From Vermamoeba vermiformis (Eukaryota), in NCBI GenBank assembly GCA_045837725.1, contig JBEWZL010000110.1, positions 1 through 46,919 on the forward strand: a stretch of DNA of 46,919 nucleotides. The letters run 5' to 3'. Shown here one piece after another: positions 1 to 46,919 of this stretch (positions are counted from its first letter, which is position 1; each line of letters starts with the position of its first letter). The position numbers and the translations under genes were made by a program. Below the pieces are notes generated by a model, which was given only the letters and a program-made list of their open reading frames with translations, was not told the origin of the DNA and did not search any database.

Positions 1-292
1 CGATTGTTCGACCAGATCCGAACAAAGACACCCCTAACACTTTGTACAACAATAAACATTTATACATTCATTATTTTATTATACCTGTGACTCTGATGAT
101 GAGATTTCCCTGAAAAAAATAATTAGGGCTATGGAGCCCTGGAATCATGCATGGTATGGGTTGCAACTTTTTCCATACTGGGCCCAGAAACCATGAGCGG
201 ACATGGACCCATTATGTGCGATGGAGACAGCGATGGTGCGTACGTAGACAGTACAATAATGGTACACGAAAATTTTATAATAAAAATTTATT

Positions 293-2767
293 TACAAGTA
301 CACCTGATTTACACGTTCCAAAGACTCAGCGGCAACATCAGCTGAATGCGAATACGTTTGTATTGTTCTTGCCTGTAATTACAACTAGTTAGTGACATGA
401 ACTTCAAAATAAAATTGACGTACCCGATGACTTGTTGGTGTTCTTGCTGTACGTTTGTATCACTAATATAATTAATTAGTACTTATTTATGCAATAATAA
501 ACTATACTTACCAATTGTCTTAGTCTTTTTGTTTTGCGGCTCATTCTCGTCGTTCGTGTCATCGTGCTTTCGCTTCTCTGACAAAGTAGTTAGAATGGCC
601 AATAGCTGTCAAGGTAACACTTACTTGAGCATGCAACTGCATCAGCCACTTTGCTAAGCTCTGCAAGTGTTGTTAGACACGTGAGATGCGAATAGTGTAA
701 AGTAGTACTTACTAGCCTTTGATGCTGCTTTGGCAGTACTCTTGGGCTTCTTCACTACCTTTGAGGACAGTGGCGTGGGCAAGGACATGTCCTGAAGCTT
801 GCCTTTCGATGCACTGGGTGCCATTGATGACTTGGAGACAACGCTGGGCACCTGCTTTGGCGTGGCATCTGGCTTTGATGCAGTGTTGGTCTTGGATTGT
901 GGCTCGGGAGTAGCTCCCGCCTTGGTGGCGTTCTTGAGTGTAGACGAGGCCTTGGGCACTGTGGATGCCTTAGAGACAGCGCTGGGCACCTGCTTTGGCG
1001 TGGTATCAGGCTTCGATGCAGCGTTTGTCTTAGATTGTGGCTCGGGAGTAGCTCCCGCCTTGTCGGCGTTCTTAGGCGTAGGTAATCCCTTGGGTGTCTT
1101 TGACGTGTCCTCAGATGAGGTCTTGGCCTTGGGAGTAGCAATGACCTTGGCTGCAGGTGTCTTGGCGTTTGTCGAAGTTGGTTTGGCCTTGGTGCTGCTG
1201 CTTGCTAATGCCTGTTCATCATCATGAGGCTGCTCGCATTGATCTGATCCATCGGGCTCTAATTAGATTGATGAGTCAATTTAATTATACACTCGTACTT
1301 ACCTTCCTCTTGGTCTTCGTCCCCGTCATCATCGAAGACTTCTTGGACTTCAGCTTCATCTTCGTCTTCACCGAGCAGATAGTCACCATCGTCATTGACT
1401 GCCTCGGCATTGTCTTGATCAGGTTGACAAGTGTCGTTCATCTCGTCTTCATCAGATGCTATAGAGCGATTGTTGGCCTGTTCATTTCGTCCTGTATGTT
1501 GTTTAGTTAAAGGTCAATAGGTTTAATTAGTTTTGACTTACTACGGTACGCAGGTACATCGTTGGCATCATCTGGGTCAGCAATGTCTGCATTATCTGCA
1601 TTATACATTAGTTCTATTTGTTTACTAGTTAACTGTTACCTTCATCAGCTTCGAGATCACCTTGTTCCTCAGCATCGACAATGTTGTACACGAGAGTCAT
1701 CAGTTCGTTAATGCCATAAGTTCCAGCCTTTTCTGCCTCCTGTTGATTAGACGCCTCTACTAAGGTGTTAATACGAAGCATATATATACAGTTAAGCAAC
1801 TTACTCGATGCCAAGATCATTATTTCTCTCGCGTACGTAACGAAGACTTGGGGGATCTCCATCGTTGCGTCGTACTTTCCAACGTACTCCCTGCAAACAG
1901 TTTGAATAAACTGTGATGCGTCAGAGCTATAGGCTTCTTCTCTAGTGTCCTTGATGCGAAGCCTGAGCTTTGGCGTTTTGAACAACTTCGTAGCCAATTG
2001 CTTTCTGAACACCCGTCTGTGCTCGTTGAAGTCTTGCCCTAGCTGATTTATATATGTTAATAATGAAGTCGCATGTCTAATCAAGAGTATAGCTTACTAT
2101 TTGGACCAGGCCTTTTGCTTGGGGAATATCACTCGCTTGGATCCAGTCTTCTACTTTGTGTTGCTCAGTCTTGATGCTTAGGAACGGATCATTAATGAAG
2201 GCCTTCGCGATTGTAACCTTGGATATCGATTTCTGTAAGAATATAGTTAGATTTGAGCAACAACAGCAAGGACAAAAGACTTACGTGGATCTGAACGGCG
2301 TCGGACTGATCGGCAATCAGTCCTTCGATCTTCTCTAGCCTCTTTGTTGGATGGGTGTCGCCAAACACCTCTTTCATGGCTGCATCAAGGTCGCCAAGTT
2401 GCACGGCAATACGGAGGCAATTCAGCCACTGTTCATAGTCAGCTGGTAACTCGATCCTACAAAAATTGGGTTAGTATTTGACTCTGAATATTTATAATAA
2501 TTTTAAATATTACCCTTGGGCCCCTGTTGTCGTTCGCTTGGCTTGGGTTTCATTTCTGAGCAAAAGTAGAATTAAGAAAATTCAGATCGGTTTGGCAGAA
2601 AATCGGAACAGGCTTGAAAGTATTTGCTTAACCAAATAAACGGTAAATTTCGATACTATGTAAATATTGCTCATAATATTTGATGGCTAAATAAAAAAGA
2701 AAAGCAATGAAACTTACCGTTGCTGATCGGCGGGCACCTGATCTCTTGCGTTGTTGTTCGAACTCAT
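293..2767 (-). CDS. Multi-exon hypothetical protein: helical N-terminal part, acidic D/E tract, K/A/P/T/S-rich (histone H1-tail-like) C-terminal part; probably transposon-encoded
   Basis: ATG at 2767 (MSSNNNARDQVPADQQR) splices in frame through exons ~2514-2555 and ~2284-2456. Further exons match ORFs 1629-2084, 1259-1441 and 654-989. CTTAC (minus-strand GTAAG) donors are visible. The 3' end is uncertain. Confidence 0.6.
835..1073 (-). repeat. Internal direct repeat, period 138 bp (46 aa), two diverged copies
   Basis: 835-935 vs 973-1073; encodes KNA(D/T)KAGATPEPQSKTN(A/T)ASKPD(T/A)TPKQVPS twice. Confidence 0.9.
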
Positions 2768-2894
2768 TGCTGACGAAAGTAGAGGTTAATCTGAAGTACA
2801 AAATAGAGAATGGTGGTTACAAAAACAAATAAAGATTAAAAATAATCAAAACGTAACGGCAAGCGTACTTACCAAAAACTGAAGTTCGAACACA

Positions 2895-5800
2895 ATGGAC
2901 TTGATCTACAAACCAACAGCAGTTAGACATCGCGTCTTTTGTAATGTATGTCATCATGATATACCTACATTACAAAAGCAGAGCCATCGTGGTACGCGAG
3001 AGCACCTGGAGAATCTTTATGAGCTTGGTAAAATGATAGAAATATTTGCTATATTAAAAAATATTAATATTAGTGATGCATAGCGTTGAAACTTTATGAA
3101 GTATATCAGCGATATCGAAATCATGCTGATTTGGTTGAAGAAGAAATTCAAAACGTCGATCCGCAGACGGAAGTCAATGTCAACGTACCTGCTCCTCCAG
3201 AGGGTACAAATTGCAATATCAAGGGCACCATGCACGAAGGATATGAATCAGATATTCTTGAAATTGCTGGCTACTCCTGGTAAGTTAACTAGTTAGAACA
3301 CGCGTGCGTTTTAATATCATTTCCTTTTTAGGAAAATTGGTGCTGAAATGAACGACAAAGGAGCAGAGATTTACCTGGAGTATTTAATCGACGAGAATAT
3401 AAAATTCATGATGGACATTGATATTTCCGCGAAGCTACGCTCATCGGCAACCAACTACACGTTAGTCAAAGGTAGTCTTTGATGTTAAGTTTAAACTCGC
3501 ACTTACCTCTCATTAAAGATATCAAGCATATCTTGCTCCAACCAAGCAAGCGATGGGTGTCCATATACTGCACCGCCCCACTTGAGCTAGGCGACTCATT
3601 CGAGTTGGATCTGATCATCAAGCCCAACTTCTACAACAGCTATGAGCGACCACAGCAAGAAGAGAAGCCACCCAAATCACGTCGAGGTCGCCCTAAAGAG
3701 TATAGAAAGTATAAGAATTTGTCTACAACGTTGCTAAATTGTTGGTATAACAACAATCGTAACAAACCACTATCAGGTACTCGTGTCACGCGTTGAACGA
3801 ATCACTTACCAAATTATTCACAGAGCGAATGCTTCAGCAATTGATCGACATACTCAAGCACGTTGGATTCATCATTGAAGATATCCCCAAGTCCGTCTAC
3901 TTGCTGCAGAAGTGTGATGAGTTTATACTTGACAGCCTGCAGCTCTACGAGTACACGTTCAACGGAACGGCTGAAGTGATCAAATACTATCGACCAGAGG
4001 ATGTTCTTCGTTATGTCCTAAACAGCAAGTCATTAACTGAGGGTATGATGTCGTAGTACACAGCAACTAGTTACTTACGCTAGTCAGGTTGGGTTTCTCG
4101 ATCGACAGACTCTGCTGTTGTCAATCATCCGTCTGATTCCGAGGCATGGAAGCTGTGCGAAGCCCACTTCGAAACGGAGGTTGAATACAGCAATGCTCGG
4201 TTGGTGTTGCCTGTTCTATGGATCGATGGCTTCGTCGGTGAGCTCACGCGCAAGAAGACGTACTGTGCATTCAGCCTGACGTTTGCCAATTTCTCTAATG
4301 AAGTAAGTATCGATTGCTCGCATAATAACGCTGCCTACTTACCATATACAGCTGATGGCCAAGCACAAATCCCGTTTTGGTATTGCCAATCTCCCGCCGA
4401 ACTTGTACAAACGCAAGGACGAGTTCATCAGAGATGCTCTCATACCGTTCTTTAAGGACCTTGAATCAAGACGATTAGAGCCTGCTTTGATCGGTGATAC
4501 TTACGCACCAATAGTTGGAAGACTGTTCGCAATCAAAGGTGCGTGTGTCTAACTAGTATATACTCATACCTGTATCAACCAGGCGACCACATGGCAAAGA
4601 TAGAGCTTGCTGGTGTTGCTGGCACGAGAGGATATCGTGGCTCTTTCTATTCTATGACAACGAGTGACGACTTCACAAACTTAGACAAGGCTCGTAGATG
4701 GCACGTTCCTCAAGAGTGTAAGTAGTAATTGCTAAGTTAAATAATAACGTTATTATTTAAGGCTTAGATATGATTATTCGATTACAAACCTTAACCGGAT
4801 CTGAGTTCACCAAGTTCAAGAAGGCGTCAGGAGTTCGTGCTGACAAGGTATGGACCAGGAACAATTAGAACCTACTAATGAGATAATTAGAGTCCGTTTT
4901 GGGATCTGCCATACTTTGTGGAAGATTTCTATCGTAATTTTAGTTCGTGTGGCTTGCATCTGCTAGCGCTCGGAATTATCAAAAGACTAGCAAGATACAT
5001 TGGTCAAAAATTAGGCCAGATATATCGGAAAAGTAAGATCGCTTCATTAGCAAACTATTACTTACCTTAGTAGATGTCAGTGAGAACATCCATAAACTCG
5101 ATCCGCCATCAAACTTTGATAAGATCTCGATGTCAGTTCATGCAGAAGGAGGAAGTACGTAACGACTAGTTAGATAGTCGATTCTTACCTTTGTTTCCAA
5201 ATTTAGAAAAGCAAGTGTTATCTTTGTCCGGCGGCCAGTGGCGAACCTTTGCTGCAGCATCGATCATCTTCAACAAGAAGTAAGTAACGAAAACAAGAAA
5301 TAGACTTTAAAATACTTACTTAATTAAAGGTACATGAATAATCATGATTACGAAGACTGGAAATTGATCATGAACAGAATTCTTTCGATCTTTCGTGCCA
5401 CGTTCACGAAGCAGGAGCTCCAGCCTGGTGGTTCGTTAGAGACTAGTATTAAGAACGTGCAAAGCGAAGCAGGAGCTCCAGCCTGGTGGTTCGTTAGAGA
5501 CTAGTATTAAGAACGTGCAAAGAGCTATGATGGTATGTGTGGATTATATCAATATTGTACTTACTTGTGGCATTCCAAGCGCGTATTCCCAGTCGACAAA
5601 TATAATTTCAAATTTCCGAACTTTGAGGCATTGATCGCTTTGCCTCGTCAAATCCTCTTCTTGGGTCCACTGCACTTCCAATCGACTGAAAGAGAAGAAG
5701 AGATGAATCGCCGCCGTCGTCAGGTCCTTCAATCAGCGAACAGAGTAAACCCGGCTTCGCATATTACTAAAGTGGTATGACTACTGATACCCTAGAGACA

Positions 5801-6492
5801 ATAACTATTAATAAAGAGATATTAGATCGAGAAGGAACGCGCAGCTGGAATGGTTGCCTTTGAGGATGATGAAGGCGAGAGCGTGACGTTCAATGAATTG
5901 TTTAATCGATCCAAGAAGAAAACCCACGCGTAAGTGACCTACTATTGTTATTAATATTGATTTTGTATCAGTAATTATCATACGTTTGGAACTACTGGCC
6001 CCAAAACAAGAATCGGACAGCTGGATCGGCCACGCATCTTCGAACTAACAGCCAACTACTTCGATGTTGATAGGCAACATATATGCCTAAAGTACGCATA
6101 CAATATCAAAGGCTTCTATTGGAGAAACAAGAAGGTGTATCCTGGCGACGAGGAGGGGCTGACTGTTGAGGTTTGTTAGTGACTCGGATCGTGTCAATGA
6201 CTAACTTACGGATCAGTTCAATAACTCCACAGTGACGGGATTGATTGAATCCTTATTCGTAGTGAATGTAGTCACTATTGCAGGGCATCGCAGGCAAGAG
6301 AACGACCTCCTCTTGTGCGCACTTCGTCCAATCGATGTTCCGAACACGCACGACACCGTTGTAGAAGGAGAACTTCAAGACGCATCAGAAGTCGAGTTCT
6401 ACCCGTTAGGATGGGGAGGGTATGAGCTAAAGCACGTTGCACGTGTCGTCAGACCATCCAGTTCGTCAGACAAAGTGTTTGTTTGGCACTGA
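2895..6492 (+). pseudogene. Plavaka/CACTA(EnSpm)-like RNase H-fold transposase, multi-exon, frameshifted in this copy
   Basis: N-terminal C2H2-like finger FCNVCHH...SHRGTREH and AT-hook-like RRGRPK. Core motifs are VLWIDGF, GDHMAKIELAG, SPFWDLPYF...CGLHLLALGIIK and FPNFEALIALPRQILFLGPLHFQSTEREE. The 58-bp duplication at 5407-5522 creates TAG at 5502-5504. Confidence 0.75.
5407..5522 (+). repeat. Perfect 58-bp tandem duplication inside a transposase exon
   Basis: CGAAGCAGGAGCTCC...AACGTGCAAAG occurs identically at 5407-5464 and 5465-5522. Confidence 0.95.
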
Positions 6493-7467
6493 TCAGATCG
6501 TGGCAAACTGAAGCACTCGAAAATATTAATACGTATTATTAATCAACAAATATTCGTCCATTGTTAAATAAACTTACTTTTAAATATTTATAGTTTGATC
6601 CGATGGGTCTGAAGATTTACTGGAGCTTCAAAAAAAATTTAATTGCAAATCCGCCAACCAAAAATTTAAACTATTATTGATAAACGCTAACTGCATATAA
6701 TATTACCTACATATTCTAGCAAATAACTATTTTTGCAAAAATCCTCCTTGCAAAGTAGATTCGCATAATCGCTCGGGTTGAGATCCTTGGTAAAAGCTGT
6801 AGTTGCATATAATGGCAGCGTACGGCCAAATACTTGCTATTTAATATAAATACTGCGTGTACAAGTCATAGAGTCCATTCATTGTGTTGTGTTTGTGGAT
6901 GCGTACGAATTGAAATTAAAAAAAGTTTAAAGTATTGCCTCATCCAGAATTGCGCTTTATTTAGTTACACCAAAGTATTGAAGCATTGAGCAATTCGATG
7001 CCCGTCCAAATACCCTTGACGGAGCAATATTGACGGATCTGACCAGTCATGGGTCGACTAAGCCTTGGTCAATGGCCTGGCATGGGGTGCGATTAAACAG
7101 TAATAATCTAGAGTACTCTTTAAAGGTTTTGAGGGTATATAACGGAGATCCACCAACCTTAATGTACCCAACCGTACCTCACTTAAGTAGCAAAAAAATT
7201 TTACCTTATTAATACAGCAATAACTATTCACTAAGGGTAATTGATTGAGCATATTGTTTTTGGAAAATTCAAAAAAAAACTTCCTGCCATCAGATCGAGC
7301 GTCCAGAAATGTACGTTAATTATCTCAATCACTACAAATAGTCTAACTGTTGGGTAACATTTGATTGAGTTTTACCTCATCAAAAGTTTATCCTGTGACT
7401 ATTGCCACGATAACTACTATCAGACATTGCCGAACATGCTCGCGACAAGTTGACCGCTCGATCTGGA

Positions 7468-8455
7468 TCACCGATGCCATTTTGGTTGTACATAACTTGA
7501 ATCATCTGAATCACTGTCTATTAATATTGTGCTTAGTCATTGCTTTTTCAAACAGGCGTTGCCTTACCACTGTTTTCTTCGATCTGATCCATTTGCTTGG
7601 GCTTTGGTATGACCACTGGCTCTTGATAGCGGAAGTCCTTGTGTTTTGTAAAGAATGTCAACGAGAAGCGATGACCTTTGATCAACTCGGCATTGCCATG
7701 GACCAACTGCCTGCTTTTAAAAAATATCGCATCGCCAGCAGCCAGCTTGAATCGACAGCCCAACTGGTGGAATACCAAGTCCCCGCCTATTTAGTCGTTA
7801 TTAATTATCACTGAATTTGACCACCGATCTTACCAGTATAATCCCCGAACGGAATGACCAAGCAGTGGCCATCTTTGTAATCACCACTGTCAATATGAGC
7901 AGAGGCAATTCCATCGATATTAATGGCCATTACTTTGAAGACGCGCGTGATGGCATTTGGATCGCCATTGACGGCCACGTAGTCTTTATACATTTGCGGG
8001 AAATGGTTCTTCACCAGGGCATCGACAGCATCATACAAGCCAATTGTACGGAATTGAGCCAACAGAGCTTCGATGCCCGGGACGTTCTTGTCTTTTGAGT
8101 GAGCCGTGGCAACAATATTCTTGCCGCCACGAGGAGACCATGCCCCTGCATGGTACGACCAGGAGTTGATCCGACCGCGTTTGTGCTTTCGTCTTTTACG
8201 CTGCAAGAACTTCAGCAATGCCTTCCAAGCCCCTCTCCAGACCACTTCTTCGATGCCTTTTTCAATGCTCTTTACGAGAGTGCGAAATTGGGGCTCTTGT
8301 TCTCCTGGCCGTAGCAGTTGTTTGTCACCCGAAAACACGGTGAAGTTGTCGACAGGCTTCGCTTGGAGCTCTTCGGCCAGATCTTTGCCCTTTTTGCCCA
8401 TCGGAAAGGGCTTTGGTGGGCTTCTGATTGTTCTAATGGACCAGCGACGGCGCAT
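7468..8455 (-). CDS. TET/JBP family 2-oxoglutarate/Fe(II) nucleic-acid base dioxygenase
   Basis: Removing intron 7787-7833 gives YHAGAW...AINIDGIASAHIDSGDYKDGHCLVIPFGDYTGGDLVFHQLGCRFKLAAGDAIFFKSRQLVHGNAELIKGHRFSLTFF. This has HxD, the distal H and the 2OG-binding R in TET/JBP spacing, plus a basic NLS-like RKRRKHKR. A probable last intron at 7506-7567 leads to a stop at 7468. Upstream exons near 8600 are possible. Confidence 0.85.
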
Positions 8456-9490
8456 CTACTTTATTGATAATAAAATTAATTAATCAAAGAAAATTACGGC
8501 AAAAATAATATTATTAATGGCATTTTAACATTATCAAGCTAATCATCCTTTTATTTAATATTAAAAAAATTGGTTTTGGCTTCGAGTTGAAACTTACGCA
8601 GTAATAACCGGCAAGAACTGTGATGGCTTAATATCCGCTATAATTAAAAAACACGACCAGTACTTGCGAAGTTCCACAAATGGTCTGATCGCTGAACACG
8701 AAAAATTAAACTATGCTAAATGGCTTAGGACTCAATTAGTAGCCTCCCAAGCGTTGGTGTTCGTGCAATGAATTTTTCTGGTTCGTCGTGGAAGAGCAGC
8801 CAGACCGAAATTGGAAACGCACACTTGTCGTGTGTTCTTCGATCAATTCCTGTACAAATCATTTTTAAAACAAACGCAGAAGAATGAAGTCAACACTGGC
8901 GTCCAAATCACCCAATAATATCTACTATGAATATATCAATAACGAGCTTGAATATGGCCTGGACTGATATAGAAGCGCCGTGTCAAGGTACTAAATGTCC
9001 CCGTGCTCTATTATTTAACTTGAATTTTAAAACCATTTTAACTGCTTTAGTATGAATTTATAATGTAAGAGGTCTTGATAGAGCGCATAATTATTTTTTT
9101 CTGTTATTTCCAAAGCTCGATCTACGATAACAACCATTTCCCACCATTTTCGCGGTTAGAAATTAAAATATCAAACGTAAAATATCTTTATTTGAATAAC
9201 AAATATTAGTCAAATTACCCCAAACTCTAATCAACTTTACCAATTCGTTGTTTCTGTGATCCCAAATCTCGCGAGGTTGACCAAGACAAACCTTGTTTCG
9301 CCAAATAAGCCGCTCTACGCGATAAAATAATGCACAATTTATCAATATTTGTCATTTTTATGCTTAAATAATTCGTACAAAGCCTTCAATACTATCGTCG
9401 TTCCGATCTTCCCCTCGATCAGCCGCCAAGCTCGCGTATTGCCAAAACCTAACATTAATAATCGCCATATATCGCTCTTAAGGCACAATT

Positions 9491-9781
9491 ATGCATAATA
9501 CTGGCGTCCAATTTCCGATTATTTTTTCCTTGCCTTGTACGTTGCGCGAGGCAAGAACGAATTATTTTCTGCAGGATCAGAAACTACGGCAGCAAAAGAA
9601 GGAACGAAATAAGGAGGTGCAAGCAGATTTCACTTACGGCGAAAATGACAGTCCTAAAGATCCTTCGTCAATATCCTGTGGTTGCAACACGATGCGCTGT
9701 CGTTGTATAAAAGGAGCAAAGGGTTGCACTGACGGATGCCGCTGTACTGGATGCAGCATTTTATGGGCTATCGCGAAGTAA
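9491..9781 (+). CDS. Small protein/exon with Tesmin/TSO1-like CXC cysteine cluster
   Basis: CGCNTMRCRCIKGAKGCTDGCRCTGC, preceded by a basic KLRQQKKER. An acceptor TTTTCTGCAG ends at 9573, so the true start is uncertain. Confidence 0.55.
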   Translation: MHNTGVQFPIIFSLPCTLREARTNYFLQDQKLRQQKKERNKEVQADFTYGENDSPKDPSSISCGCNTMRCRCIKGAKGCTDGCRCTGCSILWAIAK

Positions 9782-9789
9782 CGGAGAAA

Positions 9790-12340
9790 TAGCGCGGATC
9801 CCTTGGGGGCACGAGTGGACGCCCAAGAGCCGAGATCGCGACCAAGGACTGGGTATCAAGTAAATTTTGTTTATTATGAAAGACAGTGCCAGGTACGTAC
9901 GAGGAAAAATACTAGAAAAATTCAATAACGCATTGTATCATAGAAAACGTCGCGTAGATCCGTCAGATCAGAATGACGGATCTTAGAAGAATTATAGAAA
10001 ATCAACCAGCTGGAGGTAATATTAGGTACGTGTTAATTATGGTTTTTAAGGAAAATTATTATTCGATTACGTTCGAGGTCAGATTCGAACGCTGAGCAAT
10101 TATTAAATCCGCGAGATTAACGAGATTCTCGTTACTCGCGTTCTATTGGTAATTAACAGTACTAATTTAATTTAGCACCACAGGTTTGATTTTAACAAGA
10201 ACGTCAACGGAACGAGCAGGTAAGTTTAGTTTTAACGAGGAGATCGACCAAAACGATCAATTAAGTCTTTATTTATCGATTATTAGATAGGACAGTTACG
10301 CGCCACGACACCAAAGTCGTTACAGCGCGGGTTATTTCGAGTTGTCAAAATCGCACGCGTCATCCGAAAGCGGTTTTTAAAAAGAGAACTTAGACAGATC
10401 GACCACACGGGTCGAGTTATTTATTTGAAGCGATTTAATTGATCATTTACAGCATATAGTAACGCGCCACGGCATCAAAGCCGCTCCAGCGCGAGTTATT
10501 TCGAATTCACTGCTGAAATGATAACGCGCGTTATTTCCCTCATCAACTCAACAGATCGACCACAAGGGTCGTTATAATTATTTATTATAGAGTATTAACA
10601 AATGATAGTTACGCGCCACGGTCGCAACGGCCGTTCAGCGCGAGTTATTTGGATGAGAAACCGATGCGAACTTAGATTCGCATCAGATCGACCACAAGGG
10701 TCGATTTATCGCTATTATGGGAGATAATATTGATTGTCAACACGCGCCAAACGACTTTCAGCGTCGTTCCAGTGCGGGTTTAAGATCGCGAACAAAACGC
10801 GATCAAATCTCGGCACAGAGACCGAGATAAATCAAGGTAAGATTTTTCTATATACTTCCATTTATAATATTAATCTATCGTAAATTCAATATTTAAATTT
10901 TCAAGTAAAAATTAATTTTTAAGATCCGGATCGAGCTTAGTGCTCGTACTTTATCCATATTTTTAATTAATAACGATTAGACGATACTAAATACAATATT
11001 ATAACACTTCAATTTTTATTTAGATTGTATTAATATAAATACAGATCGAGAGGGTTCAACGCGACCCTTTGACGAAGTTAACCGGATCAGATCCAACATC
11101 TCGAACCGTCAAAGTTTCAATATAGAGCATCGTTGCTCTAAAAGTAAGTAAAACCCGTTATTTACTTCTGTTATAACTCAGTTATGTCATTTTTAGAGCT
11201 ATTATTACAGTTATTAGTGCGATCAATCGTTGACACGATCTTGTCCGCTGCAGCGGTGCGAGCTGTAAGTTAATGCCGTATTAGTGACTTATATAACTTA
11301 TTTTTTATTATTATAGGTGACAATCAATTAAGAGCCGGATTGACCGGCAAATCAAGATCAGCGCCGTCATTATTTAAGATTTCACGAGATCTCGGGACCA
11401 CAACTGGTCAAATATTGATGAATTATTCATTTATTTTCAACGTTATGTCCCCATGATATTCACCGGGGTTGCAGCGCGTGACCAGATCGTTGGATCGTGA
11501 CATCTCAGCGTTACGGTCATCAAATTGAAAGGTAAGTTATTTTGATATTATAAATTGGTACTATAATAATAAGAAATTGTAAATTTTAAATTTTGTATCC
11601 GTGTTAACGTTAAAAACAATTTCTTTATTTAGATCGAGCTTCGCGCTCGAATAAAATTTAACTAGCCATTCATTTAATAATTTAAATATTATGCTAATCG
11701 TATTTTGATAGCTTATTTCCGAACCCTTGAGCCCGAGTAACACGATCGAGAAGTACGTTAAATTTTACTTGGCGGAGTAGTAAGTAAATTACCTTAGATA
11801 TCATATTTAATAATTATAATAATCTCTTTTTATTGGTTAGCTGGCCTGACGCGTTAATCTAAGACTTAGAGCGATCTTGGATCGCGAATAAAAGTACAGA
11901 TGCGTAATTCTAAAGGTAAGTATATTTAATTCTATGTAATACTTAGAACGTACTAACGGGTATTAATACAGAACAATTAGCGAGCAGGAATGGACAAGAG
12001 GCGCGATCTGACTGCGCTAATTTATTGGTACGAACAAAGTGCGGTTTATAGTAAGTCAATTTTGTATAGCCGTATTAACTCGTTGACATCGGTAGAGTTA
12101 TTGCGTAATTGAGTTTATCGCAGATCCCCGCGGGCCCGTTGATCCCCAATTTCGGCAATTAATGCGCGCATCGATCGCGCTAAAAGTACGAAGTCAAGTC
12201 GTTATAAAATTATATTTATTACGTTCTGACATTGTTTATTTATTAGTACAAGGGTCTGGAGAAAAAATTAGCAAATTCGGTGACGGGATCTAGCGCGTTA
12301 TTAACCGCTGCTTCAACGAAGATAATAAGCCTAGGTACGA
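9790..12340 (+). ncRNA. Candidate spliced, highly structured long non-coding RNA (or very long spliced 3' UTR of the CXC gene)
   Basis: No credible ORF. Plus-strand GTAAGT donors at 10220, 11144, 11265, 11532, 11780, 11916 and 12051; five of these (11144, 11265, 11780, 11916, 12051) open AT-rich 45-61 nt segments ending in YAG. The intervening GC-rich segments contain many stem-loops. Putative exon 11841-11915 has stops in all three frames. Confidence 0.5.
10241..10780 (+). repeat. Four-unit array (~130-165 nt period) of conserved hairpin A, variable AT-rich spacer and conserved bulged hairpin B
   Basis: Hairpin A begins AGATCGACCA at 10241, 10396, 10553 and 10685. Hairpin B is CGCGCCA...CAG(C/T)GCG(G/A)GTT with CGCGC at 10299, 10463, 10612 and 10743. 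Confidence 0.9.
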
Positions 12341-12895
12341 ATTTTTTTCAATCCGTGAAGGAGGTGAGGATGAAAATCAAAACCGTGCACAACTAAAAGA
12401 TATTCGTAAGTGTCTAACTCGTCATACATACACAACTGCTGGAAAAATTGACCTGATACCGGATACCGGAAAAAACACTTCTTGGAGTAGCAATAAATAA
12501 ACTAGCGTATACGCTGCAAACAACAATAGTAACGTGGTTGTTTTTTTTGTTACACATTAAACAGATGTCAATTGTCATTCAAAACGTGCTTATTAGGTGT
12601 AATCGCGACGTGGTCGAGATTCTACGCGAGATATTTTATCGTTATATATATAAACCACGACTTATTACAGGTTTTTTTTCAGACTCAAAAACGATGTTGC
12701 ACACTTGAAGGGAATGAAGTATCTTGTCATGTCACCCATTAACTAAGTTTTATTCAATTATCCGTCCTGAAATATTTGTACGTTAGTTAAGAATAAACAA
12801 ACACGTAGGTTCTTTCAAGTACATGATCGTCAATTACTTACAAGACTGGTCACGTTTCATAGATCGAATTTCAGAATCAGCCGAAGGGTAGCCAA

Positions 12896-15792
12896 ATGAA
12901 TTCACTTTATTTGGTCGCAATATTCCTGTCGTTAGTTGCAGTAACAAATTGCCAATTACGTAAGACTGACAATTCGACCGCAACATATTTTTTTCTTTTT
13001 TTTTTTTTGTAAAACAATTCTAACTAGTTAATCCTATTGTATATTTCTAGAATTAGTCGCATCATATCAAGTATCTGGGAGTGCAATAGTAGCACGCAAG
13101 CTACGAATCGAAAGCTATGGACCTGCTCAAAATTTGTCTAACTGTGCTGCCGGGATTGATTCCTATGGCAAGATTCTGTCAGGCTTATTCATTTTTAGTG
13201 AAGGAATAATCAATCCTTCAAATTTACCCAATGCTCCATCGACTGAACCGGTATTTTCTGATGTGGATGTTGTTGACGGTACTACCGAATGTAATATTGT
13301 TAGCCTGAATGTAAGCAATGATAATACTTAATTATTTAGCAACTAAATGCTCGTAGAGTACCTGGTATGAAATCTCAGGACCAATCTTGAAATCGATACC
13401 GGTTTCAAATGCTGCCTATATTAGCGTATCTAGTTTGGCTGCAGGCCCTTTAGCTCTCGTGATTAATCAGACCGGATATATAGCACCTCTGGAGAAACAG
13501 TTTAGTTTCGAGGTTGAAAGCAGACGACTGACAGGTAGGGAACTTAAATTTAGTACCATAAGATACTTATGTGAATTAAATTAATACCTTGACATTGTTT
13601 GATGTATTTACTCTTACTACTCAGTAAAATATAACTAATATTATGATTTAACAGCGGACACTCTTATATTCGCGGCTGCTACGCCGAATGCTACCATTTC
13701 CATTGGAAATCTTACTAGTTCAGGGCAATATAATACTATCTTCGAGACTTCAGGATCAAAAGCTTCATCGATCTCAATAGCAGTACACTCCCCCGATAAA
13801 TGGGTGGTCTGTTATATAGAGTAAGTAGATTACCTTTGAATGCTTTTCGATCACTCATATTTTATTTCAGAATTCCGTGCTGAATTGCGTGTTCAGTAAT
13901 GATACAACGCAGTTTGTAAGCCTTGGAACTCAACCTACCATATACTCCGTCGCAATATCATACATTGACTGCAATCACCTATCGGTGTTGACTAGCGAAG
14001 ACTCGCGCTATACAGTAGCAATTTATGATGTAGTAACTAGAAGTCTAGTAGATACTTATCATGGCTCTGCAATGTCGATTAATGGCTTGCACCAATCTGC
14101 AACAGTCGATATGATATCAGTTATGGTGTCGAATTCGACGGGTGTTTATCTGGACATTTTAAACTGGAATCGCAATTCATCTGCTTGTACGGCAGTTGAA
14201 CCACTTAGTCCTCCTGTTGTTACCCCAACCTACTCTCCAGTTACCTCTCCAGAGTCTATTCAACCAACCACTTCACCAACCACAAACAATACTAACCTTG
14301 GCGATGCACCATCAATTTCTCCTGTAAATGCAGTTGCAGTTGGAGTAGGTGTCTCGATTCCTGTGGCAGTTGCTGGGGTGGCTATCTTCTTGCTCGTGTT
14401 CTTCTTGCGCAAACGAACAAAGAACAACAAGAAGGAAACGAATGCTGCACAGACCCAAATGAACCCTGTCACTGATCTTGACGACCCCTCAACTTCTCAA
14501 GCAAACACAAACGTCGTGAACACGACCAATTCATCGGAAATGCATCACAACAACCTTCCTGTCTCAAATGCCAATAAGGTGTACACGTCGATGGGGTTGT
14601 CGACTGTCGATAGTAACGACGACAGCTTCATAGTGGCATCAGCGGTGGATCACCTTCCAGACATTGACAAGCGACTTCACATCCCATACAAGAGTCTCAT
14701 GTTCGTAAAAGAGATTGGTGCCGGTAGTTTTGGCAAAGTGTATTCAGGGTGAGTTTGACGATTAATTTGGTCCGGAATATGCTTACTAACTCTCATAGTG
14801 AATGGCGTGGAGCAAAGGTGGCAATCAAAGTGAATAATCAGATTACTGATGTCGATGGATTCTTGGCCGAAGCAAAACTAACTCTGTACAAAAGCAACGA
14901 TTAGACATATGGCCATTGATTCTAACGATCTTTTACTCTAGCGGCATTGCACCACATCCAAACCTTGTTCAAACTTTCGGAGTGAGTCTTGATGGACCCA
15001 ATCCATGCATTGTTCTGGAGTATTGTGGCGGTGGTAGCTTAGATCAACTCTTATTTGATATTGACCAGCCAGTGCCAGTTGAGAAACAACGCGAGTTTGC
15101 GATTAAGATCGCATACGGTCTTCTCCATCTTCACAATAACAACATTGTGCATCGTGATCTTGCTGCAAGAAACATTCTAGTGAGTTTTGACACTTACGAT
15201 ACCTATTTGCTAACAAGTGACTTTAGTTGACGAATGATCGACAACCGAAGATTAGTGACTTTGGAATGTCTAGATTGTTGCAAGAAGAGAACTCGAAAGG
15301 TCAAACTAAAACAAACTTTGGACCAATCAGATGGATGGTACGATGATACATTAATTTTTATTGCACACTGTTAACAAGCACATGCTTTTCGATAGGCACC
15401 AGAGAGTCTAAAAGATCGATCATACAGTATTAAATCGGACGTTTGGACATTCGGTATTACTGGTAATCCGTTCGCTAAAATCATTTCAAATGTAACTTAC
15501 TAACACACTTCAAAAAAGTGAACGAGATCATTTCACGACAAGAGCCACATACAAACGAAGATCAACTCACAATTGCTGCTCGCATTCGAGATTATGCGGT
15601 CACTCCAGATATTCCTGAAAACGCGGATCCAGTGCTTGTTGAAGTAATCAATCTATGTCTGAAGGCCAATCCGAATGAACGACCGGTAAGTCTAGAGTGA
15701 ATATTATTACTGTTAAATTAATTTCTCTGTCGTAGACAATGGAAGATGTTTGCATTCTGCTGCGATCAAAGATAGACACTAATGAGAATTGA
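12896..15792 (+). CDS. Single-pass receptor protein kinase, tyrosine-kinase-type (TK/TKL) catalytic domain
   Basis: Signal peptide MNSLYLVAIFLSLVAVTNC, then an ectodomain, a P/T/S stalk and TM AVAVGVGVSIPVAVAGVAIFLLVFFL-RKR. Kinase motifs across short introns: GAGSFG, VAIK, HRDLAARN, DFG, PIRWMAPE, SDVWTFG. Confidence 0.9.
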
Positions 15793-16613
15793 TTGTAATT
15801 TTTACTAAGCAAACCTTCCACCCACTAAATGCAATTTTTACATTGTACAAATATTCAGGTGAAGCGAGCGACAACGATGGTTCATTGTTTTCATATCGCC
15901 ACGCTCGCACCGCTCACCGCAAGTCCGGAAAGGCAAGGCTTATATTGAACCGACTACCATTTTTGCCACTCCTCGGCATTGTCCGTAGACACGAGGCAAT
16001 ACAATTTTAAAATTATTGGGATTTGGCCAAATACACCACAGGACACGAAATTTCAAACCACGTGACAGTACACTACCGTCATCTTTATTTGCAACTCACT
16101 TTACAGTGTTCCTCGCGACGTGTTCGAGCAGCTGTTCGACTTCAGGTCTGGAGAACACTGTAGCGGTTGTTGCAGTACTGGACACGTGCACCCGTGCACT
16201 ATGTGCTACATCCCGCACACGACAGCAGCTGCCGCCAGACATGTGGGAATCTGTTCGGAGAGGCAGCCTCCACAGAGCTGGAAGCTCCTGCGGCGGGGCC
16301 GCGCTAGTGACGCGCTCATCGCCTTTCTGAACGAGGCACGTCGCAAGAGATGCTCAGATTCCCGAGGGGCGTTGGCGCAGCAGTCACCAGGGCTCGGAGG
16401 CCCAGGGGCGGGGGCGAGGGGGCGGCGCAGTCGCTGGCGATATCGATCGATCACGTGTTGCGTGCTGGCACTCGGCGGATCGGCATAAGCGCGTCAGGTA
16501 ATAGGCAATCTCGTTATTCTCCTCATTAGCTATGATATGAACTAGGAACCGATAATCAGCCATAACATAGTTCATTGAAATTTAGCACGTCCATGAGTTA
16601 ATTCAGTTTGCAT

Positions 16614-19600
16614 TTAATTTGTTACGTAAGATGGAGTAAAAACATAAACAAATACATTGCCCTTCTTCCTAGCAAGTCTGGTAGTTCTTTCTGAAGCACG
16701 CCGCTGAAACACAATTAACTCCCGAAGATCATCCACCATGGTTCTGTTTAATTCAAAATAGCTATGCCGCCTGTAATGATTTGTAAGCAAAGCAACAATA
16801 GTAAATTACTTACAAGGCATGCATGTTATCCACAATATTTGTCGTATCTATAATATCTGTCCAAGGTCTTAGACTAACAGATCAACGAGATAAAACAACA
16901 TACCCATGTCAAGCAACTTGTTGTTGTTATCTTTTAATGGCCTAATGCTGCGTCCAAGAGACTTAAACTTATTGATACACTGAGAGATGAAGAGAGCCTT
17001 GTCTTCCTGCAAAAACGATCATTATTTGCCAGACTGCAGTGTGAACGTACCTTATCACCGTAAAGGGACACGATTGGACAAAGATTTCTAATTTTGTGGT
17101 ACTCTTCATCAACAAACAAATCCAGGCCGTAATCGGGATTCAGCATGGTAAATGTCTAACAAATTGTCAATATTCATCAACACTATAATTACCAATACCT
17201 TCAAATACAACTGATTCGGCGCACGTCGCTCATCCAGTTTGCAAAATCGCTTCCTTCAATGCAATTAGAACTAAAGTAACATGACACAACGTACTCTAAG
17301 TGAGCCAAACAGTTGAAAAAAACTTGAATACCCATGCTGTGCACCATGATGTGAATTTTACGAACGCCGGCGTCGCTTGTTCAATGTTAGTTCGCTCGTG
17401 TATACTACAAGCCATTGTAACTTACATAAAACTATCGAGAGCCTTCAACAAATCTTGACGTGTCATATCTGACTTGGCGCCCTCTTTCAGCGCCGAAAAG
17501 TAACTCAAAGCGCCGCCGTTGGGCCACGAGAACACAATTGGCTTAATGTGAGGCGGAAAGTTGCCGATAGCGAGCTAGACAAAATGTTTAGGCCGGCGCT
17601 TGAAGTCAATCTCGATAACGTACCATTTGCGCAATTCGTTTAAGGGCTGTTTCGAGCGGTGAGTTGTAGCCGCCAATGAAGAACAATATTTCCTGTGCAC
17701 GCAATTACTTCAACTAATTCTACGACTTTAATCGACTTACCACTTCGCTCGCTGAAGCAGAGGCATTCCAGCCGTCCACAAGCAACCTTGGTCCCAACAC
17801 CGGGGCAGGTAGTGTGTCATCGCCAATGAAGCTGCGGGTTGATTTTCGTTTCTTTTTTGACTTTCGTTTCTTTTTTGTACTTTTTGTGGACTCGCTGACC
17901 TCACCGCTGAGTGTCATTTTTTGCATCGACTCGCCAATCATACTTGTACTTGCGACAATCGCAGTGGGGCTGTCACTTGTGTTGTCTCTCTTGGATAGTC
18001 GGATTTGTGCTTTAAACGGCTGTTAGTCATTGAGTACAAACTACTCGACCGTACGTACCATCCTCTTCTGCTTCGAACTTGTGCTTCTTAGACACACTTA
18101 ACGGCGATACTTTGGCATCGATGTGCTCCCTGGTATCGGTGCTCGAAGTGTCCTCGTCAATGTTAATTACAGTATCTTGAGCGTTCGGTACGTAATTGAT
18201 CGTCACGCTGAATGCGTCTTCCTGTTGAAGTATAAGCACAAATCAATAAACTTAATAACTAGCTTACCGCTGAGGACGGCACCAGACCCGGAATTTCGAT
18301 ACCTTGTCCCGTTGCATTCACCACCAACTCCGTCTGTTAAATAACTAATCAATTACTGTGCACTTGAGTAATAAGGTGCTTACCACTTCATTAGCATTCG
18401 TAAGCGTGAAAATATCGCCCAATATCTTCGCGGTACACGAGCATTTAATAGGCTCCTCCAGTTCAGTTGTGTCTTCCTCAGCCGTTTTACACTCGCAAAC
18501 GTCGGGGCCGCTGAGCAAATAGGCGTTTGGGAAATGCTTGAGTATTGTCAGAAGTCATAGGCATATATTCAAAGACCAGTACATACTTGGGAAAACTTTC
18601 CAGAGATGGAACATTCGACAACAGCCACGCCAAATTTCAACGGGCTTCTCGATCTAAAAGAATGGAGTTAGCTCATTAGTCAGACCGCCACGACCCGTAC
18701 TTTTTGACTTTAACGACAACTTTGTTCCATTTGCGTGTGTCGGTGATGTATCCAATACGCACGGCACTAAACATGCTTCCTGTGCCACTTTCACGACTAA
18801 TGTACGGACCCTCGAGCCTGCCGTGGTTCCAGTGACCTGCGTTCATAAGGACAAGTCACTCGTAGACTACTGTGACTTACCTTTGATATTTTCGCCGTGT
18901 CTGCTGCTGTCGTTCCACTCTCCAAGTCCGTGAGGTTTGCTGTTCTCGTCTAATTGGCCAATGTAACGCACGCGACCTTTGAAAATGCGCGGACAAATTC
19001 TCGATTTGTATCTAGAGTGACGGTTATATTTAATGTTAATAAGGTCATTTTGATGTACCTAAACGTGTTGTGACTGAGGCGATCGAATTTCCAACTGTTC
19101 CAATAACAGCCTTTGTAGCACTTGTCAAACGCGTAGTGGTGAAGAACGTAGCCAAGCACGGTGAGTACTTCTAAGGCAGCGATTGCTAATATCACCCAGT
19201 CATGCGCATCGTCGGGTACCATAATATAGGTGAGCACGCCTAGTCATTCGTGAGCTGTTGATTAATCGAATTATAACAATTCCATACCTAAAAAGATCCA
19301 CGCCCAAACAAATCGTACAAATGTAGTGGCTTCGACAATTAAGAATATCAGCATGATCATAATCACTCCGATGAGTGCGATAGCAAGTGGTGACACTGGG
19401 AAGAAAATCCAATTAGCAAAAATTTCAGAATTTCAATTTCGAATCATGGCTACTGTACGTACAAGAACCTCGTCGACCGATAATGACAGCCATAGCAATA
19501 AATGCGCCGACAAATACTGACACCCACACGATAGAGAACTTGCGCTTCGGCTCGTAATTCTGTTTCGTGGATCGCAGAACTTTGCGGTATTGCATCCAAG

Positions 19601-19839
19601 GAAATGTTCTAACAAATAATTGTCAAAAATAAGAAATAATTTAGCGGATAATCCTACTCATCTAAGTCTACGGCTGCTTGACCAGCGATGGCCGTAATCT
19701 GATCCGGGTCGATTATAATCTTCTCTTCTTTCTCTGTTTCCTCGCCATTATTTGTGGAAATATTATTGCTGATTTTTTCTCTGCTTTCTTTCGTGTCTGA
19801 TCCATCTGAAGCGCTTGTTTCGTGATCACTACGCTCCAT
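16614..19839 (-). CDS. Membrane protein with N-terminal TM helices, MORN-like repeat and C-terminal alpha/beta hydrolase (DUF900-like)
   Basis: Spliced exons give hydrophobic helices (19000-19550) and KPHGLGEWNDSSRHGE (MORN-like). The hydrolase part has FFIGGYN, VFSWP, IHIMVHSMG (nucleophile elbow) and HSYF, ending PSYVTN*. Confidence 0.75.
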
Positions 19840-20145
19840 CTTCAACCCAAAATTTTACAAAGTGGAAATCAGCCTTCCCTGCGGTTATATTCTGATAACG
19901 TAATCCATAATTAATTGAAACGCTGAAATTGTTCTTCATTACTGAAACTGGTAAATTTATTGAGGATTTCACCAATTTCCGCTTTTCCGCAACCTGCTGG
20001 TTCGTCCGCAAAATTGTTGAAGAGAATACACCGCGCAAGATAGACACGTTACGCAACTAATATCAAACGAAACAATGAAGGGAACTAATGAATAAAAGCT
20101 CAAATTAACAAATCAACAATTTATTTACAAGAGTCGCATTCACAC

Positions 20146-23100
20146 TTATGCGCGCGTTGCTATCCAATACAACGCGTTTGTTTTGCTATTTCCGTTGTCC
20201 CAGCCATTGAGTGTATTGATGTTGGTCCATGCAGTCGCCTTATCCAACACAGCTTGGGCCATGTAGATAAAGCCACGCCAGCCGACTTGAATCGTTGGAC
20301 TAGCGCGTGTGAGAGCAGTGGACAAGGTTGGATAAACCGTGCTAACCCAAGCGCTGTTCATATATTCTTCCGTGATGGGCGTGAAAGGCATCATTTGAAT
20401 GCCAATGATGTACTCGATGTTGGCTCCGAACCAAGTAGCAAAGTCAACCTTCGTGCCCCAAACAATACCAACACAACCGTTGTCAGCAAATACTTGATCG
20501 TAGACGTCATTAGACTTGTTGTCCATGTGCCAGTACTTCTTAGTCGAGCGGATTTCTTGTGCGAGCATCAAGCGACCAAGATCGCGCAAGTTGGCGTTGT
20601 TGGACACAAGACCCCAGAGGTACATGCCATAGTAGCCATTGATAGATTCTGACGACGACTCTTGGTTCTTCACGTCACCAAACTCGAACAGACCTGAGGC
20701 CCATGAGTGACCGGCGTACCAGTCCTTCATACGCGTGACTGGGAAGTAACTATCATGCACTGGATTGGCATAGGCACGCACAAGATCGTTGATGGCAGGT
20801 GCCCAAGTCGTCGCCCAAGCACTGTCACCCTTGGCCACCACTGCTGAGGCATACACAAAGTAGCCAAAGTGGAAGTGAACGTCGTTGTAGTAACCAAGTC
20901 CATAATCGGCACCACTGTCTTTAATGCCGTTCGATGAAGTGACACCACCCCACGTGCGATCGTAAATGATTTTGTCTGAAGTTTGACCGTTAAACCAATT
21001 CTGCAGCAAAGTCTTCAAACGATTGCGAATGTTTGACGCAATCGTTGTCTCGCCAATTTCATCGGCAATAAGCGCCAAGCGTGCAACAGCAGCCAAGTTC
21101 TTGCCGCTGGTGTATGTGTCACTAGCTGTTTGAGTCATCGACTGGTCTGCTTGAAGCGCCGTGCGAATGGACTCAACGTACTGCGTTGGAATACTTCTCG
21201 GGGCACCCCATGTTATTGTGGTAAGTTGCTCGGTCATTTTCCAGCTCAGGCCTACAAGTCCAGACATCTTGCCCTTCATCGTGACATAGGCATTTGTCAT
21301 CACGTATGTAACGCCAGTCATCATGTCGCGGTGATGAGGAAGTGTCATCATCAATGGTGCAGAGCCATCTTCAGTGATGTAGTCGAATTGAAGGACAGCA
21401 CTATCACCCGTCGCGGTCCAGCCGACCTTAGATGCAATGGGCACGCTGTTCTTGTACTGGTCTAATGTAGTTTCGAATGAAGAGTCCGTCAAACAGACAC
21501 CACGCAGAACTCCAGAGTAAGTGCTCGTGGCCGTGAGCGTTGATCCAGACCAAGTGAAAGTGATTGAATTACTAGCGTAGAGAATCCAAGTCTGGCCATT
21601 GTTGAGTGCAATCTTAAACTTGGTACCAGTGACCGTCGAGCTAGTCGCACCGTTGATTGAAAGAATGGCGTGCACGGTAGTTATAACAGGAGTAAGTCCG
21701 TCCCATTTAGTAGTGATGTATGGACTGCCTTGAACCAAAGGAGCAATCATAGAGTTGGCACGAGTGCCGTAGTTGATGGTGTTCGCATCATAAGTAGTGG
21801 GTGGATTGTTCGACCAAATCAGTGTGACTGACAGTAAGTCCCAGTCCAAAACCCGTCGCTGGGCAATTGTTTCTTTCACCAACATAGCAAAGTTTTCGGT
21901 GAAGACTGTATTGCCATTGGTAGCAGTGAAACTGCGAGCGGAATAACTGACTTGAACACCAGTGTTACGCACTTCAACAATATACGGACTGGTGACAATA
22001 GGCATGTTGCCTTGATTGAGCCACATGTTCGTGTGCCATGAATTAGTCGGATACGGCATCGGGATTGGGCCGAGCAAACTCGCAGGTGGAGTGAGTGGGT
22101 GATTCATGAGAAACGGGTAGAACGGCGCCGAAGTTGTGATCGCATTGCCAACACTACGACGTGAAGTCGTGACAGACACAGGAGCAGAAACTGGCACAGA
22201 AACAGGTGTGGCAACAGGGACTGACACGGGTGTGGCAACAGGTGCTGCAACGGGCGCTTTCACTGGTGGAGACACAGGCGCTGCAACGGGTGCTTTCACT
22301 GGTGGAGACACAGGCGCCGCAACGGGCGTGGCGACAGGTGCCGTAATGGGAGGTGACACAGGGGTGGAAACAGGAACAGATACAGGGGTTGCTACTGGTG
22401 CTGTAACCGGTGGTGAAGTAGGCGTTGAGACAGGAGTCGCTACAGGCTCGGAGATGGGTGTTGACGTAGGCACGTTCACAGTGGTGCTCGAGATTTCAAA
22501 CATCCACTTGCCTGCTACATTGACGTTTGAATCTAGTTCGAGAGTAGAGCCCACGAGTGATGTGCCGCTGCTGGGCAGTTCATAAGCCATGCTTGTGACA
22601 CCGGCCGAATTTGCATTGAAGCCTGCACGAGCATATAGACCGTGAACTTGAGTGGTACCAATATCTGCATAGAGCTGTTAGTTACGTGGCATCATTGACT
22701 GTTAGGCTACGTACGATTGTAGAATAAGATGGCAAAGCTCTGTTGACCATCAGTAGCAAGCACAATTTGAAAAGTGTTCAAGTTGTCGCTGAAACGCTTA
22801 TATTTAGCGACTTTAAACCAAGTGGCAATGACTGCACTGGTAGCGGAGAAATCGAGCCCCGACAAATCAAAATTCTCTTTCACATCGTCACTGATGTTGA
22901 ACAGCGTGTCTTCATCTGAAACCACGCGGTAGTAAATGGAATTAGCGCCGTTGGGCAGAGTCTGACGGTTGTCTACACGCAATCAATCAGCAACACAATA
23001 GCAACAATAGAAATGAGCAACGTACCATAATCAAGCCACAAAGGAGCAATGAAGGTGACATTTTCAATAGGAAATGCACGCGGATCCAATTGGCTGAACG

Positions 23101-23540
23101 GCGCTGACTTGTCGTTGCCGAGAGAGATCAGACCATTGCTGCTGATAAACATGTAGCTGTACGTCGTGCCCGCGAATGGGAAACTGAGATTCCTGGAAAC
23201 AAATGCTTTGGCATCGTCTCCAATTAACGACTTGTCGCCTAGAAATGATTAGAAATGAAAGACGTTATCGAAGATCCGTACCGTTATTCGAGCCAAACGG
23301 ATAGAAAGAGCTAACTGAAGCACCTCTTGCGGTCACGCACGATTGATAACTGCAGTATTCGTTGGCACCGCAAGCCCAATCAGCAGTACAACTACTACGA
23401 GCGATATTAGAACCGGATGCATTTTGTAAATTTACTTACGCGGTCAAGATTGAAGGAAAGATAAACAGCAGAGATATCAATGCTATCAACAAGCTATATC
23501 TAGCAATGTTAATATATCTAGCAATGATAACGTAGAACAT
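20146..23540 (-). CDS. Secreted endo-1,3-beta-glucanase (GH81) with N-terminal Cys-rich module, NIDO domain and Pro/Val/Thr linker
   Basis: Signal-peptide exon from ATG 23540, then CTADWACGANEYCSYQSC. NIDO-like motifs: FYPFG, ISSNGLISL, FIAPLW, AVIATWFKV, NTFQIVLATDGQQSFAILFY. GH81 motifs: PYPTNSW, YYNDVHFHFGY, DWYAGHSWASG, NQESSSE. Confidence 0.9.
22170..22470 (-). repeat. Low-complexity coding repeat of xPVx tetrapeptides forming a linker
   Basis: PVATPVSTP...APVSPPVKAPVAAPVSPPVKAPVAAPVATPVSVP; near-identical 36-bp units. Confidence 0.85.
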
Positions 23541-24324
23541 TTCTATCAAGCTTGCGTGTTCCTCTTGCAGCGAAATTGAATACAATGAACATCGTCGAGC
23601 TCGCTATTTATGCGTCCGCTCTAAATTTACTCCGCGGAGAAGTATGAGGCAACCGCAAGTAAATGTGAATTTCCCAAGCATTACAGCAATCAACCGACGA
23701 TTTCGTGGTAAATTGGTGGATTTTTGCCTTTTTAAGCGAAAGAAATCTGAAAAAGATTTGTCTTCGGTTAGTACACGATCAAACATGTAAGTATGAGCTG
23801 ACAAAGTAATACTAACCGATGTACCAAGAATACCTGAGCGGTTTACGACATTTTTCAGAATAGTGGCTTGTTTTGCCTAGAGAATATTGCGTTAGCATTA
23901 ATCAGTTAATACAAGTATTATGAATATATTCAAGATTGTATACAGAATCTATCAGATTATAGCAATAAAATTTATTTTCTAAAAATCTTTAATAAATCGT
24001 GGATCCTCAAACAACGGCAGTATCTTTCTAAAAAAGGCGAATAATTTAAAGCACAAATATTTCCATAGTAATTTTGTATTATTCGCGAATCTTAATTAAC
24101 CGCAACTTACCACGACCAAGCCAGATTTGACACAAAAAATCTTGTCTCGGATACTACTCATTATGCATACTGTATCGCAAATGCGCAATTGGTTTAAGGA
24201 GGATGTCCTGTTATGGACGAGGCGGCTGAAAACTAAAAATACAAAAAAGATTTTATTTGACTTTATTGCTCGCTCGGAGGTAATATTACGCTCGTTTGAC
24301 CTATCCACAACTCTCTATTTCAAT

Positions 24325-26453
24325 ATGAAGCTTTATTGCCATTACGGAGAGTCTACTGTAATTGTGCGTTGGGAGAACAGCAACGGTACCATTAAGGATT
24401 TGCGAAAGGTAAAACATTATTTGGACAGAGCATTGAAATAACCTGTCAATCGCTAAAAATTATTTAAAGCAATTCGTGGACGCATATAATAAGAAAAACA
24501 GTGCAAATCCGTTGTCAGAGGAAGATCTTGTGGTTGCCAATGAAAGGTATTATTAGCTTAATTATTTTTAAATTATTTACTGGTTCAATATTAATTTACA
24601 ATTAATTGCATCATTTTCCATGCTTTTTCGAATTTTTGGAATTATTTTTAATTCACTTCCTCAGACGCCAAGCGTTCCCAGCAAGCGAGAAAACTTCGAG
24701 AATCTTTAAAGACGGCGACGACGTATATTTTACCGTCAAAGGTGATGTACGCAAAGAGTCTAACAACACTCCCTTGCCTGTCGTTTCTCCGAGTCAAACT
24801 ACCAATTACGCCCCTCAATACAGCACTAACCCTAATCCGTCATACACACCCACTTCACCGAGCCAAACACACGCTCCTGCTCCTAGCATGGACAGTTATA
24901 TTGACGATGGTATGTTTGCACAAGGTGACAATACATTGTTTGCTAATTGGTTTGATCCGGATCCAGACGAGGACGCTGATTCACGCCCTATCTACAACGA
25001 GTCACAACCATATGGACGCAGGAAACAACTCGTTCTCGTTGATGAACTGCCGCCAGACGAAGTCTTGTCTTCGAGTTGTACAGTTTGCGGTGAAATGCTG
25101 CAATACAAACGCAAAGACAAGTCCATTGAGTGTCATTATTGCAAAGCTGTCAACTTGCCAGTCATCGTCGGTAAGTCATATTTGTACGATTATTATCTGC
25201 TTCGCGTCTAACGTCCCTTGCAGTCGACGCACAAGCGGAGTGCAGTGTGTGCAAGAGATCCGTATTCCGTAGAAAAGGAGAGCGTTGCATGAGGTAAGCC
25301 TTTGCGTTCATTATTATTATTGATCCACCGTAGCTAATAGTCAATGCCTAGATGTGATTGTGGATTCAAATTGAATGTGATTCAGTGCATTCAATGCAAG
25401 ACTCCTTTCGTTGCCCCCGACGGCTTGCCCTCAATGCCGTGTCCAGCGTGCGGTACTCAATTGTCGAGCGAGCACACTGTACGAGGGTAAGTCACGAGCA
25501 CAACTAAATGGCAAAGCTAACATCACGCGCAGTTCGCCTCTGTTGTTAAATCTCCTCGTTAATCGCGATGTGAACGAGCCTGAAGAATGGTGGCAAAAAG
25601 AAGCCAAGCCAAAAGAGAAGAACAAGCCCTTGAAAATAACTCTAGTAGTTCAAGTACGTAGTGTTGCACGTTAACTTGAATTTTTCTAACTTGTGCTGCA
25701 GTATTATGAAGAAAAGAACGAAGACCGAAGAAAAGAGTTGATGCAATGCATTGAAAACAATTTGAAGAATAGATACATTGACAACATTTACTTCTTTTTG
25801 GAAAACGATGTGGATGTGGCGCAATTGTTCGACAATAACCCGAAGATCATTAAAGGTCCCGTGCTTGGCCGTAGGTTGAAGTACAGCGAGGCCATTGACT
25901 TTTGCAACAACGAGCTCAAGGGTCAGATCTGTATTTTAGCCAATCTCGATGTCTACTTTGATCATACTTTACGCGAGCTCATTCGCGGTTACATTGACGG
26001 AAAATTCTTGGCTCTGTCACGACATGATGTAACATCGAAGGGCACTATTCAATTCAACGAGTGGGTCTCGCCTATCAGTCAAGTATGTAGCACCTAGTCA
26101 TAATGAACCTGCAGATCTGATTAACACGATCATCTAGGACGCTTGGATCTTCAAATCTCCAATGATCAAACCTCACGCCAACAAAGAACTGAATATTGAC
26201 TTCGCGCTCGGGTACCCTGGATGCGACAACCGTGTGGCTTGGGAATTCAGGCACATTGGTTTGCACGTGATTAATCCTGGTAATATCTGCCGCTGCGAGC
26301 AAATCAATTATAATCCTGATACTGATATCGTTTGCTATTGTAGGCTTGAAGATCATTGTGCGACACTTGCACGCATCAGAAAAGCGAAATTACAGCGACG
26401 AAAACAAAGTTACAGGCAATTACGCCGCTGTTACACCAAGCTTGGACTTGTAA
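24325..26453 (+). CDS. Multidomain protein: small N-terminal (possibly ubiquitin-like) domain, CxxC zinc-ribbon repeats and C-terminal GT-A glycosyltransferase-like domain
   Basis: Exons give MKLYCHYGESTVIVRW...FKDGDDVYF and CTVC/CHYC/CAVC/CIQC/CPAC pairs. The C-terminal part has RRKELMQCIENNL, ILANLDVYFD, FLALSRHD, SQDAWIF, LGYPGCDNRVA and HLHAS. Confidence 0.65.
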
Positions 26454-26623
26454 TATGATATAAACAATTCAATAATACTTGTGTTTCAATTTGTTGCAGG
26501 CTTGGGAAAAAGGAATTTTGCCTGACGTTCGGAAAAAAAGTTCTTTCGACATATCTGGACACCGAAATTTTAGTTTTAAAAAGCCATTCTATTGGCGAAC
26601 ACTACAAACACAAATCAATAATA

Positions 26624-28795
26624 ATGTTGATCTACATCCTCGCTGGAGCCGCGGCGTTTCTCATTTGGAAACTCCTTAAGCGAGAACAGGTACATAATTT
26701 TTAAAAATTACTAATAATATTTTATTGTATTCAGCGGGGTCATTGGATAAAGTACATCCGCCACCAGATCTTGATTAATTAATTTGCGCAGGTTGTTGCA
26801 CCAGCCGGATTGAAATTACCTGTAAAAGTGAAGTCTCCATCATTCTTGCCTCTGGCTATCGAATATGGCAAACAACCAACTCACTTTATGCTGTGGGCTA
26901 AGAAAAACGTATGGATCGCCATCCAATTTCTTGTTGAATATTGCTTTTTACGGACGCAATTAATTTATCCCGCATTATTGTAGTTCGGGCCGGTCGTTGA
27001 TATGGATCTGGGTTTGGCAAGATTCGTTTTCGTGTTCGATCCCGAACTTAGCAACAAGCTCTATTCATGGAACCCTGCCGAAATTAATTTCGAAGAGTAC
27101 GTCTTTAATACTTATTGTAATAACGATCGAGACCCGACGTCATGGCGTCATCACCACGAGATTTTCGGGCCTCTTATTTCCGACCGTACTAATAATTCAT
27201 CCTAGAGGAATCACTCAATTCGTAAAGCATATCTTTGGAGAGGATATTTATAATAACCCAGAATGGAACAAAAAGAGCGTCGGTGTCGTTAAGCAAGGTT
27301 TAATGACCAACAAGAGTCTCGTCAATTACAAGCCCTTGATCCAAGAAGAGACCGACAAAATTATCGCCGAGTGGATTGATCGCGGTGAAGTACGCGATAA
27401 TTATATAGTCATTAATCACGGAGTGACTGACACCGTCCGTCACACAGATCGAGCTCAGTCTAGAAGCCAGCAACATGGTCCTGCGTATGGCTTTGCGCAT
27501 TATGTTAGGCGATTATATCTACAACAACTTCCGCGACGTGCTTATCAATGACTTCCGTGGCCTAGAAATTAACGGTAATGATCAAGTGCATCCAATGACT
27601 CGAGTCAACACTTAACCCGTACTTTAGGCTTCTCCTCACTGACAGCCTTGCTTCCTAATCTTCCTTTTGGTTCACCTAAGATCACTCAGGTGTACAGAGA
27701 ACGATTGTTCAAATTATTGGGTGACTTCATTCGCAACGATGCTGAAAAATACGTCGAGGACAACGTAAGTCACCTGGTCCTTGTAGACTGTTAATAACTT
27801 TACCCCAACAGCCGGACTCTATTGACTACTTGTCCATCTTCTTACGTGGCAAGAATCACGAATTGGCAGGCGTACGTTCACCAAATTTCAAACTAGCGCT
27901 TCATCTAAACATTTTTACAGATTGAAAAGACCATTATGCACATGGTATCGTTGCTCTTCGCCTTCCACGCCAATACTGCCGGCACTTACGCTTGGGCGGT
28001 GACTCACTTCGTCCACAACAAGAATGCTAGGTGAGCGAGGTTAACCTATGGGTTGATATCCAAATCTATGCTAACGTCGCCTTTTTTAGAGACAAAGCTA
28101 TTAAAGAGTACCAAGACAACATGGCAAACGGTGTGGACATGTCTGAAGTCAACAACTTCCCCTACATGCGCGCTGTGACACGCGAAACCAATCGCCGATA
28201 CGGCTCAGCTTTTCATCTCAGGTACCTTCATATAGCATAATAACATCTCAATAGGTCACTAATGCTATAAACGACAGAAAAGCCGTGAAGGACACGCAAC
28301 TTGGTGACTACTTCATCCCCAAGGGCAGACTGATTGCTGCCTCCAGTTGGGTCAACGGCAACGATCCTGATCTTGCTACTAACCCCGAGGAAGTATGATT
28401 CTATAACAAGTTCATGTGATGAAACGTACTAACCTGTCAACAGTGGAATCCAGATCGCTTTTTCGAAAATCAAAAGTTTTTGCAGTACTTCAACCCGTTT
28501 GGCTCAGGTATGCCGAATATTCGGCATTGATGTCATATTGGTACTAAATGCGCTATCGAATTTAGGCTGGCATCCTTGCATGGGCGAAAAGATTGCCTAC
28601 ATGATTTTCATTAACGCGATACCCAGACTATTTATGTAAGTTGATCGGAGTCAATGACAATAACGCCCGATTAATTATCTATGTAGCGATTATCAATTGA
28701 CACCCAAGAGCCCCGAATTGCCCCGTGTCGACTGGCAGAGAAGTGGATTCTTCTTCCCGAAGGATCCGTACTATGTCACTGTGACCAAGAAATAA
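26624..28795 (+). CDS. Cytochrome P450 (sterol-type, CYP51/CYP7-like clan), paralog 1
   Basis: N-terminal anchor MLIYILAGAAAFLIWKLL, I-helix LLFAFHANTAGT, ETNR (ExxR), WNPDRF, heme motif FGSGWHPCMGE. Confidence 0.9.
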
Positions 28796-29050
28796 ATGCT
28801 TTAGTTGTGTTATAGGAATACTAAACGCGATGTATACAGAGATACTACCTTTTGTATTCTGCGCAATTAATGTACACGCATACTTCCACTTCGGGTCAGA
28901 TCGGAATTACTGTTACTCCTCCAATAACCCGAAAAATCCGGAGCGCGAACACCCGAAATAAAATTAAAAAATGTTTGGCGGCCGTTAGATTTTCATTATT
29001 CTTGTAGAGCACCACGACCACGATAGAACAATCGTTGTATTAATTTTTCA

Positions 29051-31275
29051 ATGGTCTCCGTAATTATCGTCATCGCTGGAGGTATTGCAGTTCTGTTGGC
29101 TATCAAGTTACTCAGTGGCAAGAGACAAGTAAGTTTGACTTCAACTGTTGTTTTTTTACTGTTGATCAAGATCGCGTGACTCGCGCATGTCAGGGTCAAC
29201 TGAATCGTTGGCTAAAAATCATAGAATTATTTTAAATGATTTACTGGGCAACCAACGTTTTTTCAACAAATTTTCGGCTTGCGATCAGCTAGATCGGATC
29301 TTTTTCTTGTGCACATCAAGCAAAAGATGCTCTTCATATTGTAATAATTATAACTGCAACATTCTCGGCATGCTATGAAACCGCCAAGCTCTATAGTTAT
29401 TCCGCTGACGGATCGTCATGAAATCTTTTGTAAATTGCATGATTTTTAACACAAATTAAATTAGGTCGCCGTTCCTGCTGGTCTTAAGTTGCCTCATCAA
29501 GTCAAATCACCGTCTTGGAAACCACTTGCGGTCGAGTACGGTGAACGTCCCGGAGAGTTGCTGTTGTGGGCTAAAAAGAAGGTACAAATCTAAATCGCAA
29601 AATCCCGTGATTTCATATTAATCAAAATATATTATTAAGTACGGAGACGTAGTCGAATTCGATTTGGGCTTGAAGCAATTCACCTATGTATTGGATCCCG
29701 AGTTGTTGCGCAAACTTTACTCTTGGAACCCCAAAGAAGTCAGCTTTGAAGCGTAAGATCGCTATAAATACTTAACATGCATACTAATTGTATTATAGTG
29801 GCATTCTCGATTTCGTAAGCCACATTTTGGACGACAAATTGTACTCAGATCCCAACTTCAACAAAAAAATTCCGAGCATCGTTAAGCAAGGCATCAACAC
29901 TCCCAAACAATTAGAAATATTCTTTAATGTTATCAAAGAGGAAACGGATAAAATCGTCAATGAATGGACCGCAAGCACAGAAAAAGTACGTGTACCACAA
30001 ATTTACAAAGTCCATATTTAGCGTAATTAATTTTGACACATGACAGCTCGAATTATTCCACGAGGCCAGCAAGTTCATGTTGCGCACTGCCATTCGTATT
30101 ATTCTCGGAGAGATCATTTACAACAAACATCGCGATAATCTTGTTGAAGACTTCAGAACTCTTGAAATCGACGGTAAAATTTTTCAATTTTCAGCGGATG
30201 TGCTTCGGATAATAATTTATAAATTCAGGTTTCGCCGCTTTAACTATGATTATCCCTTACCTACCTTTCGGTAAGCCAAAGAAGGTCCAAGAAGCCAGAA
30301 AGCGCGTTTCCAAAATTGTTATGGACTTTTTGACAAACGACGCTGACAACCACGCGCGAAATACTGTAAGAGAACTTCATATTTAACACGAATATGTTCT
30401 TACACTAGCAATAGACGACTCCTGAATACGTTACCAACATGATTATGAATGGTCACACTAAGGACGTTAACCAAGACGTAAGTGCTGCGATTTAATACTA
30501 ATTTTGCTCACCTTGAATAACAAGGTCATCTCCGGCCATTTGATGGGCATGATCTTCGCGTTCCACGCCAACACCGCCGGAACATTTGCCTGGGCTTTGT
30601 TGCGCCTCGCCAACCACAAAGAAGCTCGCGAGAAAGTGATTAAAGAGTACCAAGAGAACATCGCTAAGGGCGTGTCAACATTTGACATCAATAACTTCCC
30701 GTACTTGAAGGCCGTCATTCTGGAGACCAATAGAAGATACGGCGCTTTCATGACTTTGAGGTATGTTTTTAGGCTTGTAACTCCTCACTCATATTAATCG
30801 TGCCATTAGAAAAACTGTAGCTGACACTCAGATTGGTGACTATCTTATTCCTAAGGACAAGACCGTTGTTTTGTCTGCGTGGACTATCGGAAACAACCCG
30901 GATCTCGTCGATAATCCCGAAGAGGTACGCAGTAGCGAAAAAAACCTCTTTGATACGAAGCTAATAATATCGTGTTACAGTGGCGACCTGAGCGCTATCA
31001 AACACAAGAGAAGTACATGCCTTACCACTTCGTGTTCGGTACTGGCTTGCACCCGTGCATGGGAGAAAAGATCGCGTACACCATCATGATCAACGCTATT
31101 CCTAAATTACTAATGTAAGTTGTGACTTGTGGGTGTAATTAGACCTTTCTAACGACGTTACCTTAGCGACTACAAGTTTACTCCCTTGCAAGAAGGATTC
31201 CCAGCGATTGATTGGGCTCGTGGAGGATATTTGTTCGCCAAGGATCCGTACTACGTCTCTATCAAGAAAAATTAG
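29051..31275 (+). CDS. Cytochrome P450, tandem paralog 2
   Basis: Anchor MVSVIIVIAGGIAVLLAIKLL, MIFAFHANTAGT, ETNR, WRPERY, FGTGLHPCMGE. Intron positions are largely shared with paralog 1. Confidence 0.9.
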
Positions 31276-31916
31276 AATAAACGGCGCTGTTACTTTTCAA
31301 CCCGAGAAGAGACAATTTGCGTTGTTTGTAAACAACAATTACGTTACAGAAATTAGCAAAAGCCATACAGGCAATAGCAATTTAATTACGAGCTTACTTG
31401 TTCCAAAGAGCCGGACCAAATGACGGCAGTACTGATCGAAGCCGGCTAGAGCAGGAACTTCAAATAAGGTATTAAATTAAAAGAATATTTTTATAATCGT
31501 TTCGTGACTTTATTGTATCGCTTACTTGCGTTCCACCTGTCACAAGGCAAATCTCGATCAACATTTCAAAATTAATTTTTAAGGGTTTCATTTAAACTGG
31601 TTACCATCAAAATTACCCTTTTATTGCTTTTTAATTATTTTCGAAGTTTATTAAACAGTTCGTTCAGCTGATCGCGGTTTTATTTTCCTTGAAATGTGAG
31701 GCCAAACATTCATTGATGGCTAGCCAAAAATATTGTATACTAACCTATCTATTACAATCAGCTTACTAATATTTTGTAACCTAGTTTAGAAATTAGGCGC
31801 CTGAATTTCATTCTTCCGTTCAAACTTAAACTACAAACAACAAACCTCCTGTTGTTTTTGATCCTCAAAACGTCAATCTACGTAATCTACCTGGAATCTA
31901 ACCACCCTAAGCACTC

Positions 31917-33456
31917 ATGAACCCACGAAACGTAAGGCGCTACAAATTCTAAATCGATCTGAGGAAATTCGATGTTGCAGGACAAATTTGATTATGTTTT
32001 TCGTATATTGAACAGCGCCGAACTATCGAAGGCTGACTGGCGCTACTTCTGCGGCATCCTGAAAACAAACAAGGCCATGGTCTCTCTTCAGCTCGAGGGA
32101 GAACTCTCTAGTAGCTTTGCTCGTCTCTTTGCCAGAGCTATGAAGGACAACAGAACTCTGATGGTTTTGACTCTGTCCAGCATCCACGAATCTGGTATGA
32201 AGTACCTCTGCAACGCGTTGCAAGCTGGCAAGAAATTCTTCGTTCTAAAGCTCAGCGGCGAATTCACCTTCGGCTCTGACGACTCGCTGCAACTGTTTTG
32301 CAATTCTCTGAATCACATCACTATGCTGCACCTCAAACTCGCCGACGGCATCATAGGCGAGGAGATTGCCAAGGCGTTAAAGACCAATACTTCATTGAGC
32401 GACTTGATCTTCACCGATTGCAAGACATACGGCGCTGGTCTGTCGAATAAAGCCTTTCAAGAACTGAGCGAGGCACTCACACTCAACAAATCTCTGGTGA
32501 AGCTCGAACTGCAGGATTGTGGCATGAATGACGAGCACTGCAGCACGTTGATGGCTGCCCTTGCCAAGAACACCTCCGTGAACACGCTCCACATCACTAG
32601 CAAGCACATCACCAACCCTTATCTGCCCATTGCCAGTTTGTTGAAGGTTAACCCGACGTTGACGGATCTCATGCTTTCTGTCGCCGGATTTAATGAGAAA
32701 GGCTTGCAAGCGTTCACTGAAGTCATGAAAACGAACACGAGAATGCGCAGCTTGGCGATATCAACGGTCGCTGTAGAGGATGTTCAAGCCGTTGCAGACA
32801 TCCTCAAGGTCAATAGAAGTCTGACCGAAGTCAACCTGACCAAACGCTACGACGAGAACGAGGGCGATGATGCCTATATATATCACCTCGAAGAAGCAGG
32901 ACGACTTCTCGGAGAGGCACTGAAAAACAACGACTCGGTGCACTCACTGCAATTCTGGACGGTTGAAGAGGAGACTGACCTCGTCAAGGACTACATGATC
33001 GACCTCCTCGCAAGCAACAAAGCGCTCACCGATCTCGGTCCAGTAGATGACGTCGAATGTCCTGAACTCATTAAATTGCTTGAAGAGAACAAGAAAGAGC
33101 AAGAACAAAACCACGCAATAACTCAAAAAGCAATGCTGACTATTGCATCAAGCGATCGAGCCTTGGACATCTTCCCGCAGGAAATTTGGCTCAACATTTT
33201 CAAGTTCATCAAATTTCCGGGCCGCGATTATCACGCTCGATTTGATGAAACACTCGAAAGCCTGTTCGCATTTCATCAAATGAAACGAACTAAAGCCCCG
33301 CCCAAAAATCTCAGTGCCGGAATGTTACTGGATTGGTTGGCGGTAACAATGGACTTAAAGCAGAAGGAAATTGATCCGCTAATCGTGACTGGAGGCGACA
33401 GTTATCACAAGGCTATCTCGGAAATGGGCTCTTTCTTACTCAGCGCTAACTTTTGA
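31917..33456 (+). CDS. RNI-like leucine-rich repeat protein with C-terminal F-box-like motif
   Basis: 494-aa ORF 31972-33456 with repeats such as ALKTNTSLSDL, ALAKNTSVNTL and LKVNRSLTEVNL, and FPQEIWLNIFKFI near the C-terminus. An alternative start at ATG 31917 with intron 31932-31980 is in frame. Confidence 0.85.
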
Positions 33457-33670
33457 TTTGATTTGGTCAGCACAGCAGTGTATTTGCCCACCAACTCCGT
33501 GCCGCTCCTGGGCGGTACTTTTTTTTATTTCGTCAATTAGCGAATAAACTCTCTTTAAAGAGGGATTTCACGCAGCTGGATGGCTGAAATTACCATGAGA
33601 TTTTGTTTGATAAAATTGTTATTTAGAAAGATTTGTACAACGAGAATGACGCTATCTACACATTAGTTTT

Positions 33671-36600
33671 TTACGGCGAGGGAGTAGTCTTGAATGTTTC
33701 TCCAGCGTAAATCGAAACAATGCTGTCAGTAGCACCAGCAGCCAAGAGAATTTGGAAGGGATGGAATGACAGGCTGGAGACTGGACCGATGCGCTGACCC
33801 AAGAAACCGTCGTGGTATCGAATAAGACTCAACTCTTCGCTGTTGAAGTTCATGACCTTGATACGTTGGTCTTGTGAGCCGCTACAAATGACATTAGTAC
33901 ATTGAACCTGACTCATTCATTGCGCTCGACTTACGTAGCGATCAGTGGTGCTTGATCGTGAACAGTGCAGCTTGTCATCACAGTGCCGCTGTGAGCAGTG
34001 ATGGTGCGCACTGACGAGGACTTGGCTGGGTCCCAGAACTTGATCTCACCGCTCGTCGAGCCAGAGATGATTTGATTGATGCTCTTAGGCATTGACACGC
34101 TCACGATCCAGCCTTTGTGTTCAGAGAACGTAGCCACAGGGCTGCAACACGCAACGTTAGCTAAGTCCTTCGTGACTGATATCGCACTTACCCAAACTTG
34201 GAGCTTGTTCTTCTGTCGAACAAACGAACCGATCCGTCAGCACAACCAGCTGCAATGACAGATCCACCCGACTTATCGCTGGCGAGCGCTGTTACGAAGG
34301 CCTCGCATGCAGTTGAAATGTCTTGGATTTTAAGCTCCTTGTTGACGTCCCAAATTCTGATAGATCCGACATTTCCGGATGCGATCTGACAAAGAGTTAG
34401 TGGTGCGTTGAAATCAAACATGACTTGTCATATCATACCATGAGCTCGTTCTGTTGTTGCCAATCCACGATGAGACCGGCACCAGTACCCTTGGTCAACG
34501 GGGCAAGGCCGAGCAACACACGCCACGCGGTGACAAGTTTAACGCTCTCGGGCTCATAAATACCACTCCAAATACGCACAACACCATCGTCTACACGCGC
34601 ATATAACCGTTAGTAATATGGACAAGTACTTGTCGCTATGCCATTTAACTTACCAGAGCCGGTAGCAATCAACGGGTAATCGTGCTCGTTCAACAAAGAA
34701 AGAGCAGTCAAGCGCGTGCCTGGCGGATTGCAGTTCGAGAAGAGATTGATCTTGCCTCCCTCTTCCCAGTTCCACACGCTAATGCCGTCCTTCTCATCAC
34801 CCACAACAATGATGTTCTCGAAGGGATGGAAGGCCAACAGCGAGACCATTTCATTGTCGTTCTCCAAAATGGCAATTTCGTTCTCAAGCTTGCGGCAGCC
34901 GAGAATCTGGAATGCCTTGTCGTTGAGGCTGAGAGCTTCTTTCTTCAAGTGCTCAATGCGTTGTTGACGCCAGCGCTTCTCGCTGTATTGCGGTGAAGTC
35001 TCGTCTTCTTCTTTCGGCGTCATCAACGGCAACGAGAAGTAGTTGCAGCTCCACTCGTACAAAGTGGAACGCAAGTCTTCAGCGGCACTATCGCTGTCAT
35101 CGTCACGAGAGTCACTAGTTCACGTTAGAATTTGCTCTACAACACTACCAAATATTGTTACTTACTCGTCATGGTGATGAAGTGACGCGGCCTTAGGAGT
35201 GCTAGGTGTGGCAGGGATACCACCACTGTTGCGCAAGTCGTTCATGCTCGGCTGTTTCTTCAACATCAACAAGTTGGAGAAGCTCGGCACCTTCTTGTGC
35301 TGGATCTTCTTGGCACCCGGTCGTGGTGACTTGCCAGCAGGAGAAGCTTGAAGGTCCTCACTCATACGACGAGGTGCTTCGACAGGTGGCATGGGCAACA
35401 ACGAGGTGTCACCAGCTTGGCTCTTGACTTTGTTAACGAGAGCAATAGCAATGCGTGCGAGCTCGGGATAAGGATCGGTTGTCAAGTTCCACAAGTGATC
35501 CCAAACGAACTCGTAGATGGACGATTGTTCGGCATTAGCGTTGGGCAGCTCTTCGGCTTCAGGTGAAGGAGGTTGGTTGGGAGCTCCCTTGGCTGGACCA
35601 GGCTTAGCCTTCTTCTTGTCAGCCTCTTTCTTCTTGTCCAAGGCAACTTTAGCTTGTTCCTTGCGTTGAATGGTCTTGATTAACGTCTTGAATTCGTCTT
35701 CATAAGCTTGGATCAAATGAGCAAAGGCAATGATTAACTCTTTGCGGACCATAGGACTGCTGTCAGTGGTAACGACAGGCAAGGTCACAGCTAAGTTCAA
35801 TTCGATGCTCGTGCGTTGCTCACTACGAGCACGTGATGCGCTGCCAAATGTCGGTTGAGAAGCGGCACCGCCAGAGGTACGGTGGCTGGAGATAGTTTGA
35901 GGAGGATTTCCTGGGCCTGCAGGGTTGCTTTGTGGAATTTGAGGAGAAGGTGCTCCTTGGGGCTGTCCTGATTGACTTGGTTGACCCATTTGAGCCTGCA
36001 CCTTGTCATTAGTAAGATATTGATCGAACAAAAGTGACATACGGGTGAAGGTTCCGGTGAGTGACCACCACCAATGAATGTTCCCAAGGCGTACACAGCG
36101 GCAGCGCGCACTTCGGGCACGGGATCTTGCAACAAACTGCACAACTTCTCGTGCGCACCTTCTTTGATGGCTGCCCACTTGGCTTCTTCGTAGTTCTCCC
36201 AGAACTTGGCCAAGGCGAAAACGACCCAACGACGCAACATAGAGTCTTGTTCGTTAAGCTGGCCCAAGCAGATCTGCAACATGCGAGCATTCAAACAAGC
36301 TTGTTGGCCTGGACGGCAGTTGTTGGAAATGACGCTCAGAATGAACGCGGCTTGCGTGCGTTGAGCAGGAGGCACTTTAGTGTTGCCCAAAACGTTAATA
36401 AAGTAGTGTTGGCCACCGTCCTTGATCAGATCCAATTGGCAAGACTAGAATTAAATAACGTCAATAAAAACCAGATCTCGATCTAACCACGACAATCACG
36501 TTACCTTATCAAGAGCCAAAATCTTAGCCCAAATGAAGACCAAAATCTCGCGCAACTCAACTGCAGGGCTTTGTAGCAGCTTCAATACGTAAGGGAAAAT

Positions 36601-39018
36601 ACCCACAGATAGAGCCTAGCATAAATAATTAGAACCAGGAGTCGGCAAAAAAAGATCCAAAAGAAGGAGATCTAGCGCCGTTGGAATAAGCAATACGTCA
36701 GGGAAAAACTATGTATCACTCCTAGTAAGACGCATAATATTTCGGAAGAGATTCTACGTCGCAGATCGATAGTCCGCGAATAGATCGCATCCGAACAAGT
36801 TATGGGAATGGGGGTTGCCCCTTTTCCGATACTGTAGTCGTAATGACGTACCTGATTGACGGCCCAATATCCGAGGTCCAAAAATTTGCCTAACAAAACG
36901 AGTGCGCGAAGTCTGTGCTGTTGACTCAACAAGACCTGAAGCACGATAGGCAATTGCTCTGGCGGCTTCTTTTCTTCAGTGCCGAACTCGAGCCACACTT
37001 CAAAGGCCGTCAGTTGTTCAGTGAAGAACGTTGAGTGCTAAACAAGCATTAGAACGAGCGTAATTTTGATAACGGACGCGTGAAGTCACGTACTTTGAAC
37101 TCGTATGACGGGTCTGAAATCAATTTAGAGAGCTGAGACAAGCACTGATCAGCTGCCAAGTCCCATGCTTGCCTATTATGAAAGGTCAGGTCGCGTTCGG
37201 CTACGAAATAAGACAGTCTAACACGTACCACATGGGATGGTTGTACGTCGGCGGCAGTTTGGGATAAGAAATCGGCGTGCACTTGCACGATCTCATGATT
37301 CTTTCAGCGAGCAAGAAGTTACGGAACAAACTGGCCACTAACAGATCTTGACGGAACAGCTTTTGGAAGAGCGCTTACAGATGTCAGAACGTGGATCGAG
37401 TCATGTGACCAAAATGTCTAACTTACGTTTAGGCAAGGTATTCCAAGCAATGGTATCAGTGATTGCGGTAAAGATCCAGTTCAATTCGCCCAATGGAGTA
37501 CGACGATCGTTCAATCGGCCGGGGATCTTGTCGACTAGCTCGGCCTTGACACCGTTGATAATAGTTTGAGAGCAGAACCAACGCAAGGCAATCTTAATAG
37601 GCGTGGTCAAGCAAGCTGTGAAAATATCTGCAGGCAAGTCAGGGTTCGTGGGCAACGTTTCATTGGTGCCACAAGCCGCGAGCAAAATGTAGTCTCGCAG
37701 CTGTTTGACAGCTTGAGGATTGACTTGAACTTTGGCGTTACGCTATTGACGAGTAAGTAGTGAGTGATAGCTGCCTTGACACTAAAATACTACGTACCTC
37801 GTACTCGCCTTGTCGTTGATCAATGAACTTGTTGAACCACTTGACAATCAAGCCAGCTGCCGATGAATCGAACACGTAGATTGAAGGTGTGCCGAGCCAC
37901 GACTGAAGCTCGTAAATAGAGCACGGAATGTATTGTGTGAAGTTCTTATTGAACACCCAAAGTTCACCGTTGTTGGTTGGTTTGGGTACTCCGTGTCCGT
38001 TGTAATGGAACAGAACTCGCTCTTCTTTGGCATTGCGGCGCAGGCCGACACACAGTCGCTTCACGTCTTCAACGGTGGGGTCGAGACACAACTTGTATTT
38101 GGCCTGTAAGGTCAACAGATCAGTAGCAGATCGAACGCGAACAATTTTTAGATTGGGCTTTCTAGGCTTTTGGCGCCTCGATACATCACATCAAAGGTTA
38201 TAACTGATATATTGTGATATGTTGGTAACTTACTCTTGGCTGCCACCGTTCGTATTGCATTTGTAGAGTTTTACCGATCGTGTCGAGTGCTTTTGGTGCA
38301 GGCATGCTAGTGGGGTCTGAAAATGGGAAATAGCGTGAGTAGTGGTAGTGAGTATTAACGTAGTGAAAATGCACATACCAACCCAACATTCCAAGCGAGC
38401 ACAAGGCGTCGTCTTGATCACATCTGGAGGATCTACACCAATATTCAAGCACATAACCAGAGCAACGCTCACCGTCTTCATCTTTAACACGATTTAATAA
38501 AAATATGTTCAACTAAGAATTTGCAAATAGCACAGACAGTAGCAAATTTCAAATTGAAAAGCGGATTCAAGAAAAATCTTCTTAGTGTGAGGTGTAAATA
38601 ATATAGTTACCTGATCAGCATTTTTAATCTATTTGAATACATAGTTAGTACGTTGAACAAGCATGTACGTAGCGGATTTACAAAAAATAATCAAATAATT
38701 TTGTGTGTAATACTATTCGGGCTTAATTGAATAAATACACGTGCAATACAGTTAATTTAATTTAAAAATAATATTTTGCTTCGAAATACGAATATTTACC
38801 CTATCTTTCATGCGCCATTGAACAACTTTTCGTTTTTGACTCGGCAATAATACAGCATTTGTTTCAAATCTCTCTTCGCTGAACAAGGTCTTATGTCTTC
38901 GATTGGTATTGTATTTATTATTTTTTTCCTTCTCAATGTCGTCTTTTTCATCTCGATCTCTGTTGAAGGATGTTACAGCGTTAGCATGCTCCCTACGCTC
39001 CTTGCCATTAAGTTCCAT
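33671..39018 (-). CDS. RPTOR: Regulatory-associated protein of TOR (Raptor/KOG1)
   Basis: [82 protein letters not shown] repeats and a C-terminal WD40 region with [13 protein letters not shown]. Confidence 0.98.
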
Positions 39019-40468
39019 TTTATAATGGCAAGATTGAAGTCATTAATATACAAATAAGGTTGATAATAATATACAAGCTGTTCTGTTGTCCAATAAAAAT
39101 ACGCGAGCACAATAAATTTTTTAGTTACCGTTACTAATACCACGCACCAACACTAATACTTCCGCTAACACTAATCACCATTCGCTAGTGACTTGCACCT
39201 ATTCGGCGCTTCGCAATTGATACTGTACAACCTGCTCAATACTCTTCAGACACGCGATGAGTTTTAGGAAAGCCCAAGCAACCGGTTGCTCGATAAAGGA
39301 AGAAGTTATTATTGTCAAATATTATTATTTTATGGTTTGACCTCACTCCGCACCTATTTTATGAAAAAACTTCAAGCAAAATGATTTTGTTAAATTAATT
39401 ATTATTTTTTCGTTGTTCGACCGAACCTAACAATAGGGCGATGGAAGCTGCATACGCTAAGACAACAAATAGCACGGTCGGATGGATGACTATTAATCCG
39501 ATAAAGGTCAAATCGGCAATAAAGATCTTGGCATATTCAATTGACTATTCATGCGACCCTCACCGCCATATTGTTGGACAGAAAGAAGCTAGTGTTCTGA
39601 GATCGTATGATACTACGCGATGCCAATCCCTGCGATTTAAAGGTACTACACGTTTACCTTCGGGTGCTGGATCTCGGCTCTAAGATATCCTTTCACATCA
39701 GTATGTAGACCATCTCGATTTACAAAGTGGCGTGTACGGAACCTCTTGGGCACACCACATCAGCCTTAAATGGAAATAGACCGCCGTAAATAATCGGAGG
39801 GATCCTTAACCTCAGCGGAGCATGGTTACCTAATCCCGTTGAGCCTATGATATCAATAATGGTAGATCCAAATATTACAAAATAGCTAATACCCACCGTT
39901 GTAAAAGGTACACAAGCATCCGAGAGCAAAACAACGAGGGGAACTCCACCCATGGCTATTATTTTGGACTTCAGACCAGCTAGTAACCTTATAATTAAGT
40001 AATAATCCTCGCAGGTAAAACGAGATACTTCTTGTTTTGGAAGTAGAATACCAATCCTCGCGCGAGATTATCTCGAGGACGGCAGATCTAACTGTTTCAG
40101 ACCAAACTCAAACGGCAATTGGCGGGTCGGAAAGCCCCCGAGACCCACATCCCTACCTCAGTACCTAAGTCGCAGATTTTAACGATTTTTCTGTTGCTTC
40201 TTCTGCTACGACTGTCCTAAAATAGAAATGCCGTTCACTGAACCTAGCGCTAAAATTTGTCTTTTTAACAATAAAATAAATCGCATCGGAACGCCGATAA
40301 CTGGTGTTTTGAACTCCACTAGGGTAAGCATATCGTAAAGTTAAAATCTTACGATAAAATATTTTAACGCTTGTCCCTGATTGTGGGACCGCGGCAAGGT
40401 GGGGCAAATTTAATTTTGACCATTTTTGTTCCCTCAGCTTTACAACACCATACACGAGCACAATATAT

Positions 40469-43400
40469 ATGGAGGAGGAAGCGCATAAGCCGGCCTCTCC
40501 AACGGACAGCCAAAGCTCGCAAAAGAAAAGAGTTGTTGTTCCGCATGCATGCGATCAGTGCCGGTCTAATCACGTCAAGTGTATGCAAAATACATGCGAT
40601 TATTCTGACAATACACTCTTTGCAATTATATCTCACATATACCTTATAGGTGACGGTAATATGCCATGTTTCCGATGCGTAAAGAAAAAGCTCGACTGTA
40701 GCTTCAAGAGACCAAATAAGCTTGTTGACAAAGGTAATGCACGAAATAATTGCAAGAATATGAAAGACCACGCAAGCGGAGGACGCAGAACAAGATAGCT
40801 CTTTTTCCATCCTGGATTTTGCATTATTATTGAATAATTTATCCCCGTATTTGCTTAGAAATGCTATTTATTTTGAAAGTGACAGCGCATTAACGATAAA
40901 ATAACTCCAGGAAGGATTGAAGAACTGGTTCAAATGATCAGCCAATTAAAAGAAGAATTAGTAGTGGAACGAAGCAAGGCGCAGCAACTACAATCACAAT
41001 ACGATACAGTAATAGTTCATGCGGTAAGTTTTTATGATTAAATGATCGGAGGTTTTTTTTTAAAATCCACGGCAAAGGTTCATATAAAAATATAAAATTG
41101 CGGACAGCCCTCCGAGGCTTACTTCGGCAAATATTTTAGATATATAATAGCTTATAATGGGCTTTTGTTCATAATATGTTCGGAAAAGCACCCGAAACCG
41201 CTGGATTAGCGTGGGATACAGTTTGGCATCCCAACACCGAAGAAAATAATGATGATCTTGATCATTATTAGAGTATTCGTTATGTAATGTTAATTGATTT
41301 TAGCCACGTTGCCTAAATATAGCAACGAATGAAATCGGAGTCTCGCCGATCTTTCTGTGCGACAACTTTATTCATGAATATTTGTATTAATGTTAAATCG
41401 CCATTTAACAGCTAATACTTCAACAAATATTTACAGAGATTTGAAATTCTACTCGAGCCGTATGTTCGGAACGGGGACATGAATCTCCGCAGGACGAAAT
41501 TGCATCGCTTTACTTGGATCTAAAAAATGAAACCAAGAGAATTCAATTTAGCGGTATAATTTGCCCCGATAGGGCTTGGATAAATTTTTATTGTTAATCT
41601 GCTATCCGAGATTGACCTGTTACATGTCAATGTGATTGCGCGCACTTTACAAGCCCTGCAACCACACTGTAGTCATTAATTACATAAAGTATGGATATTT
41701 ACAGGTTTGCTAACGTTTACTACTTTAATAGGGAGGACCTGCACCTACGAGGAATGCTCGAGTGACACCGCCCGCGTTGTTATACAAATTCATTTCAAAA
41801 TACAACGATGTCGTTTATCCTTATATCAAAGTACCACCACCTTATCGAGATATGAACGCATTTTTGGAAGATTCAGGCAGTGACCCGCGAGTGATGTGCA
41901 TGAACGCTATTTTGGCGAGTGGGGCGTTGGCATGCGGTGACATCCATCACGCGAATATATTTATTCAGGAGAGCAGGTAAGACGAACCCTCGCTAGTGGA
42001 GAATAGAGCACGTGCTAATTTAATTCGGCATCGTTATACAGGTCACAAATAGCGAAGTATTTCGATCATCCGCACCCTCTCATTGCAGCCTCGTTTGCAA
42101 CAATGGCGAACTATTACACAGCTACAGGCGAGTTTGACAAGTCGTCGTTTTACTACGACATGGCGCAGAAGATTACACGTGTTGTGTTAGAGAAGAATGG
42201 AAACCAGAAGATTTACGTTATTCCCGAGACAGAGCCAGCACGCACAAACAATCTCAACAGCATAGTGGCAGGCAGCTTATTGTCGTTAAAAGGCGATGGA
42301 TCGACGGCCAGCAATTCAGATCTTGCATCGATTTTAACTCCCAAACCAAGCGCGGAATTAACTCCGATTACGATAGACTTGATTCACATCAATCAACTGG
42401 CACTTCTGTATGTCGCTGAATACTGCACGGATCGAACAGAACAGTACTCAATTTTCGAGAAGATCTGGTATAATTTGGAGACGCATTACAAAGACACCTT
42501 ATTCGAAGTGCCGTATATTACAAATTTGATAGTAGCGAAGGTAAGCTCTAGAATGATACATTCCTAATTAGGCTCGGTCAACTGACACAATCCATCCAGA
42601 CCTGGTGCGAGATTATGCTTTCCGTTTCGAATGAGAACAACAGTTTGCAACTCAATTTGCAAAACAAAGCAAATATTAAACGACATGCGGACCTATTACA
42701 GAAAGCTACTGATATTGCCATGAAGAGCGCGAACTCAGTCAGGTAAATAATTGTATCTGCGCTCATATCTGCTGGTAATAACATCAGTACGATTAGGGTT
42801 CAAATTTTGATTACAGTCGAAGCGTTCAGATCGGTGCTGTCATTATTGGCTGGTGTTAATGATTTGGCTGAGCAGGTAAGCATTAACTAATTTGAGTTTT
42901 CGGATGTCGAAATTTACCCACTAAAACCGTTTTAAATTAGGCAGCAGATCGTGTTTATGAAATGTTCGAGTCCATTAGAGTCAATGACTTCTTACTAGCC
43001 TTGCCGTTCTTTTTGATATCACAAGTTCACTTGTATTTACAAAACTTCCAGAAGTTTCAGCAGGTAAGCGGCTTTTTCATTCTTGACCCAATAATAGACC
43101 ATTATTTAACATCAAATAACATAAATTTAGTCATAAATGCGAGATTTTATCTCGTTTATTAATAATCCATTCGGCAATCCGTGGATTTTCGACCCAATTA
43201 CCATTTTAGGAAAATCAGCTAACAAATCTTCTGCGTAGGCTGCCAATGTTTTGCGCGGTCTGGGTTCATCATTCGAGCTTGCACGCCTTTATCTCTCACG
43301 TTTGTCAATGATGCAAGCGCACCAACTGATTCCAGTCACCACGCCGCTCGACATGTTCGTGTTCTATCCCAACCTCTCGTACTGCCGAACTTTCAGCCCG

Positions 43401-43915
43401 CAAGGTGCTGGGCCGATGCAAGGTGTGACTATGGACGTTGCTCAACCTAAGACAAACTCGTTCCCGTCAATGCCTGTGCCTCTTTTGGGCGCCACCGGTG
43501 CTACTCTCCCGCGACCAATGAACCCTTCATTTAACTTCCAAGGTACGCGCCGAATTAAACACTTCACAATTGGGCAGATATTAACGTACTCACAGAGCAA
43601 CTTGCCCCGTTCAATGCTCCCACGCATTCAACGCTACTTCAATCTTTGAGTAGCCCGTTGAACCCGCCCTCGATGCCCAACGGTGCAAATAACTCTCGAG
43701 AGGTTTCCGCAAGTAGCATCTTGACCAGCATGGGCGCGGGTGGTAGTAGCAACGGCAGCCCATCAAATAGCAATGCTCCGACGCCGAGCTCGACTCCATC
43801 TAGTGGCTCCTTCTTGACTGCTCCGGTTAACTTCCCGCTGCATGTACCAAACATGGCTCAGTTTGACCCTGTCAAGAGCGTGTCCATGCAACCCATCCGA
43901 TTCAACAATATGTAA
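40469..43915 (+). CDS. Zn(II)2Cys6 (GAL4-type) transcription factor, multi-exon
   Basis: After splicing: ACDQCRSNHVKCDGNMPCFRCVKKKLDC, then a coiled coil, a helical middle region and a P/S/N-rich C-terminus. Confidence 0.88.
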
Positions 43916-44205
43916 ATAGAGACCCTTACAAAAGCTACAATGAAGCACTCGGACTGCAAAACCGACTTCAATGTAGCGATGTGTAACAGCTCGCTGAAGC
44001 AACAGTGACGATCTGATGGCTTCCAAGAAGCCCGTTACTGACAGGCAGACCCGTTCAAGACGCAAAGTACGCGAAAAGCACAAACATGTAATGTCACAAA
44101 TAAACGTGGTTGCTGTATTACAGTGTTTGGCCGTGCAGACGAAAATTGCCCGCGAATCGAAAAAAATCGTGTTAATTTTGTAGATATCCAAACAACCACG
44201 AAACA

Positions 44206-44637
44206 ATGTCCAGCGGAATGGGAGCTACTGGAGCTACGGGAAGATGCTTCCCGCTCTTCAAGGAATATCAACAGTGCTTGATGTCGACTGATCCCAAAGA
44301 GTGCTTGTTGGTTAGACAAGATTACTTCGAATGCTTGCACAATTTCCAAAGGGTACGTGCATTAAAAAATACGCATTTTTTAAGGCGAACCATAAGCTAC
44401 AATAATAACCGAGATGAGGATCTCAATAATTTCAAATTATTAAACAACTTAATATTTCGAGCTATATTTTATGCCATAAATTATTATATCACGATGGTAT
44501 AATTATTCATATTTTTTCAAGCATTTATAGGGCCTCTTAAATAAATTAATTTTTAATTGTTAATAAAATAGAACCAACGCGACGCCACAATCGAAGCACA
44601 TATGCGTAAACAGAAAGCCACAAAAAATGAAGCATAG
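44206..44637 (+). CDS. NDUFS5: NADH:ubiquinone oxidoreductase 15-kDa subunit (NDUFS5-like, twin CX9C)
   Basis: MSSGMGATGATGRCFPLFKEYQQC...CLLVRQDYFECLH. Intron 44353-44571; the second exon ends in TAG at 44637. Confidence 0.88.
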
Positions 44638-44873
44638 GCATGACCAAATATTGTTTAATTAGTAAATATCTCTATTCAAACGAGCGATCGCGTGTAAATA
44701 CAAAAGCTTCATCATGATGGTAGCTAGCTAGCCAGGTCATGGACAGAAGAAAAATTTACCATCCAGAGCTTGAAAATGCTGCAAGCGCACTATCAAGCTT
44801 TCATAATGCTTCTTTTCGAAATTGCTGTTGAGGGCAGATTCATGGAGGTGTCTCATAGATCTACTACTTCAAA

Positions 44874-45339
44874 TAGTTCCGTCCAACCCAAACTTTGAAA
44901 AGACGACGGTAATGCTTAGTATAATACAATTATGGCTTAGCACGAGTTAAAATAGCGCTAGTGCTCGACTTGTCAGCAGCTGTCAGTAGATACGTAAAAA
45001 ACTATTTAACGCACCGCATGCGACACAAAACATTCGATTTATTCAACAAAAATGCAACGAACACTCATCCTAGTACTCGCTTTACTTACACCTTTGATTG
45101 CCGCCGATATTTGTACGTCTGGCTGTCGTCTTGGTCTTTGCTCATGTTTTACTCCAATGTTCTACGTATTAATGCAGGGTCAAATTGTGTTCTTGGTCAA
45201 TGCGACGGTGCTTGCACGATGGCTGGTAAGTTTCGAAGAATTGCAGGTTGGTTAATCGGCGTTCTTGTCGGTGTCCCTCCTGAATCAGCGTTTTCATCAT
45301 AGGTAGATTTCATAGCTATTCACAAGTTGGACGGAACTA
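44874..45339. mobile_element. Possible non-autonomous TIR element (MITE/Pack-type) bounded by 14-bp inverted repeats
   Basis: TAGTTCCGTCCAAC at 44874-44887 and its exact reverse complement GTTGGACGGAACTA at 45326-45339. The terminal TA could be a target-site duplication. Confidence 0.5.
45052..45302 (+). pseudogene. Fragment of a small secreted Cys-rich/membrane protein gene
   Basis: Signal peptide MQRTLILVLALLTPLIAA. A probable intron (GTACGT...TGCAG, 45113-45177) leads to SNCVLGQCDGACTMAG, then a hydrophobic WLIGVLVGVP and an abrupt stop. Confidence 0.35.
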
Positions 45340-45470
45340 TACGATCCGGCTCATAAAAATATTTGAAGGATTGCGTTGTTCCATTATACAAACTCGCGGA
45401 TAACCTTTATAAACATATCTACATATAAAACAAAATTCTGTACAGCCTACGATCACTTCAGCGCCGACTT

Positions 45471-46253
45471 TCATTCCGGATCGGTAATCCAAGCAATGAA
45501 CTTACGTCTCTTTTCATCCAATAAGTCGTCATCAACGATGCCAAAATCGTTGTCGTAGAACGTACTAAGAGCATTAATCTTTTGCTGCGTCAAAGTTTGT
45601 GCCTCGTGCATTGTCTTCGGGAAGGCATTTAGGGTGGGCTTAGTTCCTTGATGAGCAGATAGTTAGTTACCGCACTAAGTCGTCGAGGAAACAATTGCGT
45701 CGAATAATTACCCATCAGTGCTGGATGCCCGCCCCGAGCAGCTACTTCTTTGATCAGACGGTACAAGGGGTAATTATTTCGGCCGACAGCCTTGCAGTTT
45801 TTCTCTCTTATTCGGGCATTTTCCAGCGAAAATACCAATGACTTGATTTCAGCCACTGCGTTAGTCACATCCGCAGCAGTAGCAGGAGTGGCACCAGCGA
45901 GGCGAGCAGATGATGCTGAATAAACATTTAGTAATTTTGTCAATAGGATTTGAAGGGTATCCTTGAAGGTACCTTTGTGGATAACCGCTGCCTCAGCTAT
46001 TACGGCATCAACCACTCCGATAGGATTCGGATACCTCTGGTGCGTTCTTTTCGACTGAGACTATGCTTCAGCTTATTGATTCTTTTTTTTTAGACTTACG
46101 CTTAGCTCTTTTGACGGCTTCGCAGTACTCAATCTGCTTGTACAGAGCGGGATCATCGAGCACCGTATTGTCGTCGACTCTGGGCCTCTTCTTTACGATA
46201 GTAATAATGTTTTTGTCCTCCGTTTCGGAAGCAATTAGGTTAGGTTGGTTCAT
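45471..46253 (-). CDS. Protein with Mug135-like C-terminal domain
   Basis: LENARIREKN...YPLYRL, then after an intron (~45647-45711) AFPKTMHEAQTLTQQKINALSTFYDNDFGI...EKRRKFIAWI. The phase join to the first exon (46100-46253) could not be resolved by eye. Confidence 0.55.
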
Positions 46254-46871
46254 TGTTGTGTCTTGTACTTGAAGAAACGGTAAAATAAAAAAATGGCGCC
46301 ATTTTTTTTAATAGCCACAACCTCACCAAATATTTGGACATATGCCCAAATACCAGGCAATACAACCAATCTTTAGCGGAAGGTGCCCTATGAGGAGTCG
46401 GCAGTTACCGTATCTAATGCCCTATTATTAGAACTAATTAGTCGAAGAACAACAACGAGAGGATCCATCTTTCGAACGCAAATGCTTGTTTTGTACCACA
46501 GTTTTTAAAGCGAATAGGTACGTAATTATATACAATGTGCGGCCTGTAATATAATAACACTATAGTCTTAGACGCATCACTTAAGATCGGATCTCCTGAA
46601 AATTTAGTCCGCATTAACGAGCTCGTAGATATCTTGCAAGAAAAGCTTGAAAAGTACGTCCAAATTAATATGTACATAAATAAATATCAATATTTTTCGT
46701 TTAGCTTGCAATTGCGCATGTTGACGTCTATCACTGAGACAACCTAGGAAAAAAACAGTGAGCAATCCTATGGGATTCCTATAGCGCTCCATGGCTGAGC
46801 TAGTCGTGCTTTGTCTCAATAACGGACGTCAACAGTTTTTTCACAGCTAGTATCGGCAACACCTCCCCATC

Positions 46872-46885
46872 TAGTTCCGTCCAAC
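46872..46885 (+). repeat. Third copy of the TIR-like 14-mer TAGTTCCGTCCAAC
   Basis: Exact match to 44874-44887. Confidence 0.85.
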
Positions 46886-46919
46886 CTATGAATTTGTTGA
46901 ATAAACGCGATTTCTGAGC

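Follow-up and report, generated by a model that had tools for sequence, protein, structure and literature searches.

The window analysed here, a stretch of 46,919 nucleotides, carries a TET/JBP-family dioxygenase gene in convergent orientation to a transposase-like gene, with 1 kb between them. The locus raises the question of whether the two move together and, if so, where the moving unit ends. We consider it roughly 60% probable that a multi-copy Plavaka/CACTA (CMCT) DNA transposon with TET/JBP cargo is represented by one copy in the window, likely in a non-fungal opisthokont host. The features on which the argument draws are as follows.

112..125 (+), left arm of a candidate terminal inverted repeat, GAAAAAAATAATTA; the 113-125 reading is flanked by CTG
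654..2553 (-), multi-exon gene (gene model) with no family match, transcribed divergently from the transposase gene
2895..6492 (+), transposase-like gene, 17 exons and 16 GT..AG introns of 38-56 nt, ~930 aa
5407..5522 (+), 58-nt unit duplicated perfectly in tandem within a transposase exon, 100% identity, 2.0 copies
7548..8455 (-), TET/JBP-family 2OG/Fe(II) dioxygenase gene, two exons, 286 aa, intact-looking
8455-7834 (-), TET exon 1; 7786-7548 (-), TET exon 2, stop included
7833-7787 (-), TET intron, 47 nt, GTAAGA..AAATAG
8662..8826 (no strand), ~165-nt segment
9088..9101 (-), right arm of the candidate terminal inverted repeat
9491..9781 (+), ORF of 96 codons whose eight cysteines form a CXC-like cluster (ORF list and gene model)
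9940..11150 (no strand), non-coding hairpin array rich in CpG; the short hairpins have 6-10 bp stems, and many of them begin with GATC

The original prediction had joined the minus-strand gene, the transposase, the TET gene, the cysteine-rich ORF and the hairpin stretch, in this order, into a single element. All five features are there, and the TET gene does lie beside a transposase-like gene; the CXC family assignment and the grouping of all five into one mobile unit were not confirmed.

The TET/JBP dioxygenase gene

The spliced product contained the complete Fe(II) facial triad, H-x-D...H, as H187-I-D189 (exon 1) and H237 (exon 2). The 2-oxoglutarate-binding Arg, within R-x-S after the distal His, was found in R247-F-S249. 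Across 24 aligned TET relatives, the H-x-D and distal His columns were invariant, and the set of H-x-D, Asp at H+5, distal His and R-x-S, all present in the window protein, was invariant or nearly so (in alignment A3, S did not vary and R hardly did). The triad aligned with that of NgTet1, and R-x-S with the NgTet1 segment GWRIGL. The profile alignment also placed D192 at H+5, as in NgTet1, a position that presumably has a role in 5mC recognition. The active site thus looks intact, as the original prediction had it, and so does the TET gene of this copy.

Exon 1 used as a query retrieved 36 relatives at E ≤ 1e-3 in a search of 1.84 billion representatives. Pfam Tet_JBP (PF12851) matched 26 of the 35 scanned relatives at E ≤ 0.01, with 16 of the 35 above the 34.9-bit cut-off; the two window exons, scanned separately, reached 15.3 and 20.0 bits against the same cut-off. 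The spliced protein aligned across the exon junction with P0005 (42% identity over 228 aa, E 8e-57) and with P0006 (52% identity over 152 aa). When the family profile was compared with PDB sequences, the top four matches were NgTet1 (7e-7, 1e-6) and CcTet (1.5e-5, 1.6e-5), and the remainder was noise. For the fold comparison, the AlphaFold model of P0005 (pLDDT 85.6) stood in for the window protein; it matched CcTet (E 1e-12, TMq 0.74), NgTET1 (1e-10), CMD1 (1e-9) and TET2 (1e-7), with AlkB and FTO ranking lower. Judged by the relatives' Pfam matches, the profile ranking and the fold ranking, the enzyme belongs within TET/JBP and not outside it, in agreement with the original prediction.

The transposase-like gene

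Inspection of the transposase-like protein by eye revealed an N-terminal C-x2-C...H-x5-H finger, LWIDGF, GIANLPPNLYKRK, GDHMAK and GPLHFQSTEREEE. The LWIDGF-bearing exon was the one of 17 to match Pfam Transposase_21 (PF02992), with E 0.033 and 13.8 bits where the cut-off is 28.6. The scan of the 17 separate short exons gave no Plavaka (PF18759) match and left 16 of them without a relevant match, and PDB searches with two short exons returned nothing relevant. For the exon at 4090-4302, 28 of the 30 named Atlas matches fell within the PF18759 Plavaka-bearing set (best score 0.95; 186 of 256 features common), at a recognition value of 1826, where scores count as strong from 2300. The one weak Pfam match and the Atlas matches weakly suggest a Plavaka/CACTA-like transposase; the one informative exon of the gene looks Plavaka-like and weakly tnp2-like, short of profile significance.

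The expected CMCT C(2)C and H(3-4)H sites, read by eye in one gene model, were occupied by G-S-F-Y-S-M and K-F-P-N-F-E-A-L. A domesticated gene would likewise be consistent with the 16 introns and the absence of these zinc motifs. The 58-nt duplication shifts the reading frame, and a stop follows at ~5505, ahead of the GPL..ER motif; skipping one unit restores a single continuous spliced frame of 930 codons. In consequence, the window copy probably needs other copies for movement.

Copies and extent of the mobile unit

Fragments 95-96% identical to the window were present, among the matches listed, in the environmental runs X4 and X6, at 6327-6500 (7 differences, X6), 7122-7189, 7572-7917 (17 differences, X4) and 8154-8336 (9 differences, X6). 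By sequence, these diverged fragments look like additional copies of TET, of the spacer and of the end of the transposase, seen on short, low-depth contigs; they could stem from a related strain instead of paralogues. Moreover, the P0001 protein is 96% identical to TET exon 1, and the identical sequence of a relative (P0006/P0047) lies on 15 contigs, the pattern expected of a repeat. Two related metagenome loci were 3-kb contigs carrying the TET gene alone. The segment at 8662..8826 is probably a separate small repeat: its X6 bin depth was 36.6, against 0-5 in other bins, and, among the matches listed, contig loose ends surrounded it (8662, 8822, 8826) and a 2197-nt X4 contig matched the window at this stretch alone. 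Searches of the segment for tRNA and Rfam families gave no match.

Ends were assessed by the CMCT criteria of 5'-CA..TG-3' termini and 2-5 bp target duplications. The single candidate terminal inverted repeat comprised 14 bp and paired 112-125 with 9088-9101; a 13-bp reading is flanked by CTG at either side. In the 13-bp reading the right end is ..CTG and the left end is CTG.., not CAG..; the candidate termini are A-rich and not 5'-CA..TG-3'. Markov simulations yielded a perfect inverted match of at least 13 nt in 81 of 300 cases, and in 6 of 300 once a 2-5 nt duplication was added, and the 14-bp repeat by itself is no better than chance. Its right arm lies beside a CpG jump, with o/e of 0.99 in 113-9100 and 1.79 in 9101-12890, and beside two X4 breaks, a contig loose end at 9086 and a joint from 9106 (among the matches listed). 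Within X6, again among the matches listed, DNA to the right of 9500 was near-identical to the window, whereas the inside of the element was 4-5% diverged. The likeliest unit would span ~9 kb (113-9100) and hold the transposase, TET and the divergent 2553-654 gene. The ends at 293 and 12357 in the original prediction were not confirmed.

The product of the 654..2553 gene is helical in its N-terminal part and includes a long acidic stretch; its tail is rich in K, P, T and S and is encoded in part by a 138-nt tandem repeat at 826-1094. It had no Pfam match and no homologue by word search, and the Atlas gave leads at 0.85 only.

A unit of 113-9100 excludes the CXC ORF and the hairpin array, which would then be flanking DNA. 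The ORF has the cysteine spacing C-x-C-x4-C-x-C-x6-C-x3-C-x-C-x2-C, and we take the spacing alone to resemble CXC; the scan of 9482-9778 gave no Pfam family at E ≤ 0.1, including Tesmin/TSO1-type CXC (PF03638) and KDZ-associated CxC. The hairpin array is real: nine distinct GC-rich perfect hairpins lie in 9940-11150 (a density of 7.4 per kb, compared with 0.88 in other DNA of the window), and the DNA fold of 10240-10835 had z = -7.10, with none of 100 shuffles equally stable. About three 150-nt repeat units occupy 10274-10730 within it. We also observed that a hairpin at 5-24 is similar to the one at 10070-10091. The CpG shift at ~9100 and the X6 divergence contrast count against the ORF and the array as element parts, and both probably lie outside the mobile unit.

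CACTA elements possess subterminal repeat arrays, and a larger composite CACTA-like transposon, from left of the window edge to ~11200-12890, is accordingly worth weighing, although we regard it as unlikely. The CXC ORF would then be a DNA-binding accessory gene, and the hairpins would be subterminal repeats bound by element proteins. Similar DNA may flank both sides, as the resemblance between the 5-24 and 10070-10091 hairpins indicates, and the chance-level score of the 112/9101 repeat also leaves room for wider ends. In the available part of a preprint on red-algal Plavaka elements, inverted-repeat arrays adjoin a 2OG-oxygenase accessory gene (10.1101/2025.02.11.637652). Against such an extent stand the near-doubling of CpG o/e and the ORF's want of a family match, as well as the inverted-repeat comparison of 1-2895 with 9790-12895, in which no pairing rose above chance. 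The X6 matches listed argue in the same direction: 9549-9755, in the CXC ORF region, differs at 1 position, and 11521-11849, 13260-13472 and 13477-13720 at 0 each, in contrast to the 4-5% divergence inside 6327-8336.

Still less probable is that there is no mobile unit and that a host TET gene lies by chance beside a transposase-derived gene, possibly domesticated or decaying: neither ends nor a target duplication are proven, and the transposase gene is intron-rich like host genes, equals the host in CpG content and by eye lacks the expected Cys/His motifs, but TET and the transposase 3' end recur in diverged copies while flanks from the same run are identical (among the matches listed), P0001 represents a TET paralogue or allele, the 15-contig sequence is repeat-like, and the fresh frameshifting duplication speaks against purifying selection on a domesticated gene.

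Host, proposed role and known systems

The host had been described as apparently non-fungal, and the neighbouring genes do look so: a receptor tyrosine kinase carries HRDLAARN and PIRWMAPE, and a NIDO-GH81 gene and Raptor are further neighbours. These genes point to a non-fungal opisthokont protist, seemingly a unicellular relative of animals, as the likeliest host. In the 9-kb transposon that we favour, TET would oxidise 5-methylcytosine on the element or more widely, and this oxidation would counter 5mC-based silencing, a role already put forward for the TET-bearing transposons of fungi. If any mobile element actively erases a host silencing mark, such transposons are the clearest candidates, and in the portions of the literature searched they are documented in three fungal groups only. 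A non-fungal opisthokont copy would broaden the host range of this strategy, would provide a system for testing TET anti-silencing against 5mC-based transposon defence, and bears on the spread of small TET genes among eukaryotes. The window TET, being small and intact-looking, should be easy to express and assay. More speculatively, and at long odds, a TET-carrying Plavaka-like transposon that is or recently was active in a unicellular animal relative with 5mC silencing might strip the mark by its own TET and serve as a vehicle for horizontal transfer of small TET genes among fungi, holozoans and other protists, with the adjacent CpG-rich hairpin array as its preferred landing or binding site.

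Among characterised enzymes, NgTet1 from Naegleria gruberi (PDB 4LT5, 5CG8/9) and CcTet from Coprinopsis cinerea (PDB 7VPN, 8JKK) share the small stand-alone TET fold; they were the top profile and fold matches, and their H-x-D, Asp at H+5, distal His and Arg align with those of the window protein. They differ in overall sequence, with 13-16% identity to the modelled homologue P0005. Iyer et al. in 2014 reportedly linked KDZ (Kyakuja-Dileera-Zisupton) and other fungal transposons to TET/JBP. The likeness to KDZ/TET systems lies in small TET/JBP genes that spread in a lineage-specific manner with DNA transposons; those systems are fungal, whereas the window host is probably not a fungus, and the Pfam scan of window ORFs and transposase exons detected neither a KDZ transposase nor a KDZ CxC domain.

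Giant Plavaka repeats have been reported in Amoebidium appalachense, a unicellular animal relative in which transposons are silenced by 5mC (PMC11244446). Unlike the window, they carry intron-poor tyrosine-recombinase gene clusters, and the main text of that paper mentions no TET gene (two word-start matches to 'TET', both in the reference list). Red-algal Plavaka elements of Bostrychia, as presented in the accessible part of the preprint (10.1101/2025.02.11.637652), have accessory genes PAG1-3 and adjoining tandem arrays of inverted repeats. They resemble our locus, whose host looks non-fungal too, in combining Plavaka with more than one accessory gene, a 2OG-dependent oxygenase among them, and with inverted-repeat arrays alongside; the original claim that the extra components had not been linked to such elements before is therefore too strong. 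PAG3 is a ParB-fused 2OG oxygenase, not stated there to be TET/JBP, whereas the window enzyme is a plain TET/JBP domain; moreover, the hairpin array of the window is probably not part of the mobile unit.

The closest counterparts are fungal. As far as the consulted sections of Kojima 2025 go (PMC12730594), TET is carried in fungi by Plavaka and ten other transposon lineages, including PlavakaB in Agaricus bisporus and Gymnopus confluens. PlavakaB has 5'-CATCA..TGATG-3' termini and duplications of 2-3 bp, and its enzymes are of the PE type, in which the motif is H-x-E; the window, in contrast, has a host that looks non-fungal, an H-x-D enzyme, A-rich candidate termini, and a transposase weakly assignable to Plavaka in which C(2)C and H(3-4)H are, by eye, seemingly missing. 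Shared with PlavakaB, in those same sections, are a TET/JBP gene adjoining a transposase that in the window is putatively Plavaka-type (CMCT), a DNA element that here is probably multi-copy, and a proposed role in escape from methylation-based silencing. The comparison suggests that the window element, whose extra components are putative, is of the same type as the TET-bearing transposons of fungi but belongs to a new host lineage.

The dioxygenase gene and its active site

The locus holds a genuine TET/JBP gene next to what is probably a Plavaka-like transposase gene, accompanied by extra diverged copies, in a host that is probably a non-fungal opisthokont. This would place the known fungal type of TET-carrying transposon in a new host lineage. 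The first three genes listed below lie within a candidate mobile unit at 113-9100.

About 2553-654, minus strand: gene A, its product helical in the N-terminal part, with a long stretch of acidic residues and a tail rich in lysine, proline and threonine
2895-6492, plus strand: transposase-like gene, ATG at 2895, stop at 6490-6492; 17 exons and 16 introns of 38-56 nt in a dynamic-programming model
8455-7548, minus strand: TET/JBP dioxygenase gene (286 aa), ATG at 8455, donor GTAAGA at 7833, intron of 47 nt to AAATAG at 7787, stop at 7548-7550
5407-5464 and 5465-5522: perfect 58-nt tandem duplication inside the transposase-like gene
9491-9781, plus strand: CXC ORF, with a real-looking eight-cysteine cluster, outside the candidate unit
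12893-15700, plus strand: gene for a receptor-type kinase; the product has a signal peptide, an ectodomain rich in Ser/Thr/Pro, a single transmembrane segment, and the motifs HRDLAARN and PIRWMAPE...SDVWTFG
20149-22982, minus strand: NIDO-GH81 gene with a complete GH81 endo-beta-1,3-glucanase (Pfam E 1e-96 and 1e-38; NIDO 2e-19)
40358-40795, plus strand: fungal-type Zn2Cys6 binuclear cluster (E 2e-6, 28.2 bits, cut-off 21)

Judged from its sequence, the product of 8455-7548 belongs to the TET/JBP enzymes and its active site is intact. Scanned exon by exon, it scored 15.3 and 20.0 bits against the Pfam Tet_JBP profile, both below the cut-off of 34.9. A full HMMER pass with exon 1 over 1.84 billion representatives returned 36 proteins at E ≤ 1e-3. 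With the near-identical P0001 left out, 26 of the 35 relatives matched Tet_JBP at E ≤ 0.01, 16 of them above the cut-off, and the match was absent in nine. P0001 alone was found by a word-index protein search with the same exon. Against PDB sequences, exon 1 gave chance matches only, e.g. HasA; the sole two matches of exon 2 were to NgTet1 (E 0.07 and 0.10), with the His and Arg aligned. The best four PDB matches of the family profile were NgTet1 (7e-7 and 1e-6) and CcTet (1.5e-5 and 1.6e-5), the rest being noise.

The H-x-D motif, an Asp at H+5, a Gly, the distal His and the Ser of R-x-S were invariant in 24 relatives, and the Arg was nearly so. The corresponding residues of the window protein, H187, D189, D192, H237 and R247-x-S249, are all present, in keeping with the intact site of the original prediction. 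The fold was assessed on the relative P0005. Its AlphaFold model (pLDDT 85.6, pTM 0.86) matched CcTet (E 1e-12, TMq 0.74), NgTET1 (1e-10), CMD1 (1e-9) and TET2 (1e-7), with AlkB, FTO and prolyl hydroxylases ranking below these TET-type structures. The relatives' Tet_JBP matches, the family profile and the P0005 fold all bear out the predicted grouping of the dioxygenase within TET/JBP.

The relatives P0005 and P0006 continue across the exon junction, which confirms the splice; in local alignments, the spliced product was 42% identical to P0005 over 228 aa (E 8e-57) and 52% identical to P0006 over 152 aa. Several relatives end precisely at the end of the window's exon 1, namely the ORF-called P0001-P0004 and P0007-P0010. 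The environmental TET relatives at 1055-1898 of L001 and 836-1679 of L002, two metagenome loci, are ~40% identical, and their intron sits in the corresponding position. Taken together, the relatives' ends and these matching introns indicate that the intron position is conserved across a diverged eukaryotic family.

The transposase-like gene and its companions

The G+C content of the window is ~42%, and its open frames are all short under any simple reading. Read in three frames, 2800-6600 resolves into exons split by short GT..AG introns, most of which hold an ACTTAC-like branch motif. RNA support amounted to 2 and 0 partial reads over 1-14000 in two runs with the window's species label, in which the presence of the organism was not established. 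No Rfam family or tRNA was found in a scan of the whole window.

A continuous transposase frame (2790 nt, 930 codons) requires that one unit of the 58-nt duplication be left out. With both units in place, the frame shifts and meets a stop near 5505, ahead of the GPLHFQSTEREEE stretch, so this copy is probably defective, unless the duplication arose as an assembly artefact. Splicing out exactly one unit was ruled out, since the unit offers no AG/GT. A 37-nt GTGGTT..CAAAG intron, which would rescue the frame and add 7 codons, was set aside too: its donor is poor and all modelled introns are longer.

The assignment to Plavaka/CMCT, at roughly three chances in four, draws mainly on one exon. In a scan to E 10, Transposase_21 matched one of the 17 exons (4090-4302, bearing LWIDGF) with E 0.033 at profile positions 3-50. 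For the same exon, 28 of 30 named matches in the ESM Atlas fell in a set in whose best cluster 48% of the members carry PF18759 Plavaka. The Atlas score was 0.95 with 186 of 256 features shared, and the recognition value of 1826 lies under the tool's level for strong scores. By eye, the motif order is that expected of CACTA-type enzymes: the D in LWIDGF, NLPP..R.K, the D in GDHMAK, and GPL...ER. According to PMC12730594, CMCT transposases carry C(2)C and H(3-4)H; at these places the gene model reads S-F-Y-S and N-F-E-A-L in a tentative by-eye alignment. PDB searches with two transposase exons gave chance matches or none, and a word-index search among longer proteins with the transposase ORF 4084-4452 gave no relative. 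The Plavaka/CACTA-like transposase of the original prediction is probable, the family evidence being thin.

Gene A, which may belong to the element, lies within the candidate unit and has a 340-bp divergent promoter region in common with the transposase gene. It matched no Pfam family, and a word-index search with its exon returned no relative; its only Atlas leads, at 0.85, pointed to unrelated families and were rejected. A 138-nt tandem repeat (826-1094, 1.9 copies, 85% identity) codes for its K/P/T/S-rich tail. The CXC ORF gave no profile match in the Pfam scan. The five-part "selfish epigenetic module" that had been proposed is unsupported as stated.

The structured non-coding region of that proposal is real, judging by hairpin density and fold. 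Nine distinct GC-rich perfect hairpins occupy 1.2 kb at 9940-11150 (7.4 per kb vs 0.88 per kb elsewhere), and the fold z-score is -7.1. The region includes about three 150-nt units with two palindromic motifs in each, has a CpG observed/expected ratio of 2.1, and gave no Rfam match. Similar hairpins (GTTCGA..CAGAT..CGAAC) flank the candidate unit at 5-24 and 10070-10091. The likeness of the two hints at insertion of the element into hairpin-rich DNA, or at arrays of this kind on both sides of a larger element.

Ends and extra copies of the candidate unit

No second copy or fragment of the element was found elsewhere in the window. An inverted-repeat scan of the left 2.9 kb against everything right of the transposase picked out a single perfect match of 14 bp, between 112-125 and 9088-9101, which, taken as 13 bp, has CTG on both flanks. 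First-order Markov simulations produced a perfect match of at least 13 nt in 81 of 300 cases, and in 6 of 300 together with a flanking duplication of 2-5 nt. Since chance gives such matches, this inverted repeat alone is no evidence for element ends. Apart from this borderline 14-mer, terminal-repeat scans found nothing above shuffled controls.

Three independent observations coincide at the same place: a jump in CpG, contig breaks, and a change in divergence. The CpG observed/expected ratio is 0.99 over 113-9100 and 1.79 over 9101-12890, with a host average of 1.10; no part of the window is CpG-depleted. Two contigs of X4, an environmental sequencing run, break at 9086 and 9106. In X6, a water metagenome, the pieces 9549-9755, 11311-11519, 11521-11849, 13260-13472 and 13477-13720 show 1, 1, 0, 0 and 0 letter differences from the window, vs 7 and 9 letters for 6327-6500 and 8154-8336 and 17 for the X4 piece 7572-7917, all among the records listed. 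We read these pieces as unique flanking DNA of the same organism together with additional copies, diverged by 4-5%, of the transposase end, spacer and TET gene. P0001, a TET exon with 96% identity from a different contig, supports this reading, and the identical sequence of one relative occurs on 15 contigs. The diverged copies rest on short contigs of low depth and could instead reflect a second strain. Extra copies of the element remain our preferred reading, and the CpG jump, the X4 breaks and the diverged copies beside a near-identical flank offer the strongest indication at hand of transposase and TET moving as one, in a unit that would end near 9100.

We must also note several features of this region. 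The X4 joint from 9106 to 11533 is anchored on one side by only 21 letters and falls within an inverted repeat of AT-rich sequence; its 2426-nt skip was discounted and the left break point kept. The 30-letter loose end preceding 9086 is absent from the window. The stretch 9101-12890 is ~3.8 kb of AT-rich DNA, with a CpG observed/expected ratio of 2.11 within 9941-11150. A ~165-nt segment at 8662-8826 has an X6 bin depth of 36.6 (0-5 elsewhere), and a 2197-nt X4 contig matches the window there only. The segment gave no tRNA or Rfam match and probably represents a short repeat of high copy number, for example a MITE or SINE. Both related metagenome loci are 3-kb contigs with TET only, too short for neighbours, and no related locus was found in genome contigs or viral contigs.

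Host neighbourhood and published systems

The neighbouring genes fit an opisthokont, probably a non-fungal one, for instance a unicellular holozoan. The HRDLAARN and PIRWMAPE...SDVWTFG motifs of the 12893-15700 kinase mark the tyrosine-kinase group. P450 and Raptor are further neighbours, and the Raptor exon reached 167 bits with the human protein, 148 and 141 bits with two fungal entries, and 134 bits with the plant entry. None of 150 additional small host ORFs matched Pfam at 1e-4. The joining of NIDO to GH81 at 20149-22982 is an unusual domain pairing, and the Zn2Cys6 match is at odds with the otherwise holozoan-looking neighbours. An early fungus is a possible host in view of the GH81 and Zn2Cys6 genes. 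The non-fungal host originally predicted is favoured by the kinase motifs, NIDO and the Raptor scores, subject to that possibility.

In the cited part of Kojima (2025, PMC12730594), TET-carrying transposons comprise 11 lineages, including Plavaka, and are restricted to three fungal groups. Outside fungi, Plavaka elements are described, in the parts cited, from Archaeplastida (PMC13519894) and Amoebidium (PMC11244446). The red-algal Plavaka elements carry three accessory genes, including a ParB-2OG oxygenase, and adjoin inverted-repeat arrays, according to the portion cited (10.1101/2025.02.11.637652). Among the listed matches and passages of the literature on Plavaka, TET/JBP and holozoan 5mC, no TET/JBP-carrying transposon was reported outside fungi. 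As far as the cited part of PMC12730594 describes them, the TET-carrying Plavaka elements of fungi resemble our locus in the pairing of a TET gene with a transposase gene, here probably of Plavaka type, whereas the host of the window is probably non-fungal.

Follow-up and report, generated by a model that had tools for sequence, protein, structure and literature searches.

Messenger RNAs with introns in their 3' untranslated regions are targets of nonsense-mediated decay. Among structured non-coding RNAs, the A-repeat of Xist and the units of NORAD are tandem modules of short GC-rich hairpins, separated by A/U-rich linkers, within RNAs that are spliced and non-coding. In Drosophila, the stem-loop roX RNAs go together with MSL2, a CXC-type protein. 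Finally, some DNA transposons carry TET/JBP genes, and it has been proposed that these genes counter silencing by methylation (Kojima 2025, PMC12730594). The searched text of that paper (PMC12730594) has no occurrence of non-coding RNA, hairpins, or a CxC gene.

Here we describe a region that shares features with each of these systems. It lies at positions 9790-12340 of a 46,919-nucleotide stretch of Vermamoeba vermiformis DNA (contig JBEWZL010000110.1), which we call the window. From about 9.8 to 12.5 kb, the plus strand is transcribed and is spliced at many short introns, as seen in a sequencing run (X8) that is presumed to be RNA. Read with the standard code, the region encodes no protein. 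Short GC-rich hairpins crowd its 5' two-thirds, and the core is a 550-nt exon whose four diverged tandem units keep the same two hairpins. All of this sits within a domain of about 4 kb that is rich in CpG and also takes in a divergently oriented TET/JBP-like gene. We give roughly even chances to the explanation that the region acts in cis and is either the untranslated tail of the transcript of a Cys-rich ORF or a long non-coding RNA (lncRNA) that starts just behind this ORF.

The TET/JBP-like dioxygenase gene is on the minus strand. Two of its exons (7551-7790 and 7811-8455) match Tet_JBP from Pfam (E = 4.3e-4 and 0.011), with both pieces falling short of the 34.9-bit cutoff, and the single homologue that was found is near-identical (96% identity). 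From the sequence, the first exon probably starts at about 9355 and is directed away from the Cys-rich ORF. As in the transposons that carry TET/JBP genes, this gene is beside a possible EnSpm/tnp2-like ORF, and the region shows signs of repetition in related genomes. However, the transposase match here is weak (Transposase_21, E = 0.1), and the host may not be a fungus. The transposase-like piece has no homologue among longer proteins, and the other ORF pieces have no match. The best pair of potential terminal inverted repeats (2000-3500 versus 12300-13000) agrees at 15 of 18 positions, which is unconvincing, and the window does not contain a second copy of the region. Given the weak transposase match and the lack of terminal inverted repeats, we did not retain the claim of the initial annotation that a transposon carries the region. 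The region seems to belong to a repeated, and probably mobile, sequence family. Within its exon at 11045-11143, 33 nt (11056-11088) are found again, between different flanks, in RNA reads that are labeled as the source species.

The Cys-rich (CXC-like) ORF is at 9491-9781 on the plus strand and has 96 codons, with its TAA stop at 9779-9781. A search of Pfam at E ≤ 0.1 gave no match for it, and neither a RING nor another domain was found. It does show similarity below the cutoffs (E = 0.03-0.16) to TCR (12.7-14.9 bits versus 23.5) and to MSL2-CXC (13.6 bits versus 26.7). No homologues were found among 1.84 billion representative proteins. In the Protein Atlas, the clusters closest to it are hypothetical proteins from Rotifera (score 0.89, a lead only).

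An analogy to MSL2 and roX had been drawn for this locus, and we considered whether the RNA might be a roX-like structured lncRNA that acts in trans as a scaffold, either for chromatin or against silencing, together with the CXC protein and possibly also the dioxygenase. In both cases, a stem-loop non-coding RNA adjoins a protein with CXC-type cysteine spacing: here, the ORF with CxC spacing is directly upstream, with the weak similarity to TCR and MSL2-CXC just described and a neighboring Protein Atlas cluster that has MSL2-CXC (score 0.86, also a lead only). The tandem hairpin modules also resemble those of known scaffold lncRNAs. However, every CXC match is below the curated cutoff, the ORF is an orphan, and there is no dosage-compensation context. 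Furthermore, the roX box, a motif of stem-loops that we take to be GUUNUACG, has four matches in the window but none in 9790-12340, and 88 of 100 shuffles had at least four matches. The analogy is thus unsupported, and we consider a trans-acting chromatin scaffold to be very unlikely.

To identify splice junctions, we used spliced contigs from X8, whose organism label is that of a related organism and whose status as RNA is a guess. The spliced model has ten introns on the plus strand (median length, 58 nt). Five GT..AG junctions are seen in X8, as expected for a spliced RNA by the initial annotation: four are exact, and the fifth begins with GT but carries replaced letters. The first intron (9893-9943; 51 nt; GTACGT..TAG) has a GT..AG joint from 9890 to 9942 (cut +2). 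Three of the five introns that had been proposed correspond to exact GT..AG joints: 11265-11316 (52 nt; joint from 11264 to 11317), 11780-11840 (61 nt; 11779 to 11841), and 11916-11971 (56 nt; GTAAGT..ACTAAC..CAG; 11913 to 11970, cut +2). The other two, 11144-11196 (53 nt; GTAAGT..TAG) and 12051-12095 (45 nt), have good splice signals, and for neither is an X8 joint or spanning piece listed. Another intron, at about 12186-12246 (61 nt; GTACGA..TAG), has a joint from 12185 to 12273 that carries 18 diverged letters, and these agree with how the next exon starts. The intron at 10220-10286 (67 nt) has GTAAGT..TAG signals and, as indirect evidence, an X8 contig that begins at 10285 with four unplaced letters. 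The remaining modelled introns are 10837-11044 (208 nt; GTAAGA..CAG; 21% GC), where the depth of X8 is 0, and 11532-11632 (101 nt; GTAAGT..TAG), where X8 instead jumps from 11524 to 11704, a non-canonical skip whose ends are AT..TT.

The splice signals are strongly biased towards one strand. In 9790-12340, the plus strand has GTAAGT 7 times and the minus strand never (mean of 0.82 and maximum of 5 in 1,000 shuffles). This motif begins 7 of the 10 introns in the model. Similarly, GTTATTT occurs 7 times on the plus strand versus 0 on the minus strand, and AGATCGA, which is often directly at acceptor sites, occurs 6 times versus 0. The GC content is 18-38% in the introns and 35-50% in the exons. 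These strand-specific motifs and the CpG-rich domain go beyond the initial annotation.

Several observations weigh against our preferred explanation. First, spliced DNA retrocopies would look the same as X8. Second, two RNA-seq runs that are labeled with the source species, with about 13 million records each, gave just 9 and 4 reads, 12 of which were only partly on the stretch. None of these 13 reads were at least 99% alike, so the window's copy is either silent in these runs or missing from the strain. Third, no piece from X8 connects the RNA with the Cys-rich ORF: the depth is about 0 over the ORF, and the nearest piece begins at 9818, which is 37 nt past the stop codon.

If the ORF and the introns are on one molecule, which is putative given that gap, then the transcript would resemble an mRNA with introns in its 3' untranslated region. 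The first intron, which is supported by an X8 joint, begins 112 nt past the stop, beyond the roughly 50 nt of the NMD-type rule, and nine more are modelled downstream. However, such mRNAs usually have far fewer introns than the ten that are placed here in about 2.7 kb without translation. The most likely mode of action is in cis, on the RNA itself. With a run of consensus introns past a stop codon, the transcript would have to pass the spliceosome and then surveillance at exon junctions. This might either throttle the output of the small ORF by nonsense-mediated decay or label the RNA as correctly processed. In the repeat exon, the stable local hairpins could form a structured module that binds protein or resists degradation. 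Splicing status is reported to affect the small-RNA surveillance of transposon RNA (PMC6004069, PMC5851062, PMC6232588). It is very unlikely, in our view, that a mobile element has here a self-contained cassette against silencing, made up of the TET/JBP gene, an intron-dense, CpG- and hairpin-rich non-coding RNA, and a small CXC zinc-cluster protein, with the RNA or the palindromic DNA tethering the enzyme or shielding the element from silencing by small RNAs or methylation. If the exon and introns are functional, this would be a rare TET/JBP locus that is linked to a mobile element and has its own structured non-coding RNA, and it would help in studying how these elements cope with RNA surveillance and with defenses based on DNA modification. 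For now, its main value is to correct gene models and to provide a target for long-read RNA sequencing and methylation mapping.

The exons encode no protein. As had been noted, the 75-nt exon at 11841-11915 is closed (2, 3, and 2 stops in the three frames); the exon at 11317-11531, which is contiguous in an X8 contig over 11317-11523, has 5, 3, and 2 stops. A continuous ORF under the real splicing pattern would have contradicted the non-coding interpretation, and all frames are closed on the three paths that are supported by X8. The full spliced model has 29-46 stops per frame. The probable last exon (12247-12510, plus strand) contains AATAAA at 12493-12498, with its 3' end placed from sequence. 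A receptor-kinase gene starts downstream (ATG at 12897), and we considered whether the region might be its long 5' leader, but this is disfavored: AATAAA at 12493-12498 and a TATA-like run at about 12648 intervene. No X8 joints reach the receptor-kinase gene. The 5'-leader reading had been prompted by the depletion of ATG and TG.

Alternatively, the region could be a decayed accessory gene of the element that was once coding and intron-rich, like its neighbors, and that gained stops and frameshifts while keeping its splice sites, so that the hairpins are incidental. We see this as a minor but real possibility. The spacing of the introns is like that of the neighboring ORF-bearing gene on the plus strand, and open runs of 94 codons (10734-11328) and 89 codons (12021-12393) cross junctions. 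Also, beyond the one TAA that ends the Cys-rich ORF, its frame stays open for another 37 codons, up to the donor at 9893. A diverged X8 copy of 11317-11427, once its listed indels and substitutions are put in, has all of its 37 codons open in the frame that extends the upstream run. However, runs of about 90 codons are each expected about 0.6-0.75 times by chance, as estimated from stop counts, and even with frameshifts tolerated, the exons incur no fewer stops than shuffles do (17 versus 14.5 ± 2.4, P = 0.90). None of the 10 longest ORF pieces of the region match Pfam at E ≤ 1. The spacings of the repeats (164, 149, 157, and 132 nt) are mostly not multiples of 3. Finally, decay leaves a seven-fold excess of GC-rich hairpins and a CpG ratio of 1.95 unexplained.

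All six of the stem-loops in the initial annotation can be read from the sequence at their given coordinates. A scan for perfect stems of at least 6 bp recovers 9956-9983 (a stem of 9-10 bp), 10070-10091, 10118-10134, 11123-11140, and 11634-11650; 10118-10134 is the inner stem of the nested hairpin at 10110-10140, and 11334-11348, within the exon at 11317-11531, has a 5-bp stem and is below this cutoff. Both 10070-10091 and the nested 10110-10140 (plus strand) are supported by the sequence, the stem scan, and folding. The exon at 11045-11143 has hairpins at both ends, including 11123-11140 (fold z = -2.11), and the exon at 11633-11779 starts with 11634-11650. As for whether hairpins are denser than in shuffled controls, the region contains 21 perfect hairpins of at least 6 bp, as compared to 6.7 ± 2.5 when the whole region is shuffled (maximum of 15 in 300 shuffles) and 9.3 ± 3.2 when exons and introns are shuffled separately (0 of 500 reach 21). 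For GC-rich stems, the difference is larger: 11 versus 1.5 ± 1.3 in the exon- and intron-wise shuffles (0 of 500). There are 13 hairpins per kilobase at 10001-11000 and 7 at 11001-12000, and elsewhere in the window there are at most 7 and mostly 0-3. The excess of hairpins and structure is limited to about 9950-11700, and fold z is near 0 over 11700-12340. Among the 11 exon pieces that were folded, z averages about -1.3 over the first seven (9944-11779) and about -0.4 over the last four (11841-12397), as compared to about 0 for the nine introns that were folded.

At the core of this excess is the 550-nt exon at 10287-10836 on the plus strand (fold z = -6.86; 0 of 100 shuffles were equally stable), for which an X8 contig is unspliced over 10285-10511. 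Four degenerate units, each about 130-165 nt long, make up this exon (approximately 10283-10446, 10447-10595, 10596-10727, and 10728-10840). Tandem Repeats Finder missed this diverged array and reported just three trivial rows. In every unit, the first hairpin has an outer stem that is conserved (CGCGC..GCGCG) and an inner stem that varies; a unit-specific hairpin follows, and the hairpin CGACC-ACAAG-GGTCG closes three of the four units. The repeat motifs have 3 and 3 matches, versus 0 expected. The inner stems stay paired despite changes in sequence (CGAC/GTCG, CGGC/GCCG, CGGTCG/CGGCCG, and ACGAC/GTCGT), and two inner-stem pairs are G-U only if the plus strand is read. As in Xist and NORAD, short GC-rich hairpin modules are repeated in a spliced non-coding RNA; however, there is no relationship by sequence or Rfam, and the region has only four diverged units.

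The helices of the first repeat hairpin are in different registers in different units. RNAalifold, run on the four units, gave 10 pairs, in none of which both partners had changed. The variants in X8 also lend the stems no comparative support: among the substitutions in or next to hairpins, 9978 G>A and 11394 break a pair, 9984 T>A adds a pair, and 10526 is in a loop, with no compensatory changes among them. A strand test of G-U versus A-C mismatches had just four mismatches in all, none of them informative. Across the window, no match reached the gathering thresholds of Rfam, and the three weak matches within 9000-13000 (E = 2.3-7.1) had 19-20 bits versus cutoffs of 37-80. A scan of the window found no tRNA genes.

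The minus strand folds about as stably as the plus strand, and the hairpins could thus just as well be palindromes of the DNA. This raises the possibility that the region functions as DNA: CpG-dense palindromes and tandem repeats might act as duplex or cruciform DNA, with transcription and splicing being secondary. The region might be an epigenetic control region or CpG island that is cleared by the adjacent TET/JBP enzyme, or it might contain protein-binding repeats of a mobile element; we judge this entire class of explanations, with both variants included, to be unlikely. In its favor, the CpG-rich domain (about 8800-13000) begins at the divergent promoter of the TET/JBP-like gene and the Cys-rich ORF and spans that promoter, the ORF, and the entire non-coding region. 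In 400-nt windows, the ratio of observed to expected CpG is 1.4-2.3 within the domain and 0.8-1.1 in both flanks; for the region as a whole, it is 1.95, versus 1.07-1.11 elsewhere. CGCG peaks at 14 per kb, as compared to a median of about 2. However, the rest of the presumed element is not depleted in CpG (1.07), so simple protection from methylation decay fails to explain a CpG excess above 1. Also, the stem sequences vary between hairpins, so no single sequence-specific binding site recurs. Selection at the level of RNA is shown by the motifs and splice signals, which are strongly specific to one strand.

We considered whether RIP-like mutation could have caused the unusual composition. The region's indices (TpA/ApT of 0.97 and (CpA+TpG)/(ApC+GpT) of 0.79) pass the usual thresholds for RIP. 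However, the depletion is strand-asymmetric (TG 0.55 and CT 0.56, versus CA 0.90 and AG 1.00), which is unlike RIP.

Two other candidates were rejected. When metagenomes were scanned with a conserved 19-nt hairpin word, 17 loci contained it, but these are chance matches: they have 51-69% GC and no BLAST similarity to the window. Minus-strand GTAAGT motifs over 3500-6600 might suggest an antisense spliced RNA, but each is ACTTAC read on the other strand, and ACTTAC resembles a branch point and occurs close to where the plus-strand introns there end (3' side).

The region at 9790-12340 is spliced, non-coding, locally structured, and CpG-rich, and its spliced, hairpin-rich character is real and beyond chance. 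In this eukaryotic window, introns are about 45-100 nt long. GTAAGT occurs seven times on the plus strand of the region (at 10220, 11144, 11265, 11532, 11780, 11916, and 12051) and never on the minus strand, versus a mean of 0.82 and a maximum of 5 in 1000 dinucleotide shuffles. Contigs from a sequencing run labeled as another organism (X8), which are RNA by the tool's guess and are 90% to over 99% alike to the window, skip 9893-9943, 11265-11316, 11780-11840, and 11916-11971 with GT..AG ends. A fifth skip, at about 12186-12246, starts with GT, and 18 diverged letters match the start of the next exon; another X8 contig starts at 10285, at the acceptor of a GTAAGT intron (10220-10286). Whether these contigs represent RNA or spliced retrocopies, the junctions show that a plus-strand transcript was spliced. 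The last three of the GT..AG skips agree to the base with three of the five introns proposed in the initial annotation; the other two (11144-11196 and 12051-12095, both plus strand) have GTAAGT donors and are modeled, and at least two more introns exist. In our model, the 10 introns range from 45 to 208 nt (median 58.5, 18-38% GC), and 7 of them open with GTAAGT; the 11 exon segments are 35-50% GC. One X8 contig has a 181-nt skip (11524-11704) with non-canonical AT..TT ends and does not use the modeled GTAAGT..TAG intron at 11532-11632; the relative's copy may carry a deletion here, or the processing may be unusual.

Two RNA-seq runs labeled with the source species (X22 and X24) yielded nine and four reads, respectively. 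About 13 million records were read per run, and none of these 13 reads was at least 99% alike to the stretch. Twelve of them lie only partly on it, and the reads cluster at two short motifs, at about 10395-10420 and 11056-11088, whose flanks differ from those here. The reads derive from diverged copies elsewhere and not from the locus itself. In 3500-6600, 10 minus-strand GTAAGT hits (such as at 4303-4342 and 5280-5319) turn out to read ACTTAC on the opposite strand. This branch-point-like motif lies about 10-15 nt before plus-strand acceptors, so some plus-strand introns there read GTAAGT...ACTTAC.

Stops crowd all six frames between 9782 and about 12510. Downstream of the stop codon of the adjacent Cys-rich ORF, the spliced model spans 1974 nt and contains 29, 46, and 31 stops in its three frames, and every frame is closed on each of the X8-supported paths. 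The exon at 11841-11915 is closed in all three frames, as had been claimed (2, 3, and 2 stops). At E ≤ 1, Pfam matched none of the region's 10 longest ORF pieces. We read the region as non-coding. The main rival, which we consider unlikely, is a decayed protein-coding gene: two open runs (94 and 89 codons) cross junctions, and the frame that extends the 94-codon run stays open in a diverged copy of 11317-11427 from X8. However, a frameshift-tolerant count of stops in the exons was not lower than in shuffles (17 versus 14.5±2.4, P = 0.90).

All six of the stem-loops named in the initial annotation are present. The region has 21 perfect hairpins (stem of at least 6 bp, loop of 3-10 nt), versus 6.7±2.5 in whole-region shuffles (maximum 15 of 300), 9.3±3.2 if shuffled by exon and intron, and 9.0±3.0 if shuffled in 60-nt blocks; 21 was reached in 0 of 500 of each local shuffle. 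Eleven hairpins have GC-rich stems, versus 1.5±1.3 (0 of 500 shuffles reach 11). There are 13 hairpins in 10001-11000 and 7 in 11001-12000; other kilobases of the window have 7 or fewer, mostly 0-3. In sliding 150-nt windows, most fold z-scores between about 9900 and 11700 are below zero (lowest, -4.6), and those from there on are near 0, so the description "hairpin-packed" is valid in the 5' two-thirds only. The mean z is about -1.3 for the first seven exon pieces (9944-11779), about -0.4 for the last four (11841-12397), and about 0 for the nine introns folded. Natural variants from X8 and from a run with DNA contigs (X4) break two stem pairs (9978 and 11394), create one (9984), and substitute one loop position (10526); none of these variants are compensatory changes in stems.

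The hairpin-rich core is the exon at 10287-10836 (z = -6.86; 0 of 100 shuffles were as stable), which is made up of four diverged units, each about 130-165 nt long, with a mean column identity of 63%. In every unit, a conserved outer stem (CGCGC..GCGCG) encloses an inner stem; then comes a unit-specific hairpin and, in three of the four units, the hairpin CGACC-ACAAG-GGTCG. The inner stems vary by unit yet remain paired (CGAC/GTCG, CGGC/GCCG, CGGTCG/CGGCCG, and ACGAC/GTCGT), with two G-U pairs that form on the plus strand only. This comparison of units is the sole hint that structure may be conserved; with RNAalifold, 0 of 10 pairs were altered on both sides. Raised unitig depth over 10089-10596, along with short pieces in X4 that are shared with the stretch but have different flanks, indicates repetition in related genomes. 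We place the region among spliced non-coding RNAs that carry repeat hairpin modules. Rfam gave no match. The architecture, a spliced non-coding RNA in which A/U-rich linkers separate GC-rich hairpin repeats, resembles that of repeat-module lncRNAs in kind only.

The CpG excess and strand-specific motifs are new in this analysis. In the region, the observed/expected ratio of CpG is 1.95, versus 1.07-1.11 across the remainder of the window; GpC is unchanged. The CpG-rich domain (about 8800-13000) starts at a divergent promoter and reaches 2.3. Given this excess, and fold z-scores (150-nt windows) that are similar on both strands, a DNA-level control region of CpG palindromes could be considered, but we think it quite improbable. 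On the plus strand, TG (0.55) and CT (0.56) are depleted and their complements are not; GTTATTT (7 versus 0) and AGATCGA (6 versus 0) are specific to that strand. AGATCGA is frequently directly after an acceptor (YAG, then ATCGA), which suggests that the region may have grown by duplicating exon-plus-intron modules. Standard RIP indices pass the usual thresholds, but the strand asymmetry does not fit RIP.

We infer that the region acts in cis, as an untranslated tail or as a lncRNA. The Cys-rich ORF (plus strand, 9491-9778, TAA at 9779-9781) has 96 codons and the spacing CxC-x4-CxC-x6-C-x3-CxC-x2-C. The first intron is 112 nt 3' of its stop. Provided that this RNA includes the ORF and that the ORF is translated, its spliced form should be prone to nonsense-mediated decay. 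Another possibility is that efficient consensus introns serve passage through RNA surveillance, a principle drawn from PMC6004069, PMC5851062, and PMC6232588. While the descriptive half of the original interpretation stands, its analogy to roX and MSL2 does not: the ORF has only sub-threshold matches to the TCR and MSL2-CXC profiles, and a search for roX-box-like motifs did not support the analogy either. A roX-like scaffold is very improbable. At E ≤ 0.1 the ORF matches nothing in Pfam, and neither word search nor phmmer (1.84 billion representatives) found a homologue. Its nearest Atlas clusters belong to Rotifera; as no more than a lead, this hints that the host may be something other than a fungus.

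On the minus strand, a TET/JBP-like dioxygenase gene has two exons in 7551-8455 whose Tet_JBP matches (E = 4.3e-4 and 0.011) fall below the cut-off. Its first exon probably lies near 9355, and the gene is head-to-head with the Cys-rich ORF at a distance of about 135 nt. Its one homologue among 5.8 billion protein clusters is 96% identical. DNA transposons that carry TET/JBP genes have been described in fungi (PMC12730594); "non-coding," "hairpin," and "CxC" have 0 occurrences in the text of that paper that was searched. In this window, plus-strand ORF pieces at 3476-7200 match Transposase_21 at E = 0.1 only, and we found no homologues of them, no terminal inverted repeats, and no second copy. 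Downstream, 12897-15700 (plus strand) is a distinct gene for a receptor-type kinase: a start resembling a signal peptide precedes a stretch rich in Ser, Thr, and Pro, a hydrophobic span, and then a kinase domain (PK_Tyr_Ser-Thr, E = 6.5e-21). A 39-nt piece at 12339-12377, with AAGGAGGTGAGG and then ATG, resembles a bacterial ribosome-binding site; its ORF stops after 8 codons here, and the piece recurs in an X4 DNA contig, where its flanks are unrelated and the ORF is longer and acidic. A low-complexity, Lys/Pro/Thr/Ser-rich ORF (657-1262, minus strand) has an internally duplicated block of about 45 residues. Finally, an intronless 843-codon ORF (20146-22677, minus strand) encodes the two GH81 glucanase domains (E = 1e-96 and 1e-38) and matches NIDO weakly at its N terminus (E = 1.2e-4).
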